Shown here: positions 1 to 64,000 of the stretch, in pieces | Layout of the letters: each line of letters starts with the position of its first letter | Position numbering within the stretch: the first letter of the stretch is position 1 | NCBI GenBank assembly: GCA_030262895.1 | Contig: JAJSZW010000003.1 | Location: 3,076 to 67,075 of the forward strand | Length of the DNA stretch: 64,000 nucleotides | Origin: Deltaproteobacteria bacterium | Lineage (GTDB): Bacteria > Desulfobacterota > Desulfobacteria > Desulfobacterales > ETH-SRB1 | Direction of reading: 5' to 3' | Translations under genes and position numbers: made by a program | Notes under the pieces: generated by a model | The model's database searches: none | What the model was told of the DNA's origin: nothing | Seen by the model: only the letters and a program-made list of their open reading frames with translations

Positions 1-1
1 C

Positions 2-406
2 AATACAAGGAATTCTATTCTTGTAATAAACAAGTCGGATTTGTTTTCAGATAGGCATAAGGTCAATACGCCGGATAGCTGGAGAAAAATGCCCGGAGTA
101 GAAATTTCAGCTCTTTATAGCAGGGGTCTTGACGAGCTTAAGGATTTAATTGTAAAGATTTCGCTTGGAGAAAACAGCTTTGACCCCCAGGCTGTGATAA
201 TTCCAAACTTGAGACACAAGCTGATACTTGATCGATGCTTGGTCTCGCTTTGCTCAGCCGTTGATGGGCTTAATCGTGGATTACCTCTTGAGCTGATTGC
301 CATTGATGTTAAAGAAGTGGTTGGTTTGCTTGGCGAAATAACGGGGGGTTCTGTTAATAACGACGTTATAGATCAAATCTTCAGCAGATTTTGTATTGGG
401 AAATAG
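2..406 (+). CDS. mnmE: tRNA modification GTPase MnmE, C-terminal part (5' end outside window)
   Basis: Frame is open from base 2 (..ILVINKSDL = GTPase NKxD box). It ends in the MnmE-type C-terminal FCIGK. Listed ORF 41..406 is the same frame. Confidence 0.9.
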   Translation, partial: NTRNSILVINKSDLFSDRHKVNTPDSWRKMPGVEISALYSRGLDELKDLIVKISLGENSFDPQAVIIPNLRHKLILDRCLVSLCSAVDGLNRGLPLELIAIDVKEVVGLLGEITGGSVNNDVIDQIFSRFCIGK

Positions 407-516
407 TGTTTCACGTGAAACAATTATGCGGCAGATATCGAACGGTTCAACAGGGGGTAAATATTTGACAGGATAACAGGATGTACAAGATATAAATCCA
501 GTTAATCAAAACCATC

Positions 517-827
517 TATAGACTTTCAGACAATTTATTTCATAAGGTTAGAAGGAAAAATCTGAGTAAGTCGCGCTGATGTGTACGTCGTCGAGGGTTT
601 TGGCTGTTAACACAGTGAAATTATTTGAGTGTAACCAAAATAGAACAATACCACGTTGATGAACCCAGGATTTTCTGGATTAAAGGATAGATAAAATCCA
701 ACTATTTGTTGTGAAAACAATAAGTAATGCCCTTTTACTCCTGTTAAAGATGGTTCAAACAATTGGCAAAAATAGATAACTTTGTTCTATCTTGGTTACA
801 CTCAAATTACTTATCTGAAAGTCTATA
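517..827. repeat. MITE-like element, family A (termini tatagactttcaga.aa / ttatctgaaagtctata), interrupted by a second element
   Basis: Same termini and internal sequence (aggaaaaatctgagtaagtcg..gtgtacgtcgtcgagg..) as 59475-59599 and 40919-41024. This copy is about 185 bp longer because of a nested insert. Confidence 0.85.
624..806. repeat. Nested MITE-like element with 25-bp terminal inverted repeats
   Basis: tttgagtgtaaccaaaatagaacaa at 624-648 matches the reverse complement of ttgttctatcttggttacactcaaa at 782-806 with one mismatch. It sits exactly where the other family A copies read gaaattatttatctg. Confidence 0.8.
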
Positions 828-1009
828 TCACAATCCAGCCTGTACCGTGATAATACGTAATATAAAGAAGTGAAGGATCTAAACCAAGTTCAACAGGATG
901 AAAAAATTATCATGTCAATCCTGTTTATTCGGTCAAAAAAATATATGAACCATTACAAAAAATCGCAACGCTAAATCAGCATTAATGCCGATTTGTAAAG
1001 GAGACAGTT

Positions 1010-1708
1010 ATGGATATAGATTTTACGCCTTTTTTTAAACAATACGAAGAAGTTTTAGCAATGGCCGACAAGGTGTTTGAGCGTGTAAAAAATGAGCATT
1101 CGGAATGCGTTAAATGTGAAACAAAGTGTTCAGATTGCTGTAACGCACTCTTTGACCTTTATCTCATTGAGGCATTATATATAAATGATAAATTCAATAA
1201 AAAGTTTAAGGATGGCGAAAGGGAGCGGCTTATTGAGAAGTCAAACATAGCAGACCGAACAATATATAAGCTTAAAAGAAAAGCATATAAAGATCTTGAG
1301 TCAGGAAAAGATGAGAATGAGCTATTGACTAAAATGGCGGAGGAGCGTGTAAGGTGCCCCCTTCTTAATGATGATGATATGTGTGATCTTTATGAACACA
1401 GGCCAATAACCTGCAGGCTTTATGGAATACCAATATCTATAGGCGGAGTCAGCCATACCTGCGGTCTCTCGGCTTTTGCTGAGGGCAAACAGTATCCAAC
1501 AGTTAATCTGGAAAAAATACACAATAAGCTTTACGAAATATCTGTTGAATTGGTTAAAGTGATTAAATCCAGGCATGTAAAACTGGCAGATGTTATAGTT
1601 CCTTTATCCATGGCGCTTCTTACTATATATGATGAAGAGTATCTGGGGGTTGGCGATATTAATAGAGGCGACATCAAAGATAAACAAGAAGGAGAGGGAA
1701 ATGACTAA
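1010..1708 (+). CDS. YkgJ-family (CxxCxxCC, UPF0153) cysteine-cluster protein
   Basis: CVKCETKCSDCC motif near the N-terminus and CPLL..MCDLYEHRPITCRLYG downstream. SD-like aaggagac lies before the ATG. Confidence 0.8.
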   Translation: MDIDFTPFFKQYEEVLAMADKVFERVKNEHSECVKCETKCSDCCNALFDLYLIEALYINDKFNKKFKDGERERLIEKSNIADRTIYKLKRKAYKDLESGKDENELLTKMAEERVRCPLLNDDDMCDLYEHRPITCRLYGIPISIGGVSHTCGLSAFAEGKQYPTVNLEKIHNKLYEISVELVKVIKSRHVKLADVIVPLSMALLTIYDEEYLGVGDINRGDIKDKQEGEGND

Positions 1709-2051
1709 AATATCGCCCGAAGAAGAAGAAAAAAGAAAAAAAGCTATCTTTGATAGCATGTCTCCACGAAATCAGAAACATATCCTGAAAAAGGGATTTG
1801 ACAAATGGGATCCTTTCCAGGAACCAAAAGATCCTATAGATATCAGGAAAGATACAACAAAAAGAACTTCTCAAATGCTGATAAGAGAGTTTTTGCAGTC
1901 GAAAGATCAGGAAACTTACAGCAATGCATTCGGAAATGGAGTTGTCGAAATTTGTCTTGGAGTTATCAATGATGATGATAAATATTGGGGAATGTATGAA
2001 TTTTCATGCTGGTATCGGGATCTGCTGCTAAAGGAGGGGCATAATAAATAG
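1701..2051 (+). CDS. hypothetical protein (116 aa)
   Basis: Listed ORF 1629..2051. I prefer the ATG at 1701, which is preceded by ggagaggg and overlaps the upstream stop by 8 nt. No family recognised. Confidence 0.6.
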   Translation: MTKISPEEEEKRKKAIFDSMSPRNQKHILKKGFDKWDPFQEPKDPIDIRKDTTKRTSQMLIREFLQSKDQETYSNAFGNGVVEICLGVINDDDKYWGMYEFSCWYRDLLLKEGHNK

Positions 2052-2067
2052 CTTTATACGACAACAA

Positions 2068-2136
2068 TTTCAAGGGTTTTTGCGAGACCTTTGCATGAGC
2101 GGGAATTGAGTTGATTTCACACAAAAACCCTTGAAA
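2068..2136. terminator. 15-bp perfect-stem hairpin between convergent genes, followed by a T-rich run
   Basis: tttcaagggtttttg (2068-2082) pairs with caaaaacccttgaaa (2122-2136). ttttattggttttt follows. Confidence 0.5.
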
Positions 2137-2156
2137 ATTTTATTGGTTTTTAAAAA

Positions 2157-2636
2157 TTAGCTACAAAGAGAGAAAACATCCCCACTCACTTTCCATTTGC
2201 CATCTTCCATAATTAGATCAAATGTCTTATCAACCTTCCGGCTGGATTCTTTGGTAAAGAATGCGCGTAATGGGTGCTTTATTTCACAGGTTAATTTGAT
2301 TTGCGCTTTGTTTTCATCTTTACTGATAGTATTGGTTTGGACATGATAAAGGTAGTTCTTAACAAAAAATGGCCTGAACCCTTCAGTTTTGGCTTTTGTG
2401 GTAACACAAGAAATATATTTATCAACAACATTAACACCGTCAACTATCAAGCTTTCTTGACAGAGCCGATCAGCCATTGAGCTATCGAGCCCAAAATATG
2501 CCTTGGTAAATTCGGTGGCAGCCTTATTGGGTGAGTCACTATTTTGCGCATAAACAAACATTACCTGTAAAAAGAATGCAATTACCACAACAACTGTTGT
2601 TGCAATTATTATAGAGCCTTTGTTGCTGTCAGCCAT
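2157..2636 (-). CDS. hypothetical membrane-anchored protein
   Basis: Internal ATG at 2636 is preceded by aaggaggag. The N-terminus MADSNKGSIIIATTVVVVIAFFL is a TM/signal anchor. The longer listed ORF upstream runs through AT-rich promoter-like sequence. Confidence 0.65.
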   Translation of the reverse strand: MADSNKGSIIIATTVVVVIAFFLQVMFVYAQNSDSPNKAATEFTKAYFGLDSSMADRLCQESLIVDGVNVVDKYISCVTTKAKTEGFRPFFVKNYLYHVQTNTISKDENKAQIKLTCEIKHPLRAFFTKESSRKVDKTFDLIMEDGKWKVSGDVFSLCS

Positions 2637-2767
2637 GGATTTCTCCTCCTTTTGAACTTTGATTCTCAATGTAATTTTAAAACATAGTACTATAAAACCA
2701 ATTTTAATAATTAAATAAAATTTTCTACTATCATGAATTATATTAATAGACAAGTGTTTTTAATTTT

Positions 2768-3084
2768 AACCTAAATTGAGCGGTTTTTTACTCGATCTGC
2801 ACCAATCTCTTGCGCATCAAGGACTTGCGAAAAGCCTCGACATATCCATTGGTATGCCTGTACTTTTCGCAAGGCTATGTTCGCGTTAAGTGTGGAATTT
2901 CTAAAATCTCTGTTTTTTTCAATAGGTTATCAATACAGTAAAATATTGCTCAAAGTGATACAAATCAACTGTTCAAAAGATTTGATTATTTTTTTCCACA
3001 CTTAACGCGAACATAGCCTTTCGCAAACCTTGCTGCATCAAGATCTTGGCACATTTCTTCGCAAAAAACCGCTCAACTTAGGTT
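2768..3084. repeat. Large composite palindromic element (about 317 bp)
   Basis: Outer arms aacctaaattgagcggtttttt / aaaaaaccgctcaacttaggtt and inner arms ggctatgttcgcgttaagtgtggaa / ttccacacttaacgcgaacatagcc. A partial arm copy lies at 33689-33740. Confidence 0.85.
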
Positions 3085-3179
3085 TAATGATTTTTCTGCA
3101 TTGACAAATGGCATCGCAAGGGCTATTTTAAGGGTTACCTGAATTTTTAATTCGGACAATTTTGTTGAGTTTAACTATT

Positions 3180-3316
3180 GCCCGAACGAAAAATAGAAAA
3201 TTTTTTCAAGTTCAAGGAAGGCGCAAATTTTAACCGCAGGAATACATGGAGCATTTCGAGGCTTAAAATTTAAGCCTGACGCAGAAATTGGGAAAATTAG
3301 CAGTTTTCGTTCAGGC
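3180..3316. repeat. MITE-like element, family D
   Basis: Termini gcccgaacgaaaa / ttttcgttcaggc. The core aaccgcaggaata..atttcgagg is shared with 28964-29144. Confidence 0.65.
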
Positions 3317-3346
3317 ACTAACTACGCATAATTTAGGGAGGATATA

Positions 3347-3661
3347 ATGCTTGAAGTTACAGAAGCAGCTACAGTAAAGATAGCTGACTATTTTAAAGGC
3401 AGAGAGGTTGCACCTATTCGGATCTTTTTGAATGAGGGTGGTTGAGGAGGCCCTTCTTTATCAATGGCTCTGGATGAGCTCAAAGATACAGACGACATAT
3501 ATACTGTAGAGAATTTTCAGTATATTGTTAATAAGGATTTTATGGAGAAGGTTAAACCTATAAAGGTTGATTTTACGGCTTTTGGATTTAAGGTTTCATC
3601 GGGAGTTGATTATAGCGCAGGGTGCTCAAGCTGCAGCACAACAGGATCCTGCTGTTCCTGA
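3347..3661 (+). CDS. HesB/IscA-like protein with in-frame UGA at 3443-3445 (probable selenocysteine)
   Basis: ATG at 3347 follows agggagga. 32 codons (MLEVTEAATVKIADYFKGREVAPIRIFLNEGG) run into TGA and continue in the same frame as listed ORF 3464..3661. UGA lies in GG-U-GG, where IscA/HesB proteins have GGCSG. Confidence 0.7.
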
Positions 3662-3673
3662 AATGCATCCGAA

Positions 3674-3716
3674 TAAAAAAAGGGCAATATTGTTTTTTGA
3701 TATTGCCCTTTTTTTG
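3674..3716. terminator. Rho-independent terminator, potentially bidirectional
   Basis: aagggcaatat / atattgccctt 11-bp stem with an A-run upstream and a T-run downstream, directly after the stop at 3659-3661. Confidence 0.8.
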
Positions 3717-3734
3717 TTCAACTTAGGTTATAAT

Positions 3735-3834
3735 GTGACCACTCACGTAGTCAGGTTTTTGCACCAAACATGGCTTCAAAATGCGCTTTTTCCTAACAGT
3801 CTTCAGCCTTCAGCCTATCCACCTGAGTAGTTAC
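3735..3834. repeat. MITE-like element, family B (termini gtaactactcaggt.. / ..cgtgagt.gtcac), short copy
   Basis: The reverse complement matches the first about 85 nt and the end of the copy at 63623-63795. It overlaps the 3' end of cobA/hemD. Confidence 0.85.
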
Positions 3835-5355
3835 GTTATAATAATCTAAGATAGCTTCACATAGTCCTGGTATAGTAAAAGAATTTGCAACAATGTGAAC
3901 GTCAAATCCAAGATTTTTTGCGGTATCAGCGGTTATGGGGCCAATGCAGGCAATAGTTATATCTTTCATCTGAGTCTCAAAAATATTGTCAGGTAAAATA
4001 GATTTGAAGTTTTTTACAGTTGAAGAACTTGTAAATGTTATAAGATCTATTGTGTTTTCTTTAAGTCGTTTCAATAATAGATCAGCAGAATCCGGGACCT
4101 CTTTGGTATAATACGATGTTATCTCATCAACAGCAGCCCCCATCTTTGTCAGCTCAACAGGAAGGATGGGCCTTGCTTCTTTTGCCCGTGGCAGGAGTAT
4201 CTTTTTCCCGTTTACATCTTCATTGCCGAAAGCCTCAATAATTGACTCAGCTCTGTAACTTTTGGGTACAATATCGCTTTTTAATCCAAATTTAAAAAGT
4301 TTTCTTTCAGTTGCAGGCCCTATTACCGCAATGTTTAATTTACTTAAGACACGTACATCCTTACTTTTCGCAAAAAGTCGTTCGAAAAAGTAATTTACAC
4401 CATTGACACTAGTAAAAACCAGCCAGTCATAGGAAGAAATATTTTCAATTGCCGCATCAAGGGGCTTCCAGTCATCAGGCGGGACCACTTTTATTGTAGG
4501 ACATTCCAAACACTCTGCCCCAAGATCTGAGAGCAGTTTAACCAGGTCACTAGCCTGTTCCCGGGCCCGGGTTACTACAATTCTTTTTCCCATCAATGGA
4601 CGATTTTCAAACCAGCTCATTTTTTTTCTTAACTTAACAACATTTCCAACAACAATGATAGCCGGAGGTTTAAGACCGATACTTTTTACACGTTCATTTA
4701 TATTTTCAAGGGTTCCTGTAACAGCGAACTGTCTGGGCGTTGTCCCCCATCGAACAAGGGCAACAGGTGTGTCAGAAGGCATACCATAATTAATAAGCTG
4801 ACTTGTAATTTTCGGCAGGTTTTTAACTCCCATAAGAAAAACAATTGTTCCAATACCTTTTGCCAATGCCGACCAGTCGATATTAGACTCCTCTTTGGTT
4901 GGGTCCTCATGGCCGGTTACAAATGCAACTGTAGCCGTAAATTTTCTGTGAGTCAGAGGAATTCCGGCATATGCAGGAGCCGCTATTGCAGAGGTGACAC
5001 CAGGAACTATCTCAAAAGGAATGCCTTCTTCTATTAAAACTTCCGCTTCTTCAGCTCCACGTCCAAAAATAAAGGGATCACCGCCCTTTAATCGTGTGAC
5101 GATAAAACCCTTGTTAGCCTTTTCGGCTATAAGAGAATTAATTCCATCCTGGGACAGAGTATGATCTCCGCCTTTTTTCCCGACATAGATTATTTCAGCA
5201 GTATTTGAAGCGTAATTTAAAAGAACCGGTGAGGCAAGATAATCATATATCAGAACATCAGCTTGTTTAATACATTCCAGTCCTTTTACTGTAATCAATC
5301 CTGGATCGCCAGGACCCGCACCAACCAGATAGACTTTACCTTTCATAGTTTTCAT
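3793..5355 (-). CDS. cobA: bifunctional uroporphyrinogen-III C-methyltransferase / uroporphyrinogen-III synthase (CobA/HemD fusion)
   Basis: N-terminal VYLVGAGPGDPGLITVKG SUMT signature. The C-terminal half (about 250 aa) is HemD-like. It is adjacent to and overlaps hemC. Confidence 0.9.
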   Translation of the reverse strand: MKTMKGKVYLVGAGPGDPGLITVKGLECIKQADVLIYDYLASPVLLNYASNTAEIIYVGKKGGDHTLSQDGINSLIAEKANKGFIVTRLKGGDPFIFGRGAEEAEVLIEEGIPFEIVPGVTSAIAAPAYAGIPLTHRKFTATVAFVTGHEDPTKEESNIDWSALAKGIGTIVFLMGVKNLPKITSQLINYGMPSDTPVALVRWGTTPRQFAVTGTLENINERVKSIGLKPPAIIVVGNVVKLRKKMSWFENRPLMGKRIVVTRAREQASDLVKLLSDLGAECLECPTIKVVPPDDWKPLDAAIENISSYDWLVFTSVNGVNYFFERLFAKSKDVRVLSKLNIAVIGPATERKLFKFGLKSDIVPKSYRAESIIEAFGNEDVNGKKILLPRAKEARPILPVELTKMGAAVDEITSYYTKEVPDSADLLLKRLKENTIDLITFTSSSTVKNFKSILPDNIFETQMKDITIACIGPITADTAKNLGFDVHIVANSFTIPGLCEAILDYYNVTTQVDRLKAEDC

Positions 5356-6283
5356 TTTTTTCCGCTTTTATGTTTTCCAGTATTTTTTTGGCGCCCATAG
5401 AAATAAGGCTATCAGCAAGTTTAACACCAATACTTTCGGATTGCTCAACAGGGCCTGACAAGGTTTTTTTTAAAATGGTTTTTCCATCAATATCAGCAAC
5501 AAGCCCGCTCAGAGTAAATATATATTTTTCAATTGTACCATAGGCGGCTATAGGGACTTGACATCCTCCTTCTAGGCAGTTTGAAAAGGCCCGTTCACCA
5601 ATAACGGCAGACCTTGTTTTTTGATGATCCAAAGCAGTAACTATTGGTTCTATTTCTGCATCGTTTTCCCTGATTTCAATACATAAAGCGCCCTGACCAA
5701 CAGCCGGCAGCATTATGTTTTCATCAAGATATTCGGTTATTCTGCTTTCATAATTAAGGCGTTTAACGCCGGCAGCAGCCAGGATTGTTGCATCCATATT
5801 TTCTGTTTCGAGCTTCTTTAGGCGGGTATCAAGATTGCCCCTTAAAGGCAAGATAACGATATCCGGCCGTGCATGTCGTAGTTGGGCAGAGCGGCGAAGA
5901 CTGCTGGTGCCGATTCTGCTGCCGCTTACGAGTTCAGAGAAGAGAAGACCATTTTTAGAAATAAGAACATCATTGGGCGTTTCGCGCTCGGGCACCGCAC
6001 CTATACACAGGCCCGGGGGTATTTCTGCGGGCATGTCTTTCATGCTGTGAACAGCAAGATCTATTCGCCCATCTAAAAGAGCCTCCTCGATTTCCTTTAC
6101 AAAAAGTCCCTTGCCGCCGACCATGGCAAGGGGTACGTCCAGAATTTTGTCTCCTTTAGTCTTTATAATAATGAGATCGACGGAAAGAGAAGGGTTTATA
6201 GATATTAGAGCGGATTTTACCCAGTTTGCCTGCCAGAGAGCCAGCTTGCTCCCCCTTGTTCCTATTTTAATGCTTTTTTTCAT
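5336..6283 (-). CDS. hemC: porphobilinogen deaminase (hydroxymethylbilane synthase)
   Basis: IKIGTRGSKLALWQA signature. I chose the start at the ATG forming a TAATG overlap with the upstream stop; the listed ORF extends 15 codons further. Confidence 0.9.
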   Translation of the reverse strand: MKKSIKIGTRGSKLALWQANWVKSALISINPSLSVDLIIIKTKGDKILDVPLAMVGGKGLFVKEIEEALLDGRIDLAVHSMKDMPAEIPPGLCIGAVPERETPNDVLISKNGLLFSELVSGSRIGTSSLRRSAQLRHARPDIVILPLRGNLDTRLKKLETENMDATILAAAGVKRLNYESRITEYLDENIMLPAVGQGALCIEIRENDAEIEPIVTALDHQKTRSAVIGERAFSNCLEGGCQVPIAAYGTIEKYIFTLSGLVADIDGKTILKKTLSGPVEQSESIGVKLADSLISMGAKKILENIKAEKNENYER

Positions 6284-6519
6284 TAAAGACCACAGCTCGA
6301 ACAACTTGTTGCCGAGCATCCGCTGCATGATGAATCTGAAGCAGATGTTTTGACAGTTTCACCGCCGCCTCCCTTGCTGACAAAACCGCATTTAGATATC
6401 AGTCTGCCAACCTTCTTGCTTTTGCATAATGGGCAAACCGGATCTTCTTTTCCAAAGACCAGGTACTCAAAATCCTTACTACAATTATTACAATGATATT
6501 CATAAATAGGCATACTCAT
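6283..6519 (-). CDS. FmdB-family zinc-ribbon protein (CxxC_CxxC_SSSS)
   Basis: MPIYEYHCNNCSKDFE..CPLCKS followed by a Ser/Cys-rich tail. Confidence 0.85.
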   Translation of the reverse strand: MSMPIYEYHCNNCSKDFEYLVFGKEDPVCPLCKSKKVGRLISKCGFVSKGGGGETVKTSASDSSCSGCSATSCSSCGL

Positions 6520-6548
6520 TTCTCCTAACTATCAAATCGAAAATTTTT

Positions 6549-6623
6549 AGCCATTAGCCATTAGCCATTAGCTTAAAAAATCAAACAGATAACACATTCA
6601 GCTAAGAGCTGACAGCTAATGGC
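6549..6623. repeat. Heptamer microsatellite (agccatt x3) with an inverted partner
   Basis: agccattagccattagccattagc at 6549-6572 and gctaatggc at 6615-6623. cagctaagagct in between resembles family C elements. Confidence 0.7.
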
Positions 6624-6667
6624 AAATAGCTTTTTCACAAAACACAATAAGCATCAATGTTTTAAAA

Positions 6668-7618
6668 TCAATCAGATATTTTTTCAATCACTCCTGCTGC
6701 GATCAGCGGCAGCATTATTTCATGATGGCCTACAAGGTTAAAACCCTGCCCCCCTTTTGCTGTCGGCCGGTTAACAACGTTGGTCATTGGGCGGTAATGT
6801 CTTATGAAATCCATATTAACGCTGGTAAAATTTTCCAGATTATGGCCAAGATTTCGTACCAGGGTTACTGCCTTTAAAAAAACTTCCGGAAGCATTACGG
6901 CGGATCCGATATTCATGTAAACTCCGCCTTCAATTGTGGCGATTATCGATGCAAATGTCCTGAAATCTCTATGGGTTGCTCCACCAGTCTCTTTAGGATC
7001 AAATTCGGGGTGCATATGAATAATGTCTGTTCCAACAGCAACATGGACGGTTACCGGGATGCCCAGGCGATAGCCGGCGGCAAGTATACTTTTATCCATA
7101 AGGGGCAGTTTGTTTTCATTGATGGATTGTCCCACAGCATCCCCGAGTCCTGTTGATTTTTTCCCTGCTTTTTTTATGGCCTCACATAAAAAGGAGCATG
7201 TCTCATGAGCCATTCCGAAACTTCCGTTTCCTATTGATGCAGCAACATCTTCAGATGTTTTTCCTGTCATGGCGACTTCCAAATCATGAATTATGCATGC
7301 TCCGTTCATCGCAACTGCTGTAACAACCCCGCGTTCCATAAGGTCAATAATAATAGGGTTCAAACCTGTTTTTATGACATGAGCGCCCATGGCGAATACT
7401 ATTGTTTTTTTCTTCTTAAAAGCGCTTACAATAGAAGAAATGACTGCATTTATATGCCTGCCGGCAAGAATGTTCGGCAGATTATCAAGGAAATCATTAA
7501 TACAAGATCCCTTTACCCAGGTTTTTGCAAAATCATCTGAGGATACTTTGCTTTTTCGTTCCGACAGAGGATAGGTTCGCAATTGGCTTAAGTCTATAGG
7601 TTTAAATGATCGTGGCAT
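6668..7618 (-). CDS. deoxyhypusine-synthase-like family protein (tentative)
   Basis: GAHVIKTGLNPIIIDLMERGVVTAVAMNGA..IHD resembles the DHS-family NAD-binding core. The family assignment is from memory of the motif only. Confidence 0.55.
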   Translation of the reverse strand: MPRSFKPIDLSQLRTYPLSERKSKVSSDDFAKTWVKGSCINDFLDNLPNILAGRHINAVISSIVSAFKKKKTIVFAMGAHVIKTGLNPIIIDLMERGVVTAVAMNGACIIHDLEVAMTGKTSEDVAASIGNGSFGMAHETCSFLCEAIKKAGKKSTGLGDAVGQSINENKLPLMDKSILAAGYRLGIPVTVHVAVGTDIIHMHPEFDPKETGGATHRDFRTFASIIATIEGGVYMNIGSAVMLPEVFLKAVTLVRNLGHNLENFTSVNMDFIRHYRPMTNVVNRPTAKGGQGFNLVGHHEIMLPLIAAGVIEKISD

Positions 7619-7636
7619 TTTTGCTTTGATGTCCTT

Positions 7637-8206
7637 TTATTGAGGGAACAGAATTCTTTCAACAAGTTCGCAAAGAATATGCCCCAATGTTATATGTGCT
7701 TCTTGAATTCTTGCAGTTGCGCCGGATTCAACTGAAAATACCAGATCAGCACATTCAGCCAGTTTCCCGCCGTTACCCATTATTCCTATTGTTAAAAGTT
7801 CCATGTTTTTTGCTGTATTTATTGCTTTAATTACATTTTTCGAATTGCCGCTGGTACTGATACCGATAGCAATATCGTCTTTTTTGCCCAGAGCCATTAC
7901 CTGCTTGGCAAATATTTCATCAAAATGATAGTCATTGCCGATACTTGTTATTATTGATGTGTCGGTTGTCAGGGCAATGGCAGGGAGAGGAGGTCGTTCA
8001 ATTTGAAAACGGTTTACAAATTCCGCCGCAATATGCTGGGCATCTGCCGCGCTTCCACCATTGCCGAAAATAAGAATTTTGTGGCCGGAGGCAATGTTCA
8101 TGGCTATCATGTCAGCGCCTTTTATAATCAGATCTATATTGTTTTTTATAAACCTGTCTTTAACTTCTATGCTTTGTTGCAGTATGTTCAGGATAGTATC
8201 TTTCAT
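7637..8206 (-). CDS. gmhA: SIS-domain sedoheptulose-7-phosphate isomerase (GmhA/DiaA family)
   Basis: ILIFGNGGSAADAQHIAAEFVNRF and SGNSKNV motifs. ATGA overlap with the upstream gene. Confidence 0.8.
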   Translation of the reverse strand: MKDTILNILQQSIEVKDRFIKNNIDLIIKGADMIAMNIASGHKILIFGNGGSAADAQHIAAEFVNRFQIERPPLPAIALTTDTSIITSIGNDYHFDEIFAKQVMALGKKDDIAIGISTSGNSKNVIKAINTAKNMELLTIGIMGNGGKLAECADLVFSVESGATARIQEAHITLGHILCELVERILFPQ

Positions 8207-9558
8207 GATGAGCTGCCCGGCAAATTATTTAATTTGTCAATAAATTCAATCGAGTCACAACCTAGATCGTTTGCTTTTTGAAACTCTTTAATGGCATCTT
8301 CATATTGATTTTGTTTAAAATAAAGTCTTCCAAGCCTATGTCTGAACAGGCCGTTATCAGGAGAAATTTCGACACTTTGCCGGCAGAATATCGTTGCAAT
8401 TTCGGCGTTTTCGTCTTTAATATCAAAAAGATATCCAAGGGTTGAAAGAGAATCAGCATCATTGGGGTTAAGTTTTATGGCTTTTTTATAAGACGCAATT
8501 GCTTCATCAATCTTGTTGATTGCTTTATTGCAATCGCCGAGACAACGAAAAGCAGCTCCAGATTCAGGCCTCAAATCAATCGCTTTTTCCAGATGTTTTT
8601 TGCTTTTTTCAGGTTTGCCTAATTCAAGATAAAGGTTTCCGAGTTGAAATTCCACCTCAAATACATTTTTTCCAATGCTTTCAGCTTCAAGGAAGAGTTC
8701 AAGCGCCCTCTCTTTGTTATCCATTAACAGATTTGCCAATCCTGAGTTGTATAGAGCCATGCTTTCATTGGAGTCAAGCCGGATAGCTGCTTCAAATTCT
8801 TCTTTTGCTTTTTCAAAAGAACCTGAAACACCATAGCAGACCCCCAGGCTGTTATGGATATTCGCATTTAAAGGATCAAGCACAAGCCCTGCCTTGAACT
8901 CATTTATTGCGCTATTAATGTCTCCTTTCTGGTACAATTTATCACCGCTGATATTTAAACTCACGGCATCAAAGGCAACAGCGCTGTTTGGGCCAAAAAA
9001 TGCAGCATGATCAAGTGCTTTCAGTGCATTATCCAGGATTTGGTGCTTATTAAAATTGGTAGTCGGATAAAATGCCATGCCTATGCTAATTGTTTCATTG
9101 AGAAGTTCTTCAATATCTTTTTGTACTTTATGGATAAGCTCCATGCAGGAAGCGTCATTTTTTTCAAAACAAAACAAGCTAAGCATATCATGGCCTATCT
9201 GACCCCACAGGCCTTTCTCATTCTTACAGATTGCGTCAATAATTTTAGCAACTTTTACAAGCAGTTCCGGTGCATTCTCTTTAACGGACTCTTCGTTATT
9301 ATGGAATATGTTGTCAATACGGATAACCATAGCGCCGAATTTTAATGAAGAATTAAGTTCGGCAAGAGCATGGTCTATAAATTCTTTGCCTGTAAGCATG
9401 CCGGGAAATTTATCTGAAAGACCGGTCTGACTTGCAGAAAATTTAGCGTCATATTTAATACCATATTTAATATCGGGGATTTTAGAATCTGTTTTATAGA
9501 ATAGAAATTGTCTGGCGGAATCCCTGTCAATATATAATTTTTGCTGACTTCCTGTCAT
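8203..9558 (-). CDS. degenerate GGDEF-like domain + TPR-repeat protein
   Basis: The N-terminal half follows the GGDEF fold pattern but reads GQIGHDMLSL where GGDEF is expected. The C-terminal half has several TPR-like repeats (AIRLDSNE, AIDLRPES, AIKLNPND). Confidence 0.7.
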   Translation of the reverse strand: MTGSQQKLYIDRDSARQFLFYKTDSKIPDIKYGIKYDAKFSASQTGLSDKFPGMLTGKEFIDHALAELNSSLKFGAMVIRIDNIFHNNEESVKENAPELLVKVAKIIDAICKNEKGLWGQIGHDMLSLFCFEKNDASCMELIHKVQKDIEELLNETISIGMAFYPTTNFNKHQILDNALKALDHAAFFGPNSAVAFDAVSLNISGDKLYQKGDINSAINEFKAGLVLDPLNANIHNSLGVCYGVSGSFEKAKEEFEAAIRLDSNESMALYNSGLANLLMDNKERALELFLEAESIGKNVFEVEFQLGNLYLELGKPEKSKKHLEKAIDLRPESGAAFRCLGDCNKAINKIDEAIASYKKAIKLNPNDADSLSTLGYLFDIKDENAEIATIFCRQSVEISPDNGLFRHRLGRLYFKQNQYEDAIKEFQKANDLGCDSIEFIDKLNNLPGSSS

Positions 9559-10982
9559 TATGAAGCCTTTCCTGTCATTTTGCTTAAGGCGTTTTCAATA
9601 ATCGAAAGCTCATCGTTTTTTATGGTTCTGAGATCCATTATAAAATAGTCTTCTTCTATTCTTCCTATTATAGGGGGTGTGTTTTTCCGCATGTGTTTTT
9701 CAACAGCATTAACGGACATTCCATTGATTTTGATGCCCACACATATGCTGGGCAGCTCTAAAAGGGGTAGTGATCCACCGCCGGCACGAGAAGAAAGCCT
9801 GAATAACTTAATAGACATGTCTGAGTTTTTTAGTTTTTTCAACATGTTTAAAAGCATTTCTCCTTTTTTTTCGATATCTTCAAGTGGAAGGGTTAACATT
9901 CGAAGAGTTGGAATATTTTCAATTGCTTTTTCCGGATCTCTGTACAGACGAAGGGTGCTTTCAAGAGCCGCAAGGGTCAGCTTGTCTATTCTCAGCGCTC
10001 TGGTAAGAGGATTTTGTTTTATTTGATCAATGATAGTTCTTTTACCCACTATTATTCCAGCCTGCGGGCCGCCAAGAAGCTTATCTCCGCTGAAAGTTAC
10101 AATATCCGCTCCTGCTGACACGGATTCCTGGACAGTGGGTTCTTTTAACAGACCATATTTTGAAAAGTCTATAAAAGTTCCACTGCCAAGATCTTCCATT
10201 ACAGGAATCCTGTATTTTTTTCCAAGTTCAACCAGCTCCTTTAGAGAGACATCGGCAGTAAAACCAACCACACTATAATTACTTTTATGTACCTTTAATA
10301 AAAGGCCGGTATCGCTTTCAACAGCTCTTTCATAATCTCTAAGATGGGTACGATTTGTTGTTCCAACCTCCTTTAAAATACCACCACTTTTTGCCATTAC
10401 ATCAGGTATTCTAAATGATCCACCGATTTCAACAAGCTCCCCTCTTGACACTATAACCTTTTTTTCTTTGGCTATTGTTTCCAGACAAAGCAGTACGGCA
10501 GCGGCATTGTTGTTTACGACCATTGCGGCTTCAGCACCGCTGATTTCACATAATATATCCTCGACTGCACTATATCGTGAACCGCGGATACCTTTTGACA
10601 GATCAAATTCAAGGTTGGAATACCTGCCGGCTATTTCCGAAAGATTTTCAACAGCATCAGCCGGAAGCAACGATCTCCCCAAATTTGTGTGGACTATAAT
10701 ACCGGTTGCATTAATGGTACGCCTAAGATTCAGTTGCATGATATTTATTACGCTGCCTTTAATCTTTTCAAGCAGTAAGCTTAAATCCTGACTTTCATCA
10801 ATTATCTCTTTGCCTCCATTAATGATATCTGTGCGAAGGTCTTCAACAACAGAACGCGCTGAACGGACAAGAACGGATTTCGGAATATTTGCGAAGAAGG
10901 GTTCATCCTTTGCATTTTCGAGAATAAAGTCAATGCCCGGAAGTCGTTGCAAAAGATCCTGTTGTTTTTTGCTTAGTTCCAT
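9558..10982 (-). CDS. selA: L-seryl-tRNA(Sec) selenium transferase
   Basis: 474 aa with the FSGDKLLGGPQAGIIVG PLP-lysine motif. The length and N-terminal region are typical of SelA. Confidence 0.9.
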   Translation of the reverse strand: MELSKKQQDLLQRLPGIDFILENAKDEPFFANIPKSVLVRSARSVVEDLRTDIINGGKEIIDESQDLSLLLEKIKGSVINIMQLNLRRTINATGIIVHTNLGRSLLPADAVENLSEIAGRYSNLEFDLSKGIRGSRYSAVEDILCEISGAEAAMVVNNNAAAVLLCLETIAKEKKVIVSRGELVEIGGSFRIPDVMAKSGGILKEVGTTNRTHLRDYERAVESDTGLLLKVHKSNYSVVGFTADVSLKELVELGKKYRIPVMEDLGSGTFIDFSKYGLLKEPTVQESVSAGADIVTFSGDKLLGGPQAGIIVGKRTIIDQIKQNPLTRALRIDKLTLAALESTLRLYRDPEKAIENIPTLRMLTLPLEDIEKKGEMLLNMLKKLKNSDMSIKLFRLSSRAGGGSLPLLELPSICVGIKINGMSVNAVEKHMRKNTPPIIGRIEEDYFIMDLRTIKNDELSIIENALSKMTGKAS

Positions 10983-11048
10983 TTTTTGGCAATTTTATTA
11001 GCAAGTTAAAAAATATCAGTATATAATGAACCACGCATAGGAGTGGCT

Positions 11049-11095
11049 GTTAAGCTTATCAGCTAAGAGCTAAGTGCTCGCCCGAAGGGCTCTAA
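11049..11095. repeat. Hairpin repeat, family C (gttaagcttatcagctaagagct..cgcccgaagggctctaa)
   Basis: Near-identical copy at 46061-46100. Confidence 0.8.
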
Positions 11096-11145
11096 TTTAT
11101 TACATATCATTAAAAAGTTAATAAGTTCAATGTATTTCTTTTAAT

Positions 11146-11415
11146 TCACACCCCTAATTCTCCTGACCACAGCGCTTCCAGAAAGAATTGCCATGGCAAA
11201 ATTTCAATTAAGGAATCAGGTTTTCTTGGCTGATTTTCCAAAGAAACAATAACAGCCCGCTTAACCGCATGCTCTTCCAGAAGCGCCTTCAGACCTCTGG
11301 CATGTGTGCTATGCACTCTGTGTGACCCCTTGACTTCAACTGCCACATTCATATCGTCGCGGAACGAATTAGCCGGCAAATTCAAGTCTAATATCCTTTT
11401 CTTAATTTGTTTCAT
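11146..11415 (-). pseudogene. C-terminal fragment of an AAA/DUF4143-type ATPase
   Basis: The 89-aa ORF (..VAVEVKGSHRV..GLKALLEE..AVIVSLE) has the layout of the C-terminal DUF4143 region of the full-length gene at 24253-25530. No ATPase domain lies upstream. Confidence 0.55.
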
Positions 11416-11815
11416 AAAGAAGGAATATTATCTAGATAATTTGCCCTGACAAGTAAAATTATCACGCATATGAAAAAATGATTTTCATGGGCAAGCGCAC
11501 GATGATTCATTGAAATTGCAACAACAAAAAAATCCAGTCAATCCTGCTAATCCTGTCTAAGACAAAGGAGAGAGAGGCTTTTGGCTTTCTCTAATGCGCT
11601 TTCCATGCCATCTCCTTGTGCCTGCTATTTCTGCACATATCGGGAGCAATTGCCCAACCTGCCAAAAATATTTTCAATTTAGCTTTTTCATGTGATATAC
11701 AGACCTCCAGATCTCGTGTGTAATGGGAGATCATTGGGAAATCAGCAATCATTAGGGTATATGCTATATCTTCTTGGAATAAGAACTAAACTACACAGCT
11801 TTAGGAACGATTAGT

Positions 11816-14800
11816 ATGAAAAAATCCATAGATATATTTAATATTCATCAAAAGATAATGGATGATTACAAGCATTTTGTCGGCAGTTTTATAAATATTA
11901 AAGATGAAAAAATTAAAGAAGTAGTAGAAAACAAAATAAATCAGGGAAAGTTCTGGCCCGAGCCTTTAATACAGTTTAACCCTTCATTTGAGCAGGGTGA
12001 ATCAGCTCAGTCCCTTTGTGATAAAGGGATACTGCATCCCGATCTATCTAAAATTTTTAAGAATTACGATCTATTCAAACATCAGGTTGAAGCAATAAAA
12101 AAAGGATGTAAAGGTTTGGATTTTGTCGTTACTTCAGGTACTGGCTCCGGGAAATCATTAACATTTTTAGGCACAATTTTTGATTATCTTTTAAAGAATA
12201 AAACCGGCGCCGGCATCAAAGCGGTTATTGTTTATCCTATGAACGCTTTGATTAATTCCCAGTTTAAGGGGATAAAGGAATATAGAGACAGCTATAAAAA
12301 TACAACCGGCAAGGATTTCCCAATAACTTATGCTAAATACACCGGCCAGGAAGATGAAGAAGAAAGAAAGAGGATAAAGAGCAAGCTCCCGGATATTATC
12401 CTTACAAATTATATGATGCTGGAGTTGATTCTGACAAGATCAAAAGAAGATATTATCCGTAATTCAATATTTGATAACCTTAAATACCTTGTATTTGATG
12501 AACTTCATACTTACAGAGGCAGGCAGGGATCAGATGTGGCTATTTTAATTAGAAGAATCAGAGCGCAGGCGACTCATAGCATATCATGCATAGGCACTTC
12601 AGCCACCATGGTTTCTGAAGGCACAATTTCCGAACAGAAAAGAAAAGTGGCTGAGGTCGCATCTAAGATATTCGGCGCTATGTTTTCAGAAGAGCAAATA
12701 ATCAATGAATATCTGGTCAGATGTTTTGATTATGATGGTAACTTGCCGGATAAAGAAGCCTTAACAAAAGCCTTGCAATCTGAAATCGATCCTGATGACC
12801 CGGAAGAAAAATTAAAAACGTTTCCTTTAAGCGCCTGGCTTGAAAACAAAATCGCTCTTGATGAAAACAGCTGTATGCTCGTAAGGCATAAGCCCATGCA
12901 GTTTTCCCTGATTGCATATAAACTTGCTGAAGATACCGGCCTTGATAAAAGCCTGTGCGAATCAAAGTTGAAAAAGTTTTTAAGGTGGATATCAAATGTA
13001 AATGAAAATCTTGGAGATAAAAGATATACTTACCTGCCATATAAAGTTCATCAACTAATATCCCAAACCGGCGCTGTATATGTATCCCTGGATAATGATG
13101 ATGACCGAATTATAAGCCTTGACCCTGCAAGCCACAAGGGCCATGGTGACAACAGAATTCCATTATTCCCGGTAGTATTTTCCAGAATTTCAGGCCATGA
13201 ATTTATCTGCGTAAATAAAGATCTTAATAATGAAGTTTTAAGGCCGCGTGAGTTCAGAGAAATCTTGAGTGATGAAGAAGACCTCACATCAGGATATATT
13301 ATTGCTGGTTCAGATGTGTGGAACCCTGAAACAGATCTCGAACAACTTCCTGACGCCTGGGTTCAAGTTGATAAGTCAGGCAATTACAAACCTCAAAAAA
13401 AATATAAGGACAGGTTACCCCAAAAAATTTATTTTGATCAAAAAGGAAATTTTTCAAGCAGAAATGAATATAAATATGAAGGCTGGTTTATGCCGGCAAA
13501 GCTTTTGTTTGATCCCACATGTGGCGCCCAGTACGATCCAAAAACAAATGAAGCAACAAAACTGACAAGGCTGGGCAGTGAAGGCCGCAGCACATCAACA
13601 ACAGTGCTTTCATATTCTATCTTAACTCAACTGGCAGAACACGGCTTTCATCCAAAAGATCAGAAGTTATTGAGCTTTACAGATAATCGACAGGATGCTG
13701 CCCTGCAGGCAGGACATTTCAATGATTCATTAAAAGTTATCCAGCTTAGATCAGCAATTTGTCAGGCCCTTGCCAAATACAAAGAGCGGGACTTTACAAA
13801 TCTTGATCAGGCAATATTCGAGGCCCTTGATTTGTCCCCGGAAGAGTATGCTGCCAACCCCTCAACAAAATTTCCCGGAGCAATAAAGGACAATGAAAAT
13901 GCATTAAAAAACTATTTAATGTACCGTTCTCTTTATGATTTAAGACGCGGCTGGCGGGTTGTGCTTCCCAACCTGGAACAATGCGGTTTGCTGAATATTG
14001 ACTATAAACATCTTAAAGAAAACTGTGCATCTGATGAAAGCTGGCAGGGATTGCCATTTCTTGAAGACCTTTCACATGAAGACCGGACTGAAATTATTTA
14101 TCAGATTCTGGATTTTTTCAGAAAATCTTATGCGCTATCCAGTGAGGAATATTTAACTCAAAATGCAATTAATGAAAAGAACAAGGAAATCAAGGAAAGG
14201 TTAAGACTTCCCTGGAAATTTGATGAAAACGAAAAAATAGCAGACCCGGTCAGAATGGTATATGAACCATTTAAAAGAGGCACCAGGTTTTTCTGGAAAA
14301 GCCTTGGGCCTGCCAGCGCTTTGGGTAAATATCTTAAATATGAAGCTAAACTCAAGGGGATCGTTTTCAATAATGAAACTTACAGTGATTTCATAAAATC
14401 ATTACTGAAACTGTTAACAGAAGCGGGCTGGCTGAAGGAAACAACTGGAAAAAACAGGGACAATCAGGACACATGTCTATACCAGCTCAGGATTGACCAG
14501 ATTATATGGAAAATTGGTGATGGTAAATCAGTAAAGCCGGATTATGTTAAAATCAGATCCTATAAAGGTTATGAACAGAAGCCGAATACTTATTATCAAA
14601 AATTATACAAAACCGATTTTAAAAGCAGGAAAAAGCTGATTGGAAAAGAGCATACCGGCCAGATTAGCAATGAAGACCGGATAGAACGTGAAGATAAATT
14701 TAAAACAGGCGAATACAGCGCCCTGTTCTGCTCACCTACCATGGAACTTGGAATTGATATTGCGGATTTAAATTTTGTCCACATGAGAAACGTTCCGCCC

Positions 14801-16906
14801 AACCCTGCGAACTACGCACAAAGAAGCGGCAGGGCAGGAAGGAGCGGGCAGGCAGCGCTGATATTTACCAGTTGTTCTGTGTATTCCCCGCATGACAGCC
14901 ATTACTTTAAACATGCGATTGATCTTGTATCAGGCATTGTGGCCCCACCCAGAATTGACCTTACCAATCAGGAATTACTGGAGACACACCTTAATGCAAT
15001 ATATCTGGCAAAAGTAAAACTCAGTGAGCTGAATCAGCATCTGATCAATCTTCTCAATAAAGATGACAAAGAAAACCTCCCGCTTTTATCTGAAATTAAG
15101 GAGCAACTAAATTTAGGCCGGCAGTCAAAAATAGAAATAAAGTTTATTTTTGAAAATGTGGTCAATGACCTTAAAACCATGAAAACGGCATCATTGTCAT
15201 GGTTGAATGATGAATGGATAGACAGAAAAATCGACTTAGCGCCTAAAAGTTTTGACAGGTCTTTGGATAGATGGAGAAGATTATATATTGCCGTCCAAAA
15301 ACAGCTCACTGAAGCTAACAGGATCATAGAAAGCGGCCTGTATCTGAGTACATCCGATGAAATGAAGGAGGCTAAAAGAAATGTTTCCCAGGCAATCAGG
15401 CAGAGAGATCTTCTTGAAAACAGAGTATCTTACAGCAGCCTGTCGGAATTCTATCCTTACCGGTATCTTGCAGCAGAGGGTTTCTTACCTGGTTATAATT
15501 TTACACGCCTGCCCATGAGAACATATATCCCCATAGGAGATTCAGGCGAATATATATCAAGGCCGAGGTTTATTGCCTTAAGAGAGTTCGGCCCGCGAAA
15601 TATTATTTATCATAAAGGCGCTAAGTACCAGATAGAGCAGTTGCTTTCACAGGAATCGGAATCCCATTTAAAACCCGCCAAAGTAAGTACAAAATCGGGT
15701 TATATCCTGATGGGTGATGAATACAGTTGCGAAATATGCCCCTTCAGCAAGGTTTCGCTCAGCGGAGGTGAAAACAAGGAAATATTTACAGACCTTCTTG
15801 AAATGGCTGAAACCCGCACAAGGGAAATGGAAAGGATTTCCTGTGAAGAGGAAGAGAGGCTCTCCCGTGGATTTGACATCAAAACATACTTTTCCATGCC
15901 TGCAGGCGGCCTGGATAATATCCGCACGGCTAAAATTAAAAATGACGATGAAGAATTTTTATATGTGAGGTTTCTCCCATGTGCCCTGCTGGTCCAGATC
16001 AACAATAAATGGCGGAGGTCAAAGGAGAAAGGCTTTTTAATGGGACTAAATACAGGCGCATGGAAAAAAGAAACCTTTGATCATAATGCAGAATCAGCCG
16101 AGCCGGTCAGGAGGATAAAACTTGTAACATATGATACAGCAGATGCCCTGTATATAGAACCGATTAAATCGCTGGGCCTCTCTCCGGCCGGCGTTATTAC
16201 TTTGCAGTATGCACTAAAGCGCGCAGTTGAAAATGTTTTTCAGGTTGAACCAAGAGAAGTCGGCGCAGAACTTATGGGAGATGAATCGCAGCCGAATATT
16301 TTTTTGTATGAGGCTTCAGAAGGAAGCCTTGGTGTATTGTCACAGTTTATCGAAGACAAGGATGTATTTAAAAATGTCATTTCAGAAACAATCAATATTT
16401 GCCGCTTTGATGATAAAACTTACAATGATGAAGCCTCTTATGATGACCTTTTGAACTATTATAACCAGCGATATCATGATAAGATTAATCGATTTGAAAT
16501 TAAGGATGCTCTTGAAAAGCTCAAAGTATGTGATGTTGAAATCATCACCAGCAAAATGTTCGGAGATTACGAAGAGCAGTATCAGCAGCTCTTAAAAGGT
16601 ATTGATCCAAATTCTTCAACTGAACTCAGATTTTTGAATTATCTTCATGATAAAGGGCTAAAACTGCCGGATGCCACACAAAGAACCATTGAAGGTATCT
16701 ACTGCAAACCGGATTTTTTCTATGAACCTGATGTATGGGTTTTCTGCGATGGAACCCCGCATGATGAGCCTGAAGTTAAGAAAAAAGACAGAAACCAGCG
16801 TGCTGCGATCCTGAACAGAGGGGATCAGGTTTTTGTATATTATTATCAGGACAAATTGGAAGAGATAATCGGCAAAAGGACGGATATTTTTAAAAAGGTA
16901 AAGTAA
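11816..16906 (+). CDS. 1696-aa DExH-box helicase with DUF1998-like segment and C-terminal Vsr/DUF559-like domain (DISARM DrmA+DrmB-like fusion)
   Basis: Helicase motifs TSGTGSGKS, DELHTYRG and QRSGRAGRSGQ. DUF1998-like segment YLAAEGFLPGYNFTRLP..CEICPF. C-terminus CKPDFFYEPDVWVFCDGTPHD. Confidence 0.85.
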   Translation: MKKSIDIFNIHQKIMDDYKHFVGSFINIKDEKIKEVVENKINQGKFWPEPLIQFNPSFEQGESAQSLCDKGILHPDLSKIFKNYDLFKHQVEAIKKGCKGLDFVVTSGTGSGKSLTFLGTIFDYLLKNKTGAGIKAVIVYPMNALINSQFKGIKEYRDSYKNTTGKDFPITYAKYTGQEDEEERKRIKSKLPDIILTNYMMLELILTRSKEDIIRNSIFDNLKYLVFDELHTYRGRQGSDVAILIRRIRAQATHSISCIGTSATMVSEGTISEQKRKVAEVASKIFGAMFSEEQIINEYLVRCFDYDGNLPDKEALTKALQSEIDPDDPEEKLKTFPLSAWLENKIALDENSCMLVRHKPMQFSLIAYKLAEDTGLDKSLCESKLKKFLRWISNVNENLGDKRYTYLPYKVHQLISQTGAVYVSLDNDDDRIISLDPASHKGHGDNRIPLFPVVFSRISGHEFICVNKDLNNEVLRPREFREILSDEEDLTSGYIIAGSDVWNPETDLEQLPDAWVQVDKSGNYKPQKKYKDRLPQKIYFDQKGNFSSRNEYKYEGWFMPAKLLFDPTCGAQYDPKTNEATKLTRLGSEGRSTSTTVLSYSILTQLAEHGFHPKDQKLLSFTDNRQDAALQAGHFNDSLKVIQLRSAICQALAKYKERDFTNLDQAIFEALDLSPEEYAANPSTKFPGAIKDNENALKNYLMYRSLYDLRRGWRVVLPNLEQCGLLNIDYKHLKENCASDESWQGLPFLEDLSHEDRTEIIYQILDFFRKSYALSSEEYLTQNAINEKNKEIKERLRLPWKFDENEKIADPVRMVYEPFKRGTRFFWKSLGPASALGKYLKYEAKLKGIVFNNETYSDFIKSLLKLLTEAGWLKETTGKNRDNQDTCLYQLRIDQIIWKIGDGKSVKPDYVKIRSYKGYEQKPNTYYQKLYKTDFKSRKKLIGKEHTGQISNEDRIEREDKFKTGEYSALFCSPTMELGIDIADLNFVHMRNVPPNPANYAQRSGRAGRSGQAALIFTSCSVYSPHDSHYFKHAIDLVSGIVAPPRIDLTNQELLETHLNAIYLAKVKLSELNQHLINLLNKDDKENLPLLSEIKEQLNLGRQSKIEIKFIFENVVNDLKTMKTASLSWLNDEWIDRKIDLAPKSFDRSLDRWRRLYIAVQKQLTEANRIIESGLYLSTSDEMKEAKRNVSQAIRQRDLLENRVSYSSLSEFYPYRYLAAEGFLPGYNFTRLPMRTYIPIGDSGEYISRPRFIALREFGPRNIIYHKGAKYQIEQLLSQESESHLKPAKVSTKSGYILMGDEYSCEICPFSKVSLSGGENKEIFTDLLEMAETRTREMERISCEEEERLSRGFDIKTYFSMPAGGLDNIRTAKIKNDDEEFLYVRFLPCALLVQINNKWRRSKEKGFLMGLNTGAWKKETFDHNAESAEPVRRIKLVTYDTADALYIEPIKSLGLSPAGVITLQYALKRAVENVFQVEPREVGAELMGDESQPNIFLYEASEGSLGVLSQFIEDKDVFKNVISETINICRFDDKTYNDEASYDDLLNYYNQRYHDKINRFEIKDALEKLKVCDVEIITSKMFGDYEEQYQQLLKGIDPNSSTELRFLNYLHDKGLKLPDATQRTIEGIYCKPDFFYEPDVWVFCDGTPHDEPEVKKKDRNQRAAILNRGDQVFVYYYQDKLEEIIGKRTDIFKKVK

Positions 16907-16910
16907 ATCA

Positions 16911-19754
16911 ATGAAATTCAAGGCAGGTTCACTGGTTACAGCCAGAAACAGGGACTGGGTTGTCCTCCCTTCAAATGATGACAAACTGGTTTTGCTAAAA
17001 CCGCTTGGCGGATCTGAGGAAGAGATAACAGGTATTTATTTGCCCCTTGCTTTTGCCGATGACAGGATCGAATCCACAAACTTTCCACATCCTTCTGCAA
17101 AAGATCTGGGAGATATTGCTTCTGCCAGGCTGCTTTATAATGCTGTCAGGCTCTCCTTTAGAAACGGCGCAGGCCCTTTCAGGTCTCTGGCAAAGTTTTC
17201 GTTCAGGCCGCGGTCATACCAGATGGTTCCTCTTATCATGGCGCTAAAGCAGGAGGGTCCCATACGGTTGTTAATTGCTGATGATGTCGGCGTAGGCAAA
17301 ACAATCGAGGCTCTGATAATATTAAAGGAGCTTCTTGAACGAAGAGTGATCAAACGTTTTGCCATTATTGTCCTGCCCCATTTATGCGAACAGTGGCAGT
17401 CGGAACTTAAGGATAAATTCGGTATTGAGGCAGTTGTCATCAGGTCAAACACACAGGCAAGGCTGGACAGGGAGATCCCAGGTGACACCAGCGTATTTCA
17501 TCATTATCCATATCAGGTTATTTCAATTGATTATATTAAATCCGATCAGCGCAGGCAGGTTTTTATTCAGGAATGCCCGGAGTTTATTATTGTGGATGAA
17601 GCCCATACCTGCTCGGTTGCTTTAGGCGCAAGGGCCGCCCAACAGCAGAGATATCAACTCATCAGAGATATTGCAAAAAAGTCCGGACAGCACATGATGT
17701 ATCTTACCGCAACTCCTCACAGCGGCAAGGCAGAACAGTTCAGCTCTCTTCTCGGTTTAATAAAGCCTGAATATCAGTCTCTTGATCTTCCAGTCGCCAC
17801 TCAGAACCAGCGCAGGGATCTTGCAAAATATTATGTCCAGAGAAGGCGGGCTGATGTTGAAAAGTGGATGAATGAAGACACCCCTTTTCCCAGTCGGGAT
17901 GCCGGAGAATTTCAGTATGATCTGTCAAAAAAGTATTCAGCGTTTTATGATGATATCCTCGATTTTGCGCTTGGTCTGACAAGAGGCGATGATATTCACG
18001 AAGGCAGAAAACGTTTAAGATACTGGTCGGCTTTAGCTCTGCTCAGGGGTGTAATGTCCAGCCCCGCGGCCGGCGTTGAAATGATAAACAACAGAATAAA
18101 AAAGCAACCCGCTTGTGATGATGCTGACGATGTTGTTGACACAGATGCAAATCCGATCATGGACGATGATTACGACAGCGCAAAGGATTATGCACCGACC
18201 GGAATTATAAATAAAACAGACTGGACAGATACTGAAAATAAAAAGTTGAATAAACTTGCAAAACTGCTGGACGAGCTTCATGGCGTAGGGCACGATTTCA
18301 AGGCAGCCAGGGCGTTGGAAATTGTAGGCACGTGGCTGAAAAAGGGTTATAACCCCCTTGTGTTCTGCCGTTTTATAAGAACAGCCAATTACCTTGGAGA
18401 TATTCTTAGAAAAAATCTGAAAAAAGTCAATGTTCAGGTTGTTACAAGTGAAGATCCTGACGAGGTCAGGAAGGCAAGAATCGATGATATGGAATCATCA
18501 CCCAAAAAGGTTCTTGTCGCTACCGACTGCCTGAGCGAAGGAATAAACCTCCAGGATCAGTTTACAGCAGTACTGCATTATGACCTTCCATGGAACCCGA
18601 ACCGTTTGGAACAGCGTGAAGGTAGAATTGACCGTTACGGCCAGAGATCAGAAAAAGTCAAGGCATACCTTTTGTACGGCACAAACAACCCGATAGACGG
18701 AGTTGTGCTGAAAGTGCTTTTAAGAAAGGTGCGGGAGATCAGACGTTCTACCGGGATTTCCATACCATTTCCCGAAGACAGCAAATCTTTGATGGATTCA
18801 GTTCTTCAGGCCGTTATCTCAGATTCACAGGCCGCAGCCAGAAGGCGTGATGCAAAGCAGCTTACATTTGATTTCAGCAAAGTCGATGAAGTCAGAGAAA
18901 AGGAGCTTATTGCGACAAAGGCTATTGAAAAGGCGGCAGACCGTGAAAAAGCTTCAAGGACCATATTTGCCCAACATGCAATAAAAGCAAATGAAATCGA
19001 GCAGGATCTAAAGCAGGCAGATGAGGCCATTGGTAATCCTGAAGCTGTTGAATCTTTTGTCACTGAATCTCTGATGAACGTACTTGGTGTTCAGATAACA
19101 CAAGACAAAAAAGCCAATGGATATATACTCTATACCGCAAACATTCCGCCTGTTTTAAGAAGCGCACTTCCTCCGAAAAAACAGCTCAAGGTCAGCTTTT
19201 TCTCACCCACTCCTGAAGGATATATCTATCTTGGCAGAAATCATGTTTTTGTTGAGCAACTATGCCAGTACCTTATGGCAAATGCATTAAGCAGCGACAC
19301 TGATCACGATCCTGCCAGGTCAGCAGTTATAAAATGCAGGGACGTTAAGATAAAAACAACGCTTTTACTTTTCAGGGTCAGAAACGTTATCGAGGAAAAG
19401 AAAGGCGGAAACCAGTTTGTGGCTGAAGAAATGCTTTTATGGGGTTACAAGGGAAGCCCTTCGGATAATGCATTTTTGGTTAAAGATGAAATTAAAAAAC
19501 TGATGGCGTATGCTGTTCCATCTGCTAATATTACAAATCAGGCAAAGGCAAGTTTTCTTGAAAATGAACTGGAAAACATTTCCGAACTTCGAGATGAATT
19601 TAACAAAATTGCCCTGCAAAGAGCCGAGATCCTGATCGAAGCCCACGAGCGGTTCAGAAAAGTCATGGGCGGAAAGAGATTCAAGGTTGTCGAGCCGGTT
19701 CTTCCAATGGATTTAATGGGAGTATATATTTTATTGCCGGACAAAGGGAATTAA
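16911..19754 (+). CDS. SNF2-family helicase (DISARM DrmD-like)
   Basis: Motifs ADDVGVGKTIEA, VDEAH, LTATPHSGK and QREGRIDRYGQ. It starts 4 nt after the upstream stop. Confidence 0.9.
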   Translation: MKFKAGSLVTARNRDWVVLPSNDDKLVLLKPLGGSEEEITGIYLPLAFADDRIESTNFPHPSAKDLGDIASARLLYNAVRLSFRNGAGPFRSLAKFSFRPRSYQMVPLIMALKQEGPIRLLIADDVGVGKTIEALIILKELLERRVIKRFAIIVLPHLCEQWQSELKDKFGIEAVVIRSNTQARLDREIPGDTSVFHHYPYQVISIDYIKSDQRRQVFIQECPEFIIVDEAHTCSVALGARAAQQQRYQLIRDIAKKSGQHMMYLTATPHSGKAEQFSSLLGLIKPEYQSLDLPVATQNQRRDLAKYYVQRRRADVEKWMNEDTPFPSRDAGEFQYDLSKKYSAFYDDILDFALGLTRGDDIHEGRKRLRYWSALALLRGVMSSPAAGVEMINNRIKKQPACDDADDVVDTDANPIMDDDYDSAKDYAPTGIINKTDWTDTENKKLNKLAKLLDELHGVGHDFKAARALEIVGTWLKKGYNPLVFCRFIRTANYLGDILRKNLKKVNVQVVTSEDPDEVRKARIDDMESSPKKVLVATDCLSEGINLQDQFTAVLHYDLPWNPNRLEQREGRIDRYGQRSEKVKAYLLYGTNNPIDGVVLKVLLRKVREIRRSTGISIPFPEDSKSLMDSVLQAVISDSQAAARRRDAKQLTFDFSKVDEVREKELIATKAIEKAADREKASRTIFAQHAIKANEIEQDLKQADEAIGNPEAVESFVTESLMNVLGVQITQDKKANGYILYTANIPPVLRSALPPKKQLKVSFFSPTPEGYIYLGRNHVFVEQLCQYLMANALSSDTDHDPARSAVIKCRDVKIKTTLLLFRVRNVIEEKKGGNQFVAEEMLLWGYKGSPSDNAFLVKDEIKKLMAYAVPSANITNQAKASFLENELENISELRDEFNKIALQRAEILIEAHERFRKVMGGKRFKVVEPVLPMDLMGVYILLPDKGN

Positions 19755-19757
19755 AAA

Positions 19758-19786
19758 ATTGGAGGTCGCAATTTGCGACTTCCAAT
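19758..19786. promoter_or_regulatory. Near-perfect 29-bp palindrome between the SNF2 and methyltransferase genes, followed by tataat
   Basis: attggaggtcgcaa-t-ttgcgacttccaat, where the single arm difference would be a G-U pair in RNA. tataat lies at 19792-19797 and the ATG at 19808. Confidence 0.4.
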
Positions 19787-19807
19787 CAAGATATAATGAG
19801 CTAATGT

Positions 19808-22800
19808 ATGAAATACACCACCATACGCATAGAAGGCGCCATACTTTCTGCTGATATACTTGACAAGATTGAGCAGGGAGACATTGGCGGCCGGCTTGCC
19901 AGGGATTTCGGCTTTGACACAAAAATAAAGGTCAAGGATGAAATCGCAAGGGCATGGGCAGATGCCCAGGATTTGTGGCGTATATTCAAAAGGCAGAAAG
20001 AAAGAGTTGCTGAGCAGGAATACGGAACCACAGAAACAAGAAAATACTGGATTATCCCTTTGCTTGGATTATTCGGATATGATGCCCAGCTCTCAAAAGC
20101 GGAAATTGTTCATGGAAAATCGTATGCAGTAACCCACCGCATAGCCAATCTTGACAGATTCCCGATTCATATAGTGGGGTTTAATGACAGCCTTGATAAA
20201 AAAAGAACAGACAGTGGACCCCGCATGTCACCACATGCCCTTTTGCAGGAATATATAAACCTTACCGAACACCTTTATGCAATTATTACAAACGGCATTC
20301 ATTTAAGGCTTTTGCGAAACAGCAGCAGGCTTATCAGGCTGTCATTTATCGAGTTTGATCTCGAAACCATGATGGAGGAAGAACATTATGCAGACTTTGC
20401 CATAATGTTTCGCCTTCTTCATTCAAGCCGCATGCCCGCAAAAATGGATCTGGGAGCAGAGAGCCTGATAGAAAAGTATCATCAGGATGCGCTGGATTCA
20501 GGGTCAAGAATTCGGGAAGGCTTAAGCAATGCGGTAGAAATCTCTATACGTTCTCTTGCAAACGGTTTTCTGCAACATACAGACAATGAAGAGCTTCGGG
20601 AGCAGCTTGATAATGAGGAAATATTAGCATCTAAGTTTTATCAGTATCAACTGCGTCTTATATACAGAATTTTGTTTCTCATGGTCATTGAAGAAAGAAA
20701 CCTTATTTTTCCTGATAATGTGGATAAGACCAAAAGAAAAATCTATTATCAATATTACAGTGTCAACCATCTTAGAAAGCTTTGTGAAAAACTGTATCTT
20801 GCCGATCAGCGGTTTAACGACCTCTGGATTGCATTAAAAAATACATTTCATCTTTTTGAGAGTGAAATAAAAGGAAAGCATCTGGGCCTAAGCCCTCTTG
20901 CAGGCGACCTGTTCGGATATAATGCCATCGACATATTAAACAAGTGCAATCTTGATAACAAGATACTTCTGGAATGCTTAAGAAGCTTAAGCGTATTTAT
21001 CAATAAAAAAACCGGCCAGAAAATGCGGGTGAATTATGCTTCGCTGAATGTAGAAGAATTCGGCTCGGTTTATGAGGGCATGCTCGAATATGATCCAATG
21101 ATTACAAAACAGGCCGGAGTTTATCAGTTTGATTTTGTAAAAGGCTCTGCTCGATCATCGTCAGGCTCTCATTACACGCCCGATGAGCTTGTCCAGCCGC
21201 TTATCAAGCATTCTCTGGATTATATTATTGAAGACAGGCTGAAATCATCCGACAAAAAATCAGAAAAGGAAAAAGCATTATTATCCATCAAGGTTTGTGA
21301 TGTTGCCTGCGGCAGCGGGCATATATTGCTTAATGCAGCAAGAAGGATTGGGGCCGAAGTTGCCAAGCTCAGGACAGGCGAGGACCAGCCGTCTCCTGCG
21401 CCTTTGCGCCAGGCAATCAGGGATGTGATCAAATCCTGTATTTATGGCGTGGATAAAAATCCTCTGGCTGTTGAATTATGCAAGGTTGCCCTGTGGCTTG
21501 AGGCGCACAATCCCGGAGAACCCTTGAATTTTCTTGATCATCATATCAAGTGGGGTGATGCGATTGTTGGACTGGCGCATAAGGAAGAGCTGGGAAACGG
21601 TATTGCTGATGAGGCGTTCAAGAAGATACCTGGTGATGACAAGGATATAAGGGCTGAGCTTGCGAAGAGAAATAAGACAGAAAGAAAAAGCGCTGAAAAA
21701 AGGAAAATTTTCTATGAACACTCTGAGTTCGGTTCTATAGATAGATCATTTACCGACATATCCAAAGTTTTCGAATCTTTTAATCGGCTTCCTGAAAACT
21801 CAATTAAAGAGATTGAACATAAACGCATAGAATATAAAAGATTGAGTTCAGGGGATAACTGGTGGCGACTAAAGACCTTAGCCGATATTCAGGTGGCACA
21901 GTTTTTTATTCCAAAAACAGAGGATAACGCAAAAAAGATAATTACAGATGACACGTATCGGGCACATCTGTCAGGTAGAAAACCGCTGGGAGGATGGGTC
22001 GCAGTAGCAAAAGCTATGGGTGTCGCAACGGAAAAGAAATTTTTTCATTGGTTCCTGGAATTTCCAGAAGTATTCAATCCCTCTCCTGCGGGAGATGGCC
22101 GGGGTGAGGGCAAAGGCGGGTTTGATTGTATTTTGGGGAATCCGCCGTTTTTGGGTGGAAAAAGAATTAGTACAAATTATGGTGATTACTATTTAAATTA
22201 TTTAAAAAAGAATTACGAACCAATTAAGGGTGCTACCTGTGATCTGGTAGCATATTTTTTTAGAAGAAATTTCGACTTATTAATGGAAAATAAATTTGTT
22301 TCATTAATTTCTACAAATACTATTGCACAAGGGGAAACAAGGAAAGGAAGTTTAGATAAGATAACTGAAACAGGTAGCATTAATTATGCTGTTAAAAGCA
22401 CAAAATGGCCAGGACTTGCAGCTGTCGAAGTTGCTTTGTTGAGCATTTATAAGGGTGACTGGAAAGGTCAATTTATTTTAAATGGAAAAACTGTGAATAG
22501 AATCTCACCTTTTCTTGATGATTCTGAAAAGGCACAAAATCCTGTACCTTTAAAACAGAATGAAAAGAAATCTTTTAAAGGTAGTTATGTTCTTGGCCTT
22601 GGATTTACATTAACAGAAATTGAAGCAAAAGCTCTAATAAATGCTGATTCAAAGTATAAAGATATTCTTTTCCCTTACTTGATTGGAGAAAATGTAAACA
22701 GGTCACCTATTCAAGCGCCCAGTAGATGGATTATAAATTTTTTCGACTGGCCTATGGAAAAATGTAAAACAGGATATCCAAATTGTTTTAATAAAATTGA

Positions 22801-23707
22801 ATCCTTAGTTAGGCCTGAAAGAATTATTTTAAAGGATAAAGGCTATAGGGAAAAATGGTGGTTATATGCAAGAAGAGGTGTAGAATTATATAATACAATT
22901 AGCTCTTTGAATAATGTATTTGCTTCTTGTACAGTTACAAAGCATTTAGCTTACATAAAAACTGAATCAAAAAAGGTTTTTGATATTGCAACAAATATTG
23001 TAGTTTTTGAAGAAATGAATTACTTTTCTTATCTTCAGTCAACTATTCATAGTTCTTGGGCCTGGAAGTATGGCTCGACAATGAAAAGTGATTTGAGATA
23101 TACACCAACAGGCTGTATTCAAACATTTCCATTCCCGCAAAACATTTCAGAATCACAAAAGAAAGATTTAGAACAAATAGGCGAAGCCTATCACGAACAC
23201 CGCTCTCAACTTATGCTTAAAATTCAGCTTGGTCTCACCAAAACCTACAATCAATTCCACAACCCTGATCTCAGGGGGTTTTCAAACGATGATATCGAAA
23301 CAATTTCAACCCTGAAAACCAAGGATTTCCAAAAACAATACGGCAAAGAAACCGTTAACCTATGGAAGCACTTAAACAAGACAGAAGGCGTCTGTGCATT
23401 CAACGAGGCGGTGCAGGATATCGCGCATCTGCACAAGCTTCACAAAACGATGGACGAAACCGTATTAAAAGCCTATGGCTGGGATGATATAGATCTATCT
23501 CATGATTTTTACGAAGTGGACTATCTGCCGGAAAACGACCGTGTACGATACACAATTTCACCTGATGCCAGAAAAGAAGTCCTAAAGCGTCTGCTAAAAC
23601 TAAACCACGAAATCCACGAACAGGAAGTGAAAGCAGGCCTGCACATAAAAAGAAAAAGCAAAAAGAAACAGAAAGCCGATGCACCAGGACAGATGAAGCT
23701 GTTTTAA
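19808..23707 (+). CDS. 1299-aa gamma-class N6-adenine DNA methyltransferase (Eco57I-like, DISARM DrmMI-like)
   Basis: Motif I VACGSGHILLNAARRIG precedes motif IV ILGNPPFLGG. It has long N- and C-terminal extensions. Confidence 0.9.
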   Translation: MKYTTIRIEGAILSADILDKIEQGDIGGRLARDFGFDTKIKVKDEIARAWADAQDLWRIFKRQKERVAEQEYGTTETRKYWIIPLLGLFGYDAQLSKAEIVHGKSYAVTHRIANLDRFPIHIVGFNDSLDKKRTDSGPRMSPHALLQEYINLTEHLYAIITNGIHLRLLRNSSRLIRLSFIEFDLETMMEEEHYADFAIMFRLLHSSRMPAKMDLGAESLIEKYHQDALDSGSRIREGLSNAVEISIRSLANGFLQHTDNEELREQLDNEEILASKFYQYQLRLIYRILFLMVIEERNLIFPDNVDKTKRKIYYQYYSVNHLRKLCEKLYLADQRFNDLWIALKNTFHLFESEIKGKHLGLSPLAGDLFGYNAIDILNKCNLDNKILLECLRSLSVFINKKTGQKMRVNYASLNVEEFGSVYEGMLEYDPMITKQAGVYQFDFVKGSARSSSGSHYTPDELVQPLIKHSLDYIIEDRLKSSDKKSEKEKALLSIKVCDVACGSGHILLNAARRIGAEVAKLRTGEDQPSPAPLRQAIRDVIKSCIYGVDKNPLAVELCKVALWLEAHNPGEPLNFLDHHIKWGDAIVGLAHKEELGNGIADEAFKKIPGDDKDIRAELAKRNKTERKSAEKRKIFYEHSEFGSIDRSFTDISKVFESFNRLPENSIKEIEHKRIEYKRLSSGDNWWRLKTLADIQVAQFFIPKTEDNAKKIITDDTYRAHLSGRKPLGGWVAVAKAMGVATEKKFFHWFLEFPEVFNPSPAGDGRGEGKGGFDCILGNPPFLGGKRISTNYGDYYLNYLKKNYEPIKGATCDLVAYFFRRNFDLLMENKFVSLISTNTIAQGETRKGSLDKITETGSINYAVKSTKWPGLAAVEVALLSIYKGDWKGQFILNGKTVNRISPFLDDSEKAQNPVPLKQNEKKSFKGSYVLGLGFTLTEIEAKALINADSKYKDILFPYLIGENVNRSPIQAPSRWIINFFDWPMEKCKTGYPNCFNKIESLVRPERIILKDKGYREKWWLYARRGVELYNTISSLNNVFASCTVTKHLAYIKTESKKVFDIATNIVVFEEMNYFSYLQSTIHSSWAWKYGSTMKSDLRYTPTGCIQTFPFPQNISESQKKDLEQIGEAYHEHRSQLMLKIQLGLTKTYNQFHNPDLRGFSNDDIETISTLKTKDFQKQYGKETVNLWKHLNKTEGVCAFNEAVQDIAHLHKLHKTMDETVLKAYGWDDIDLSHDFYEVDYLPENDRVRYTISPDARKEVLKRLLKLNHEIHEQEVKAGLHIKRKSKKKQKADAPGQMKLF

Positions 23708-23821
23708 AAAAACGCATAAAAAGGGGGGCTCGGTCAAAGGTGAATTAAAGTAAGGGAAGTACATTAGTTTATAAGTTGCCTGGAGGAATAGGGCCCTTTT
23801 TGCGGCAATCGAGTTAAAGCC

Positions 23822-24016
23822 ATGAATGTTATCAACCGTGTAAAAATAAAGCCTGGTCAATGTGTTCTGATAGTATTGAAAAAAGACCAGCGATCCGGAA
23901 AATTAACGAAAGGTATAGTGAAGGACGTTCTGACAAGAGCACCAACTCACCCTCATGGCATTAAAGTCCGTTTAGAAAGTGGTGAAATTGGACGGGTGAA
24001 GGAAATATTAGAATAA
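23822..24016 (+). CDS. ywbE: YwbE-family small protein (DUF2196)
   Basis: IKPGQCVLIVLKKDQRSGKLTKGIVKDVLTRAPTHPHGIKVRLESGEIGRV matches the B. subtilis YwbE pattern almost residue for residue. Confidence 0.85.
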   Translation: MNVINRVKIKPGQCVLIVLKKDQRSGKLTKGIVKDVLTRAPTHPHGIKVRLESGEIGRVKEILE

Positions 24017-24252
24017 GGGGGTATTGGGGTCAAACATATGATTTGCTTGGGTTAAAAAAAACGATTTGTTTAGCCTGCTTTTTACGAAAAAAGTATCTTG
24101 TATTAACCTTGAATACCAAAAGTCAAAAATGGCAAGGAGTAGCTGAAAATGTAGAAGGATCGGTATAAAAGCTGGAGAAGGATCGGTGTCATTTCTGTGG
24201 ATTAAAGTTAATCTTTAAGTGCTATCGCATTGTTCGGGGGGCTTTCGGGGTT

Positions 24253-25530
24253 TCAATTCCAGATGTTGGCTTGTAGAAAAAATTCAAACAGAGGCAGGGG
24301 AATATAAAATCGGCCATCTTCTTCTTTAAAATCCTGTTTGGTCACAAGTATCATTTTTTGAGTATTGTATTTTTTTGTAAAGTTACGCATTGCAACCGGC
24401 AACCCTGATACTTTATTCTGGAATTTTACTTCAATGACATCCCTGGTTTGGCCGTAATCAACAATAAAATCAATTTCCGCTTTGCTGATGGTTCTATAGA
24501 AAAATAAATTATCTTCTGTTACATAGTGTCGCAAGGCTGCAAAGGCAAGATTTTCTGCTTCCTGCCCGCTGATATCATTGTATGTTGCAGGAAAGCGATT
24601 CAGTATAAAATTGTGCAATCCGCTATCATTAATAAAAATCTTTTTCATCTTGGACACTTCTTTTCTCGTATTTACAAAAAAAGGCGTTAAAAAATGGCAC
24701 ACATATGTTCCCTGCAGGATATCCAGGTATTTATTCAACGTGTTAATTGCAATGCCCAGTGTATTGGCCAGAGACTGCTTGTTTAGAAGATTGGCTGTTT
24801 CTGAACATAGAACCTTTATCAGGCTGTTGAATGCAGCTACATTTTCAACCCTGAGAAATGCAATGATATCTTTTTGGATATAGGTTGAAAATAATTCCCG
24901 GATAAGTGTTTTTTTAAGATCATAATCCTCAGTGGTTACAATTTCAGGATATCCGCCAAACTGTGCAAACCGGGCGAACAGAATTTCAAGTTTTGTTTTA
25001 TGCACCTCGTAAAGTATTTTCCATTTATCATAGCTGTAAGCTGTTTCTGCAAAAGCCTTTTGAATACCCGGTTCTCTGTACCTTACAACCTCTGTAAAAG
25101 ATAAGCGTCCTATTGGAAATTCTATTTTGCGGCCTGTTAAAAATTCACTGTTTTTTGTAATCTCAAGGGATGAAGAACCGGAGACAATGAACTGCATTTT
25201 ATGATGGTACTTATCATGCAGAACCTTGATAAATCTTCCGGCATCATTAATATATTGAAACTCATCGATAAAAACGTACACTTTGGCGACTGAAAAATCT
25301 ATTTCGCTTTCAAGCCGGGCCATGAAGTGCTGTGGGGTTTTAAATATGGAATTATCAAAATCTTCGTCCGCGGAAATATAAAAGGTGGTCTTGCCTTGCC
25401 TGGTAAGATATGCCTGAATCTCATCCATGATAGTGGTTTTACCTACCTGCCTGGCGCCTTTAAGAATTAGAACTTTTGCGCTATCCAGACTCTTTATTAA
25501 TGTAAAAAAGATATCTCTTGTTATCTGCAT
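24253..25530 (-). CDS. AAA-family ATPase with C-terminal DUF4143 domain
   Basis: Walker A GARQVGKTT, Walker B VFIDEFQ, and a C-terminal ..AEIDFIVDYG..VIEVKFQNKV.. block. Confidence 0.85.
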   Translation of the reverse strand: MQITRDIFFTLIKSLDSAKVLILKGARQVGKTTIMDEIQAYLTRQGKTTFYISADEDFDNSIFKTPQHFMARLESEIDFSVAKVYVFIDEFQYINDAGRFIKVLHDKYHHKMQFIVSGSSSLEITKNSEFLTGRKIEFPIGRLSFTEVVRYREPGIQKAFAETAYSYDKWKILYEVHKTKLEILFARFAQFGGYPEIVTTEDYDLKKTLIRELFSTYIQKDIIAFLRVENVAAFNSLIKVLCSETANLLNKQSLANTLGIAINTLNKYLDILQGTYVCHFLTPFFVNTRKEVSKMKKIFINDSGLHNFILNRFPATYNDISGQEAENLAFAALRHYVTEDNLFFYRTISKAEIDFIVDYGQTRDVIEVKFQNKVSGLPVAMRNFTKKYNTQKMILVTKQDFKEEDGRFYIPLPLFEFFLQANIWN

Positions 25531-25633
25531 TGCTGAATCCTCCGCTCATTATTTATGAGCTTTATTATCATGACGTTGATATTAATACAATGTATTTTTA
25601 TCAACACTATGATATTTATCTCGGATAATTATA

Positions 25634-25741
25634 TCAATGAACCGCCAAGCTTTCCACAGCTTTGCGGAACCTTCTGAGTTGAGGTGAAAATTTTGCATCA
25701 GCCGGTTTGGCTTCAATTGCCAAAACAGGTTTTTTGTTCAT
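25634..25741 (-). pseudogene. possible 35-aa remnant of a DUF4143 domain
   Basis: MNKKPVLAIEAKPADAKFSPQLRRFRKAVESLAVH resembles the ..IEVK......L..F.. end of DUF4143 ATPases. It is too short for certainty. Confidence 0.3.
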
Positions 25742-26113
25742 GTGGGCAAATATATAACGCACTTAACTTATAAACTTATTCGCCAGTTAGTGAATATCTC
25801 TTAGCCTTTGTTAGCTTCTTGCCTCGATTTACCGATTTACCGATAGTCTGTACCGATATATTCAGTTACGATTTATACTCTTTCATGCATGATATTTTTT
25901 GATGTTTTTATAAAAGATTTCAGCATACAGAAATCTTATCAAACGAATCAGCCAAACTACAAAATAAGGTGGTCAGAAAAAATGCTTTATGGTAATGAGT
26001 CATTATTGCCATAAAGCAGGTTTAATATTTTATTTGATTGGATATAATCTAAGCAATAATATTAATTGGTTATAGCCATTTTGAGCAACTTCTCAAAAAG
26101 TTCTGGTGATTTT

Positions 26114-27157
26114 ATGAAAAACATTCTAGTTACAGGTGGTTGTGGGTTTATTGGATCAAATTTTATTCATTATCTGCTTGAACAACCTGATTTTACCGGC
26201 AGGATAATAAACGTTGATAAATTGACCTATGCTGGAAATCCTGAAAACCTGACGGGAATTGCTGAAAGATTTTCTAAACAGTATGATTTTATTAAGGCAG
26301 ACATATGTGATCGTGAAGCCATGTCTGAAATTTTTAATAATTATAAAATTGATACTGTTTGCCATTTTGCTGCTGAATCGCATGTTGATAGATCTATTGC
26401 CGAGCCTGATTCTTTTATAAAAACAAACATTTTCGGCACATTTAATCTGCTTGAACTTTCCAGAAACAGGGTGGATCTTTTTCATCATATAAGTACTGAC
26501 GAAGTCTATGGCTCTCTTGGAGAGGATGGTTTTTTTACCGAGGCTACCCCTTACAGACCCAATAGTCCATATTCAGCTTCAAAGGCATCTTCTGATCACC
26601 TTGTAAGGGCTTACAATAAAACATACTCTTTGCCGGTAACGATTTCCAATTGCTCAAACAATTATGGCCCTTATCAGTTTCCCGAAAAACTGATTCCTCT
26701 TATTATACTAAATTCCCTTGAAGGAAGGCCCCTTCCTGTTTATGGCGATGGCAGGAATGTAAGAGACTGGTTGTATGTAAAGGACCATTGCAGGGCTGTT
26801 TGGTTGATAATGAAAAATGGAAAACGCGGTGAAACATATAATATCGGCGGCAACTGTGAAATGCGCAATATAGATATTGTCAGGATGATATGTGATATTA
26901 TGGATGAGATGGTACCCAGAGATGATAGTATGCCAAGAAGGGACATGATAACCTTTGTAAAAGATCGGCCAGGACATGATCTAAGATATGCCATTGATTT
27001 TAGCAAACTGCAAAAGGAATTGGGCTGGCAGCCTGATGAATCGTTTGAATCAGGAATAAGAAAAACAATTAAATGGTATATCGATAATAAAGGTTGGGTA
27101 GATAGAGTAAAAAGCGGAGAATATATGTCTTGGATAGAGAGGCATTATAATTTATAG
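26114..27157 (+). CDS. rfbB: dTDP-glucose 4,6-dehydratase
   Basis: MKNILVTGGCGFIGSNF and YSASKASSDHL (YxxxK) motifs, about 347 aa. Start taken at the internal ATG of listed ORF 26066..27157. Confidence 0.9.
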   Translation: MKNILVTGGCGFIGSNFIHYLLEQPDFTGRIINVDKLTYAGNPENLTGIAERFSKQYDFIKADICDREAMSEIFNNYKIDTVCHFAAESHVDRSIAEPDSFIKTNIFGTFNLLELSRNRVDLFHHISTDEVYGSLGEDGFFTEATPYRPNSPYSASKASSDHLVRAYNKTYSLPVTISNCSNNYGPYQFPEKLIPLIILNSLEGRPLPVYGDGRNVRDWLYVKDHCRAVWLIMKNGKRGETYNIGGNCEMRNIDIVRMICDIMDEMVPRDDSMPRRDMITFVKDRPGHDLRYAIDFSKLQKELGWQPDESFESGIRKTIKWYIDNKGWVDRVKSGEYMSWIERHYNL

Positions 27158-27328
27158 ATAATTGTTTATTACAATATGTTATGTCTAACCAGCTCTTACT
27201 AAACGGCATCATCGCCCATTACACAATTCAAGCCTAACTATTATGCCGGCTAAGGAGAGGTCGGATATATACTACAGGAGCATTTTGAAAAGTTGCAAAA
27301 CTTTTTTTAAGAAACCATCAATTTTAAT

Positions 27329-28147
27329 ATGAAAAAAAACAGTTCTTTAGGAAAATATCGTGAAACACTTCATGAAATTATTTTTGAGGCTGATACACCA
27401 GCAGGTAAATTATTTGATATAATTTTAATTGTAAGTATCGTGCTTAGCGTAATGGTTGTAATGTTGGACAGTGTGAGCACGATCCGAAATTCATACAGCG
27501 GCTTTTTAGTTTTAAGCGAATGGTTTTTCACCTTTCTTTTCACAATTGAGTATTTTTTTAGGTTATCCTGTGTCGGTCGTCCTTTTAAGTATGCAACCAG
27601 CTTTTTTGGAATAGTAGATCTTCTGGCAATAATCCCGACCTATTTAAGCCTTTTTCTGCCTGGAAGCCAGTTCCTTATTGTTATTAGGATTCTTCGACTT
27701 CTTCGAATATTTCGGGTTTTCAAACTGGTTCAGTATCTTGTTGAAATCAGGGTGCTTAACCAGGCTCTGCGTGCAAGCCTGCGGAAAATTATTGTATTTT
27801 TATTTACTGTTTTTGCACTGGTGATAATTTTCGGTTCCATGATGTATGTCATAGAAGGCGAACAAAATGGTTTTACAAGCATCCCTCGAAGTATTTACTG
27901 GTCTATCGTAACGCTTACTACAGTCGGCTATGGAGATATATCGCCTAAAACAGGTTTCGGTCAGGCTCTGGCTGCTGTCATCATGATTATCGGTTATGCA
28001 ATAATTGCCGTACCTACAGGGATTGTAACAACTGAAATTGCTCGAGCCGCCGGAAGAAAGGTTTCCACTCAGGCGTGCCGGGTTTGCAGCGCAGAAGGCC
28101 ATGACATAGATGCGAAGTGCTGCAAATACTGCGGAGCAAAACTTTAA
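27329..28147 (+). CDS. voltage-gated-type (6TM) potassium channel with C-terminal zinc-ribbon
   Basis: S4-like RILRLLRIFRVFKL, selectivity filter TTVGYGD and C-terminal CRVCSAEGH..CCKYCGAKL. Confidence 0.85.
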   Translation: MKKNSSLGKYRETLHEIIFEADTPAGKLFDIILIVSIVLSVMVVMLDSVSTIRNSYSGFLVLSEWFFTFLFTIEYFFRLSCVGRPFKYATSFFGIVDLLAIIPTYLSLFLPGSQFLIVIRILRLLRIFRVFKLVQYLVEIRVLNQALRASLRKIIVFLFTVFALVIIFGSMMYVIEGEQNGFTSIPRSIYWSIVTLTTVGYGDISPKTGFGQALAAVIMIIGYAIIAVPTGIVTTEIARAAGRKVSTQACRVCSAEGHDIDAKCCKYCGAKL

Positions 28148-28377
28148 GTCCTTTGAAAAGCACTCCTTTTGGTCTCCCGCTACTGACGGAATGTCTGATT
28201 AAATGCTTTGAACTTGCTTTATAAACTCAAAAGATGTCCCCTTAGCACACTCCCTCCTATACGCAGAAATTAATACCAATGAGAATTGTTTTGATCTTAT
28301 GAGCATATTTTTCATTGACACCAGTCAATCTAAGCTTTATATTATGCTCAAATGAGCGTAACAGGAGAGAATATTCA

Positions 28378-28716
28378 ATGCCCCGACCCAAAAAGCCCAG
28401 ATTTGTATCCGCCTATCCGGCCATCGCTGCTTTTGTTCCTCAGGGAGTGACCGTTACCGGCGAGATTTTTATGTCCGTGGAAGAACTGGAAGCCATCAGG
28501 CTGAGCGATTTTGAACACCTGGATCAGGAAACGGCCGCAAATATGATGGAGGTATCCCGGCATACCTACGGCCGAATTCTTGCCAATGCCCGCAGCATCG
28601 TAGCAGAAGCCCTGGTTACCGGAAAAGCCCTGAAAATCGGGGGCGGTGCATATGAATTTCGCGGCATGGGCGGGCGTCGACGCAGAAGGGGCGGAAGAGG
28701 GCATGGAAGGAGGTGA
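28378..28716 (+). CDS. DUF134 (UPF0251) family protein
   Basis: MPRPKKPRFVS..F.PQG...GEIFMSVEELEAIRLSDFEHLDQETAANMMEVSRHTYGRIL..AR matches the DUF134 pattern. It has an Arg/Gly tail. ATG at 28378 follows aggagag. Confidence 0.85.
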   Translation: MPRPKKPRFVSAYPAIAAFVPQGVTVTGEIFMSVEELEAIRLSDFEHLDQETAANMMEVSRHTYGRILANARSIVAEALVTGKALKIGGGAYEFRGMGGRRRRRGGRGHGRR

Positions 28717-28721
28717 GCGAT

Positions 28722-28928
28722 ATGCCACAAAGAGATAGAACAGGCCCCCAGGGCCAGGGCCCGAAGACGGGACAAGGCCGTGGGAAATGTGGTCCTAAGG
28801 GCGGAAGCCCTGCGCCACAGAGTCAAGGCGGTATGGAAACCGTCGGAGGACAGAGAGCAGGCAGGGGTGCCGGCCAAGGTCAGGGAAAAGGCAGAGGAGT
28901 GGGACAAGGCCGTGGTAACAGACGGTAA
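28722..28928 (+). CDS. Gly/Arg/Gln-rich DUF5320-like protein lacking the coiled-coil tail
   Basis: MPQRDRTGPQGQGPKTGQGRGKC matches the DUF5320 N-terminal signature (MP..D.TGP.G.GP.TG.G.G.C). The rest is low-complexity GQGRG. Confidence 0.65.
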   Translation: MPQRDRTGPQGQGPKTGQGRGKCGPKGGSPAPQSQGGMETVGGQRAGRGAGQGQGKGRGVGQGRGNRR

Positions 28929-28963
28929 ACGGTAATCATTCAATCCAAAACAAAATTACATTG

Positions 28964-29144
28964 AGGGCTCGGTCAAAAATAACCTGGTAGAATTTGCGCC
29001 CGAATTTGCCGTAGATTTAATCGATCTGATTGAGCAAAACCGCAGGAATAGCGGGTTATTTCGAGGACTTTTGTGATTGAAGATCGGTTAAAGATATGGT
29101 GAAGTCGGGATGCAAAAATGCCAAGTTATTTTTTACCGGGCCCT
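28964..29144. repeat. MITE-like element, family D
   Basis: Termini agggctcggtcaaaaataac / gttattttttaccgggccct. The core aaccgcaggaata..atttcgagg is shared with 3180-3316. Confidence 0.7.
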
Positions 29145-29158
29145 AAGGAGGTAATACT

Positions 29159-29518
29159 ATGCCAGGATTTGATCAAACAGGTCCGACGGGTGCCGGCCCC
29201 ATGACCGGCGGAGCCAGGGGCCTTTGTAATCCTGCAAATGCGGGATACAATCCCAGGTTCACTGAAGGCTTTAGCTATGGTAGAGGTTTAGGGCTAAGAC
29301 GCGGATTTAGAGGTGGATTCGGCCCAGACCGGGGTTGGGGGCGCGGTTTTGGCAGAGGGTACGAATGGTATCCGCCTGCTGTTGGCCCGGCTTATCCGGA
29401 GGGCGCATCCGACAAGATAGACATGCTAAAGGCTGACGCCGATTACATGCAAAAATCATTGGATGCTATCAATAAACGAATTGAGAAATTGGAAAAGAAA
29501 CCTTCCGTATCATCTTAA
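29159..29518 (+). CDS. DUF5320 family protein
   Basis: MPGFDQTGPTGAGPMTGGARGLC N-terminal signature plus a C-terminal coiled-coil (ADADYMQKSLDAINKRIEKLEKK). Confidence 0.8.
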   Translation: MPGFDQTGPTGAGPMTGGARGLCNPANAGYNPRFTEGFSYGRGLGLRRGFRGGFGPDRGWGRGFGRGYEWYPPAVGPAYPEGASDKIDMLKADADYMQKSLDAINKRIEKLEKKPSVSS

Positions 29519-29557
29519 TTGAGCCGCAGTGCCGGGAGGCTGCATGATACTAAATGA

Positions 29558-29594
29558 ATTAAGGGGTGGTAAATATACTGCCCCTTAATTTTTA
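29558..29594 (+). terminator. Rho-independent terminator
   Basis: attaagggg / ccccttaat stem followed by ttttt, 40 nt after the stop. Confidence 0.75.
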
Positions 29595-29632
29595 ACTCAC
29601 CTGCAATTTAAATTAAGTATTTTGGGTAATCA

Positions 29633-29722
29633 TCAGACATCCAGATCATCAAGAGGACTCAAGACACCATGTCCTCCTTGTTTCAATACATGGGTGTAGA
29701 CCATGGTGAGCGATGAGTCGCT
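29633..29722 (-). pseudogene. last about 29 codons of an integron-integrase-like tyrosine recombinase
   Basis: The minus strand reads SDSSLTMVYTHVLKQGGHGVLSPLDDLDV-stop. Compare the IntI1 C-terminus [26 protein letters not shown]. No upstream part of the gene remains. Confidence 0.6.
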
Positions 29723-29966
29723 GCGATTTGGAAAATAAAAAGCATCGCCAGGCAGCGGTGCGGTTTTGCCGCCGATTGAATCAAACAGGAATAAAGCTGA
29801 TGGGACGACTGAAACTTAAGCCGGCTTTTTATGTTTCTCAGTATCCAATGCATGGATCAACTGCAACGCCGATACTGTGCATAATTTAACATAAGAAATC
29901 GGCCCATTTACCGTGATGTCTGACAATAAACTTTTTAAGGGTTCATTAAAACAGGAATTTTGATTA

Positions 29967-32900
29967 ATGAAATTTATTACAGATCTTCATGTTCATTCTA
30001 AATTTTCAAGAGCAACATCAAAAAATATGGATCTTGAAAATCTATATATTTCAGCTCAACTTAAAGGAATAACGGTTATCGGAACCGGCGATTTTACACA
30101 TAATGGATGGTTTTCAGAAATAAAAGAGAAATTACAGCCGGCCGAGGAAGGACTTTTTAAACTAAAAGATGAATTATCTCAAAAATGCGATGAAAAAGTT
30201 CCATTATCATGCCGCAATAAAGTCCGCTTTCTTTTAACTTCAGAAATCAGCAATATATATAAGAAAAATAATAAAACCCGAAAAAATCATAATCTTATAT
30301 TTATGCCTGATCTTGATTCCGTATATAATTTAAATTTAAAGTTAGATAAAATCGGTAACATAAAATCAGATGGAAGGCCTATTCTTGGTTTAGATGCCAG
30401 GGATCTTCTGGAGATAATTCTTGAAACATCAGAATCAGCACTCTTTATACCCGCTCACATATGGACCCCCTGGTTTTCGCTTTTTGGTTCAAAGTCAGGT
30501 TTTGATTCCATTGAAGAGTGTTTTGAAGATCTTTCTAATTATATTTATGCTGCGGAGACGGGTCTTTCTTCAGATCCACCGATGAACTGGAGGGTTTCAG
30601 GGCTGGACGGTCTTACGCTTGTATCAAATTCTGATGCCCATTCCCCTTTTAATCTCGGCAGGGAAGCGAATATTTTTAATACAAGCCTTTCTTATCCAAA
30701 TATTATATCGGCAATAAAATCAGGTAATCCAGGAGAATTTTTAGGAACATTCGAGTTTTATCCTGAGGAGGGGAAGTACCATCTTGACGGACACAGAAAA
30801 TGCAAAGTTTGTTTAAAGCCAAACCAGAGTATAGCAAATAACGGTTTGTGTAATGTATGTGGAAAACCCCTGACTCTCGGCGTATTATACAGGGTTGAAG
30901 AGTTGGCGGACCGACCCGAAGGTTTAAAACCGGAAAAATCACATCCATATTATAATGTTGTTCCTCTCGCAGAAATATTATCGGAAATTTTAAATGTAGG
31001 ACCAAAATCTAAAAAAGTTCAACGAAACTATATGGCTGCGCTCGAATCACTTGGGCCGGAATTTAAAATACTACATAATCTTTCTATAAATAATATTGAA
31101 AAAGCGGGTATTCCTTTACTTGGAGAGGCCGTTAGTCGGATGCGCGAAAAAAGAGTTGCTGTCTTTCCCGGCTATGATGGGGAATATGGAAAGGTAAAAA
31201 TTTTCAGACAGGGCGAGAAGGAAAAACTTTTAGGACAAAAACAACTGTTTGTTGTTCCTGAAGAGACAACTTCCCTTGTAGCAGACACTTTGGTTAAACC
31301 CTTAACGCATCAAAAAATCTGTAAAATTCCCAAAAAACCGGACCAAACAAAATATACTAAGCAAAAGCAAACAGCAGCTCCGCTTAATAAAGACCAGCTT
31401 AAAGCGGTTAAGCATAAAAAAGGCCCCTTGTTGATTGTAGCCGGCCCTGGCACAGGTAAAACACTTACACTCACACACAGAATCGCTTATATCATCACGG
31501 AAAGAAAGGTTTCGACCGGAAATATACTTGCTGTAACATTTACAAATAAAGCAGCTCAGGAAATGAGGGACAGGCTTTTGTTGTTAATGGATAGCTCAAA
31601 AAAGCTGCCGGAAGTTACTACATTTCATGCTTTTTGTTTTAAAATTTTAAAAGATCTGAATAACGATAAAAATTATACGATAATAGATGATTATGATCGA
31701 AAGGCACTAATAATAGAGGCAATAAAACAGGCTGAAATTAAAGGAGTTAAAGTTTCAACAAAGCCCTCAGCCCTGTTAAATATGATTGTTTTTGCCAAAC
31801 AAAACATACTTTCTCCGCAAGATAATTTAAAAGAAATAAATGAGTCGGAAACAGAAGAGCTTTCAGCTATCTATAAGGAATATCAAAGCATTTTATCAAT
31901 CCAGGGACTTTACGATTATGAAGATTTGATTTTTAATATAGTAAAGCTGTTAGAATCAGACATGGATTTTTGTAAAAAATATCAAGACAAATATAAATAT
32001 ATATTTATTGACGAATATCAGGATCTAAACCAGGGGCAATATAGAATTATAAAAGCCCTTACAAAGCCTGACAGTAATATATGTGTTATAGGTGATCCCG
32101 ACCAGTCAATATATGGATTCAGGGGTTCGGATGTTCGTTATTTTAAGAGCTTTCTTAGAGACTACCCCGAAGCTAAGGTTATAAATCTAAATCAAAACTA
32201 TCGATCAACCGAAACCATACTTGAGGCGTCATATCAGACCATAAAAAACCATAGAGATTTCAATGTATTAGGTTCGGCCGCACGTGTTTATTCTGATATT
32301 AAAGGTACAAAAACAATAAACATCATTGAGCTTGTTTCGGAAAAGGCCGAGGCCGTAGCTATTGGCAAGATAATCGAAAAAATGGTGGGAGGAATTGGAT
32401 TTCATTCTATTGACTACGGAAGCGTTGATAGTTCTTGTACAAAAAAACAGATGGGTTTTTCTGATTTTGCCGTGTTGTTTAGATCCTGGATTCAAAGCAA
32501 GATCATTGCAGATGTTTTTGATAATGCCAATATTCCATATCAGATAATAAGCAGAGAAAATGCTTTTAATTTAAAGGGTGTTTCGGAGCTGTTATCTTTT
32601 TCGAAAATAATTGACGATAAAGGTTCTTATATTGATTTTGAAAGAATTATAGATTTAACAAAACCAGGTATCGGTAAAAAAAACCTAATAATATTCAAAA
32701 CATGGTGTTATAAAAACAAATTTTCGCTTAAAGAAGCTATGTTAAAAACTTGTCGTTTTCCTGTTGATGGTATGAGCAGGTCAAGCCAGCAGAAGCTTTA
32801 TGGTTTTATTAATAACATCTTAAAAATAAAAGAAAAGATTAAAGATTTGAGCCTTGAGGAAAAACTTTTGTATTTATCTGAAAAAACAAAAATCAAAGAT

Positions 32901-33359
32901 ATAATTACAGAACAAGCCTTAAACAACACAATTGTTGTGACACGTAATCCGGATGTAAAATCCAGCGACTTTTTTTCATCAATAGCGCTTCATACAGATA
33001 CGGATATTTATTCCTCCCGGGCAGAAAAAGTCTCACTGATGACCATGCACACAGCCAAAGGTCTTGAGTTTCCGGTGGTTTTTATTGCCGGTAGCGAAGA
33101 TGGGTTTATGCCAATGAAAAGATATGGAGATGAAGAACCGGACATTGACGAAGAAAGAAGGTTGTTTTATGTAGCAATGACTCGTGCAAGAGAAAAACTT
33201 TATTTTACATATGCAAAAAAACGCAGGGTTTATGGAAAGATGATTGCAAGAGAGGTCTCTCCGTTTATAAACGATATAGAAATGAGCTTAATAAAACATG
33301 AAGAGAGCCATTTTAAAAAAACAAAAAAGAAAACCGGCACGCAGTTGAAATTGTTTTAA
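29967..33359 (+). CDS. endonuclease-Q-like (PHP-fold + zinc knuckle) domain fused to a UvrD/PcrA-type SF1 helicase
   Basis: N-terminal part: DLHVHSKFSRATS, GTGDFTH, PAHIWTPW, NSDAHS, HRKCKVC..CNVCGKPLTLGVLYRVEELA. C-terminal part: AGPGTGKT, IDEYQD, TMHTAKGLEF, YVAMTRAR. Confidence 0.85.
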   Translation: MKFITDLHVHSKFSRATSKNMDLENLYISAQLKGITVIGTGDFTHNGWFSEIKEKLQPAEEGLFKLKDELSQKCDEKVPLSCRNKVRFLLTSEISNIYKKNNKTRKNHNLIFMPDLDSVYNLNLKLDKIGNIKSDGRPILGLDARDLLEIILETSESALFIPAHIWTPWFSLFGSKSGFDSIEECFEDLSNYIYAAETGLSSDPPMNWRVSGLDGLTLVSNSDAHSPFNLGREANIFNTSLSYPNIISAIKSGNPGEFLGTFEFYPEEGKYHLDGHRKCKVCLKPNQSIANNGLCNVCGKPLTLGVLYRVEELADRPEGLKPEKSHPYYNVVPLAEILSEILNVGPKSKKVQRNYMAALESLGPEFKILHNLSINNIEKAGIPLLGEAVSRMREKRVAVFPGYDGEYGKVKIFRQGEKEKLLGQKQLFVVPEETTSLVADTLVKPLTHQKICKIPKKPDQTKYTKQKQTAAPLNKDQLKAVKHKKGPLLIVAGPGTGKTLTLTHRIAYIITERKVSTGNILAVTFTNKAAQEMRDRLLLLMDSSKKLPEVTTFHAFCFKILKDLNNDKNYTIIDDYDRKALIIEAIKQAEIKGVKVSTKPSALLNMIVFAKQNILSPQDNLKEINESETEELSAIYKEYQSILSIQGLYDYEDLIFNIVKLLESDMDFCKKYQDKYKYIFIDEYQDLNQGQYRIIKALTKPDSNICVIGDPDQSIYGFRGSDVRYFKSFLRDYPEAKVINLNQNYRSTETILEASYQTIKNHRDFNVLGSAARVYSDIKGTKTINIIELVSEKAEAVAIGKIIEKMVGGIGFHSIDYGSVDSSCTKKQMGFSDFAVLFRSWIQSKIIADVFDNANIPYQIISRENAFNLKGVSELLSFSKIIDDKGSYIDFERIIDLTKPGIGKKNLIIFKTWCYKNKFSLKEAMLKTCRFPVDGMSRSSQQKLYGFINNILKIKEKIKDLSLEEKLLYLSEKTKIKDIITEQALNNTIVVTRNPDVKSSDFFSSIALHTDTDIYSSRAEKVSLMTMHTAKGLEFPVVFIAGSEDGFMPMKRYGDEEPDIDEERRLFYVAMTRAREKLYFTYAKKRRVYGKMIAREVSPFINDIEMSLIKHEESHFKKTKKKTGTQLKLF

Positions 33360-33459
33360 TCCACAGATTACGCAGATTTCACAGATCGAAGCCCTCAACA
33401 ATTTCTCAATTTGGGTTTAAATTTTCGACTGTTTGATAGAATAGATAGGGAGCTTAGAT

Positions 33460-33678
33460 ATGAATATTGCTGATGAAACAACGGCTAAGGAAGCTATAGA
33501 TATGTGGCGCAACAAAGACCCAAAAGAACAATTACGACAAATTCGACTATCAATTGAAACCCTGGAACTAAACCAGATGCATTATGAAAATAGAGGAAAC
33601 GAGAAAGGAGTTATAAGATCTGAAAACGCAATAGATATACTGATCCAGAGAAGAAAAGAAATAGAGTCCGAATTATAA
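33460..33678 (+). CDS. hypothetical protein (72 aa)
   Basis: ORF preceded by agggag. No family recognised. Confidence 0.45.
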   Translation: MNIADETTAKEAIDMWRNKDPKEQLRQIRLSIETLELNQMHYENRGNEKGVIRSENAIDILIQRRKEIESEL

Positions 33679-33688
33679 CTCACATGTA

Positions 33689-33740
33689 TTTTTTACTCGA
33701 CCCGCACCAACCTTTTGCGCATCAAGGACTTGCGAAAAGC
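33689..33740. repeat. Partial copy of one arm of the 2768-3084 palindromic element
   Basis: ttttttactcgacccgcaccaaccttttgcgcatcaaggacttgcgaaaagc compared with 2786-2837. Confidence 0.8.
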
Positions 33741-33742
33741 AC

Positions 33743-34418
33743 ATGAAAAAGACTTTTGATATAAAAGTTTTCATATCAGGCAGAGAATTCTGTTGTGAGG
33801 AGTGTTATGGAAATCTTGGACGAAAGGCCTGGATTACACTCGTAAAAGACAAAGGAGCGCTCTGTTTATCATGCGCTGACCTTGATCATCTTGTATTTTT
33901 GCCGGCTGGTGATGCTGCGCTGACGCGACGTGCACGAAAACATTCAACCTTATCGGCTAGTGGTCTTAAAGTGGAGCCGCGCCCGAAAACGATATGAAAG
34001 ACAAGGTCTTCTTGTCGAAGTCGAGGCGCTTGAACAGGCCGAACAAGAATGTCTCGCTGACAGTGAGGTTAGAGCACGCCGAGGAGAACGTGCCGCAGCA
34101 CAGCGGGCCGAGCTCGATCAACAATACATAGAGCAGTTTGCCCGACAAGTACGTAAACTTTTTCCTGGGTGCCCGCCTGGAAGGGAATTGAGCATTGCCG
34201 AACACGCTTGTCTGAAATACAGTGGCCGTGTCGGTCGTTCGGCAGCAGCCAAATCATTTGACAAGCAAGCCATTCAATTGGCTGTAATCGCACATATTCG
34301 ACATGCTGAGACAAAATATGATTTCTTTCTTGCAAAAGGGTACGATAGATTTGATGCACGAGCCGCAGTAAAAGATTCAGTCGATCAGATCCTGATGCAG
34401 TGGAGAGAACTCGACTGA
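33743..34418 (+). pseudogene. DUF2293-family gene split by a +1 frameshift near 33959
   Basis: ORF 33743..33997 ends ..TRRARKHSTLSA and ORF 33930..34418 continues VVLKWSRARKRYERQG..IRHAETKYDFFLAKGYDRFDARAAV. Removing the single a at 33959 joins them. Confidence 0.7.
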
Positions 34419-34547
34419 AAAACACTACCAAAACCAGCTCGAAGAAATTTAAATTATTAATAGTTTCAATTTGAATTTGATGTTTAGTCAGAGAGCGACT
34501 TGGCTATTTATAATATAAAGAGATAATTGCTAATATAAAAAATAAAA

Positions 34548-37058
34548 ATGTTGCTACTATATAACCAACAAGAAGAAGAAAATATATCCTTGATGGATAC
34601 AGTCGATTGTTTTCGGCTTGATGCTAATAGAAAAATTAATCCGGCCACACGATCAAAATTTGGTCAGTTTATGACAAATGCTTCTGTGGCTAACTTTATG
34701 GCCTCACTTTTTGCTAATATGTCAGGTGAAATTCGCTTGTTAGATGCTGGAGCCGCTGTTGGTTCTCTCACGGCTGCTTTTATCCAGGAAGCGTGTAATC
34801 GCCAAGAAAAACCAAATACAATTAATGCCACGGTTTATGAAATTGAACCGATATTTTTTGAGCATTTAAAAGAAACATTATCTAACTGTAAAGAACTGTG
34901 CTCTTTAAATAATATATTCTCTGATTTTACTTTTTTCAAAGATGATTTTATTGAGACAAACAGTAATTTGCTTTCAAATACTTTGTTTGATAAAAATAAA
35001 TTAAAGGAATATTCTCATGTTATACTAAATCCTCCCTATAAAAAAATACTATCATCATCAAAGCAACGAAAGCTTTTGAGTAGAATCGGCATAGAGACGT
35101 CAAATTTATATACAGGTTTTTTGGCGATCGCCATCAACTTACTACAAAATAATGGCGAAATGGTGGTGATCGTTCCTCGTAGCTTCTGTAATGGTCCGTA
35201 TTTCAAGCCATTTAGAAAATTATTACTTTCCACTACCGCATTTAAACATATACATGTTTTTGGGTCTAGAAAAAAGGCTTTCAAAGAAGATGATGTTTTG
35301 CAGGAAAATATTATTTTCCACGCGATAAAAGGGGGAATAAAAGACAAAGTAATGATAACATCCAGTCATGGTCCCCAATTTGAGGATATGACACAACGTT
35401 CTGTTTCTTATGATAAAGTAATAAAACCTAACGACGCAGAAAAATTTATACACATTGCTACATCCGATATGGATCAATACGTAGTTGATCGTATTTCCAC
35501 ATTTAACAACTCCCTTGAACATCTTGACATAAAAGTATCCACAGGCCCTATAGTTGAGTTCAGATTAAAAGAAGATTTGTGCAAAACTCCAGAGGAAAAT
35601 ACAGCCCCCATTTTATATCCTTTGCATTTTAATCTTAAAAGAATCGAATGGCCCAGGGAAAGCAAAAAACCAAACTATATTAAAATATCAAAAAATAGTA
35701 AAAAAGGGCTTTGGCCTAATAAAGGATATTTTGTACTCACTAAACGATTCACTGCAAAAGAAGAAAAAAAACGTATCGTCGCTGTTGTCTATGATTCCTC
35801 GCTGCCCGGCGAACTAATCGGTTTTGAAAACCATCTGAATGTTTTTCATAAGGGGCAAAAAGGTCTTTCAAAAAATATAGCATACGGCCTGTCAATTTAT
35901 CTTAATAGCACTCTGGTTGATAAATATTTCCGTTTATTTAGCGGACATACGCAGGTAAATTCAACAGATTTGAGGTCGCTTTATTATCCTCCGTTACATG
36001 TACTCGAATCTCTTGGAAGTAAAATAGGCGGGAATTATCCAAATCAACACAAAATAGATGCATTAATTAATGAGGAATTAATACAAATGACTGACAAGGA
36101 AGGATTTGATCCAGTTGTAGCGCAACAAAAAATTGACGAGGCTTTAGAAATAGTTAAGGCTCTTGGCCTTCCTCGTGGACAACATAATGAAAGATCTGCC
36201 TTGACATTGTTAGCTATTCTAAATTTACGTCCAGAGTTAAGCTGGAAAAAATCAGAAAGGCCATTAATGGGCATCACACCTATCATGGATTGGTGTCGCA
36301 ACAATTATGGTAAAGAGTATGCGCCAAATACTCGTGAAACATTTCGAAGACAGACAATGCATCAGTTTGTTGATGCCGGCATAGCCGTCTATAATCCTGA
36401 TCAACCGGATAGGCCGGTGAATAGCCCTAAAACATGTTATCAAATTAGTTCTGAAGCCTTTGATGTTATCCTGACATTCGGCACTGATAAATGGAAAAAA
36501 GCTCTGGCAAAACATCTCTCACAAAAGGAAACTCTTATCCAGCGTTACGCAAAGGAACGGGATATGCAAATGATTCCCGTTGAATTGGCTAAAGGAAAAG
36601 AAATTAAGTTAACTCCTGGAGTTCACAGCCGGCTTATAAAGGACATCATAAAAGAGTTCGGGCCGCGCTTTGCCCCTGGAAGTGAAGTGGTTTATGTTGG
36701 GGATACAGGAGATAAAACAGGTTACTTTCAAAAAGACAGGCTGGAAGAGTTGGGAGTTGAGGTCGACAGGCACGGTAAAATGCCGGACGTTGTTCTCTAT
36801 TACCCGGCAAAAAACTGGCTGCTTCTTATAGAAGCTGTAACCAGTCATGGACCAGTTGATGCCAAGAGACACAGTGAACTATCCAGACTTTTTGAGACGG
36901 CTGTGCCCGGACTGGTTTATGTTACAGCATTTCCGGACAGAGCAACAATGGGGAGATACCTTGCTGAAATATCATGGGAAACAGAAGTATGGGTGTCTGA
37001 AGCTCCAACACATATAATTCATTTCAATGGAGAAAGATTTTTAGGCCCATATGAATAA
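34548..37058 (+). CDS. fusion of a gamma-class N6-adenine methyltransferase with a BsuBI/PstI-family restriction endonuclease
   Basis: N-terminal part: LLDAGAAVGSL then VILNPPYKK. C-terminal part: ALGLPRGQHNERSALTLLAIL and HGKMPDVVLYYPAKNWLLLIEAVTSHGPV. It is one uninterrupted frame, with an alternative start at 34593. Confidence 0.8.
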   Translation: MLLLYNQQEEENISLMDTVDCFRLDANRKINPATRSKFGQFMTNASVANFMASLFANMSGEIRLLDAGAAVGSLTAAFIQEACNRQEKPNTINATVYEIEPIFFEHLKETLSNCKELCSLNNIFSDFTFFKDDFIETNSNLLSNTLFDKNKLKEYSHVILNPPYKKILSSSKQRKLLSRIGIETSNLYTGFLAIAINLLQNNGEMVVIVPRSFCNGPYFKPFRKLLLSTTAFKHIHVFGSRKKAFKEDDVLQENIIFHAIKGGIKDKVMITSSHGPQFEDMTQRSVSYDKVIKPNDAEKFIHIATSDMDQYVVDRISTFNNSLEHLDIKVSTGPIVEFRLKEDLCKTPEENTAPILYPLHFNLKRIEWPRESKKPNYIKISKNSKKGLWPNKGYFVLTKRFTAKEEKKRIVAVVYDSSLPGELIGFENHLNVFHKGQKGLSKNIAYGLSIYLNSTLVDKYFRLFSGHTQVNSTDLRSLYYPPLHVLESLGSKIGGNYPNQHKIDALINEELIQMTDKEGFDPVVAQQKIDEALEIVKALGLPRGQHNERSALTLLAILNLRPELSWKKSERPLMGITPIMDWCRNNYGKEYAPNTRETFRRQTMHQFVDAGIAVYNPDQPDRPVNSPKTCYQISSEAFDVILTFGTDKWKKALAKHLSQKETLIQRYAKERDMQMIPVELAKGKEIKLTPGVHSRLIKDIIKEFGPRFAPGSEVVYVGDTGDKTGYFQKDRLEELGVEVDRHGKMPDVVLYYPAKNWLLLIEAVTSHGPVDAKRHSELSRLFETAVPGLVYVTAFPDRATMGRYLAEISWETEVWVSEAPTHIIHFNGERFLGPYE

Positions 37059-37200
37059 AAATAATGGCCTTATGATCTGCCAAAATCCATCGAAAGTTAT
37101 AGTCAGGAAATCGACGTTCCATAAATGCTTTACCTTCTTTTTTTGACAAGATTAACAGGATGGACTGGATTAAAGCGCCATTGTATAGTAAATTAAAAAC

Positions 37201-37767
37201 ATGGGCTTGAGAATAATAGGGGGTGAGTTAAAGGGAAAAAAGCTTTATACGATACCCGGAACTTTAATAAGGCCGACATCCGACCGGTTGCGCGAGTCAA
37301 TATTTAACATACTCTCTTACCTGGTTAAAGAGGCGGTTGTTCTGGATCTGTTTGCCGGAACCGGAGCGCTCGGTATTGAGGCATTGAGTCGCGGGGCAGA
37401 CTCCGCAGTGTTTATAGACAATAATAAGAAGGCCTTATCAGTAGTTGAACGTAACATACAATCATGTGCAGTTGACAACATGTCCCAAATTATCAGATGG
37501 AATATACTTAAGAATTTAAACTGCATAAAGTCAGTTGATTCAAAATTTAATCTTGTTTTTATGGATCCTCCTTATAATAAGGGCATGATAAAACCGACCC
37601 TGATTAATCTTCATGAAAGCGGGTCTCTTGGAAAGGATGCCTGTATTATCGTTGAGCATACTCCCCTTGAGCCTGTTCCGGAAGATTACAAGCAGTTTGA
37701 ACTTACAGATCAAAGAAAATATGGGAAAACGCTTATTTCATTTATTGTAACTACTCAGGTTGGTTAG
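37201..37767 (+). CDS. rsmD: 16S rRNA (guanine966-N2)-methyltransferase
   Basis: DLFAGTGALGIEALSRGA and FMDPPY motifs. The last 6 codons and the stop lie inside a family B repeat. Confidence 0.9.
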   Translation: MGLRIIGGELKGKKLYTIPGTLIRPTSDRLRESIFNILSYLVKEAVVLDLFAGTGALGIEALSRGADSAVFIDNNKKALSVVERNIQSCAVDNMSQIIRWNILKNLNCIKSVDSKFNLVFMDPPYNKGMIKPTLINLHESGSLGKDACIIVEHTPLEPVPEDYKQFELTDQRKYGKTLISFIVTTQVG

Positions 37768-37920
37768 GCTGAAGGCTGAAGACTTTTAGGGAAAAGACTC
37801 CCAGAAGCCAATATTTTCTTAAAGCGGCCGGAAATTTTGTCCCAAACATAGAGAATAACACTCAGGAATCATCTGTTTCCTATAGCCTATAGCCTTCAGT
37901 CTAAACACCTGAGAAGTTAC
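37747..37920. repeat. MITE-like element, family B
   Basis: Termini gtaactactcaggt / acctgagaagttac. The internal sequence is homologous (inverted) to 53159-53328. Confidence 0.85.
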
Positions 37921-37950
37921 TCTTTTATTTAAAAAAAGGATTGAGAATCA

Positions 37951-38451
37951 ATGGAAAGAACAGCCATATATCCTGGTTCATTTGACCCTGTTACAAACGG
38001 TCATGTAGATATTGTAGAAAGAGGGCTTAAGATTTTTGACAGAATTATTGTAGCAATATTGCGTAATCCGGCAAAAGAGGCTCTGTTTACTGTTGAAGAG
38101 CGGAAGGAAATGATAGAAACAAGCTTAAACAGAAATTCTAACGTTGAAATAGATGTTTTTGATGGGCTACTTGTCGATTATGCAAAAAAGAGGAACGCCG
38201 TCGCAATACTGCGCGGAATGCGGGCTGTGTCTGATTTTGAATATGAGTTTCAACTGGCTCTGATGAACCGCAAGCTTAACAGGGAAATTCAAACTGTTTT
38301 TCTTATGACCGGCCTCAGGTGGATTTTTATCAGCTCATCCATAATAAAAGAAGCCGCAAGCTTTGGCGGCAACATCAATGGCATGGTGCCTCCAATAGTA
38401 AGCCGGAAATTAAAAGAGAAATTCGGTTCCATCTCTTCTGCCGATAAATAG
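37951..38451 (+). CDS. coaD: phosphopantetheine adenylyltransferase
   Basis: [21 protein letters not shown] signature. Confidence 0.92.
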
Positions 38452-38485
38452 CTATATCCCGAAGGAAACAAGCGAGGATGAAAAA

Positions 38486-40654
38486 ATGACCATCTCTCTC
38501 TCAAAAAACGCAATATTTGTATTGGAAAAGAGGTATCTGAAAAAAGACAGCAATGGAAATATTGTTGAGACACCGGATGAGCTGTTTGCAAGGGTAGCGA
38601 AGAGCATTGCCGCTGCAGATAAGATATTTGATTCTAAAGCCGACGTTAATAAGACTGAAAAAAATTTTATGCAGTTATTGACCAGTCTCTGGTTTATACC
38701 CAACTCTCCAACCCTTATGAATGCAGGAAGGCGCCTCGGACAGTTGGCTGCTTGTTTTGTTCTTCCTGTGGAAGATTCAATTGAGAGCGTTTTTGAAACA
38801 TTGAAACATACCGCCATGATTCATAAAAGCGGGGGTGGTACCGGCTTTTCATTTTCTCGTCTCCGTCCGGAAAAAGATGTTGTTTTGTCTACAGCAGGAA
38901 TTTCAAGCGGTCCCATTTCATTTATGAATGTTTTTGATGTTGCAACCGAGACCGTTAAGCAGGGTGGTACCCGAAGAGGGGCTAATATGGGTGTTCTCAG
39001 GGTGGACCATCCGGATATAGAAGCCTTTATTGAGTCAAAAAACGATCCCACCAGATTAAACAATTTCAACATATCAGTTGCTTTAACCAGGACATTCATG
39101 GAGTCACTTGAAAAAGATTCGGAGTATGATCTTGTCAATCCGCGGACAGACCTGGTTGTTAAGCGCATTTCCGCCAGACAGATATTTGACAAGATAGTTG
39201 GTTCAGCATGGCAAACCGGAGAGCCGGGAATAATATTTATTGATCGTATAAATGAAAACAATTCCACTCCTCTTCTGGGAGAAATTGAGGCGACAAATCC
39301 TTGCGGGGAACAGCCGCTTTTGCCTTACGAGTCATGTACACTGGGCTCAATTAATCTTTCAAATATGGTAACCAAAAATACCGTTAATAAGAAGCGGCTT
39401 AAAAAAACAGTTCATTTGGCAGTTCATTTTCTTGATAATGTCATAGAGGTAAATAAATATCCTCTTTCACGCATCGAAAAAATGAGCAAAGGTGCAAGAA
39501 AGACAGGGCTTGGTGTGATGGGATTTGCCGACATGTTGATAAAACTGGGCATACCATATGATTCGGAGGAGGCAGTTTTACAGGCCGAAGATATTATGTC
39601 TTTTATATCGCAGGAATCAAGATTGGCTTCTGCTGCCCTGGCTGAAAAGCGTGGGAATTTTCCTTATTACAAAGGAAGTATTTTTGATAACCCTTCCACA
39701 GCATATATGAGAAATGCTACAACCACCACAATTGCTCCAACAGGTACAATAAGTATTATTGCAGGCACCTCCAGCGGGATTGAACCTGTTTTTGCAGTAG
39801 CATATATAAGGCGAGTGCTGGATGGAAAATCGCTTCACGAGATGCATCCACTGTTTATTAAAAAGGCCAAAGCCGAAGGATTTTACAGCAAGGAGCTTGC
39901 TGAAGAAACAGCAAGAACCGGTTCAGTTCAACACATAGACGCGGTCCCTGATCATATAAAAAGATTATTTAGAACATCCCATGATATTTCTCCCGAGTGG
40001 CATATAAAGATGCAGGCAGCTTTTCAGAAATATACTGACAATGCTGTTTCAAAAACGGTGAACTTTCCTGTTGACGCCACAATAAATGATGTAGAAAAAG
40101 TATATAGTCTTGCTTACCAGAGTGGTTGTAAGGGTGTAACCATTTATAGAGATGGAAGCCGCAGAGGCCAGGCTATGAGTATCGGCAACGGAAAAGGTCT
40201 TTCTGTAAAAATTGCCCCCAGGCCCAGACCGGAACGCACGTATGGTGTTACAGAAAGAATAAGCACGGGCTGCGGAAGTCTTTATGTTACCATCAACTCC
40301 GACCGGAAAGGAATGTGTGAGGTTTTTGCTCAGATGGGAAAAACCGGCGGTTGCGCATCATCCCAGATAGAAGCCGCCGGCCGCATGATTTCTCTTGCAT
40401 TACGGTCAGGCGTAAAGATAGATGCTATCGTAAAGCAGCTTATAGGCATCCGGTGCCCTTCTCCTGCATGGCAAGATGGCAAAATGGTTCTTTCCTGTCC
40501 TGATGCAATTGCACAGGTTTTGAAGAAATTGACCAATTCTAATTTTGTTGAGAGAGAAACCATGATGTGTGTATGCCCGGAATGCGGCGGAATAATGTCA
40601 CATGAAGAGGGCTGCATAATTTGTCGTTCCTGCGGATTCACAAAATGCAGTTAG
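38486..40654 (+). CDS. nrdJ: adenosylcobalamin-dependent (class II) ribonucleotide reductase
   Basis: [23 protein letters not shown] active-site block and a C-terminal [14 protein letters not shown] zinc-ribbon. Confidence 0.9.
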
Positions 40655-40918
40655 CTCTCAACGGCAAACACCTTGTTGCGGAACGAAGATGCTTTTACCA
40701 AGGCCGAGGTGTGTTTTTGACTTGTTTGTTAAGCGTGAGACACTGTTCAGGCTCATGCTGTTTAAGCAGCATTATCTATTTGAGGCGGTTCCGGCCAGAC
40801 TTTTTTTAAGAATCTGGATTTCAGTTTATCGGCAAATCAGTATGAGCTTAAGATATTTTTCAATAACATCTGCGCAAACAAATGTCAACTAATGCGCAAG
40901 TCCTCAAGACACCAGTTA

Positions 40919-41024
40919 TATAGGCTTTCAGATAATTAATTTAACAAGGCCAGAAGGAGGAAGGCGTATTAGTTATACGTCGACGACTGATAACACAGTG
41001 AAATTCTTTATCTGAAAGCCTATA
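40919..41024. repeat. MITE-like element, family A (divergent copy)
   Basis: Termini tataggctttcagataa / ttatctgaaagcctata. It overlaps the stop codon of the next gene. Confidence 0.8.
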
Positions 41025-41502
41025 GATTAAGTTCGACCAATTCCGCGTCCAAAGAACTTCCACGTAGATGAAGCAGAGCAACTGTAATTGGCGCTCTAAA
41101 CGGCCCAGCCGTGCCCGGGTTCAAAAAAAGCACATTGCTTTTTTTGTCTATAGATGCCAGGTGGGTATGACCATATATAACAGCGTTAAAGCCTGCTGCA
41201 GCGGGATCTATGTCCAGTTCATGTGCATTATGAAGCACGTAGAGCAAGAATTTTCCGATCTCGACAACCTCTGTTTCAGGGAGGTAGTGTGCCCATCCGC
41301 CCACGTCCATGTTTCCTCGCACAGCATAGACCGGACTAATCGCTCGCAAAGTTTCAAGCACCTCATGCTTACCGATGTCGCCTGCATGAATAATCAAGTC
41401 GGTACTTTCGAGAACTTTGATTGCCTCAGGTCTCAAGAGACCGTGCGTGTCCGAGATGACACCAACGAGATAGTCATCAGCGCTCTGTGATTTTATTGAC
41501 AT
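41020..41502 (-). CDS. YfcE/MJ0936-type metallophosphoesterase
   Basis: Motifs GVISDTHG, HAGDIG, VRGNMD and YGHTH. Start taken at the internal ATG (MSIKSQ..). The GC content is visibly higher than in the neighbours. Confidence 0.8.
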   Translation of the reverse strand: MSIKSQSADDYLVGVISDTHGLLRPEAIKVLESTDLIIHAGDIGKHEVLETLRAISPVYAVRGNMDVGGWAHYLPETEVVEIGKFLLYVLHNAHELDIDPAAAGFNAVIYGHTHLASIDKKSNVLFLNPGTAGPFRAPITVALLHLRGSSLDAELVELNL

Positions 41503-41627
41503 TACAAGTAATTCCTTAGTGCCTGATGAATAGCGTTTTATCTTTTGTTCAGTTGAGCGTAAAAGCTTGACCTGCCCGTACAGCATAACAAAAAAATATA
41601 AAGAATCAAGCTGTTAATGGAAAGGAG

Positions 41628-42257
41628 GTGATGGGCAAAACGTGGTTGAAAAAACTAACCGGCGGTGTTAATGAAGCCGTCAAGCAGGAGGCCATGAAAT
41701 CCAGAAAATTTGAAATAAAGGGTGTGGGCGAAATCCTTTTGGAACGTAGTAGACGTGCTAAACATATCAGCCTTTCGGTTAGACCGTTCAAAGGTGTGAG
41801 AGTTGCTGTGCCCTGCAGCGTATCATTTGATAAGGCAGAAAAAGTGGCTCATTCAAAGGCCGGCTGGATAAAAAAACATCTGGATCAGATGAAGTTGTTT
41901 GAGCAGGAATCTACAGAGCTTAAAAAAAATAATCATATCGACCGAAAAAAAGCAAAAAAACGCTTGGTCAAGCGGCTTAATGAACTATCTGAAAAGCACG
42001 GTTTGACCTATAACAAGGTTTTTGTGAAAAACCAGAAAACCAGATGGGGTAGTTGTTCAGGAAAAAACAACATTAATTTGAACGTCAATCTGGTAAGAAT
42101 CCCATATGAATTGATGGATTATACCATCCTGCACGAACTGCTTCATACCCTGATAAAGGACCACAGCAAGCGGTTTTGGGATGAACTGGATAAGTTGGTT
42201 GTGGATGCAAAGAAATTGGATAAAGAACTTAATAAATATAACATGTTGTTAATATAA
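41628..42257 (+). CDS. YgjP/DUF45-family zinc metallopeptidase
   Basis: TRWGSCS..NINLNVNL and ILHELLHTLIKDHSKRFW (HExxH) motifs. The start is uncertain (41628, 41631 or 41694). Confidence 0.8.
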   Translation: MMGKTWLKKLTGGVNEAVKQEAMKSRKFEIKGVGEILLERSRRAKHISLSVRPFKGVRVAVPCSVSFDKAEKVAHSKAGWIKKHLDQMKLFEQESTELKKNNHIDRKKAKKRLVKRLNELSEKHGLTYNKVFVKNQKTRWGSCSGKNNINLNVNLVRIPYELMDYTILHELLHTLIKDHSKRFWDELDKLVVDAKKLDKELNKYNMLLI

Positions 42258-42260
42258 GAT

Positions 42261-42842
42261 TTAAAAGAAAAATTTTATTATCGCAAAGCCCGCTACAAGT
42301 AAGACCACAAATGTAATGGCAAGTATATTGAAATACTTGTCAATAAAGGTTTTAATCTTGGGGCCGAAAAGATAGATAAGCCATGCCACCAGAAAAAAAC
42401 GTGCTGCTCTTGAAATTGCCGATGCAATTACGAAAACTGTAAAATTTATATCAAATGCCCCGGCGGATATTGTGAATACTTTATAGGGAATTGGTGTAAA
42501 TCCTGCGATACCTATAGCCCAGGCGTCGTATTGCATGTATAGGTCCTTGATATATTGCATTTTGTGGGTCAGGCCGTAAAACTGGATGATCTTTTCGCCC
42601 ACAGTAATCATAAACTGCCATCCTATTAAATAGCCGAAGCATCCGCCTATCAAGGATCCTGCAGTACAAATCAGAGCATATTTAAATGACTTTTTTGGAA
42701 TAGATACAGCTAAAGCTATTAGCAATACATCCGGGGGTACGGGGAAGAAGGAAGATTCGCTAAGCGCGAGTAGAAATAATGCCCATGATCCATAGGGGGT
42801 TTCCGCCCAATGGAGAACCCAGGAATAAAGGCGACGAAGCAT
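42261..42842 (-). CDS. YqaA/DedA-related membrane protein
   Basis: ETPYGSWALFLLALSESSFFPVPPDVLLIAL pattern and multiple TM segments. Confidence 0.8.
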   Translation of the reverse strand: MLRRLYSWVLHWAETPYGSWALFLLALSESSFFPVPPDVLLIALAVSIPKKSFKYALICTAGSLIGGCFGYLIGWQFMITVGEKIIQFYGLTHKMQYIKDLYMQYDAWAIGIAGFTPIPYKVFTISAGAFDINFTVFVIASAISRAARFFLVAWLIYLFGPKIKTFIDKYFNILAITFVVLLVAGFAIIKFFF

Positions 42843-43502
42843 TTATTGATCCCTCCATCCATGCTCACCAACAAGCTTGACAAACCTGCATCCGCCCATG
42901 TTTGTTTTGAGAATACCTTCCTCATCCTTGTAAAGCCTGATTAAATCCTGGGAATATTGATCTCCTACCGGTAAAACCATTCGTCCACCCACGGATAGCT
43001 GATTAACCAGCACCTCGGGTATTTCCGGAGCGCCGGCGGTAACAATAATAGCATCAAAAGGACTTTCATCAATCCATCCCGAGGTGCCGTCGGAATATTT
43101 GGTAACAATATTGTGATAGCGAAGTTTGTCAAAAAGCCTGCGCGTTTTAACAAAAAGGGGGTGAATTCTTTCTATTGTGTATACACGGAATACAATTTCA
43201 GCGAGGATTGCTGCCTGATATCCTGACCCTGTTCCAATTTCAAGCACTCTGTCATCTTTGTTTAGTTGCAGTGCCTGTGTCATTTCAGCAACAATATATG
43301 GTTGTGAGATGGTTTGCTGTTCGCCTATGGGCAGGGGGAAATCACCATAAGCTTGATCCATTAGGGCTTCGCTTACAAAAAGATGCCTTGGAACTTTGCG
43401 CATGGCCGCAAGGACGTAAGTGTCTGTTATTCCGCGCGCTTCAATCTGTTTTTTAACCATTGCTTCACGTAAGCGCTCATATTTTAAAGAATTTGCTGGC
43501 AT
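42843..43502 (-). CDS. pcm: protein-L-isoaspartate O-methyltransferase
   Basis: ISQPYIVA and [16 protein letters not shown] motifs. Confidence 0.9.
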
Positions 43503-43639
43503 AATTAATTTTAGTTATCAAATCAAAGGGTTTGCGTCAAGGATTTATATGCTGAAGATTTATTCTTGTCTATAGCGAATGCGTGTATTATATGCAAAAA
43601 ACAAAATAATTCTTTTATTTTTTATTTCAGGAAAAATTT

Positions 43640-44638
43640 ATGAGGAGCGAAAAACATCTAATAGTATCTTTTGTATTAACTCTCCTTATTATTGGCTTTG
43701 GTACGGCTGGTTACATGGCTATAGAAGGCTGGGAGATTTTAGATGCTTTCTATATGACTGTAATTACGATGGGCACCGTTGGATACAACGAGGTCCATGA
43801 AATTAGTAAGACGGGACGATTATTTACCGTTTTACTTATCTTCTTTGGAGTTGGTTACTTTGTGTATCTAGCGGGTGTAGTGGTACAATTTATGGTTGAA
43901 GGAAGAATGAGAGCCATATTGGGGAGGAGAAGATTGGATAAAAAAATTGATCGATTAAATAACCATTATATTGTTTGCGGATATGGACGTATTGGAAGGG
44001 TCCTCTGTAAAAATTTACAAAGAAAGCCGCTTGACCTGGTTGTTATAGAGAAGGACAGAGAGCTGATTCCGGTAATGGATGAAGATAAAGTTCTCTATGT
44101 GTGCGGGGATGTATCGGATGAGGCAAATCTTATTAAGGCTGGAATAAAGCGGGCAAAAGGACTTGTTGCTGTATTGGCTACTGATGCGGACAATGTGTTT
44201 CTTGTCTTGACGGCAAGACAGCTTAATCCGGATATTCATATAGTTGCACGGGCGTGCCATGTCGAATCAAAGGCGAAATTACGGGCAGCCGGGGCAAACA
44301 ATGTTGAATCCCCATATGAAATGGGTGGTGTAAGTATGGCTCAGAGGATACTTCGTCCCACGGTGACAAACTTTCTTGACCTTGCTTTTGCATACAAACG
44401 TAAAGACATTCAGATGGAGGAGATACCAGTAAGTCCGTCCTCTGCTCTATCAAACGTTATGTTGAAAGATTCAGGTATCAGGCAGCAGTTTAATCTTATA
44501 ATAATTGCAATAAAGAAGTCAGATGACAGCATGTTGTTTAATCCTTCTTTTGAAACGCTTATCAAAGCCGGAGATACCGTTATAGCGGTAGGGGAAGAAG
44601 CAAATCTAAAGAAGCTGGAAGATATATTGAATCCATAG
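43640..44638 (+). CDS. 2TM potassium-channel-like protein with RCK/TrkA-N and TrkA-C domains
   Basis: Pore TMGTVGYNE, then IVCGYGRIGR (Rossmann) and a C-terminal TrkA-C-like segment. Confidence 0.8.
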   Translation: MRSEKHLIVSFVLTLLIIGFGTAGYMAIEGWEILDAFYMTVITMGTVGYNEVHEISKTGRLFTVLLIFFGVGYFVYLAGVVVQFMVEGRMRAILGRRRLDKKIDRLNNHYIVCGYGRIGRVLCKNLQRKPLDLVVIEKDRELIPVMDEDKVLYVCGDVSDEANLIKAGIKRAKGLVAVLATDADNVFLVLTARQLNPDIHIVARACHVESKAKLRAAGANNVESPYEMGGVSMAQRILRPTVTNFLDLAFAYKRKDIQMEEIPVSPSSALSNVMLKDSGIRQQFNLIIIAIKKSDDSMLFNPSFETLIKAGDTVIAVGEEANLKKLEDILNP

Positions 44639-44689
44639 AGAGCAGGGATCGGGGACCAGGGATCAGGGGTCGGGGAATGAGGAGCTTTA

Positions 44690-44934
44690 TCACCAAGCAA
44701 TTTTGCAACATGAAATCTGTCAATTGTAACAATGCGATTAAATCTATCAACATCTTTGATTAATGCTTTAAGAGCCGAAAAATAGCTTGCTCTCATATCA
44801 ATTGTAATACCTTCAAGAGATAATAAAATTTCCTCTGGGATACTTTGCAGAAATGGTAGAATGTCATCTCTTGAATTTCCATCAATCACACCCAATATTT
44901 TGACTTCCTTATTGATACTAAGGTTTTGAAACAA
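44690..44934 (-). mobile_element. internal fragment of an ISL3-family transposase gene
   Basis: ..ILGVIDGNSRDDILPFLQSIP......ITIDMRASYFSALKALI...RIVTIDRFHVAKLL follows the ISL3 (IS204/IS1001) pattern including DRFHV. Both N- and C-terminal parts are missing. Confidence 0.65.
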
Positions 44935-45194
44935 TAGTCACAATCATCAAAAAAGTTGCTGATGAAATTTTTGATAGAGTCACTCGTTCAGGTATTCAAA
45001 AGGAAGTTGAGGGTGAAATTAGTTCTAAATTAAAAGAGCCCGGTCCTGAATATACCGAAGAAGAAAAAAATGAATTTGTTTTCAATACAATTGATGATAA
45101 AGATGAAAAAATTTCCGGCAGGCTTTTAATATCAGATGGCAGTGTATTGATCAAACAGCTCGAACAAGTGGTTAAAAAAGCAGTAAAAATGTGA
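44922..45194 (+). pseudogene. orphan 3' gene fragment (90 codons, no start codon)
   Basis: The frame is open from the stop at 44919 to the TGA at 45192 with no ATG/GTG/TTG near its beginning. It abuts the IS fragment. Family not recognised. Confidence 0.3.
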
Positions 45195-45209
45195 TCCTAA
45201 TAATTCCTA

Positions 45210-45989
45210 TCACCAGCTTTTTCGAACCTTTACACCACATGAATCCAGGTATGTCTTAATCTCTGAAACAGTATATGTGCCATAATGAACCATTGACGCA
45301 ATAAGCGCCGCATCGGCTTTTCCTTTAGTCAGAACTTCGCAAAGATGCTCGGGTTTTCCGGCACCCCCTGATGCGATTACAGGAATACTAACATTCTCTG
45401 AAATAAGAGAGGTCAGTTTCAGCTCATAGCCATCCTGAGTTCCATCTGCATCTATAGAATTTAAACAAATCTCTCCTGCGCCAAGTTTTTGTGCTTTAAC
45501 TGCCCATTTCAGCGCATCAATACCCATATACTTTCTTCCTCCATTGATTACTATTTCATAACCGGAAGGAATTTTTACACTTTCCCCAACATATTTTACA
45601 TCCATACCAAGAACTATACACTGGCTCCCAAAAATTTCGGCTCCTTGAGATATAATTTCAGGATTTTTAACTGCTGCTGAATTAACACTTACCTTTTCAG
45701 CCCCGGCCAAAAGTACATTTCTCATGTCATCTACGTCACGTATCCCTCCGCCGACTGAGAAAGGTATAAATATTGTCTCAGCCACACGTCTTACCACATC
45801 AATCATGATATTTCTTTTTTCGTGAGATGCAGTAATATCGTAAAAAACAAGCTCGTCTGCGCCGGCTTCATAGTAGAAAGAAGCCATTTCAACGGGATTT
45901 CCAATATCCACATTATTCTCAAAACGTATGCCTTTTGTTGTTTTTCCTTCACGAACGTCAAGGCATGGGATTATGCGCTTACTTAACAT
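45210..45989 (-). CDS. hisF: imidazole glycerol phosphate synthase, cyclase subunit
   Basis: [11 protein letters not shown]..., [10 protein letters not shown] and ASGGAG motifs. Confidence 0.92.
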
Positions 45990-46060
45990 ATTTTTTTCCT
46001 GCAGAATTATATAAGAATATAAAACAAAGCTATATAACCCAATAAAATCATACTATAGTC

Positions 46061-46100
46061 GTTAAGCTTATCAGCTAAGAGCTCGCCCGAAGGGCTCTAA
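46061..46100. repeat. Hairpin repeat, family C
   Basis: gttaagcttatcagctaagagctcgcccgaagggctctaa. It overlaps the hisH stop codon. Confidence 0.8.
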
Positions 46101-46726
46101 CTTGGATTCCACATGCAGAAATTTTTCAGCAAAGACAACCCGGGTCTCCCGCTTTTTTCAGGATGAAACTGGGTGGCAATTATGTTATTGAATCCAATAA
46201 CCGATGCAAAAGAAATTCCGTAATCTGTTGTACCCAGAATATGTTCTGAATGGTTCGGATTCGGATAGTATCCATGAACAAAGTAGAATTCATCATCCTC
46301 ATGCAAATTCGAAAGAACCGGATGTTTTTTAATGTTTTCCAAGCCGTTCCACCCCATGTGAGGAATTTTTAACCGGCTGCCATCTTTGGATTTAATATCC
46401 GGCGGAAATGCCTTAACAAATCCATCTATTATCTTAAGACAAGGTGTTTCATTTTCTTCGCTATATTCCATGATTATCTGAGTGCCGAGACATATGCCAA
46501 GTATTGGTTTGCCGTCAATAACCGCCTGTTTTATAACTAAATCCAGCCCAAGACGTTTCAAGCTATTCATAGCAGCGCCGGCGGCGCCGACTCCGGGGAA
46601 TATTATCCGCTCCGAACCAGCTATTGTTTTTACGTTATTTGTAACAATGCACTTAAAACCTAAATATGAAACAGCCCGTTCCACACTTGCAAGGTTGCCC
46701 GCATCATAGTCTATAATAGCAATCAT
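46097..46726 (-). CDS. hisH: imidazole glycerol phosphate synthase, glutaminase subunit
   Basis: MIAIIDYDAGNLASV, GICLGTQ and QFHPEKS motifs. Confidence 0.92.
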   Translation of the reverse strand: MIAIIDYDAGNLASVERAVSYLGFKCIVTNNVKTIAGSERIIFPGVGAAGAAMNSLKRLGLDLVIKQAVIDGKPILGICLGTQIIMEYSEENETPCLKIIDGFVKAFPPDIKSKDGSRLKIPHMGWNGLENIKKHPVLSNLHEDDEFYFVHGYYPNPNHSEHILGTTDYGISFASVIGFNNIIATQFHPEKSGRPGLSLLKNFCMWNPS

Positions 46727-46744
46727 ATTAATGGATACTCGCTT

Positions 46745-47539
46745 TTATTTAGTGGCTGAACCGCTACCTTTTCTTTTGGCTTCTTCCCATAATTCATTCA
46801 TTTCACCCTGAGAAACAGATTCTATTTTTCTCCCGCTTTTTAATATAACCTTCTCCATATATTTAAAACGAGTTTCAAATTTTTTAATGGAATCTGTCAG
46901 AGCATTTTCAGGATGAATGCGTGCAAATCTGGCTACATTTACAAGAGTAAATATAACATCTCCAATTTCTATTGCCAAGCTTTCTTGATTTTCACTTGAT
47001 TCATTTAATTCGGTCTTTAATTCAGAGCATTCTTCTTCAACTTTCTGCATAACATCTGAAATATTATCCCAGTCAAATCCCACCCTTGCTGCACGCTCTG
47101 AAATCCTGTAAGCACGCCTCAAAGCGGGAAGGCCCGAAGGGATAGAATCCAATATCGATTTATTTCCACTATGTGTTTTTTCATTCATCTTAATCCGGTG
47201 CCACTGTTTTCTTAAATCATCAGAGCGGCTGACCTTACTATCACCAAAAACATGAGGATGACGACGTATCATTTTTTCTTTATTTACAGAAGCAGCGTCT
47301 TCTATATTAAAAGAGCCCATCTCCTGGAACAGCTTGGCGATAAATAGAATATGAAACAAAACATCTCCCAGTTCTTCGCAGATATCATCGGTATTTCCTG
47401 ATTCAATTGCTTCTAAAAGCTCATATATCTCTTCTACAAGATAAACCGACATGGAACGGGGTGTCTGCTTTTTATCCCATGGGCATCCGTTTTCACCTCT
47501 TAACGTGTCAATAAGTTTATTTAAAGCATTTATTCCCAA
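46745..47539 (-). CDS. mazG: nucleoside triphosphate pyrophosphohydrolase MazG
   Basis: GCPWDKKQT and tandem EE..EL..A....E.GD.LF repeats. Confidence 0.9.
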   Translation of the reverse strand: MGINALNKLIDTLRGENGCPWDKKQTPRSMSVYLVEEIYELLEAIESGNTDDICEELGDVLFHILFIAKLFQEMGSFNIEDAASVNKEKMIRRHPHVFGDSKVSRSDDLRKQWHRIKMNEKTHSGNKSILDSIPSGLPALRRAYRISERAARVGFDWDNISDVMQKVEEECSELKTELNESSENQESLAIEIGDVIFTLVNVARFARIHPENALTDSIKKFETRFKYMEKVILKSGRKIESVSQGEMNELWEEAKRKGSGSATK

Positions 47540-47612
47540 ACTTATCCCTTACAACTTTTAATAAATAGATGAGTGCGAAACTTGGAATGGATTATATAAT
47601 TAGGGGGAATAG

Positions 47613-48137
47613 TTAGCTTTTCTTCCAGTCCTTTTTTAATTCCTCAATTTTAGATACAAATTGATGTTTCATATCTTTAGGAATTACTTTGGCCATCTTT
47701 TCAGAAATAAATGAAACATGGGGGGAAAGCATAGAGTCTTTGACTATCGGTGCCCCCTTTGGAAGGAAGGCGGTAAGAGCTATCAACAAAACAGAAGCGA
47801 TTAATGTTGCCTTAATTATCCCAAATCCAGCTCCGCAAATACGATCAATCCAGCCTAAAAAAGCAATATTTAGAATATACTTGATTACCACCCCAACAAT
47901 ACTGATAATAAAGAAAACTCCGCAAAAAATAATCAAAAAGCTAACTACATAAAGGTACGATTTATCTGAAATCCATCCTGATAACAGTGTTGCAAATTCC
48001 ATGTAATAGGTATAAGCTGCATAGAATCCTCCTAACACACCAATTATCGAAGATATTTCCTTGATAAAACCTCTAAAAAAACCCCTTATCAGGCAAAATC
48101 CAAAAATAATTACAATCAAAATATCAAACTGATTCAT
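47613..48137 (-). CDS. cvpA: CvpA-family membrane protein
   Basis: MNQFDILIVIIFGFCLIRGFFRGFIKE and 4 TM segments. Confidence 0.85.
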   Translation of the reverse strand: MNQFDILIVIIFGFCLIRGFFRGFIKEISSIIGVLGGFYAAYTYYMEFATLLSGWISDKSYLYVVSFLIIFCGVFFIISIVGVVIKYILNIAFLGWIDRICGAGFGIIKATLIASVLLIALTAFLPKGAPIVKDSMLSPHVSFISEKMAKVIPKDMKHQFVSKIEELKKDWKKS

Positions 48138-48378
48138 CGCGTCCCTTTAAAGTAAAATAGCAACAAAAAGACAACTATTTGTTTTAACACGTTTTTAAAT
48201 GCAAAAAATTGTTCAGCTTAGGTTAAATTAACAAAGCGCATTTTATGAGTCAAGGTGTTTTTATTTGAAGGCTTTAGTCATAAAATGCAGTTTGCATTAT
48301 CTAAAAAAGTTATGATAGGTTAAAAATATAAGTTTAGCTATTTATTGGAACGTTGGAGCTGAAATACAAAAACGCGAC

Positions 48379-49374
48379 ATGGATGAAATCTCAAGTAATA
48401 AGCAGGTAAAACTGACTTTTTCAGATATAGATCTGACAAAACAGCTTTTCGGCGAACATAACGGTAATCTTCAAAGAATAGCTGAAGCAATAGGCATAAC
48501 GATCCACGCAAGAGGAAGCACTGTTATTATTCAGGGCGACAGCATTGCAACAAACCTGGCCAAAAACATACTAAATCAGCTTTACGGCCTTTTAAAGGAA
48601 AAGCTTCCTGTTTATCCCAGCGATATTGATTATGCGGTAAGGGCTCTTTGTTCTGATGATAATATCAAGCTTAAAGATATCTTTCTGGATAAAGTGTTCA
48701 TTTCATCAAAAAAACGCTTTATTACACCCAAAAATCGTGCGCAAAAAGAATATATTGATGCTATCCGCAAGTATGATATGGTTTTTGGAATAGGGCCTGC
48801 GGGAACAGGCAAAACATATTTGGCTATGGCTATGGCTATGGCTGTTTCAGCTCTTTCAAAAAAACAGATAAACCGAATAATTCTCACGAGGCCGGCAGTT
48901 GAAGCTGGTGAGACTCTGGGGTTTTTGCCCGGTGACCTGGCGGAAAAGGTTGATCCGTATCTAAGACCTCTTTATGATGCGCTTCACGATATGATGCGCT
49001 TTGAAAGGGTTTCCAATCTTATACATCAAGGAATTATAGAAGTAGCACCCCTTGCTTTTATGCGTGGAAGAACCTTAAATGACGCCTTTATTATTTTAGA
49101 TGAGGCGCAAAATACAACGTCTGAACAGATGAAGATGTTCCTGACTCGAATAGGTTTTAACTCCAAGACCGTAATAACCGGCGATATCACCCAGACAGAC
49201 TTGCCGGTTAATAAACCTTCCGGACTCATAGAAACAAAAAATATTTTACAGGGAATAGATGGAATAAAGTTCGTTTTTTTCTCAAAAACAGATGTTGTTA
49301 GGCATAAATTAGTTCAGAAAATTATCAATGCGTATGAAGAGCTGGAAGCAAGTAAAAAAAATATTGATAGTTGA
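48379..49374 (+). CDS. phoH: PhoH-like ATPase (YbeZ)
   Basis: GIGPAGTGKTYLAMAMA Walker A and ILDEAQN. Conserved phoH-(7TM-HD)-ybeY order. Confidence 0.9.
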   Translation: MDEISSNKQVKLTFSDIDLTKQLFGEHNGNLQRIAEAIGITIHARGSTVIIQGDSIATNLAKNILNQLYGLLKEKLPVYPSDIDYAVRALCSDDNIKLKDIFLDKVFISSKKRFITPKNRAQKEYIDAIRKYDMVFGIGPAGTGKTYLAMAMAMAVSALSKKQINRIILTRPAVEAGETLGFLPGDLAEKVDPYLRPLYDALHDMMRFERVSNLIHQGIIEVAPLAFMRGRTLNDAFIILDEAQNTTSEQMKMFLTRIGFNSKTVITGDITQTDLPVNKPSGLIETKNILQGIDGIKFVFFSKTDVVRHKLVQKIINAYEELEASKKNIDS

Positions 49375-49390
49375 GAGTATATCTTTTATT

Positions 49391-49459
49391 GTAACTACTC
49401 AGGTTCAAGGTTAGAGGGCGATGAAGATTGAGTAGCCAACCGTAAACCTGAGTAGTTAC
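49391..49459. repeat. MITE-like element, family B (mini copy)
   Basis: gtaactactcaggtt..aacctgagtagttac. Confidence 0.8.
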
Positions 49460-49570
49460 GATGTGTTATGCGCAAAGCCTATAACTTCGAGACCTTTGAA
49501 AAAATGTTAAACTTTCAAAGCTCTCATTTCACTTCCGCATTATTTTATTCATAAACACAATAAATCCCAT

Positions 49571-51958
49571 ATGAATATAGAAAAAAAAAATAAAGCAATT
49601 AGAAATTTTTTTGCCTCAAGCAAATCTATTAGATGGTTCATTCTAATAGGTTTTACCATAATATTTACCATTATCCTTTATCCAACTCTTATAATAACAA
49701 AACATTCCTATAAGTTAGGAGATGTTGCTGAAAGAGATATTAAAGCACCAAAAGATTTTCTTATTGAAGATGAAGAAGCTACAGAGGAAAACCGTAAAAA
49801 GGCTGCTGAAGAGGTTTTAACTGTTTACGATAACGATGCGTCTCTTAGCGTAAAACTTAGCCGAAATGTAAAACAAGCTTTTGCTGAAATGGCCGATATT
49901 TTCGAAGAATACAAAGAAAATCAAGGCAATGTTTTATCAAATAAAGAGATAAAACCGTTATCATTAAATGAAAAACTCTGGCAGCTCAAAGAGAGCTTTG
50001 AGGAAAAAATCGGCATCACGGTAAGCGATGATGCATATAAAATTTTTATAGAAGAAAAGTTTTCAAGCAATATCGCCGATCTTATTTCCAGGATTCTAAC
50101 AGGGATAATAAATAATGGAGTTGTCATTAACAAAGATATTCTTCTTAAAGAATCAGATAAAGGAATAATATTAAGGGATGTTGAAACAAAGACTGAAAAA
50201 GTCGTTTATGATCTTAAGTCATTCTATGGTACTGACCAGGCAAAAACAATGGTAAGAGTTATTGGTCAGCCCCTGCTCAAAGACATGAACTACAATTTGG
50301 TCAACCTTATTGTAGATTTTGTCCAAAAGCTAATACAGCCGAATATAACTCTAAACACAAATGAAACCGAAGAACGCAAAAAAAGAGCTGCTGCAGAAAT
50401 CAAGCCGGTTCTTTACAAAATAAAAACAGGAGAAATGCTTCTTCGCGAAGGCGAAATAATAACCAAAGCTCAGCTTTTAAAGCTCGAAAATCTGCAGACC
50501 CAGACAAAAAAAGAACATATACTGGCAATTAGTATCGGTGCAGCTATGATAATGCTGTGCCTGCTTGTCTTAACTTACATCCTTCACATTAATCATAACA
50601 AACGATTTGCACGCAATCATAATAAAAATCTAATGGTTATGGCCTGTATGCTTATAATCATTTTATTGTTTGCAAGACTATTCGCACCATTATCCGAAGC
50701 ACTGACCCAAAATTCGACTTTTGGAATTTCGCCTTCAGCAATTATTTTCAGTATTCCAATTGCCTCTGGTGCCATGACCATATGTTTGTTGCTATGCCTC
50801 AATATAGCAATACCCTTTGCTATGGTGGCTGCTGTATGCGCAACAGTAATTTTTCAAAACAGATTTGAAATTTTTATCTATTTCCTGCTTAACAGCGCAA
50901 TGGCAGCTTACTGGATCCAAAATTGCAGGGAACGTAAAGTGTTTATTAAAACGGGCTTAAAGCTTGGATTGCTTAATGCAGTGCTTTCAACTGCAATCTC
51001 TTTTTATATTTCAGGCTTTTTAGGCTTCAAAATAATAGAGGTCTGGGCTTTTGCCTTTATGGGTGGTATCGTAGCCGGAATCGTTACAACAGGCATTGCC
51101 CCTCTTGTAGAAATAGTATTTGGCTATACAACAGATATTACGCTTCTTGAACTTGCAAATCTCGAAAGGCCGATTCTTCGCCGGCTAATGATAGAGGCTC
51201 CCGGCACCTATCACCATTCCGTTATTGTGGGTAACATGGTTGAAGCTGCTGCCGCTGAAATTGGTGCAAATCCATTACTTGCTAAAGCTTGCGGCTATTA
51301 TCACGATATCGGCAAGATAAAGAAACCTTTGTATTTTATCGAAAACCAGAAAAACGGCAAAAACAAACACCACAAACTCGCTCCTTCCATGTCAAAACAT
51401 ATATTAGTTGCTCATGTAAAAGAAGGTGTTGAGATGGCAAAACAAAATAAACTTGGTCAAGTAATAACCGACACTATAAGGCAACATCATGGTACAAGCC
51501 TAATCGTTTACTTTTATGAAAAAGCAAAGAAACAAAAAGGCGAAGATGCTGTAAACCTTGATGATTTCAGATACCCCGGCCCAAAACCTCAAACAAAGGA
51601 AGCTGGACTTGTCATGCTTGCAGATGTTGTTGAAGCTGCCTCAAGGACTTTAGATAATCCCACGCCATCAAGGATTCAGGGACTTGTGCAAAATCTTATA
51701 AACAAAATTTTTTCTGATGGGCAGATTGATAACTGCGAATTAACATTAAAGGATTTGCATAAAATAGCGAAAACTTTTAATAGAATATTAAGCGGAATAC
51801 ATCACCACCGCATAGATTATCCTGAAAAATCCTCTTCTATCAATGGAAAGGTTAAAGATGAAAGTCCTGATAGACAACAGGCAAAACAATTACAAAGTTT
51901 CTCCGGAAATGATACGGAAAAAGGCTCAAGCCATCTTAAACGCCTTGGACTGTCCTGA
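49571..51958 (+). CDS. 7TM-HD membrane phosphohydrolase (YqfF/PgpH family)
   Basis: Extracytoplasmic N-domain, 7 TM segments, and an HD domain (HHSVIVG...YHDIGK). Confidence 0.85.
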   Translation: MNIEKKNKAIRNFFASSKSIRWFILIGFTIIFTIILYPTLIITKHSYKLGDVAERDIKAPKDFLIEDEEATEENRKKAAEEVLTVYDNDASLSVKLSRNVKQAFAEMADIFEEYKENQGNVLSNKEIKPLSLNEKLWQLKESFEEKIGITVSDDAYKIFIEEKFSSNIADLISRILTGIINNGVVINKDILLKESDKGIILRDVETKTEKVVYDLKSFYGTDQAKTMVRVIGQPLLKDMNYNLVNLIVDFVQKLIQPNITLNTNETEERKKRAAAEIKPVLYKIKTGEMLLREGEIITKAQLLKLENLQTQTKKEHILAISIGAAMIMLCLLVLTYILHINHNKRFARNHNKNLMVMACMLIIILLFARLFAPLSEALTQNSTFGISPSAIIFSIPIASGAMTICLLLCLNIAIPFAMVAAVCATVIFQNRFEIFIYFLLNSAMAAYWIQNCRERKVFIKTGLKLGLLNAVLSTAISFYISGFLGFKIIEVWAFAFMGGIVAGIVTTGIAPLVEIVFGYTTDITLLELANLERPILRRLMIEAPGTYHHSVIVGNMVEAAAAEIGANPLLAKACGYYHDIGKIKKPLYFIENQKNGKNKHHKLAPSMSKHILVAHVKEGVEMAKQNKLGQVITDTIRQHHGTSLIVYFYEKAKKQKGEDAVNLDDFRYPGPKPQTKEAGLVMLADVVEAASRTLDNPTPSRIQGLVQNLINKIFSDGQIDNCELTLKDLHKIAKTFNRILSGIHHHRIDYPEKSSSINGKVKDESPDRQQAKQLQSFSGNDTEKGSSHLKRLGLS

Positions 51959-52298
51959 TGGAGAACTTTCTATCCTGGTCGTTAATGATTCCCTGATAGA
52001 GGCTCTAAACAAACAATATTTCAATCGATATGGCCCTACTAATGTTATAGCCTTCCCCATGCGGGAGGGCAAATTTACAAACATCTCGCCTCAATTGCTG
52101 GGCGATGTGGTTATATCTGTTGAAACCGCTTATCAAGAAGGAGTAAATGCGGGAATCAGTATGGAAGAGCGTTTTATACAGCTTTTGATTCACGGAGTTC
52201 TTCACCTGTTTGGCTATGATCATGAAACAACGGAGCAAGAAGCTCTTAAGATGGAAAAAAAAAGTGAAGAACTTATAAAGTTGATAGAAAAAATATAA
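51858..52298 (+). CDS. ybeY: rRNA maturation endoribonuclease YbeY
   Basis: HGVLHLFGYDH zinc motif. Start at MKVLIDN.., which overlaps the upstream gene by 101 nt. Confidence 0.88.
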   Translation: MKVLIDNRQNNYKVSPEMIRKKAQAILNALDCPDGELSILVVNDSLIEALNKQYFNRYGPTNVIAFPMREGKFTNISPQLLGDVVISVETAYQEGVNAGISMEERFIQLLIHGVLHLFGYDHETTEQEALKMEKKSEELIKLIEKI

Positions 52299-52412
52299 TA
52301 GTAGGGGCGATCCTTGTGATCGCCCTAATCAGGACGGTCTTTGTATTCGCCCTAATCAGGACGGTCTTTGTATTCGCCCTAATCAGGGCGATCACAAGGA
52401 TCGCCCCTACTA
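52299..52412. repeat. Composite palindrome: 27-bp perfect inverted termini enclosing two tandem 27-bp units
   Basis: tagtaggggcgatccttgtgatcgccc ... gggcgatcacaaggatcgcccctacta with taatcaggacggtctttgtattcgccc x2 inside. Confidence 0.9.
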
Positions 52413-52437
52413 ATTTCATAATATGGAGGGTTTAATA

Positions 52438-53157
52438 ATGGCAGGATTAGCTGTAAATGTTGATCACGTTGCTACTTTAAGAGAAGCCAGAAAAGTCAGC
52501 TACCCGGAACCTGTGGCGGCGGCTGTGCTGGCTGAACTGGCAGGAGCTGATGGAATTGTTGTTCATTTGAGGAAAGACAGGCGCCACATACAGGACAGGG
52601 ATGTCAGGATTTTGCGAAAAGTTGTTCAGACCAAACTCATCCTGGAAATGGCTTCAACTTCTGAAATGGTTGGAATAGCTCTTGATATAAAGCCTGATCT
52701 TGTAACACTCGTACCTGAAAAGAAGGAAGAGCTTACAACCGAAGGCGGACTGGATCTCTTTGTCCACAAAAACTCAGTTGCCGAAACGGTTGGCATGCTA
52801 CAGAACAATGGTATTCCTGTAAGTATTTTTATAGATCCGGAACCTGAACAAATCAAAGTCGCACATAAGATAAATGCCTCAACTGTTGAAATTCATACAG
52901 GAACTTTTTGTGACGCAACAACCCCCAAAAAAAGGGATCAAGCTTTTGACAAAATTGTTGATGCAGTTAAGCTGGCCTATAAACTTAAACTTAAAATAAA
53001 TGCCGGTCACGGGATATGTTACAATACCATAAAGGCTTTCAAGGGTCTGTATGAAATTGATGAATTCAGTATAGGCCACAGCATAGTCTCAAGAGCCGTG
53101 CTTGTTGGAATGGAAAGAGCTGTCAAAGAAATGTCGGCGCTAATTAAAGAACTTTGA
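52438..53157 (+). CDS. pdxJ: pyridoxine 5'-phosphate synthase
   Basis: LAVNVDHVATLREAR signature and EIHTG motif. Confidence 0.9.
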   Translation: MAGLAVNVDHVATLREARKVSYPEPVAAAVLAELAGADGIVVHLRKDRRHIQDRDVRILRKVVQTKLILEMASTSEMVGIALDIKPDLVTLVPEKKEELTTEGGLDLFVHKNSVAETVGMLQNNGIPVSIFIDPEPEQIKVAHKINASTVEIHTGTFCDATTPKKRDQAFDKIVDAVKLAYKLKLKINAGHGICYNTIKAFKGLYEIDEFSIGHSIVSRAVLVGMERAVKEMSALIKEL

Positions 53158-53158
53158 A

Positions 53159-53328
53159 TTACTCAGGTTAATAGGCTGAAGGTGGAAGGCTGAAGGTAGA
53201 AGGCTGAGGGAAATAGATGAATCTCTATGTTTAGGACAAAATTTCTATTCGCTTCAATAAAATATTGGCTTCCGGGAGTCTTTTCCCTAAAAGCCTTCAG
53301 CCTTCCACCTTCAGCCTAAAACCTGAGT
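53159..53328. repeat. MITE-like element, family B
   Basis: ttactcaggtt..aggctgaagg repeats .. aacctgagt. The internal part is the inverted homologue of 37790-37880. Confidence 0.85.
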
Positions 53329-53338
53329 TTTTATACCT

Positions 53339-54898
53339 ATGGAGTACAACATGTACCTTGTAACTGCTGGTGAAATGCAGGAAATGGATAGACAGACCAT
53401 TGAATCATATGGTCTTCCCGGCAGAGTTCTTATGGAAAATGCCGGCCTGGGTGCAACACGAATACTATTAAGACAATTTAAAGGACTTATTAACAAAAAG
53501 GTCGGCATTGTAGCCGGACGCGGGAATAACGGCGGAGACGGTTTTGTAATGGCCCGATACCTTTCTCAAAAAGGCGTAAGTGTGACCGTATATCTCCTTG
53601 CCCAAAAAACTGTGGCTAAAGGTGATGCTGCTGAAAACTTAAACATTTTAGCCCCGCTCGACATTCCCGTAATAGAAATGCCGGATCAAAAATCTTTTTC
53701 AAAGCACAAAACTTCTATGCTTCATCAGGACATATGGATTGATGCCATATTAGGGACCGGACTAAAATCGGATGTCAAAGGATATTTCCGAAAAATTATC
53801 GAGTTTATTAACAGCTCAGAGAAACCTGTTTTTGCAGTAGATATACCATCCGGGCTTAATGCAGACACAGGGCAGCCTTGTGGTACCTGTATTCAGGCAC
53901 ATACAACAGCGACCTTTGCATTTGCCAAAACAGGTCATTTAATCTTTCCAGGAGCAACTTATACCGGAAATCTCGAAATAGTAGATATTGGTATACCTAA
54001 CTATATTGTTGAAAGTGTGGGGCCCAGACAATTCCTTCTTACATCTGAGCTGGTCAGGGCTGCGCTGCAAAAAAGATCACCTGAAGCCCATAAAGGCAAT
54101 GCAGGCCATCTCTTAATTATTGCAGGTTCGACCGGCAAAACCGGTGCGGCAGCCATGACGGCAATATCGGCAATGCGTTCAGGCGCAGGGCTTGTAACTC
54201 TCGGAATACCAAAAAGTTTAAACCCTGTTTTAGAGAGCCAGGTTCTTGAGGTAATGACGAGCCCTCTTCCGGAAGCCGAAGGCGGCATACTTGATGAATC
54301 GGCATTTGACGAAATTATGGATCTGATTGCCGGCAAAAAGTGCCTTGCTATTGGGCCGGGACTTGGAACTGCTTCCAACACTAAAAATCTTGTTATTCGG
54401 ATTATTCAGGAATGCAGTCTGCCGATTATAATTGATGCGGACGGTTTAAATAACCTTATTGATAACATCAATATACTAAAAAACTTGAAGCACCCGGTTA
54501 TATTGACCCCGCATCCTGGAGAAATGTCAAGATTAATAGGCAGGCCTGTAAGCTTTATTCAGAATGATCGGATAAATTGCGCCAGGAATTTTGCAAAAAA
54601 ATTTAAAGTTCATGTTGTTCTTAAAGGAGCAAGAACTGTAATTGCCCACCCTGATGGAAAAGTCTTAATCAACCCCACCGGCAATCCGGGAATGGCTTCC
54701 GGCGGCATGGGGGATGTGCTAACCGGAATTATTGCAGGCTTTGTTGCACAGGGTTATTCTCCTGAATCAGCCACTCATGCGGGCGTCTATTTACACGGAG
54801 CTGCCGCTGATACGCTGCAAAAAAATATGGCTCCCTTTGGTTTTCTGGCAACGGAAGTTATGAACGCCATACCAGGGCAGATACAACATTTAATGTAA
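53339..54898 (+). CDS. nnr: bifunctional NAD(P)H-hydrate epimerase/dehydratase
   Basis: GRGNNGGDGFV (YjeF_N) and a C-terminal carbohydrate-kinase-like GPGLG/GGMGDVLTG. Confidence 0.9.
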   Translation: MEYNMYLVTAGEMQEMDRQTIESYGLPGRVLMENAGLGATRILLRQFKGLINKKVGIVAGRGNNGGDGFVMARYLSQKGVSVTVYLLAQKTVAKGDAAENLNILAPLDIPVIEMPDQKSFSKHKTSMLHQDIWIDAILGTGLKSDVKGYFRKIIEFINSSEKPVFAVDIPSGLNADTGQPCGTCIQAHTTATFAFAKTGHLIFPGATYTGNLEIVDIGIPNYIVESVGPRQFLLTSELVRAALQKRSPEAHKGNAGHLLIIAGSTGKTGAAAMTAISAMRSGAGLVTLGIPKSLNPVLESQVLEVMTSPLPEAEGGILDESAFDEIMDLIAGKKCLAIGPGLGTASNTKNLVIRIIQECSLPIIIDADGLNNLIDNINILKNLKHPVILTPHPGEMSRLIGRPVSFIQNDRINCARNFAKKFKVHVVLKGARTVIAHPDGKVLINPTGNPGMASGGMGDVLTGIIAGFVAQGYSPESATHAGVYLHGAAADTLQKNMAPFGFLATEVMNAIPGQIQHLM

Positions 54899-54962
54899 CA
54901 GATCAGCCACTAAGGCACTAAGGCACAAAGAAGGGAGTGGCTAAAGTATTACCATTTTATTA

Positions 54963-55451
54963 ATGCTAAACAAACTGATCCAAATAATAACCAATTCTCT
55001 TGATGAAACCCGGGCTCTTGGGGAAAAAACAGGAAAACACCTTGAGCCCGGAACTGTTTTGGCCTTAACCGGCGACCTTGGAAGCGGAAAAACTACATTT
55101 GTTCAAGGTTTAGCTAAAGGTCTCGATGTTCCGGATAATTATTACATAACAAGCCCAACCTACACTTTGATAAACGAATATCCCGGTCGATGTCATTTAT
55201 TTCATGTTGATCTTTATCGCATAGAAAATTACGCTGATTTTGATGATATCGGCCTTTACGAAATACTCCGCAGTGACGGAATTGTAGCTATCGAATGGGC
55301 AGATAAACTTCCGAAAAATCTTCTTCCGGAATATTTGGCAATTCATATAGATATATTGAATAATGAATCACGAAAAATTAGTATGGCTGCGCATGGACTT
55401 AGAGAGGAAAATCTGATAAGAAGAATAAATAGGGAGAAGAGATGGGATTAA
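54963..55451 (+). CDS. tsaE: tRNA t6A biosynthesis ATPase TsaE
   Basis: LTGDLGSGKTTFVQGLAKGL and HVDLYR motifs. Confidence 0.88.
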   Translation: MLNKLIQIITNSLDETRALGEKTGKHLEPGTVLALTGDLGSGKTTFVQGLAKGLDVPDNYYITSPTYTLINEYPGRCHLFHVDLYRIENYADFDDIGLYEILRSDGIVAIEWADKLPKNLLPEYLAIHIDILNNESRKISMAAHGLREENLIRRINREKRWD

Positions 55452-56659
55452 TTGTTCAAAAATACGGCGGCACCTCTGTAGCTGATCTTGAGCGGATCCG
55501 TTATGTCGCGAATAGAGTTGCAAAAACCTTTGACAAGGGAAATAATGTAGTTGTAGTCCTTTCGGCCATGGCCGGCGTCACAGACGGTCTTCTCGATATG
55601 GCCGCCCGGATTACCGACTCTCCCGAAAAGCGTGAGCTTGATGTTCTGCTATCCACAGGAGAGCAGACAACCGCAGCCCTTCTATCCATAACATTAAAAT
55701 CAATGAACTACCCTGCAAAATCATTGCTGGGATATCAGGCAGAAGTTTTAACAAACCGCGATTTTGGTAATGCACGTATTGTTGACATAGGAGCCGGTCG
55801 CATTAAAGAGTTTGTTGAAAAAAACAACATCGTGGTTGTTGCCGGGTTCCAGGGCTGCGACCCTGATGGAAACATCACAACTCTTGGCCGCGGAGGCTCA
55901 GACACATCTGCCGTAGCAATAGCCACCGCAATCAAGGCCGATATATGTGAGATTTATACTGACGTTGACGGAATTTACACCGCTGATCCGAATATTTGCA
56001 AAAAAGCAAGAAAACTCGATAAAATTTCCTATGACGAAATGCTGGAGATGTCGAGCCTTGGCGCCAAGGTCTTGCAGATTCGTTCGGTTGAATTTGCAAA
56101 AAAATATAATGTCCCAGTGCATGTTAGATCATCTTTCAGTGAGGAGGAGGGAACTATGGTTGTTAATGAGGATTCTGATATGGAACATCTTGTAGTATCC
56201 GGCATAACCTGTAATAAAAATGAAGCGCGTATTACCCTGAAAAAAGTTCCCGATCAGCCGGGGATCGCTGCAAAAATTTTTTCTCCCATTGCAAAGTCGG
56301 GCATTCTTGTTGATATGATAATTCAAAACACCCGGGCAGGAGGCCTGACCGACCTTACTTTCACGGTTGCAAAAACTGACTTCAACAGAGCGATAGAAAT
56401 ATCGAAAAAAGTAGCTGAAGAAATTGGAGCAGAAGAGGTATTAATTGCCGAAAATATCGCAAAAGTATCTGTTACAGGTGTTGGCATGAAGAGTCACTCG
56501 GGGGTTGCATCAAAAATGTTTTCCACTCTTGCCAATGAAAATATTAATATTAGATTGATAAGCACTTCAGAAATCAGGATATCCTGTGTAGTTGAAGAAA
56601 AGTACGCGGAACTGGCGATTCGTGTCCTTCACTCAGCTTTTGGATTGGATAAAGAATAA
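55442..56659 (+). CDS. lysC: aspartate kinase
   Basis: IVQKYGGTSV, two C-terminal ACT regions, 405 aa. Confidence 0.92.
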   Translation: MGLIVQKYGGTSVADLERIRYVANRVAKTFDKGNNVVVVLSAMAGVTDGLLDMAARITDSPEKRELDVLLSTGEQTTAALLSITLKSMNYPAKSLLGYQAEVLTNRDFGNARIVDIGAGRIKEFVEKNNIVVVAGFQGCDPDGNITTLGRGGSDTSAVAIATAIKADICEIYTDVDGIYTADPNICKKARKLDKISYDEMLEMSSLGAKVLQIRSVEFAKKYNVPVHVRSSFSEEEGTMVVNEDSDMEHLVVSGITCNKNEARITLKKVPDQPGIAAKIFSPIAKSGILVDMIIQNTRAGGLTDLTFTVAKTDFNRAIEISKKVAEEIGAEEVLIAENIAKVSVTGVGMKSHSGVASKMFSTLANENINIRLISTSEIRISCVVEEKYAELAIRVLHSAFGLDKE

Positions 56660-57375
56660 AGAACCGACTCGATCTCCTCTGCAATATGAATGGCTGCTTC
56701 TTTAGGATTTTTTGCATCTCTTATGGGCCTGCCGATTATCAAATAATCTGATCCATTATCAATTGCCTGGGCCGGAGTAGTTATGCGCCGTTGATCATCT
56801 TTGTTCATACCCTCCCAAGATGGTCGTATTCCAGGGGTTAACGCAATAAAACCTTTTCCAAAATTTTCTTTTATCATTTTAACTTCAAGACCGGAGCACA
56901 CGATTCCGGCACATCCCGCATCCTTAGCCATTTTTGCTCTGTTCATTACAAGCCGTGATATATCTGAAGAAAATTCAGAACGAAAGCCGGCAGCATCAAT
57001 ATTTTCTCCTGATACGCTTGTTAACACCGTAACACCAACCACGCCTACTTTCCCGGCACTTCCGGCAACAGCAGCTTCAAGCATTTCTTTATTTTCTCCA
57101 CAATGAACTGTTGCAAAATCAACACCTAAATCAGCAATGCTCGCCATTGCACGTGAAACAGTCGCAGGAATATCATGGAGTTTAAGATCCAGAAAGATTT
57201 TAGCTTTTCCTGAAGTCTTTATAATTTTAATGATTTCAGGCCCGGAGCTTATAAAAAGCTCAAGCCCTACCTTGAACATACCAACATATTCTGAAAGAAG
57301 TTCAATATATTGCTCCGCTTCCTTTAAAGAAGGTACATCCAGAGAAAAAACCATATAATCTTTTGCTGTTTTCAT
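56629..57375 (-). CDS. pyrF: orotidine 5'-phosphate decarboxylase
   Basis: FLDLKLHDIPATV and IIGRPI motifs. Confidence 0.9.
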   Translation of the reverse strand: MKTAKDYMVFSLDVPSLKEAEQYIELLSEYVGMFKVGLELFISSGPEIIKIIKTSGKAKIFLDLKLHDIPATVSRAMASIADLGVDFATVHCGENKEMLEAAVAGSAGKVGVVGVTVLTSVSGENIDAAGFRSEFSSDISRLVMNRAKMAKDAGCAGIVCSGLEVKMIKENFGKGFIALTPGIRPSWEGMNKDDQRRITTPAQAIDNGSDYLIIGRPIRDAKNPKEAAIHIAEEIESVLYSLSNPKAE

Positions 57376-57692
57376 AAAAACAACTCTCTCAGCTTATCGA
57401 GGTCATCAGCCCATTTTAGCTTGCCAGTAGCCAGTGCTATGTCAAAACGACGGATCAGCAGAGCCGAACAGGCAAGCATGTGACAGTTTTCCGGGGTTTG
57501 CATCAGCGAAAAACTGCGTTTGGCATGGAAAAACATGCGGTTGAAATTATTGCAGGCAAATGCTGCTGCCGCTGCTTTATAATGAGTCCGGGATTTTTCT
57601 TCAATATTCAGTAAAGGTCTCAGGTCGGTTTTGCAGCGACGGCAGGTGAGCTTGCCTTTATATCCGGCATTGCAGGTTGGACAGCGTTCCAT
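57372..57692 (-). CDS. zinc-ribbon protein (106 aa), unknown function
   Basis: MERCPTCNAGYKGKLTCRRCKTDL (CxxC-N9-CxxC). ATGA overlap with pyrF and 15 nt downstream of the Hsp70 gene. Confidence 0.65.
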   Translation of the reverse strand: MERCPTCNAGYKGKLTCRRCKTDLRPLLNIEEKSRTHYKAAAAAFACNNFNRMFFHAKRSFSLMQTPENCHMLACSALLIRRFDIALATGKLKWADDLDKLRELFL

Positions 57693-57707
57693 ATTATCAG
57701 CCTTGTT

Positions 57708-59459
57708 CTATCCCATATAAAAAAGGATATCGTCGAGTTCTTTTTTAAACGTTTCTGCATCTTCCATTCGGTTTTTACTTAAAGCATCACGAATATCTTC
57801 TATGAGATTAATCATTTCATCGCGGTCGTCTTCGGAAGCTTGTGCCAGCTTTGCTTCAGCCCTACTGATAATGCCGGCATATTCGGACGGCAGTTCTTTT
57901 ATGTCAGCCTCTGTTTGCACTTTTTCTTTCAGAGGTGTTTCCGATTCCCTTCCTTCAGTCCAGAGTCCGTTGATGCGGTCTTGAGTTTGTGATAATTCTT
58001 CGTCGGAAAATCTGGAAATAGCATTTTCGATCACCGCTTTGATATTGTTGCCGGTCTTTTTTTCAACTGCTTTGATTTTTAAGATTCCATTTAGATCCAG
58101 GTCAAAATGCAAAATGATCTCGCTGTTTGAAGGGGCCCGGGTCAGATTAAACATGTAATTTCCAAGTAGGATATTATCCAGGGCATCAGGTGCTTCTCCC
58201 TGATATATCTTGACATCCACAACTTCCTGATTGTCGCACATAGTATAGAAAACATCGCTTTTTCTTGCCGGAAGCTTGGTGTTGCGCCGAATCAGCGCAA
58301 CAAACATCGTCCCACTCGGCTCCCCATCTACTTCGCCTACGACGGAAGTGCCGAATGTATATGGAGTAATATCTACCAGCACACCGGAATGTTCCAGTCC
58401 CATTTCCCTTCCTGCCTGCATGCCGGCACCGATAGCTACACACAGATCCGGGTCTATTTCACTGTGAGGCAGATGCCCGATCTTTTCTTCCAGCATTTGA
58501 GATATCCGTGGAATACGGGTTGACCCGCCCACCATGATTATTTTGTTGATGGCCGAAGGCAGCATGGCTGCATCCTTTAATGCCTTATTCACTGATTCCA
58601 TGGTGCGGGCAAGATCTTCTTCAACCATTTCCTCGAACTCCGTTCTCGACAGTTCCAGCGACAGGTGAAGATCCTTAAATCCTTTTTTGCCGATGTGATC
58701 TTCTTCAATAGTTGTATAAGGTACTGATGATAATTGAATTTTTGCACCTTCGGCAGCCCGCTTGAGTCTTGCCATAACCGCTGGTTTATCTTTTACCGAA
58801 TAATTAAACTCAGTTTCCATGTGTTTTACAAGATGATCGACTATCTTTAGATCAAAATCGTCGCCTCCAAGCTGATTATCGCCGGTGCTCGACAGGACTT
58901 CCACAACGCCGGCCTCTATTTTTACAATGGAAACATCAAAAGTACCGCCTCCAAGATCGTAGACCAGAACTCTTTGGGTTTCCGGGTTGGTGCTTTCATA
59001 GGCTAAAGACGCCGCTGTGGGCTCGTTGATAATCCTGACTACTTCAAGCCCGGCAATCTCACCTGCCTCACGAGTGGCCTGCCTTTGAGCATCGGTAAAA
59101 TAGGCCGGTACCGTGATTACTGCCTTTGAAATCGTACGATTGATTTTTTTCTCGGCACGTTCTTTAAGCTCTTTAAGGATAAAGGCCGAAATCTCCTGGG
59201 GTGAAAAAGATAATTCACCCATTTTAAGTTTCTGGTCCGTGCCCATAAACCTTTTGACGGAAAGAACGGTTTTTTCCGGGTTTATTAATGCCTGGTTGCC
59301 GGCTTCGGCACCTACGATGATATCTCCATTTTCCCCAATGCTGACGCATGAGGGCAAAATACCATTATCGTTATCGGTGATAATCTCCGTTGTGCCGTCA
59401 AAAATAAAAGCAACTTCGGAGTTTGTAGTGCCCAGGTCTATTCCAATAATTGGTTCCAT
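57708..59459 (-). CDS. non-canonical Hsp70-family ATPase (583 aa)
   Basis: Motifs IGIDLGTTNS, DLGGGTFDVSIV and VGGSTRIP. The substrate-binding region is divergent (VDITPYTFGTSV) and the C-terminal lid is short. Confidence 0.9.
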   Translation of the reverse strand: MEPIIGIDLGTTNSEVAFIFDGTTEIITDNDNGILPSCVSIGENGDIIVGAEAGNQALINPEKTVLSVKRFMGTDQKLKMGELSFSPQEISAFILKELKERAEKKINRTISKAVITVPAYFTDAQRQATREAGEIAGLEVVRIINEPTAASLAYESTNPETQRVLVYDLGGGTFDVSIVKIEAGVVEVLSSTGDNQLGGDDFDLKIVDHLVKHMETEFNYSVKDKPAVMARLKRAAEGAKIQLSSVPYTTIEEDHIGKKGFKDLHLSLELSRTEFEEMVEEDLARTMESVNKALKDAAMLPSAINKIIMVGGSTRIPRISQMLEEKIGHLPHSEIDPDLCVAIGAGMQAGREMGLEHSGVLVDITPYTFGTSVVGEVDGEPSGTMFVALIRRNTKLPARKSDVFYTMCDNQEVVDVKIYQGEAPDALDNILLGNYMFNLTRAPSNSEIILHFDLDLNGILKIKAVEKKTGNNIKAVIENAISRFSDEELSQTQDRINGLWTEGRESETPLKEKVQTEADIKELPSEYAGIISRAEAKLAQASEDDRDEMINLIEDIRDALSKNRMEDAETFKKELDDILFYMG

Positions 59460-59474
59460 GTTTTGTCTCCATGC

Positions 59475-59599
59475 TATAGACTTTCAGATAATTCATTTCA
59501 CAAGGCTAGAAGGAAAAATCTGAGTAAGTCGTGCTTATGTGTACGTCGTCGAGGATTTTGACTGATAACGCAGTGAAATTATTTATCTGAAAGTCTATA
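59475..59599. repeat. MITE-like element, family A
   Basis: Termini tatagactttcagataa / ttatctgaaagtctata. It fills the gap between the GrpE-like and Hsp70 genes. Confidence 0.9.
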
Positions 59600-60382
59600 T
59601 TTGTTCACTATTACTTCAGCAGTCCGGATTACCTCGTCTTGCCGGACAAATCCGCCCACCTGTTCTTCAATCACTATCCCTGCTTCCTTTTGCGGGTCAC
59701 TTCCCTGCCCAACGGCCCGCATGGTAGCGGAATCAAATGGTTGATCTAAAGCGGTCACCGGAGTTATCCCGACATAGTTCAGGGCCCGGTCGAACCTGCG
59801 CAGGGCCATTTCATACCCTTCAACTATACCTTCAATTCCCTGCGGCGGACGGACAAACAATCGTCTGGTTGCAGCCGCAGTCTTTGCAGCTTTAAGTCCC
59901 CGAATCAGGCCATCCCTGATATCCAGAAACGGTAATACAGCCTTTTTTTCACTGGCCAGGCGTATACGCTCTTCAAGAGTTTCGAGTTTTGATGTTCTGT
60001 TCTTTAACAGCTTTAGTGTTTCCTTCAAGCTATCAATAAAGGATTGTTGAATTCTCAGCGTATTGTTCTGTTCGCGGTTCTGGAATTTTATCTCCTGCCT
60101 CAGAGCGGTAAATTCCATCAGCAAGGTATATAGATCGCAAGAATCCATATCAACCTTTCGATCAATGGGCATCTCTTCCGGCAGCTCCGTCATCCATGCC
60201 TTAAAATCCTCCATGACCTTTGCTTTCCATTTATTTGCTGGAACTTCAGCCGTGTCAGACGCATAAGCCTTGATCCTCGCAGATAAAAGAATCGAAGTCC
60301 ATTTCATAAGCGGCAAAAGAACATTATCTAAAACACTCCGCTTAAAGCGTTTAGCGAATTTAGCTATATAAAATTTCAGCAT
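59579..60382 (-). CDS. GrpE-like nucleotide exchange factor with long N-terminal extension
   Basis: C-terminal GIEGIVEGYEMALRRFDRALNYVGITPV..LDQPFDSATMRAVG......GIVIEEQVGGFVRQDEVIRTAEVIV follows the GrpE beta-domain pattern. Confidence 0.8.
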   Translation of the reverse strand: MLKFYIAKFAKRFKRSVLDNVLLPLMKWTSILLSARIKAYASDTAEVPANKWKAKVMEDFKAWMTELPEEMPIDRKVDMDSCDLYTLLMEFTALRQEIKFQNREQNNTLRIQQSFIDSLKETLKLLKNRTSKLETLEERIRLASEKKAVLPFLDIRDGLIRGLKAAKTAAATRRLFVRPPQGIEGIVEGYEMALRRFDRALNYVGITPVTALDQPFDSATMRAVGQGSDPQKEAGIVIEEQVGGFVRQDEVIRTAEVIVNKYRLSDK

Positions 60383-60391
60383 TGAAAACCT

Positions 60392-60682
60392 CTACACCTC
60401 ATCAAGCAGCTCCTTGAGCCCCGCTCGTCTTCGAACCGGTGTTCGGGCGCGTCCAAGAGAAAGTAGCGCCTCTTCCGCATCTGATACTGACAGAGTGCCA
60501 AACAATTTCCCCCGGATGCGGGCTCTGGGGGTTTTGATCTGTTCATAGGCGCTTGTGATTTCCTGGAATCGATTCGGATCTTTTTCCGGCGTATACCGCT
60601 TAATAAGCTCAAGATAACGTTTTCTTATCTCTTCATCAGTAACATCTAAGTCGAGTCCAAGGATAAAATAACTTGATAACAT
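60392..60682 (-). CDS. J-like domain protein (96 aa) with TPE in place of HPD
   Basis: SYFILGLDLDVTDEEIRKRYLELIKRYTPEKDPNRFQEITSAYEQI aligns by eye with J-domain helices I-III. Confidence 0.75.
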   Translation of the reverse strand: MLSSYFILGLDLDVTDEEIRKRYLELIKRYTPEKDPNRFQEITSAYEQIKTPRARIRGKLFGTLSVSDAEEALLSLGRARTPVRRRAGLKELLDEV

Positions 60683-60687
60683 ACTAT

Positions 60688-63384
60688 TTAAGCCTTTCCA
60701 AAAAGAAATATCCGGGCTTCACTGGAAAGTGCATTTATCCCTTCCGAGTCAAGAAGGCCGGCAAGGGTTGAAAAGCCCTTGACCATATCCGGTTCCTTTT
60801 TTTTCATAACTTTCATTATTTTGTTGATTACAAAATCTGGCGTTCCACGAAGACCTGAATCGTCAATGAACGCTTCTAATCCTTTAATAATTTTATCAAG
60901 CTGACTTTTAACAAATGTCTGATCAAAAACATTCGGGTTATGTTCCAGCGCCTCCAAAAATTCAAATAAATCTTCCAAATCATCCGGCCCATCATATTCG
61001 TCATCGTCGTCCATGAAAGAATCATCGTCAAATAAATCATAGGGCGATGTCATATCGTCCATAGGCCCGAAGGATGGTACAGGCATAATGAAATCAAAAC
61101 CTTCAAGCGCTGATTTTAACGGCCCTGATACATGTTTTGCAAGTCGTCTGGCTGCGGTCCTAAGCGATTCCAGATCCGATTCTGAAGTTTTGTCCTTTAC
61201 CTTCTGGAAAGCTTTCAGATCCATGAACAGCTCTTCTGTCAGATGCCGGATTACAACCTGGTAAAATTCGAGCAATACCTTTACTCTCCCTCCGGCATTT
61301 TTTATCCTGCGTTTTATTTCATCCAGAGCCGGTTTAAACAGCTCAGCATCAACAAGGATGTCAAGGACAGGGATAATATCGACGTCATCAACATGTTTGA
61401 GTATATTTTTACAACGATATAAAATGACACCGGCAATATGCCTTGAACGGGTAAGCGGCCGCACCTTCTTACTTAGCGGCTTGAGCAAACTAACGATATG
61501 TGCGGAAGACAAATCCTTTATCGATTTGGCATAATGCCGGAAAGCTCTGTCCAATTCGCTAAAGATCTTTTTATCCCATTCGGGGAACCGGCCTGTCGCA
61601 TCCAGAATCAACATAGCTATGGTACTTATCTGTTCAAAAGGAGACAAGTGTGCGACGGCCCTGTCGATGACAGATAGGACATTTCCGGCACCGGCTATAA
61701 CCTTGCCGTCGAACAAGGACAATTGCCCCTGTTCTGTAATTTTAAACAGTATTTGTTTTTCAACCACCAGCGGCAGGGTGGCCTTACCGCTCAATGCATC
61801 GGCTTTTTCAATATCCCTGGATGCCAGATGAAGCTTTTTCCTCTTGATGCTGTTATCAGCAGAAATCAGCAGCGAAATCACATGCCGGTCAATAACTCTG
61901 CTGTCATGGGGAGCGCGCTTCATAGCCTCTTTTAAGATATTTTCGGCTTTGCGAAAGGCGTTTTTTTCGTAGTAAATGGTGGACAGTTCCAGGCAGGGAA
62001 AAGGGTCATCCGGGAAATAGTCCAGCATCTGTATTAACCCTTCTTCTACCAGATTTTTTGTCTGCCTGGAATAGCGGGTCAGGCTTGCCAACAGTTCATA
62101 ACCACGCCGATTTTCAGGGTCCAGCCGGATTGCCTTTAATGTCATTTCAACTATGAATTCATCGGGGTTATCGGAAGTGATTCCCAGCACCGGCCCGTGC
62201 AATTCAAAATCGCATCCTAAGCTTTGAACGAAAAAGTTCTCCTTGTGGATTTTTTCAACAGCATGCAGTAGAATCAGGGCCTGGGCAATCTTGGCGTGTT
62301 CACGGTCAGGGAATTCCGCATCTATATGCATAAGATACTGGCCGGTGTTAATTAATGGTTGCTCAAAGTCAAAAAATTCGGTTTTCGCAGTTAGAAGTTC
62401 AGACTGGTTTTCAGGAAGCAACCGTCTGATAAAACGGAAATATTCATAGTCGTTGATCGTGTTGTCCCAGGTAAAGCGCCAGACCAGTTCAAGGAGATGG
62501 GAAATTGCATGGTCGGAATCATCAGGACAAATTAATTCAGCGATACTTCTGAGTTGGCCGGCTGCATCTTTAAAACGCTTTTTTTTCAGATGTTCGAGAA
62601 CCTCAGCAACTTTTTTTTCAGTATTTGCCGGACCTTCCCACAGGCAGGCAAGGTCGGCAGGATTTTTTTTCAGCTTTTTCACCACCCTGTAAATGGGAAA
62701 TTCCTCTGGAATCATGGAAAGCGCTCGCTGCATCCCGGAATCATCTTCATTATAAAAACATACCATAGCAAGACAAAACATGCGGGCAGGAGCAAAAGGT
62801 GAGATTCTCGATACAGGCTTTAGGCAGACCAAAGCAGATTCCCAATCACCACTGTGTATAAGCTCGGCTGCCCGAAAAACCGGGGCAGCATCTTTTTTCA
62901 GGGGCACCCTCTCATCAAGGTTATCCAGCAGTTCCCATTGACGGTAAATAAGGAATTGTCCTGCAAGATACTGCTCTATGGCATTGGAGCGGCTATTTTC
63001 CCCGACATACCTGTTATAGGTGCTTATCGAGTCTTCAATGGAAGCGCCTTTCATAAAGGCAATCAGATCCATGTCGGAAAGCTTATCGTACGTTGGCATA
63101 AAAGTAGCGGCCTGGCAATGAATTGAATCTGCTTCCACGTTCATCCCCTTTTGTCTGAGCTGGGATTCCCGCAGAAGATAGGCCCTGAACAGCATCGGAT
63201 TTATGTCGTCTGTCGGAGCGCCCTTTTTAATTGCCAGTTTTAACGACGAAATCGCATCTCTGGCTCTTCCAGCCTCAAGAAACTGTTTGCCCTGATTTAT
63301 AAGCTGAGGCAAAGACACATTTTTAATATTCAGGTGCGACTTTTTCTTGCGAGCTTTTTTCTGTTTTTTCTTTTTTGAACCCAT
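60688..63384 (-). CDS. 898-aa alpha-helical protein with scattered TPR-like motifs, polybasic N-terminus and acidic C-terminal patch
   Basis: N-terminal MGSKKKKQKKARKKK, TPR-like AIRLDPENRRGYELLA and YYEKNAFRKAENILKEAMKRAP, and an acidic DDDSFMDDDDEYDGPDDLEDLFEF patch. No enzymatic motif seen. Confidence 0.75.
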   Translation of the reverse strand: MGSKKKKQKKARKKKSHLNIKNVSLPQLINQGKQFLEAGRARDAISSLKLAIKKGAPTDDINPMLFRAYLLRESQLRQKGMNVEADSIHCQAATFMPTYDKLSDMDLIAFMKGASIEDSISTYNRYVGENSRSNAIEQYLAGQFLIYRQWELLDNLDERVPLKKDAAPVFRAAELIHSGDWESALVCLKPVSRISPFAPARMFCLAMVCFYNEDDSGMQRALSMIPEEFPIYRVVKKLKKNPADLACLWEGPANTEKKVAEVLEHLKKKRFKDAAGQLRSIAELICPDDSDHAISHLLELVWRFTWDNTINDYEYFRFIRRLLPENQSELLTAKTEFFDFEQPLINTGQYLMHIDAEFPDREHAKIAQALILLHAVEKIHKENFFVQSLGCDFELHGPVLGITSDNPDEFIVEMTLKAIRLDPENRRGYELLASLTRYSRQTKNLVEEGLIQMLDYFPDDPFPCLELSTIYYEKNAFRKAENILKEAMKRAPHDSRVIDRHVISLLISADNSIKRKKLHLASRDIEKADALSGKATLPLVVEKQILFKITEQGQLSLFDGKVIAGAGNVLSVIDRAVAHLSPFEQISTIAMLILDATGRFPEWDKKIFSELDRAFRHYAKSIKDLSSAHIVSLLKPLSKKVRPLTRSRHIAGVILYRCKNILKHVDDVDIIPVLDILVDAELFKPALDEIKRRIKNAGGRVKVLLEFYQVVIRHLTEELFMDLKAFQKVKDKTSESDLESLRTAARRLAKHVSGPLKSALEGFDFIMPVPSFGPMDDMTSPYDLFDDDSFMDDDDEYDGPDDLEDLFEFLEALEHNPNVFDQTFVKSQLDKIIKGLEAFIDDSGLRGTPDFVINKIMKVMKKKEPDMVKGFSTLAGLLDSEGINALSSEARIFLFGKA

Positions 63385-63622
63385 AAATTATAAAATTTTC
63401 TTTACTATTTCCTCCTAAACCAAATACACTATTTTCATTTTTTTTTCAAGACTGTCTTTGCGTCAACTAGGGAAACGTCAAAGTCAGAGCTAAAGTGCTA
63501 ATATTTAGAGTTTTTGGGGACCTCAAAATCCGAAATACGAATATCGAAACTTGAAACAATATCTAATTTCGAATGTCAAATGTTTTACATCAATACTAAG
63601 CTGTGCTATTATAAAATTGTTT

Positions 63623-63795
63623 GTAACTACTCAGGTGGATAGGCTGAAGGCTGAAGACTGTTAGGAAAAAGCGCATTTTGAAGCCATGTTTGGTGCAAGA
63701 ATCAGATGTTTCCGCTAAAATACGGCAATCGTGCTTTTCTGACCCCCTTCAGCCTTCAGTCTAAACAGCTTCAGCCTGACTACGTGAGTAGTCAC
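63623..63795. repeat. MITE-like element, family B (long copy)
   Basis: gtaactactcaggtggataggctgaaggctgaagactgttagg .. cctgactacgtgagtagtcac. Its first about 85 nt reappear inverted at 3735-3834. Confidence 0.85.
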
Positions 63796-63864
63796 AATTG
63801 GTTTTTAAATATATTTTTGGCGCAATTTTAAACGCTAAGGAACGGGGAAACAAAGAGGTACTCA

Positions 63865-64000
63865 ATGATTGTAACTGTAACCTTAAATCCCGCCTTTGAT
63901 CATCTTCTATTTTTTTCTGAAATTTCTATGGGAAAACTGAATCGGGCTGTATCGACCTTGAGAATGCCTGGAGGGAAAGGCATCAATGTTGCCGGCTCCC
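63865..64000 (+). CDS. PfkB-family sugar kinase (1-phosphofructokinase-like), N-terminal part
   Basis: MIVTVTLNPAFDH...GKLNRA.....PGGKGINVAGS, preceded by aagagg. It runs off the window. Confidence 0.75.
   Translation, partial: MIVTVTLNPAFDHLLFFSEISMGKLNRAVSTLRMPGGKGINVAGS

Follow-up and report, generated by a model that had tools for sequence, protein, structure and literature searches.

The window analysed here is a 64,000-nucleotide stretch of contig JAJSZW010000003.1 from a Deltaproteobacteria bacterium, and it carries three co-directional ORFs coding for proteins of 1696, 947 and 1299 amino acids that are separated by gaps of 4 and 53 nucleotides. The original prediction for this locus described the same arrangement, with which the exact ORF coordinates agree, and all the motifs it quoted are present in genes 1, 2 and 3.

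Gene 1 (positions 11816 to 16906; all features described here are on the forward strand) codes for a YprA-family DExH helicase-nuclease, most probably the ArmC-type protein of an ARMADA Type I system, as judged from its ORF, PADLOC and Pfam matches and homologues. ARMADA is the disARM-related Antiviral Defence Array (Bell et al. 2025, bioRxiv 10.1101/2025.09.15.676423; PMC12458937), and its Type I was published in 2025 as a predicted bacterial anti-virus system that is kin to DISARM and Druantia. The motifs of the protein include TSGTGSGKS at residue 106, DELHTYRG at 228, QRSGRAGRSGQ at 1002, YLAAEGFLPGYNFTRLP at 1217 and CEICPF at 1305. Pfam identifies DEAD, Helicase_C and MZB/DUF1998 domains, which bears out the earlier proposal that a helicase core and a DUF1998 module reside on a single polypeptide.

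The first RecA domain of gene 1 (residues 88-266, positions 12077 to 12613; Pfam DEAD, 90 bits) includes a Walker A GSGKS sequence and a DELH box, and among 111 family representatives the helicase motif positions that were checked show 95-100% conservation. It is followed by an insert (positions 12752 to 13495) whose AlphaFold2 model (pLDDT 83) and secondary-structure layout predict a helical part at residues 313-397 and a beta-rich part at 409-560. By position and secondary structure, these parts may correspond to the BrxA-like and beta-barrel zinc-binding domains that the domain order of Bell et al. places after RecA1 (PMC12458937). A further insertion within RecA2 (residues 657-935, positions 13784 to 14620) is modelled as helices plus a winged-helix-like unit, with helices at 835-846 and 853-869 and a beta hairpin at 873-892, and on similar grounds could be the site of a MarR-like domain. 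The two halves of RecA2 around this insertion (residues 573-657 and 944-1066) align to DruE, and the Helicase_C part that carries motif VI, QRSGRAGRSGQ (residues 936-1011, positions 14621 to 14848; Pfam, 56.7 bits), aligns with residues 1077-1199 of DruE structure 9TU7. The MZB/DUF1998 core is matched by Pfam at residues 1463-1523 (positions 16202 to 16384; MZB, 24.7 bits, just above the 24.2 cutoff) and not at residues 1217-1310, where a DUF1998-like segment had been proposed. From its position upstream of the match, we assign the latter segment to the OB-fold/insert region of this module.

Residues 1575-1696 (positions 16538 to 16903) are predicted from motif, AlphaFold2 and Foldseek evidence to form a Vsr-type nuclease domain of the PD-(D/E)xK superfamily. 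Conserved positions are E1603, P1632-D1633-F1634, F1643-C1644-D1645-G1646 and H1649-D1650, and the E...PDF...FCDG..HD motif is invariant among 117 homologues and among 30 homologues. The domain model (pLDDT 89, pTM 0.82) most closely matches the homing endonuclease I-Bth0305I (3r3p; probability 0.97, TM 0.53/0.64), followed by R.BspD6I, VRR-NUC, TnsA and DdmD, with weak Foldseek E-values of 0.04-0.1, and HMM searches of the domain against Pfam and PDB sequences yielded nothing significant. Bell et al. assign a Vsr domain to Type I ArmC (PMC12458937), with which the predicted fold agrees. A nuclease with a Vsr-like PD-(D/E)xK fold is most likely fused to the C terminus of the helicase, and this assignment is supported, if more weakly than the gene content, family placement, conservation of the triad and purifying selection, all of which are shown. 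The PLD gene that the original prediction found to be absent is indeed lacking, given that a six-frame scan of positions 9000 to 30000 has no uninterrupted HxKxxxxD motif and no flanking ORF matches a PLD profile. The nuclease itself is probably not missing and apparently is this Vsr-type domain.

Gene 2 (positions 16911 to 19754) codes for an ArmA-type SNF2 helicase that resembles RapA and BrxHII, based on Pfam, PADLOC, PDB and homologue matches. It carries ADDVGVGKT at residue 123, VDEAH at 228 and QREGRIDRYGQ at 568, its Pfam domains are SNF2-rel_dom and Helicase_C, and among PDB entries it matches RapA best (E=1e-18). The 53-nucleotide spacer between genes 2 and 3 includes a near-perfect hairpin, GGAGGTCGCAA-T-TTGCGACTTCC, that was read directly from the sequence at positions 19761 to 19783. 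The spacers at this junction differ among relatives.

Gene 3 (positions 19808 to 23707) codes for an ArmB-type, PglX/DrmMI-like N6-adenine DNA methyltransferase according to PADLOC and Pfam, the latter reporting Eco57I, MmeI_Mtase, MmeI_TRD and N6_Mtase domains. The methyltransferase core spans residues 443-874 and is followed by a target-recognition domain at approximately 933-1111. Motif I (VACGSGHILL, residue 499) precedes NPPF (778, within GNPPFLGG at 777) in a gamma-class enzyme whose best PDB match is MmeI. Identity to Type I methyltransferases ranges from 31 to 47%, and the half containing the target-recognition domain is divergent. In the N-terminal region H110, H121, Q147, Y149 and the NG and RLLR sequences are conserved, and a D..ExK triad is not present there.

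The order of a YprA-like helicase, a RapA/BrxHII-like SNF2 protein and a PglX/DrmMI-like adenine methyltransferase is the published definition of ARMADA Type I, in which a YprA homologue comes first and is followed by a BrxHII-like helicase and a PglX-like methylase (PMC12458937). The gene sizes likewise agree, the C-terminal Vsr-type nuclease is predicted here as well, and there is no ArmD gene. Two close homologues of gene 1, MBF0224892.1 (62% identity, 100% coverage) and NQV36814.1 (57% identity, full length), are both entered as 'ARMADA Type I helicase' in Table S1 of Bell et al. (PMC12458937). The triad on a Rhodococcus PD04 plasmid is also a Type I entry of these authors (PMC12458937), and its proteins, all three of them colinear with those of the window, are 34% identical to gene 1 (932 bits, full length), 38% identical to gene 2 (613 bits, full length) and 31% identical to gene 3 (396 bits, over the first ~810 residues).

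The triad is conserved at ten loci in unrelated contexts, and it turns up both in unrelated genomes and on plasmids, including a cyanobacterial plasmid where the gene order is reversed, an arrangement that is also described for Type I (PMC12458937). Since it occurs by itself in these different settings, the triad appears to be self-contained, and all three genes are under purifying selection (dN/dS 0.05-0.13). We consider it very probable (roughly 0.88) that the locus is a complete and intact ARMADA Type I defence system encoded by a three-gene operon. The original prediction of a DISARM-related defence module, with an SNF2 protein and a DrmMI-like adenine methyltransferase downstream of a helicase, is sound, but the proposed new DISARM variant with the order AB-D-MI is this published arrangement. 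Thus, the locus is real and is explained by a known system.

The triad does depart from published Type I systems in the divergent target-recognition half of its methyltransferase and in its helicase branch. CxxC-rich zinc modules are described for the ARMADA family by Bell et al. (PMC12458937), and their lack in gene 1 counts against the Type I reading, as does the occurrence of the listed helicase MBF0224892.1 without its two partner genes. The cysteine cluster that follows the MZB core is cut to C1529 alone, the other cysteine columns being occupied by N1537, S1541 and D1544, and the zinc ligands of the post-RecA1 insert are substituted by S456, S459 and D566, with C569 retained. Across this branch, three zinc sites have had their cysteines replaced, among them the DUF1998 cluster, where three of four are gone. 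The zinc-less helicases are monophyletic (n=59; 57 cluster representatives, gene 1 and one plasmid example). B. subtilis MrfA/YprA (PDB 6ZNP/6ZNQ/6ZNS), the founding member of the DUF1998/MZB family, is a 750-amino-acid DNA-repair helicase that lacks the inserts, the fused nuclease and any defence partners, and it keeps the zinc cluster that gene 1 has largely lost. This cluster is reported to be necessary for MrfA helicase activity (cited in PMC13463889). The loss of the usual zinc-binding cysteines in the gene 1 branch is a previously unreported detail.

Among the other systems that could account for these genes, class 1 DISARM (DrmMI, DrmD, DrmA, DrmB and DrmC; Ofir et al. 2018) was the one originally proposed, in a form with DrmA and DrmB fused and the PLD nuclease DrmC lost. 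ARMADA and DISARM are acknowledged kin with three components in common, and class 1 operons likewise pair an SNF2 helicase with a large gamma-class adenine methyltransferase and include a DUF1998-family helicase, with a similar restriction-modification-like logic expected. Gene 3 scores 760 bits with the PADLOC DrmMI model and gene 2 scores 277 bits with DrmD, and a shared helicase-DUF1998 chain without a PLD gene is what such a variant would have. However, the NCBIfam DrmD score of gene 2 (300 bits) is below the cutoff of 610, and gene 1 fits poorly. Its best PADLOC matches are DruE models (DruE3, 256 bits), whereas the DrmA match (43 bits) is confined to an 82-residue stretch of the generic Helicase_C region, no DrmB model is matched even when the C-terminal 596 amino acids are searched alone, and an NCBIfam search returns neither DrmA nor DrmB. 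DrmA chains are likewise absent from PDB sequence matches at E<=0.01 and from the top 50 fold matches of the modelled helicase core, for which the top structural match is MrfA/YprA. RecA1 begins near residue 60 in the model, too early to leave space for the N-terminal EVE/jelly-roll region that class 1 DrmA carries; neither this region nor the DrmA trigger loop was found here. DISARM splits the helicase, from a different YprA branch, and the DUF1998 module between two genes and has a free-standing PLD protein as its nuclease in place of the predicted fused Vsr-type domain, and the published tree joins ARMADA helicases to Druantia and not to DISARM (PMC12458937). At the family level gene 1 falls outside DrmA and DrmB, although it is still within the wider YprA/DUF1998 superfamily, and the fused DISARM variant is very unlikely.

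A Druantia-like system, with the SNF2 protein and methyltransferase in place of DruH or DruA-D, seems a shade less probable still. E. coli DruE (9TU7) is, with MrfA, among the closest solved structures and is the nearest by sequence, and type III DruE (9TU7-9TUC; 10.64898/2026.05.13.724758) likewise joins a YprA-family helicase, an MZB domain and a C-terminal nuclease on one chain, with large inserts both between its RecA domains and inside them. However, DruE aligns with gene 1 only in the RecA cores (158 bits, 263 amino acids), compared with 932-1697 bits over the full length for Type I helicases, and it is the nearest PADLOC label because PADLOC v2.0.0 (2023) has no ARMADA models. Moreover, type III DruE has two PLD-like domains where gene 1 has a predicted Vsr domain, it is partnered by DruH and not by a methyltransferase or SNF2 protein, and profile searches found no DruH, DruA-D or DruM/F/G genes. 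We also doubt strongly that the locus is a decaying or non-functional remnant, as might be imagined from the substitutions in all three cysteine clusters of gene 1 and from the solo occurrence of the listed Type I helicase MBF0224892.1, which lacks SNF2 and methyltransferase genes. All three ORFs are intact and under the selection noted above, and helicase and nuclease motifs are kept throughout the zinc-less clade, which extends across many phyla and plasmids. Least likely of all is a restriction module split from the remainder of a Dpd (DpdE/DpdJ-like) or BREX (BrxHII/PglX-like) system. Gene 2 matches the PADLOC DpdE model PDLC02853 over its full length (572 bits), and there are weak matches to DpdJ in gene 1 and PglX in gene 3, but the NCBIfam scores for DpdE, DpdJ and PglX (186, 56 and 52 bits) are far below their cutoffs (500, 800 and 500). 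In addition, searches of the full 64 kb gave no dpdA/B/C, 7-deazaguanine synthesis, BrxC, PglZ or BrxA gene, and the triad recurs by itself.

Within ARMADA itself, Type II is the only type assayed experimentally and proven to act in direct anti-phage defence (PMC12458937, PMC13463889). Our literature search brought up no data on phage protection by Type I, and its anti-phage activity would be expected by analogy. In E. coli Type II the homologous proteins are ArmA (SNF2), ArmB (methyltransferase) and ArmC, a YprA helicase-nuclease that has a Vsr domain, and they align partially with genes 1, 2 and 3 at 25-29% identity (211, 172 and 144 bits, respectively; 28% for ArmA with gene 2). However, the Type II order is ArmA-ArmB-ArmC, its ArmC (2113 amino acids) contains additional EEP and Vsr domains together with 9 CxxC motifs, and the system requires a fourth gene, ArmD (a RelE-GajB fusion). 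A UvrD-like gene 6 kb downstream of the triad is not an ArmD; it codes for a PcrA-like helicase whose N terminus matches the TIGR00375 family.

A mechanism for the triad can be proposed from these related systems. Gene 3 would methylate adenines at a motif that its variable target-recognition domain specifies, marking host DNA as self, and probably would also participate in target discrimination, as PglX does in BREX and ArmB does in ARMADA II. Gene 2 would act as a RapA/BrxHII-like SNF2 translocase. The gene 1 helicase, from the ARMADA/Druantia branch of the YprA family, probably uses single-stranded DNA or forked intermediates of phage replication as its loading sites, moves along DNA 3'->5' like DruE, a 3'->5' helicase that binds single-stranded DNA (10.64898/2026.05.13.724758), and cleaves DNA with its own C-terminal Vsr-type nuclease. 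ARMADA II provides direct protection, which depends on the Walker motifs in both ArmA and ArmC as well as on the ArmB NPPW motif (PMC12458937), and by this precedent the three genes would be expected to provide their host with a direct, non-abortive defence.

The locus is composed of three co-directional genes located at 11816-16906 (gene 1, 1696 aa), 16911-19754 (gene 2, 947 aa) and 19808-23707 (gene 3, 1299 aa), which are separated by spacers of 4 and 53 nt. The ORF list agrees on this point with the original prediction, and all sequence motifs named there were located at defined residues. Gene 1 carries Pfam matches to DEAD (residues 88-266) and Helicase_C (936-1011), along with a borderline match to MZB/DUF1998 (1463-1523; 24.7 bits against a cutoff of 24.2). 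Gene 2 matches SNF2-rel_dom and Helicase_C, and gene 3 matches Eco57I, MmeI_Mtase, MmeI_TRD and N6_Mtase. The proposed gamma-class architecture of gene 3 is upheld by the placement of motif I (residue 499) ahead of NPPF (residue 778), with the recognition domain following both. Much of the 53-nt spacer between genes 2 and 3 is occupied by a near-perfect hairpin with an 11-bp stem (19761-19783; GGAGGTCGCAA T TTGCGACTTCC), which could be a regulatory or processing element.

Judged from its sequence, the locus is a member of ARMADA Type I, a kind of system named recently in a September 2025 preprint. The authors of that work surveyed about 52,000 YprA-family helicases and defined ARMADA in the process (Bell et al. 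2025, PMC12458937). Like DISARM class 1, ARMADA has a BrxHII/RapA-like helicase and a PglX-like methyltransferase; its YprA helicase groups with Druantia, and its nuclease is a Vsr-type domain on the helicase C-terminus, with no PLD gene (PMC12458937). Two entries annotated as "ARMADA Type I helicase" in Table S1 of that study, MBF0224892.1 and NQV36814.1, are 62% and 57% identical to gene 1 over the full length. The listed Type I system on a plasmid of Rhodococcus sp. PD04 has a helicase of 1715 aa, an SNF2 protein of 953 aa and a methyltransferase of 1375 aa in the same order as the trio in the window, and these are 34%, 38% and 31% identical to genes 1, 2 and 3 (932, 613 and 396 bits; full-length for genes 1 and 2), with the two helicases colinear over their full length. 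The ARMADA II reference proteins ArmC, ArmA and ArmB, taken from an E. coli plasmid copy, give partial alignments at 29%, 28% and 25% identity (211, 172 and 144 bits), and gene 1 scores 158 bits against DruE. All three genes rank the four reference systems alike, and so they seem to have evolved together.

Genes 2 and 3 can also be compared with their Type I counterparts more broadly. Gene 2 is 38-56% identical, over the full length, to the SNF2 proteins of Type I triads, and its best PDB relative is RapA (E=1e-18). Gene 3 is 31-47% identical to Type I methyltransferases, with the half containing the recognition domain being divergent. The predicted order of helicase, SNF2 and methyltransferase genes stands, and this is the published order for ARMADA Type I, with a YprA-family helicase outside DrmA and DrmB in the leading position; an ArmD (RelE-GajB) gene is absent. 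The same order is seen in the related loci L001, L003, L005, L010-L015, L017 and L019. The window holds an intact, compact and chromosomal Type I example, whose host is probably a sulfate reducer of Desulfobacterales type, and this locus adds no new kind of immune system; the original prediction had independently come upon ARMADA Type I. Type II is the only ARMADA type that has been tested experimentally (PMC12458937, PMC13463889), and our literature search found no anti-phage experiment on Type I.

The original prediction had instead described a DISARM class 1 relative in which gene 1 is a fusion of DrmA and DrmB and a PLD nuclease is lacking. DISARM class 1 and ARMADA have in common a DrmD-like SNF2 protein and a DrmMI-like methyltransferase, and both are clearly homologous here: gene 2 scores 300 bits with NCBIfam DISARM_DrmD (under the equivalog cutoff of 610) and 277 bits with PADLOC DrmD, and gene 3 scores 760 bits with PADLOC DrmMI. 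However, profile searches with PADLOC and NCBIfam place gene 1 outside the DrmA and DrmB families. PADLOC DrmA models match only some 82 residues in the generic Helicase_C region, with 43 and 34 bits, DrmB models find no match in the last 596 residues (where DruE1 matches weakly), and neither family is matched in NCBIfam. The PADLOC ranking for gene 1 is topped by seven DruE models, with scores from 256 to 163 bits. Among PDB sequences, the best relative is 9TU7 (E=3e-44), the DruE of E. coli, which binds single-stranded DNA and acts as a 3'->5' DNA helicase; 9WAE and MrfA follow, and no DrmA chain is related to gene 1 at E<=0.01. DrmA is likewise not among the top 50 fold matches of a structural model of gene 1 residues 1-1100. 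DrmB of DISARM class 1 is encoded by its own gene, whereas the DUF1998/MZB region here lies inside gene 1. The absence of a PLD gene was predicted correctly, as the uninterrupted pattern HxKxxxxD is found zero times in six frames over 9-30 kb and no PLD profile is matched by the window ORFs scanned against Pfam, neighbouring ORFs included. A nuclease is probably not missing, however, because a Vsr-type domain is likely present on gene 1. Thus, DISARM class 1 is rejected for want of a separate DrmA-family helicase, a DrmB in its own gene and a DrmC PLD nuclease, and the locus is better regarded as DISARM-related.

Two other assignments were considered and rejected. Gene 1 is DruE-like by profile, as Druantia would demand, but DruH (type III), DruA-D (type I) and DruM/F/G (type II) are all absent from the window. 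A Dpd system needs the 7-deazaguanine genes dpdA/B/C together with DpdD-K; the window has no tgt/queC-type genes, and the sole match considered here is the DpdE-like one of gene 2, which in NCBIfam reaches 186 bits against a cutoff of 500. ARMADA Type I, the assignment we favor, has no label in PADLOC v2.0.0 (2023), Pfam or NCBIfam release 20.0 (June 2026). A scan with these profiles names the parts DruE, DpdE, DrmD and DrmMI, and the locus then looks like a novel hybrid. ARMADA II is already recognized by the current models of DefenseFinder.

The AlphaFold2 model for residues 1-1100 of gene 1 (pLDDT 83) shows RecA1 first, followed by a helical domain (313-397) and then a beta-rich domain (409-560); next come the first RecA2 elements, an insert and the remainder of RecA2. 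The first RecA2 elements include LLSFTDNRQDAA, which aligns to DruE, and the insert (657-935) consists of 280 residues with helical and winged-helix structure. A BrxA-like helical domain after RecA1, followed by a beta-barrel and a MarR-like domain inserted in RecA2, are described as shared derived features of the ARMADA/Druantia branch (Bell et al., PMC12458937). The order of elements in gene 1 agrees with this description, as judged by position and secondary structure only. A Foldseek search with the whole 1-1100 model matched helicase/RecA cores alone, with MrfA first, in a library that extends to April 2026 and predates the DruE depositions.

Strong conservation marks the last 120 or so residues of gene 1. 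Close relatives share E1603, P1632-D1633-F1634, F1643-C1644-D1645-G1646 and H1649 without exception and D1650 in over 90% of cases, and conservation of D1633, D1645 and H1649 across the family at large is 85-95%. HMM searches with the C-terminal 137 aa, with other segments and with 30 alignment members against Pfam, and with a profile against PDB sequences, gave nothing significant, and we therefore relied on the predicted fold to identify the domain; a single alignment member matched the Pfam family DUF559 at E=0.01. The AlphaFold2 model of the domain, built on 30 homologues, has a pLDDT of 89 and a pTM of 0.82. Its best Foldseek match by both probability and TM-score is 3r3p, the catalytic domain of the homing endonuclease I-Bth0305I (probability 0.97, TM-score 0.53/0.64), which has a Vsr-like fold. 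Further matches are to the PD-(D/E)xK nucleases R.BspD6I small subunit, VRR-NUC, TnsA and the DdmD nuclease, and the E-values for the domain are weak (0.04-0.1). The structure 3r3p is also listed for the Vsr-type domains of ArmC and DruE, and HHpred was needed to link the Type I representative of that study to Pfam Vsr (Bell et al., PMC12458937). Given the conserved motif, the confident model and the 3r3p match in common with Bell et al., the C-terminus of gene 1 is likely a Vsr-type nuclease, with a predicted catalytic set that is intact.

The triad is a conserved, mobile and selected unit. A survey of the three-gene form, as proposed with the original prediction, revealed that it recurs in metagenome-assembled genomes and on plasmids. 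Close homologues come from Desulfobacterales-type metagenome-assembled genomes, and the order of genes 1, 2 and 3 is kept in the close relatives L001, L003 and L005. Triads with 55-59% identical homologues are found in Thermodesulfovibrionales and other metagenome-assembled genomes, where they neighbor radical-SAM genes, metabolic genes, or a prophage and a Gabija-like gene pair. The triad is also present on a Paraburkholderia plasmid, and it has a reversed gene order on a Planktothrix plasmid, as has been reported for cyanobacteria (Bell et al., PMC12458937). No flanking genes are common to the triad loci. The helicase family numbers at least 7,975 homologues at E<=1e-10 and 1,004 clusters (50% identity) at E<=1e-30, with 107 plasmid records. 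Comparison with L001 yields dN/dS values of 0.11 for gene 1 and 0.13 for gene 2, and genes 2 and 3 yield 0.05-0.10 when compared over greater distances.

Some related loci have unusual arrangements. The listed helicase MBF0224892.1 (L016, 2742-7862) has no SNF2 or methyltransferase gene beside it in its own genome, where DUF5682 and VWA genes come next; either it is a remnant or it works as a helicase in another context. Triad junctions in several relatives carry unrelated insertions (L001, 5901-6405 and 9259-9836; L005, 15086-15328 and 18170-18651; L012, 18014-19760). These include an assembly gap with palindromic repeat units, hexanucleotide microsatellites, two small unknown genes, a small gene whose product by eye resembles an ORF6N-type DNA-binding protein, and a 243-nt MITE-like palindrome. 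Operon junctions evidently tolerate insertions, and the wide spacers of L001 and L005 were dismissed as extra system genes on the basis of this content (the gap and palindromic repeats, the ORF6N-like gene, the MITE-like palindrome and the microsatellites). In a bin assigned to an uncultured Methanosarcinales archaeon, a 5.6-kb contig (L002, 59-5639) has genes for a helicase with 81% identity to gene 1 and for the start of an SNF2 protein with 93% identity to gene 2; either the contig was mis-binned or the genes were recently transferred between partners in syntrophy. Finally, a conjugative IncFIB plasmid of E. coli (L020, 1-22237; NZ_CP026578.2) carries Druantia III DruE and ARMADA II ArmABCD together with an adjoining integrase gene. 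Both are also known from chromosomal islands of E. coli.

The surroundings of the triad in the window are ordinary chromosomal DNA. The minus strand upstream of it carries hemD/cobA-type, hemC, SIS, TPR and selA genes. Gene 3 faces, tail to tail, a DUF4143/AAA_14 ATPase gene (24253-25530, minus strand; a PADLOC defense candidate, PDC-S01, at 233 bits), and on the opposite flank of the triad an 89-aa ORF (11146-11415, minus strand) weakly matches the C-terminus of the same family (E=0.003). This ORF may be a remnant of a DUF4143/AAA_14 family gene; it has no BLAST similarity to the intact copy, and neither of the two is conserved beside the triad elsewhere. Further downstream are genes for a GDP-mannose dehydratase, an ion channel, DUF134 and DUF5320, and then a plus-strand gene for a 1130-aa fusion (29967-33359) of a TIGR00375-family N-terminus (some 410 aa, 162 bits), which also gives a weak PHP-associated match in Pfam, and a PcrA/UvrD-like helicase. 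The latter is GajB-like in PADLOC and is the only UvrD-like gene of the window, located 6 kb from the triad across unrelated genes. We considered it as a displaced ArmD and rejected this identity because its N-terminus is TIGR00375 rather than RelE and its helicase core is 26% identical to that of ArmD. A DUF2293 gene (33930-34418) follows. The next plus-strand gene (34548-37058) codes for an 836-aa fusion of an Eco57I-type methyltransferase and a BsuBI/PstI-family endonuclease with HTH and catalytic parts (PADLOC model PDLC03359, 1191 bits, full-length), which adds, at a distance of 11 kb, another restriction-modification element unrelated to the triad. Housekeeping genes occupy 41-64 kb. The window contains no tRNAs or structured RNAs (Rfam), the direct or inverted repeats and target-site duplications sought at the triad boundaries amount to short repeats at chance level, and promoter and terminator motif counts are no higher than in shuffled sequence.

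A mechanism can be proposed by analogy with studied relatives. ARMADA II provides direct protection without abortive infection, for which the Walker motifs in both ArmA and ArmC are required, as is the NPPW motif in ArmB. DruE acts on replication intermediates, unwinding DNA in the 3'->5' direction from regions that are single-stranded, and DrmAB of DISARM recognizes unmodified DNA with single-stranded overhangs. Adenine methylation by gene 3 might mark self DNA and aid discrimination, and the divergence of its recognition-domain half is as expected for variable specificity. The products of genes 2 and 1 would translocate on and unwind unmarked phage DNA, which the putative Vsr-type domain of gene 1 would cleave. 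Gene 3 was also considered as the source of an MmeI-like nuclease of its own. Its N-terminal signature is conserved and resembles a restriction-endonuclease fold, but it is without a D..ExK triad and thus provides no evidence for a second nuclease.

Gene 1 departs from the published description of ARMADA helicases in its cysteine content. CxxC zinc modules are said to be abundant in these proteins, with loss of the DUF1998 cysteine cluster reported for Dpd only (Bell et al., PMC12458937), and gene 1 has one CxxC in all. CxxC counts are bimodal over 111 full-length cluster representatives, with 0-1 in 57 and 4-7 in 54. The CxxC-rich set has 12 stand-out cysteine positions, most of them invariant (C1529 is 76% conserved), which in gene 1 numbering form zinc sites in the beta-barrel (456/459 and 566/569), the OB insert (1291/1294 and 1305/1308) and DUF1998 (1529/1537/1541/1544). 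Gene 1 reads SSDC SSCC CNSD at these positions. Its lineage mostly has Ser, Thr or Asp there, with C1529 kept in most members and C1308 in about half; the helicases of the related loci L018 (8662-14028) and L019 (9004-14151) can be used for comparison with gene 1 at these positions. The two groups are reciprocally monophyletic in a neighbor-joining tree, with 59 members (the 57 cluster representatives, gene 1 and one plasmid example) against 55 and no mixing. Helicase motif positions are 95-100% conserved in both clades. The Paraburkholderia plasmid carries a zinc-less copy, and the Planktothrix and Rhodococcus copies bear the cysteines.

Listed Type I members occur in both groups, and the split is therefore variation within Type I. 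Because listed members of the same clade share the loss, the missing CxxC and DUF1998 cysteines are compatible with membership of gene 1; the CxxC modules and the four-cysteine DUF1998 cluster are a described, not a defining, feature of ARMADA Type I. At slightly under even odds, we suggest that the zinc-less proteins constitute a large, monophyletic and cross-phylum Type I branch in which the zinc sites are substituted and the catalytic motifs of helicase and nuclease are kept. This clade is a modest new variant, possibly analogous to the C+ and C- forms in which some ribosomal proteins occur. Metal limitation, or phage counter-defenses against zinc modules, may have driven the loss of the sites. 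The split between the clades offers a natural experiment on whether YprA-family helicases can function without the MZB zinc cluster and the accessory zinc modules. If the zinc-less enzymes are active, this would make them a natural, zinc-independent subtype within a helicase family that is considered to need its zinc cluster for activity.

Follow-up and report, generated by a model that had tools for sequence, protein, structure and literature searches.

An intact gene of the Desulfobacterales joining an endonuclease Q module, a UvrD/PcrA-type helicase and two clamp-binding-type motifs: a probable nick-and-unwind DNA-repair enzyme

The window, a stretch of 64,000 nucleotides from a Desulfobacterales genome, contains at positions 29967-33359 of the forward strand an intact gene, P0001, which as judged from its sequence joins an endonuclease Q (EndoQ) module, a UvrD/PcrA-type motor and two sliding-clamp docking-type motifs. 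The open reading frame begins with ATG, has no internal stop and encodes 1130 amino acids ahead of the stop codon at 33357-33359; all features of the gene given below lie on the same strand. The product is probably a chromosomal, vertically inherited, clamp-tethered nick-and-unwind DNA-repair enzyme in which three functions would reside in a single chain. The presence of an EndoQ-like domain and a UvrD/PcrA helicase in one 1130-aa chain had been proposed in a first-pass annotation of the window, and all of the peptides quoted there are found in the translated frame. The domain search that it had suggested identified both halves, with matches to EndoQ (TIGR00375, 5zb8) and to SF1A helicases (PF00580, PF13361, PcrA) that are far beyond chance in Pfam, TIGR and PDB alike. 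In Desulfobacterales MAGs, homologues that are 98% identical carry the annotation 'UvrD-helicase domain-containing protein'. Scans for promoters and terminators near the gene yielded no signal stronger than in shuffled sequences, and an AlphaFold2 model of the full protein (45 homologues, pTM 0.49), in which the 2A domain and the tails are poorly modelled, is silent on the nuclease-helicase interface.

The EndoQ module spans residues 1-420 (29967-31226) and, by alignment to 5zb8 and 7k30, consists of PHP-like catalytic, Zn-binding and C-terminal helical domains. [quoted passage not shown] The precomputed Pfam assignment for homologues of P0001 is PF27218. Residue-by-residue alignment to 5zb8 and 7k30 shows that the metal ligands H8, H10, E93, H108, H164, D223 and H225 are present, the PfuEndoQ ligands being H8, H10, E76, H84, H139, D193 (and H195) (PMC5961232). 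Each of these positions is conserved in 133/133 diverse fusions. The pocket and wedge residues T167, W169, E197, G199, L200, S201 and N221 are also in place, with H164 again part of the pocket; the PfuEndoQ pocket comprises H139, T142, E167, G169, L170, S171 and N191, and its wedge is W144 (PMC5961232). Like the metal ligands, the retained pocket residues are invariant across the 133 diverse fusions. The sole change in the lesion pocket relative to PfuEndoQ is that of L168 to T198, and the 10 stand-alone EndoQs sampled in the phylum have it too.

The first-pass annotation had described the zinc knuckle of this module as a pair of CxxC motifs. A four-ligand site is indeed present, but its first half is not a CxxC: alignment to PfuEndoQ identifies H276, C279, C295 and C298 (30792-30860) as the ligands, in the pattern H-x2-C...C-x2-C, with His in place of the first PfuEndoQ Cys, as is also seen in 10 stand-alone EndoQs of the phylum. 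The residue that had been counted in the first CxxC, C282, is not conserved, being Cys in 42 and Arg in 65 of the 133 fusions. By residue content, then, the EndoQ module of P0001 is complete and apparently active.

In nucleotide excision and mismatch repair, UvrD is the classic enzyme for unwinding that starts from a nick. The SF1A UvrD/PcrA-type helicase of P0001 covers residues 472-1110 (31380-33296), as defined by the PF00580, PF13361 and 1pjr alignments, and the matches over residues 472-1121 are near complete for both Pfam profiles (PF00580, 5e-78, positions 1-271/271; PF13361, 7e-47, positions 1-349/350) and strong for TIGR01073 pcrA (4e-143) and PDB 1pjr (7.5e-106). Motifs I (AGPGTGKT, 492-499), II (DEYQD, 682-686), III (GDPDQSIY, 709-716), IV (QNYRS, 743-747), V (TMHTAKGLEF, 1026-1035) and VI (YVAMTRAR, 1068-1075) are all intact and are conserved among the 133 diverse fusions. 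Alignment is continuous through the PcrA 1A/1B/2A/2B core (1pjr residues 6-647 of 724) and stops there, so that the C-terminal Tudor-like RNAP-binding domain of PcrA/UvrD is absent from the fusion. Scores lie under the equivalog cut-offs for both pcrA (478 bits versus 911) and uvrD (373 versus 1144). By these alignments the fusion helicase is a complete SF1A enzyme that scores below the orthology thresholds for housekeeping PcrA or UvrD.

Whether the genome also encodes separate uvrD/pcrA-type genes was a question raised by the first-pass annotation, and UvrD-family helicases are present on two other contigs. One, on C32, has 620 aa and scores 536 bits against the pcrA model, compared with 478 for the fusion; another, on C62, has 776 aa, and its alignment reaches the end of PcrA/UvrD and so takes in the C-terminal domain. 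The genome also encodes RecB and RecD. The idea that the fusion is the only UvrD of the genome is thus ruled out. Its helicase half, being complete, PcrA/UvrD-like and intact in the core, might still act as the general UvrD of the lineage in nucleotide excision repair, mismatch repair and fork clearing, with EndoQ as a passenger and with nicking and unwinding uncoupled. Such a view would fit the situation in a sister genus, where the EndoQ part is retained and the helicase core or the entire helicase is deleted; the helicase is therefore dispensable in some lineages, and EndoQ can work alone. Nevertheless, the additional helicases in the genome, the lack of an RNAP-binding domain that is used in transcription-coupled roles, and the stability of the fused architecture across phyla, which speaks for selection to keep the two halves physically linked, make a general UvrD function for this protein unlikely.

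The two enzymatic modules are accompanied by short motifs of the beta-clamp-binding type, neither of which was mentioned in the first-pass annotation. The internal motif, QKQLF (residues 424-428; 31236-31250), comes right after the EndoQ module and is assigned from sequence only; Q424, L427 and F428 are found in 106, 103 and 104 of the 133 diverse fusions, respectively. The linker that follows (residues 429-471; 31251-31379) is poorly conserved and predicted to be disordered, as judged from a mean column conservation of 0.23 for residues 421-471 (versus 0.65 for EndoQ) and AF2 pLDDT values below 50 for residues 423-471. At the other end of the protein a Lys-rich tail, poorly conserved in the homologue alignment (residues 1111-1125; 33297-33341), leads to the motif QLKLF-COOH (residues 1126-1130; 33342-33356). 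The conservation of this C-terminal motif is high: QLxLF or a close variant forms the terminus of nearly all 107 full-length close homologues, and Q, L and F are retained in 124, 123 and 106 of the 133 diverse fusions. Against poorly conserved surroundings (0.17-0.23) the QxxLF motifs stand out by their conservation (0.73 at the C-terminus), and both QKQLF and QLKLF fit the description of a QL[SD]LF-type pentapeptide, being conserved within stretches where conservation and pLDDT are low. Moreover, the stand-alone EndoQs of the phylum end in QLxLF some 10-20 residues past the same PGxDGxYG strand, and this matching position indicates that the internal motif of the fusion is the ancestral EndoQ clamp motif. 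For archaeal EndoQ, experiments have shown that the PIP box binds PCNA (KD 55 nM) and that cleavage is stimulated by PCNA (PMC4858679).

A taxonomic survey, also proposed by the first-pass annotation, found the EndoQ domain in 129/151 genomes of the order (100/112 of those of high quality) and in 140/201 genomes across the phylum. Of some 120 strong EndoQ matches in the order, about 100 lie in frames of 900-1370 aa, mostly of 1100-1200 aa, and the fusion is represented by at least 8000 database proteins and by about 66% of the sampled genomes in the order. The fused-type EndoQ domains fall on one side of a branch with 99% SH-aLRT, with the stand-alone type on the other side; the stand-alone bacterial EndoQs of the phylum (~416-422 aa) lack a helicase, both in the protein itself and in the ~5 kb on each side of the gene. 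Shiraishi is said to have sorted EndoQ, in 2017, into three families by domain organisation. The first-pass annotation had stated that its reading would fail if the fusion were a universally conserved core gene with a known repair role. This is largely the case: the fusion is near-core in the order and widespread in the phylum, and its EndoQ domains form one well-supported clade. The 'known role' half of the description does not apply, because the repair role is a proposed one. The literature searched contained no biochemistry or activity of any fused EndoQ-helicase, in agreement with the earlier statement that no experimentally characterised fusion was known; the stand-alone EndoQ of Bacillus pumilus/B. 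subtilis has been shown to be active (PMC5961232).

With the EndoQ and SF1A motifs intact, the nick-and-unwind idea put forward in the first-pass annotation is still the best mechanistic reading of the protein. The EndoQ module would flip out a deaminated base (uracil, hypoxanthine or xanthine) or an AP site, which would make up the predicted substrate range, and would cut the phosphodiester bond immediately 5' of the lesion to leave a 3'-OH and a lesion-bearing 5'-phosphate. Nicking would presumably be coupled to unwinding, in that the UvrD/PcrA-type motor, carried on a flexible linker of ~45 residues, would load at the EndoQ nick and open the duplex. The lesion strand would be displaced as a flap or gap and then be processed by a polymerase and a 5'-nuclease/ligase. 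The likely polarity is that of a 3'-5' SF1A motor, which would have to track the intact strand in order to peel off the lesion strand. The two QxxLF motifs, one after the nuclease and one at the C-terminus, may anchor the protein to the beta sliding clamp and so tie its action to replication or repair synthesis, comparable to the PIP box-PCNA interaction of archaeal EndoQ.

An integrase relic, SSLTMVYTHVLKQGGHGVLSPLDDLDV, lies at 29633-29720 on the reverse strand and was recognised by its match to an intact recombinase, sharing 67% identity over 24 aa with the C-terminus of an IntI/Xer-type enzyme that this genome encodes on contig C37; the piece is too short to be given a score by Pfam. A type II R-M fusion gene is located at 34548-37058, an AAA_14/DUF4143 PDC-S01 candidate (PADLOC) is also beside the fusion, and the adjacent genes encode DUF5320 and DUF2293 proteins. 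Synteny analysis of 16 relatives showed that none of these window neighbours recurs beside the gene, and a conserved operon partner among them was therefore rejected. The only recurrent neighbourhood, observed in 6/16 relatives and absent at the window locus, places the fusion gene divergent and back-to-back with an RdgC-like gene, dnaN and gyrB. This proximity to dnaN-gyrB, the two clamp-binding-type motifs and the ability of archaeal EndoQ to cut both ssDNA and dsDNA and to bind PCNA would also be consistent with a replication-fork enzyme, which would scan nascent or template DNA for dU/dI while clamp-bound and use its helicase to remodel stalled forks. However, the sequence offers nothing to tell a fork role from post-replicative repair, and a nick in template ssDNA at the fork would yield a double-strand end, so that we give a dedicated fork function a slim chance.

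The first-pass annotation had placed the gene in an accessory patch and held a role against foreign DNA to be as plausible as housekeeping repair. The integrase relic and the R-M fusion are real, but the patch as a sign of defence is unsupported. On a defence reading, the protein would be an anti-phage or anti-foreign-DNA nuclease-helicase that nicks invading DNA with uracil or modified bases and then unwinds or degrades it. In favour of this reading are these neighbours (the PDC-S01 candidate included), the scores of the helicase part against the Gabija GajB models of PADLOC and the antiviral side role suggested for Bacillus EndoQ in a review (PMC8307549, citing Shiraishi 2017). The GajB matches, however, are expected from any UvrD-family helicase and are generic matches on the helicase half only; there is no adjacent GajA-like partner and no conserved partner in the 16 relatives, and PADLOC has no model that the EndoQ part matches. 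The fusion matched no record in the phage collection, and the single match among 72,556 in the plasmid collection is a distant stand-alone EndoQ on a Brevibacillus megaplasmid, such that phage-borne copies are absent and plasmid-borne copies essentially absent from the collections searched. With the gene near-core in the order, its neighbours not recurrent, and the clamp-binding-type motifs and dnaN-gyrB synteny pointing to replication and repair of the host genome, defence was rejected as the main role and is improbable as an explanation of the protein. Most likely, P0001 is a housekeeping enzyme for dU, dI and AP sites and a conserved chromosomal repair gene of the order.

EndoV is the usual hypoxanthine endonuclease. 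It turned up in only 4 of 41 genomes of the order, and not in that of P0001. Genes of the UDG superfamily occur in every one of the order's 47 high-quality genomes examined, from which it follows that the fusion is not the sole route of uracil repair; a role as UDG replacement was rejected on the same count. The window's own genome gave no UDG match, an absence that may reflect incompleteness of this 85%-complete MAG. We tentatively propose, with somewhat less than even confidence, a glycosylase-independent, clamp-coupled pathway that would be the principal route for hypoxanthine and AP sites, and a back-up for uracil, in the many bacterial lineages without EndoV (including this order), with the helicase providing the step after the nick.

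What follows the nick made by EndoQ (or EndoV) is a standing question in the field of alternative excision repair, and the 2015 EndoQ paper offered models only, in which the lesion is removed by an unnamed helicase or a strand-displacing polymerase. The natural linkage of EndoQ to a UvrD motor and clamp motifs suggests one answer, and one that can be put to the test with a single recombinant protein. So common is the fusion that its function bears on how C>T and A>G mutation is limited across much of the diversity of anaerobic bacteria.

In comparison with known systems, archaeal EndoQ (PfuEndoQ PF1551 and TkoEndoQ TK0887; PDB 5zb8, 7k30-7k33) has the same three domains, aligned full length, and shares with the fusion the metal ligands, the lesion pocket and a clamp-binding peptide after the helical domain. 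It differs in that identity is ~30% or less, Zn ligand 1 is Cys rather than His, pocket residue L168 is Thr in the fusion (ETGLS), and the clamp motif is a PIP box, whereas the fusion has the bacterial QxxLF and an appended helicase of ~650 aa. Stand-alone bacterial EndoQs have 46-51% identity to the N-terminal module, with ETGLS, AHxWTPW and SNSDAH in both; their QLxLF is terminal where the fusion bears its internal motif. PcrA, UvrD and Rep (PDB 1pjr, 2is1, 9dci) share the continuous PcrA core alignment and all motifs with the fusion, which has a clamp motif in place of their C-terminal Tudor-like RNAP-binding domain. AddA and RecB likewise carry an SF1A motor and a nuclease on one chain, but theirs is a C-terminal PD-(D/E)XK nuclease for end-processing, in contrast to the N-terminal, lesion-specific PHP-type nicking module expected here. 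Finally, Suppl. Fig. S1 of Shiraishi et al. 2016 (Sci Rep 6:25532; PMC4858679) lists bacterial EndoQ homologues of ~940-1244 aa that end in QLxLF, among them WP_015906045 of Desulfobacterium autotrophicum (1156 aa) and WP_004512662 of Geobacter metallireducens, with Desulfovibrio vulgaris and Zymomonas mobilis also tabulated. These have the length class, C-terminal QLxLF and bacterial order of P0001; the tabulation addresses the clamp motif only, and the word helicase is missing from both text and supplement. P0001 is thus a further member of this long EndoQ set, a family that is recurrent and previously listed rather than new, and no oddity specific to the window.

The open reading frame encoding the fusion (29967-33359, + strand) is intact, running for 1130 aa from an ATG start with no internal stops, and its translation contains every peptide quoted in the first-pass annotation. 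The proposed architecture, an EndoQ domain followed by a UvrD/PcrA helicase, is real and was correctly recognised, as judged from Pfam, NCBIfam and solved-structure matches. Residues 5-420 aligned with residues 5-390 of PfuEndoQ (5zb8/7k30) with an E-value of about 1e-47 (5.5e-49 when searched alone), and the NCBIfam EndoQ family TIGR00375 matched residues 6-410 (E 2.5e-47) with 162 bits, below its cut-off of 326.6 bits. The Pfam UvrD-helicase N-domain was covered completely (model positions 1-271 of 271) at residues 473-734 (E 5e-78), with UvrD_C at residues 739-1084 (E 7e-47); the NCBIfam models pcrA (4e-143) and uvrD (2e-111) also matched the helicase half, both far under their equivalog cut-offs. 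Helicase motifs I-VI are all present, and are conserved among 133 diverse full-length fusions (aligned cluster representatives at 50% identity). In the solved-structure search, Geobacillus PcrA (1pjr) matched from residue 467 to about 1110-1121 (E 7.5e-106). This alignment ends at PcrA residue 647 of 724 with nine fusion residues remaining, so the fusion lacks the Tudor-like domain with which PcrA/UvrD end.

The two zinc ions of PfuEndoQ are liganded by H8, H10, E76, H84, H139 and D193 (plus H195), the lesion pocket is formed by H139, T142, E167-L170, N191 and D193, and W144 is the wedge residue (Miyazono et al., 2018, PMC5961232); a review of DNA complexes added S171 to the functional residues (PMC8307549). 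Alignment to PfuEndoQ gives as counterparts in the fusion H8, H10, E93, H108, H164, D223 and H225 for the metal ligands, and T167, E197, G199, L200, S201, N221 and W169 for the pocket and wedge. The metal ligands are conserved in 133/133 diverse fusions, with next to no variation at the pocket positions. The sole systematic pocket change is the replacement of PfuEndoQ L168 by Thr (ETGLS), which is common to all ten stand-alone bacterial EndoQ proteins sampled. A zinc site is also present, as had been noted from a CxxC..CxxC knuckle; its pattern is H276-x2-C279...C295-x2-C298, and Cys 282, which had been counted as part of the knuckle, is unconserved in the 133 fusions.

Two further motifs had been overlooked. 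The β-clamp-binding consensus is QL[S/D]LF. The C-terminus of the fusion reads ...KKTKKKTGTQLKLF-COOH, and QLxLF or a close variant, placed after a Lys-rich tail, ends nearly all of 107 full-length close homologues; among the 133 diverse fusions Q is found in 124, L in 123 and F in 106. A second motif, QKQLF (residues 424-428; Q in 106, L in 103 and F in 104 of the same 133), lies immediately behind the EndoQ module. Both match the consensus and are predicted clamp motifs. The two predicted motifs are conserved islands within poorly conserved segments: mean conservation is 0.73 for the C-terminal motif, against 0.23 for the linker and 0.17 for the tail, the EndoQ module scoring 0.65 and the helicase 0.40. 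The linker (residues 423-471) is disordered in an AlphaFold2 prediction (pLDDT <50), the model being poor as a whole (pTM 0.49). In ten stand-alone EndoQ proteins from this phylum, each about 416-422 aa long, the chain terminates in QLKLF, QLSLF, QMRLF or a similar sequence, a few residues past a PGxDGxYG strand that is common to the fusion. From this shared position, the internal motif derives from the clamp motif at the C-terminus of an ancestral stand-alone EndoQ, behind which the helicase was appended, bringing another such motif with it.

On a tree of the EndoQ domain, a 99% branch parts the fused forms from 9 of 10 stand-alone forms, and three 'stand-alone' sequences fall inside the fused clade, which fits a single fusion event with later secondary losses. 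In both genomes of a sister genus in the same family the helicase has been lost: one (G104) retains a 477-aa EndoQ frame keeping an internal QKSLF, together with a separate 196-aa remnant that carries helicase motifs V and VI only and still ends in QLTLF (L002, 886-2935), and the other (G023) has a 440-aa EndoQ with no helicase (L001, 7633-8955). The sister genus is evidently a natural experiment, demonstrating that the nuclease can be retained without the motor.

Within the order, the EndoQ domain occurs in 129/151 genomes (100/112 of high quality; 99/110 genera), and for about 100 of the ∼ 120 strong matches the open frame measures 900-1370 aa. A phylum-wide sample contained the domain in 140/201 genomes, with about 56 frames of ≥ 875 aa and about 75 of about 385-580 aa. 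When 1.84 billion representatives were searched exhaustively, 3746 EndoQ-domain clusters emerged, the 150 closest being almost all 1000-1270 aa. A word-indexed protein search scored at least 8000 candidates, of which the best 120 all combine UvrD with PF27218 in about 1130-1150 aa, with MAGs of Desulfobacterales, Desulfobacteraceae or Thermodesulfobacteriota as their named sources. Near-identical proteins are present in NCBI and JGI, and Shiraishi et al. (2016, PMC4858679) had already tabulated 'bacterial EndoQ homologs' that end in QLxLF and measure about 940-1244 aa, from Desulfobacterium, Desulfobacter, Geobacter, Desulfovibrio, Myxococcota, Bacteroidota, Spirochaetota, Actinomycetota, Chloroflexota, Verrucomicrobiota and Proteobacteria. 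The family is therefore not new, and the fusion is an ordinary member of it rather than a discovery of this window. A 2017 classification, as cited by Miyazono et al. (2018, PMC5961232), recognises three EndoQ families by domain organisation. A literature search found no paper on the helicase fusion as such or on its biochemical test, in keeping with the earlier remark that no characterised example was known.

The surroundings had been read as an accessory patch hinting at a role against foreign DNA. The individual features are real. Upstream lie DUF134 and DUF5320 genes (28315-29518, +; GC 50-52% against 32-40% in the surroundings), the DUF5320 product being rich in Gly and Arg. The reported integrase relic, some 250 nt ahead of the fusion gene, is a 27-aa C-terminal piece of an IntI/Xer-type tyrosine recombinase (29633-29720, −; …MVYTHVLKQGGHGVLSPLDDL); across 24 aa it shares 67% identity with the end of a 347-aa open frame on contig C37 of this genome, an intact integrase-like ORF. 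Downstream, a DUF2293 gene (33665-34418, +) appears to be divided between two frames that overlap (33743-33997 and 33930-34418); either faulty assembly or a frameshift that has made it a pseudogene could account for this. GC in this region is about 46%, compared with about 35% in the flanking genes. Between it and rsmD/coaD lies the reported restriction-modification fusion (34548-37058, +; 836 aa), an N-terminal Eco57I-type N6-adenine methylase followed by a BsuBI/PstI-type type II endonuclease (HTH and catalytic domain), matching PADLOC MTase_II (PDLC03359, full length, 1190 bits) and REase_II (PDLC03420); this gene looks like an insertion. Further away, an AAA_14/DUF4143 ATPase (24253-25530, −) is a full-length match to the candidate defence model PDC-S01 (E 1e-69). 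None of the window neighbours of the fusion occurs within 8 kb of it in 16 relatives. The only recurrent neighbourhood among them, in 6/16 (L003, L007, L008, L012, L014 and L016; e.g. L007 2896-7620, −), comprises an RdgC-like gene divergent from the fusion, together with a conserved ORF of 174 aa, dnaN and gyrB. On the fusion itself PADLOC matched only generic UvrD/GajB models, confined to the helicase half. The EndoQ domain was not found in phage records and occurred in 1/72,556 plasmids; that one, a Brevibacillus replicon of 733 kb, encodes a stand-alone form annotated 'endonuclease Q family protein'. With neighbours unshared in the 16 relatives and no phage copy found, the patch is local to this window and tells little of what the gene does.

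As to repair, a check for other uvrD/pcrA genes found further UvrD-family helicases on contigs C32 (620 aa; pcrA 536 bits) and C62 (776 aa, aligned through the end of PcrA/UvrD), and RecB, RecD and RecD2 are also encoded. The RecB-like 1235-aa frame (C8, 1197-4901, +), with RecD behind it on the same contig, contains one in-frame TAG, for which a sequencing error, read-through or a pseudogene could each be the explanation. Genes of the UDG superfamily occur in 47/47 of the order's high-quality genomes, but the MAG that holds this window, 85% complete, gave no match. EndoV (PF04493) occurs in just 4/41 genomes of the order and was not found in this one; the main endonuclease for hypoxanthine may here thus be the fusion.

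A mechanism can be proposed from established properties of the EndoQ and SF1A families. SF1A motors travel 3' to 5' along the strand that they hold, so the motor would have to hold the intact strand in order to peel off the lesion strand. If loaded at the nick on the intact strand, it would travel downstream and displace the lesion-bearing strand as a 5' flap with the lesion at its tip. With the opposite polarity, the motor may follow the nicked strand backward from the 3'-OH. The nick made by EndoQ has a 3'-OH on one side and, on the other, the lesion nucleotide bearing a 5'-phosphate (PMC4357722); in the flap-forming scheme a polymerase extending the 3'-OH, together with a 5'-nuclease, could resolve the flap. 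The two predicted clamp motifs would position the enzyme on clamps remaining on the DNA or loaded at the nick. There is an archaeal parallel, established by experiment: TkoEndoQ binds PCNA through a PIP box at its C-terminus with a KD of 55 nM, and PCNA stimulates its cleavage (PMC4858679).

Follow-up and report, generated by a model that had tools for sequence, protein, structure and literature searches.

According to the review PMC13580251, derived Hsp70 paralogues are found solely in the company of a bona fide DnaK. In Escherichia coli, the specialised Hsp70 paralogue HscC is encoded beside its private J-proteins, DjlB and DjlC, and a helical-repeat protein; its neighbours are the Sel1-repeat protein YbeT and YbeR/YbeU. 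In the former "deltaproteobacterium" Myxococcus xanthus, the specialised DnaK homologue SglK (MXAN_6671) is encoded downstream of, and co-transcribed with, a private GrpE homologue, GrpS (MXAN_6672) (bioRxiv 10.64898/2026.08.28.747804). Both cases had been named in a sequence-only reading of the DNA analysed here, a window of 64,000 nt. The hscC neighbourhood as given there (djlB, djlC and ybeT) is correct, though that is a different system, and the example of sglK–grpS holds for the private GrpE homologue but not for an adjacent J protein. Here we describe a five-gene Hsp70 module from this window, for which full-text literature searches returned no description, in line with its initial ranking as a candidate for an undescribed system.

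Layout and conservation of the five-gene module

The minus strand carries, from position 63384 to 57372, genes for a TPR-like solenoid, a J-like protein, a GrpE-like protein, an Hsp70 and a zinc-ribbon protein in that order (898, 96, 267, 583 and 106 aa, 5′ to 3′; Table 1). The intergenic gaps in this window are 5, 9, 119 and 15 nt, and the last module gene shares a 4-nt ATGA overlap with pyrF. The coordinates, lengths, gaps and overlap of these six reading frames are as originally reported, and profile matches bear out the TPR-like, J-like, GrpE-like, Hsp70 (Table 1) and pyrF assignments (NF001273, 246 bits). The spacing suggests that the five genes form one operon, here with a MITE-like element between the GrpE-like and Hsp70 genes.

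Table 1. Features of the module and its surroundings in the window
Feature	Position	Strand	Basis
Promoter-like site	63437..63466	-	TTGACG-18-AAAAAT, at 53 nt upstream of the solenoid gene's start codon; consensus scan
898-aa all-alpha TPR-like solenoid	60688..63384	-	Pfam TPR_19, 27.5 bits (cut-off 25)
96-aa J-domain homologue	60392..60682	-	Pfam DnaJ, 36.8 bits (cut-off 27.8)
267-aa GrpE homologue	59579..60382	-	Pfam GrpE, 71.5 bits (cut-off 25.8)
MITE-like palindromic insertion, ~126 nt	59474..59599	.	Between the GrpE-like and Hsp70 genes
583-aa Hsp70 paralogue	57708..59459	-	Pfam HSP70, 479 bits
106-aa zinc-ribbon protein	57372..57692	-	N-terminal zinc knuckle CPxC-x9-CxRC, then three-helix TPR/MIT-like bundle

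The five-gene order is kept in 50 of the 54 Desulfobacterota genome loci with sufficient sequence. It was also found among distant family members, in six contig loci representing five distinct places (L068–L073), four of the six being planctomycete-like with 65% GC; at L070, the order is complete once an uncalled zinc-ribbon gene is read from the sequence. Such conservation, extending to distant lineages, puts the arrangement far beyond chance. Median intergenic gaps across loci are 24, 0, 46 and 17 nt, and the J-like and GrpE-like genes overlap or abut in most cases (overlap in 29 of 60 loci). Between the five proteins, distance matrices correlate pairwise with r = 0.66–0.91, and the J tail, the Hsp70 tail, the N-terminal GrpE motif and the zinc knuckle are kept even in the 65%-GC subgroup. 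In summary, the module is a real, widely conserved five-gene set that is inherited as a unit, and its inheritance appears vertical. This co-occurrence supports the earlier proposal of a dedicated Hsp70 machine that has co-chaperones of its own. The possibility that the five genes do not co-occur in other genomes is rejected.

The MITE proposed to fill the 119-nt gap is indeed a repeated palindromic element: it matches its own reverse complement, and further copies are present at 512–626 (90.5% identical) and 40919–41024 (73.6%). It supplied the last 6 codons and the stop of the GrpE-like gene, replacing the native stop codon. In the close relative L004 the element is absent and the GrpE-like/Hsp70 gap is 14 nt. 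The element is lineage-specific and no functional part of the module. Likewise, pyrF had been regarded as chained to the module but lies outside the system, its adjacency and overlap being confined to this lineage. The flanking genes in general are housekeeping genes (tsaE, lysC, pyrF, pyrD, MrpORP) and are not conserved, with the commonest flank family present in at most 11 loci. The promoter-like site upstream of the solenoid gene is a weak candidate for the operon promoter only, because the 17 such sites in the region do not exceed the number expected from shuffled sequence (12.5 ± 4).

The gene content invites comparison with GTPase-centred conflict systems, which combine HSP70, GrpE and DnaJ-/TPR-fused proteins (Kaur et al. 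2020; PMC7159879) and are enriched in multicellular and filamentous forms, such as are included in the Desulfobacterales. Still, it is very improbable that the module is an Hsp70-based defence system of this kind. No GTPase, effector or EAD domain was found inside or beside it, PADLOC matched none of four of its proteins, and the Hsp70 showed only a marginal PDC-M61B match (18.7 bits). The housekeeping flanks and the vertical-looking inheritance also argue against defence, as do the searches for plasmid copies of the 898-aa protein and for a second module copy in the loci retrieved, which found neither.

Hsp70 and its GrpE-like and J-like partners

The Hsp70 reaches neither of the two NCBIfam DnaK equivalog cut-offs (513 versus 648 and 504 versus 822.55), and its identity is 38.6% to DnaK of E. 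coli and 33% to HscC. Identity within the clade is at least 0.45, compared to at most 0.40 with DnaK and at most 0.36 with HscC; the top PDB match is Geobacillus DnaK (2v7y). Aligned jointly with the DnaK and HscC of E. coli, the Hsp70 shows a DnaK-like nucleotide-binding domain with catalytic K70, E171, D194, T199 and D201 kept, an interdomain linker VLVDITP, and a GrpE-signature loop of unchanged length. Residues R167, N170, T173, Q378, L391 and P419, to which J-contact roles have been assigned (PMC8215388), are kept as well. At the sequence level, the ATPase, linker, substrate-binding domain and J-docking surface are thus intact. The lid is HscC-like, loop L1,2 of SBD-beta carries an 8-residue insertion (GEVDGEPS), and the protein ends in LDDILFYMG, the family form of which is a near-invariant L-E/D-D/E-I-L-F-Y in 49 orthologues.

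The profile assignment provides the module with a dedicated GrpE-type exchange factor of its own, unlike HscA and HscC. This protein reaches none of the NCBIfam GrpE equivalog cut-offs (best score 39 versus 137), and its N-terminal extension of ~100 aa bears a private motif, WK..A..DF..WL..LP, found in 56 of 57 orthologues. The grouping of Hsp70, GrpE and J-domain genes would fit a divergent housekeeping DnaK/DnaJ/GrpE operon, and JGI pipelines name the Hsp70 "molecular chaperone DnaK". On indirect evidence we nevertheless consider this assignment, in which the genome would have no other dnaK, hardly credible, given the sub-threshold scores of both proteins, the low identity to E. coli DnaK, and a 96-aa J partner that lacks HPD, G/F region, zinc finger and client-binding domains. 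The orthologues go by "Hsp70 family protein" at NCBI and by "DnaK-like" in the usage of the Desulfonema authors, and the reported exclusive occurrence of derived paralogues alongside bona fide DnaK points the same way.

In the J-like protein of this window, TPE replaces HPD and the C-terminal tail RRR.GL.EL is conserved. HPD is found in none of 62 orthologues, which carry TPE (31), SPE (12), PPE (10), PPD (4), PPG (3) or PPS (2) instead; the proline is invariant and the D35 position is E or D in 57, the acidic residue being lost too in the distant subgroup (PPS, PPG). The family profile matches solved J-domains (E = 3e-11), and in the alignment "pPe" stands opposite HPD. Loss of the HPD histidine normally abolishes ATPase stimulation, so that the J-like protein is possibly no activator at all. 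It may instead regulate negatively or serve purely as a tether (cf. Pam16 for Pam18), with hydrolysis triggered by housekeeping DnaJ or the client and the module not self-sufficient. We regard this as a possible but rather doubtful explanation. Continued docking of a canonical J-domain would be expected to leave this pattern, a complete loss of HPD opposite an Hsp70 that keeps every HPD-contact residue. Conversely, the invariant proline and the prevalent E/D imply that, of the three HPD contacts, two could be retained, while the strict co-inheritance signifies that the J-like gene is needed but does not indicate its purpose.

The solenoid, the zinc-ribbon protein and a proposed mechanism

The remaining two proteins are family-specific partners. 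The solenoid is about 800–1100 aa long across the family and is the fastest-evolving member, yet always the first gene of the operon. It consists of a polybasic N-terminus (net charge between +4 and +12 across 56 orthologues), helical repeats with an invariant TPR core at residues ~452–497 (DDPFPC..NAFRKAE..RAPHD), a conserved hydrophobic segment ALExFDF (~residue 760) adjoining a disordered acidic linker (768–801), and a small C-terminal helical domain. The AF2 model is confident and compact (mean pLDDT 85.5, 53 helices). Searches gave 208 representatives at E ≤ 1e-30 and 114 homologue clusters; most records of the latter have no source name, and the named ones are Desulfobacterota or taxonomically unassigned MAGs, apart from two MAGs labelled Pseudomonadota. 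Membership of a characterised family is rejected on the basis of the generic TPR_19 match, PDB fold matches to generic TPR scaffolds only (TM ≤ 0.22) and uninformative source names ("hypothetical protein", "tetratricopeptide repeat protein", one JGI "Flp pilus assembly protein TadD"). The zinc-ribbon protein is natively ~91 aa, the 106-aa form being confined to this lineage. No Pfam or NCBIfam family matched it and no significant PDB neighbour was found for its AF2 model (pLDDT 80.6). Still, its cysteine motif CPxC...CxRC is invariant in 54 of 54 orthologues.

The solenoid could itself be the client or product, which the module would fold, assemble or disassemble into a higher-order structure, helped by the J-like and zinc-ribbon proteins as assembly factors. 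Rapid evolution at a fixed first position is in agreement with this, as are the typical role of large TPR solenoids as structural scaffolds, the ALExFDF segment beside the acidic linker, and a flank survey that found no other conserved candidate client near the module. However, the compact, confident model is unlike that of a protein with a folding problem, the invariant TPR groove residues resemble a ligand-binding site, and chaperones dedicated to a single protein seldom require their own exchange factor, which makes the solenoid an unlikely client or product.

We favour, with moderate confidence, a self-contained specialised Hsp70 machine in which the solenoid serves as adaptor or platform. 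In the best reading, this machine is a paralogous counterpart of the housekeeping DnaK system that differs from DnaK, HscA and HscC alike. The solenoid would select or hold a specific client or fix the place of action, and its polybasic N-terminus is suggestive of an anionic surface, e.g. a membrane or nucleic acid. Via its conserved C-terminal tail, the short J-like protein would tie this platform to the Hsp70, and it may dock on the kept R167/Q378/L391/P419 surface with weak or conditional triggering of the ATPase. The GrpE-like protein would reset the cycle. The invariant [ED][ED]ILFY tail of the Hsp70 may be read by a helical-repeat partner, either the solenoid TPR or the bundle of the zinc-ribbon protein. 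Such a reading would resemble that of EEVD by eukaryotic TPR co-chaperones.

Comparison with known systems

HSP70, GrpE and DnaJ-/TPR-containing proteins are also co-encoded in the GAP1-N2 GTPase-centred systems of Kaur et al., but the hallmarks of these are a GTPase and FNIII-repeat proteins, neither of which is in the module, and they occur mainly in Actinobacteria/Firmicutes. An Hsp70 with an invariant acidic–hydrophobic C-terminal tail, encoded with TPR proteins, is analogous to the case of Hop, CHIP and Tom70, which read the EEVD tail of Hsp70/Hsp90, and Tom70 and Hop TPR domains are among the weak fold matches. The motif is, however, [ED][ED]ILFY and not EEVD, the proposed binding is an analogy only, and no sequence homology of module proteins to eukaryotic TPR co-chaperones was found. 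The 96-aa J-like protein with its conserved tail resembles in architecture Shewanella oneidensis AtcJ, described in PMC6715715 as a J-protein of ~94 aa in which a J-domain is joined to a short C-terminal extension, the latter binding a partner encoded in the operon; its match to NCBIfam ActJ is far below the cut-off (E = 0.0045, 17.5 bits versus 150). The AtcJ–AtcABC system of cold adaptation differs in its functional J-domain, in its use of housekeeping DnaK, and in an operon without private Hsp70 or GrpE.

SglK resembles the module in being a specialised DnaK homologue with a private GrpE homologue. Its J partner, predicted to be SgmC (MXAN_1106), is not encoded beside it, and no solenoid or zinc-ribbon partner has been reported. 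The likeness to HscC extends to the Hsp70 itself: both share the L1,2 insertion in SBD-beta, a shortened lid and similar C-terminal helices (PMC8215388), the "EVDG" deletion near DnaK D211, the loss of the DnaK 76–101 segment, and N at the D481 position. Still, the module Hsp70 is less identical to HscC than to DnaK. HscC is devoid of the GrpE-signature loop and of an exchange factor, whereas the module keeps the loop and always has an adjacent GrpE gene. DjlB and DjlC, both of them tail-anchored, are J-domain proteins of ~475–480 aa that stimulate HscC, in contrast to a J-like protein of ~96 aa lacking HPD, and hscC has no 800–1100-aa solenoid or zinc-ribbon partner. With DnaK–DnaJ–GrpE, finally, the module shares the same three protein families and the catalytic and allosteric residues, and its Hsp70 is predicted to be GrpE-dependent. 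It differs from the housekeeping system in scores below the equivalog cut-offs, a mini-J without HPD, a GrpE extended at its N-terminus, a lid like that of HscC, a conserved LFY C-terminus and two additional obligate partners.

A strictly co-inherited five-gene unit

The genes for the solenoid, the J-like protein, the GrpE-like protein, the Hsp70 and the small zinc-ribbon protein form a strictly co-inherited, self-contained unit. One genome per GTDB species was scanned with a single peptide pattern, which provided 64 loci from Desulfonema, Desulfococcus, Desulfatirhabdium, Desulfobacter, Desulfocicer, Desulfotignum, Desulfosalsimonadaceae and Desulfarculaceae; the restriction of the scan to Desulfobacterota is a consequence of this single pattern. 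The ORFs of each locus were searched with the window proteins and family HMMs, and a locus was counted as eligible if 3.8 kb or more of sequence followed the solenoid gene (54 loci, i.e. 48 of the 64 scan loci and six distant ones). The complete set occurs in the same order in 50 of these 54, distant contigs included, and the arrangement singled out by the sequence-only reading is thus a recurrent one. In the remaining four we found an 8-kb insertion (scan locus L009), a decayed solenoid gene (scan locus L052), a probable Hsp70 frameshift (scan locus L058) and an ORF-calling artefact (distant contig L068), the last of which counts as an exception even though all five genes are present in its gene calls. 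The GrpE gene adjoins the Hsp70 gene in every complete locus, intergenic spacing has medians of 24, 0, 46 and 17 nt, and in 29 of 60 loci there is an overlap between the J and GrpE genes. Moreover, comparison of the pairwise-identity matrices of the five proteins gave Spearman r = 0.66–0.91. As to individual loci, the insertion in L009 lies between the solenoid and J genes (12730–20845), scan locus L039 carries two insertions inside the module (12650–14179 and 17226–18385), and the decayed solenoid gene of L052 is found without the other four genes.

Any given neighbouring family is confined to 11 or fewer of about 60 loci, and the recurrent flank genes are of housekeeping type (pyrD, MrpORP, a DUF134-like protein and tsaE). 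These flanks argue against the module being a defence system, a possibility we disfavour also because PADLOC was blank for four of the proteins and gave a marginal match for the Hsp70 (PDC-M61B, 18.7 bits), and because PLSDB contained no plasmid copies. Furthermore, the HSP70 conflict systems built around a GTPase (Kaur et al. 2020, PMC7159879) differ in kind, as GAP1-N2 GTPase and FNIII-repeat genes are absent from both the window and the gene tables of the distant contigs L068–L073. Among the flank genes, pyrD (class-1B-type dihydroorotate dehydrogenase, NF005574, 419 bits) immediately follows the module in scan locus L025 (15870–16838) and six other loci. Two different pyrimidine-synthesis genes are hence occasional neighbours, pyrD in 7 loci and pyrF in the window, and this adjacency may be residual synteny. 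MrpORP (iron–sulfur carrier ATPase, NF041136, 535 bits; 4762–7158 in scan locus L012) and the DUF134-like DNA-binding protein are encoded upstream of the module in some 10 Desulfobacterales loci, on the other strand.

Homologues of the solenoid fall into 114 clusters at 90% identity. Where sources are named, these are Desulfobacterota or taxonomically unassigned MAGs (two labelled Pseudomonadota), most records being nameless, and the proteins are called "hypothetical" or generic TPR, bar one JGI entry, "Flp pilus assembly protein TadD". When 1.84 billion representatives were searched exhaustively with a profile, 208 solenoid homologues were retrieved at E ≤ 1e-30, and the module as a whole amounts to about 200 representative clusters at 50% identity. 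One subgroup of the 208 (about 785 aa) has neither the acidic linker nor the tail domain at its C-terminus, and contigs with solenoids of this type show the same five-gene order. The distant contig L071 is one further five-gene locus. In L070 (64% GC) the order holds once an uncalled zinc-ribbon gene (MEACPTCGAAYRG...) is included, which is present in the sequence some 300 nt beyond the Hsp70, from ~14750 onward, where the source annotation has an opposite-strand 183-aa ORF instead. The distant contigs L072 and L073 have sulfatase genes as neighbours, while L068 and L069 (65% GC) have PSCyt1/PSCyt2/PSD1/DUF1501 genes, which we take to be typical of Planctomycetota. This suggests that the 65%-GC module contigs are planctomycete-like. 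In L069 the GrpE-like protein continues into a fused, low-complexity, Gly/Ala/Glu-rich tail of about 650 aa (9832–12480; 882 aa in total).

Features of the module and its junctions in the window
Feature	Coordinates	Strand	Remarks
Solenoid, 898 aa	63384-60688	minus	ORF
J-like protein, 96 aa	60682-60392	minus	ORF
GrpE-like protein, 267 aa	60382-59579	minus	ORF
MITE-like palindromic element, ~126 nt	59474-59599		between GrpE-like and Hsp70 genes; further copies in window
Hsp70, 583 aa	59459-57708	minus	ORF
Small zinc-ribbon protein, 106 aa	57692-57372	minus	ORF
pyrF	57375-56629	minus	ORF; 246 bits in profile search

In the window, the six minus-strand ORFs were recovered as originally described, separated by gaps of 5, 9, 119 and 15 nt and with a 4-nt overlap of the last pair. 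The 119-nt gap is indeed filled by a MITE-like element, with at least three copies of this palindromic repeat in the window (further copies at 512–626, 90.5% identical to the operon copy, and 40919–41024, 73.6%; terminal-repeat fragments include 804–830). In the 90%-identical relative locus L004 the same junction measures only 14 nt, and comparison of the two junctions places the insertion on the GrpE-like stop codon, so that the last six codons are now element-derived. The small protein comprises about 91 aa in the close relatives P0115 and L004 and 106 aa in the window and in scan locus L001, where its C-terminus differs and its gene (3′ end 57372–57440) shares an ATGA overlap with pyrF. The longer form and the altered, overlapping C-terminus indicate that pyrF was joined to the operon through a lineage-specific rearrangement. 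Of the proposed chain to pyrF, the physical overlap therefore stands but the functional link does not: pyrF adjoins the module in this species only (L001), and a functional link was rejected. Promoter and terminator scans gave counts not above shuffled expectation. A second long inverted repeat (gactgaaggctgaaggg ... cagtcttcagccttcagcc; ~63640–63800), unlike the MITE-like element, is located in the 580-nt intergenic stretch upstream of the solenoid gene and could represent a further mobile element or a regulatory one. On the other side, pyrF and the plus-strand aspartate kinase gene lysC (55442–56659) are convergent with a 31-nt overlap of their 3′ ends (56629–56659), and tsaE (54963–55451) overlaps the start of lysC by 10 nt. 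The whole 64-kb window contains no tRNA genes and no Rfam families at gathering threshold, and GC content shows a local peak of 0.477 at 28001–30000 over a window background of about 0.40.

The Hsp70 and its J-like and GrpE-like partners

Profile searches uphold the three chaperone assignments made from sequence alone: the 583-aa protein matches PF00012 (Hsp70, 479 bits), the 96-aa protein PF00226 (DnaJ, 36.8 bits at a cut-off of 27.8) and the 267-aa protein PF01025 (GrpE, 71.5 bits, profile positions 17–165 of 165). The J-like family profile also matches solved J-domains in the PDB (E = 3e-11). The HPD tripeptide between helices II and III is missing in 62 of 62 orthologues, and the protein is therefore termed "J-like"; the position is occupied by TPE here and by TPE/SPE/PPE/PPD/PPG/PPS across the family. 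The protein is soluble, and its C-terminal tail RRR.GL.EL is conserved. The Hsp70, for its part, retains all of the residues that contact HPD (R167, Q378, L391 and P419, as defined in PMC8215388). One of the main rival explanations takes the J-like subunit as a regulator only, with a housekeeping DnaJ firing the ATPase. In the mechanism proposed here, the J-like protein would instead tether a platform to the Hsp70 and trigger it weakly or conditionally at most, and the GrpE-like protein would reset the Hsp70 cycle. The latter protein scores below all NCBIfam GrpE equivalog cut-offs and is thus assigned to a divergent GrpE subfamily, with a private motif, W[KR]x5-7DFxxW[LIM], in 56 of 57 orthologues and, in the Desulfobacterales proteins, a basic, aromatic stretch some 50 aa long ahead of this motif.

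The Hsp70 shows the complete superfamily architecture (actin-like NBD, linker, SBD-beta and helical lid), and alignment to E. coli DnaK and HscC revealed that the catalytic K70, E171, D194, T199 and D201 are all present. The interdomain linker, VLVDITP, is hydrophobic. Judged from these residues, the protein is apparently catalytically competent. The PDB match to DnaK spans residues 1–491, the nearest solved structure being that of Geobacillus DnaK. Still, by their defining features the module Hsp70 is neither DnaK, HscA nor HscC. It scores 513.3 against 648 (NF001413) and 504.4 against 822.55 (TIGR02350) for DnaK, and 387.8 bits against 708.55 (TIGR01991) for HscA; the HscB/IscU context is missing, and no isc genes were found in any module locus. 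Identity amounts to 38.6% with E. coli DnaK over residues 1–491 and 33.4% with HscC over the full length. Within the clade, identity is at least 0.45, compared to at best 0.40 with DnaK and 0.36 with HscC. Features in common with HscC are the loss of the DnaK 76–101 segment, an EVDG deletion near D211, an N at the position of D481, and a lid with an aligned 19-residue deletion and similar terminal helices. The C-terminus follows L-[ED]-[DE]-[IL]-L-F-[YF]-[ILM]-[GE] in the orthologues and ends in LAELLFFIE in the 65%-GC subgroup.

These data also bear on the possibility that the module is simply the housekeeping DnaK operon, which we disfavour. Both the equivalog scores and the identity to E. 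coli DnaK speak against it, as do the J partner without HPD and the names of the orthologues among the matches listed ("Hsp70 family protein" at NCBI, "DnaK-like" by the Desulfonema genome authors); the homologue listing comprised at least 120 entries, all of them orthologues. In addition, derived paralogues are described as always coexisting with a bona fide DnaK (PMC13580251). No second Hsp70 is encoded within the window.

The solenoid and the small zinc protein

The 898-aa protein proved helical and TPR-like, as had been read from its sequence: TPR_19 (27.5 bits, cut-off 25) is its only profile match, and the AF2 model is all-alpha (pLDDT 85.5) with 53 helices and a disordered acidic linker at 768–801. 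It also falls outside characterised families, since Foldseek returned the generic TPR scaffolds Ski3, Ctr9, IFT-A, Naa15, OGT and Tom70 with probability 1.0 but TM ≤ 0.22, and a specific structural homologue was accordingly rejected. At the N-terminus, the net charge over 25 residues is +4 to +12 in every one of the 56 orthologues compared. Unusually long homologues were considered as candidate domain fusions and rejected, as they gave TPR matches only, without a Rosetta-stone fusion. The solenoid is proposed to act as adaptor or platform; that it is the client of the machine, and not its adaptor, is the other main rival explanation. The conserved Hsp70 tail would be read by a helical-repeat partner, by analogy with the EEVD/TPR co-chaperones. 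To our knowledge, an invariant Hsp70 tail encoded beside TPR proteins is known from eukaryotes and not from bacteria.

The zinc-ribbon reading of the 106-aa protein is borne out by an invariant CPxC-x9-CxRC in 54 of 54 orthologues. No Pfam or NCBIfam family was retrieved in profile searches, and a model built from a shallow alignment (pLDDT 80.6) shows three helices after a zinc knuckle, with no structural neighbours in the PDB below E = 1.

A proposed dedicated chaperone machine and its relation to known systems

In summary, the strict five-gene co-inheritance and the Hsp70 features outside DnaK, HscA and HscC support the proposal of a dedicated Hsp70 machine with private co-chaperones, and we infer that the module acts as such. 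The data support a specialised Hsp70 system that is unexpected in several respects, and in which two textbook rules are broken: the J partner is HPD-less throughout the family, and a specialised Hsp70 keeps a private GrpE. A further-reaching idea, which we regard as rather doubtful at present, is that the module represents a fourth prokaryotic Hsp70 class beside DnaK, HscA and HscC, i.e. an obligate five-subunit machine with an HPD-less J protein, a private GrpE and an Hsp70 whose invariant [ED][ED]ILFY tail is read by operon-encoded TPR-type partners. If true, Desulfobacterota and planctomycete-like bacteria would possess a bacterial equivalent of the eukaryotic EEVD/TPR logic, dedicated to some client or site in the cell. 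An explanation of how ATP is hydrolysed in the absence of the His, and of what is recruited by the solenoid, would broaden the picture of Hsp70 regulation, and a function for several "hypothetical" families would follow from solving the module. A full-text literature search found no description of it, which is not proof of absence.

Bacterial Hsp70s are grouped into DnaK, HscA and HscC, of which the latter two do without GrpE (PMC8215388). Other DnaK derivatives are described as unexplored, and always found alongside a bona fide DnaK, in a 2026 review (PMC13580251); among such functionally unexplored paralogues (PMC8215388, PMC13580251), the module provides a clean and testable case. HscC is marked by an L1,2 insertion in SBD-beta, a shortened helix B/lid and the absence of the GrpE-signature loop (PMC8215388). 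The module Hsp70 shares the insertion (8 residues, GEVDGEPS) and the shortened lid but, unlike HscC, keeps the GrpE-signature loop at its full length and has a GrpE gene adjacent to its own. Likewise, HscC works with the tail-anchored JDPs DjlB/DjlC, whereas the partner here is a soluble, HPD-less J-like protein of 96 aa. The Shewanella Atc system works with the housekeeping DnaK (PMC6715715); a relationship to AtcJ/ActJ (NF050028) was rejected, given 17.5 bits at a cut-off of 150 (E = 0.0045), the lack of HPD and a differing architecture. A parallel in gene order is Myxococcus xanthus SglK/GrpS, where a GrpE-like gene likewise lies immediately upstream of a specialised Hsp70, the J protein of sglK–grpS not being adjacent (bioRxiv 10.64898/2026.08.28.747804).
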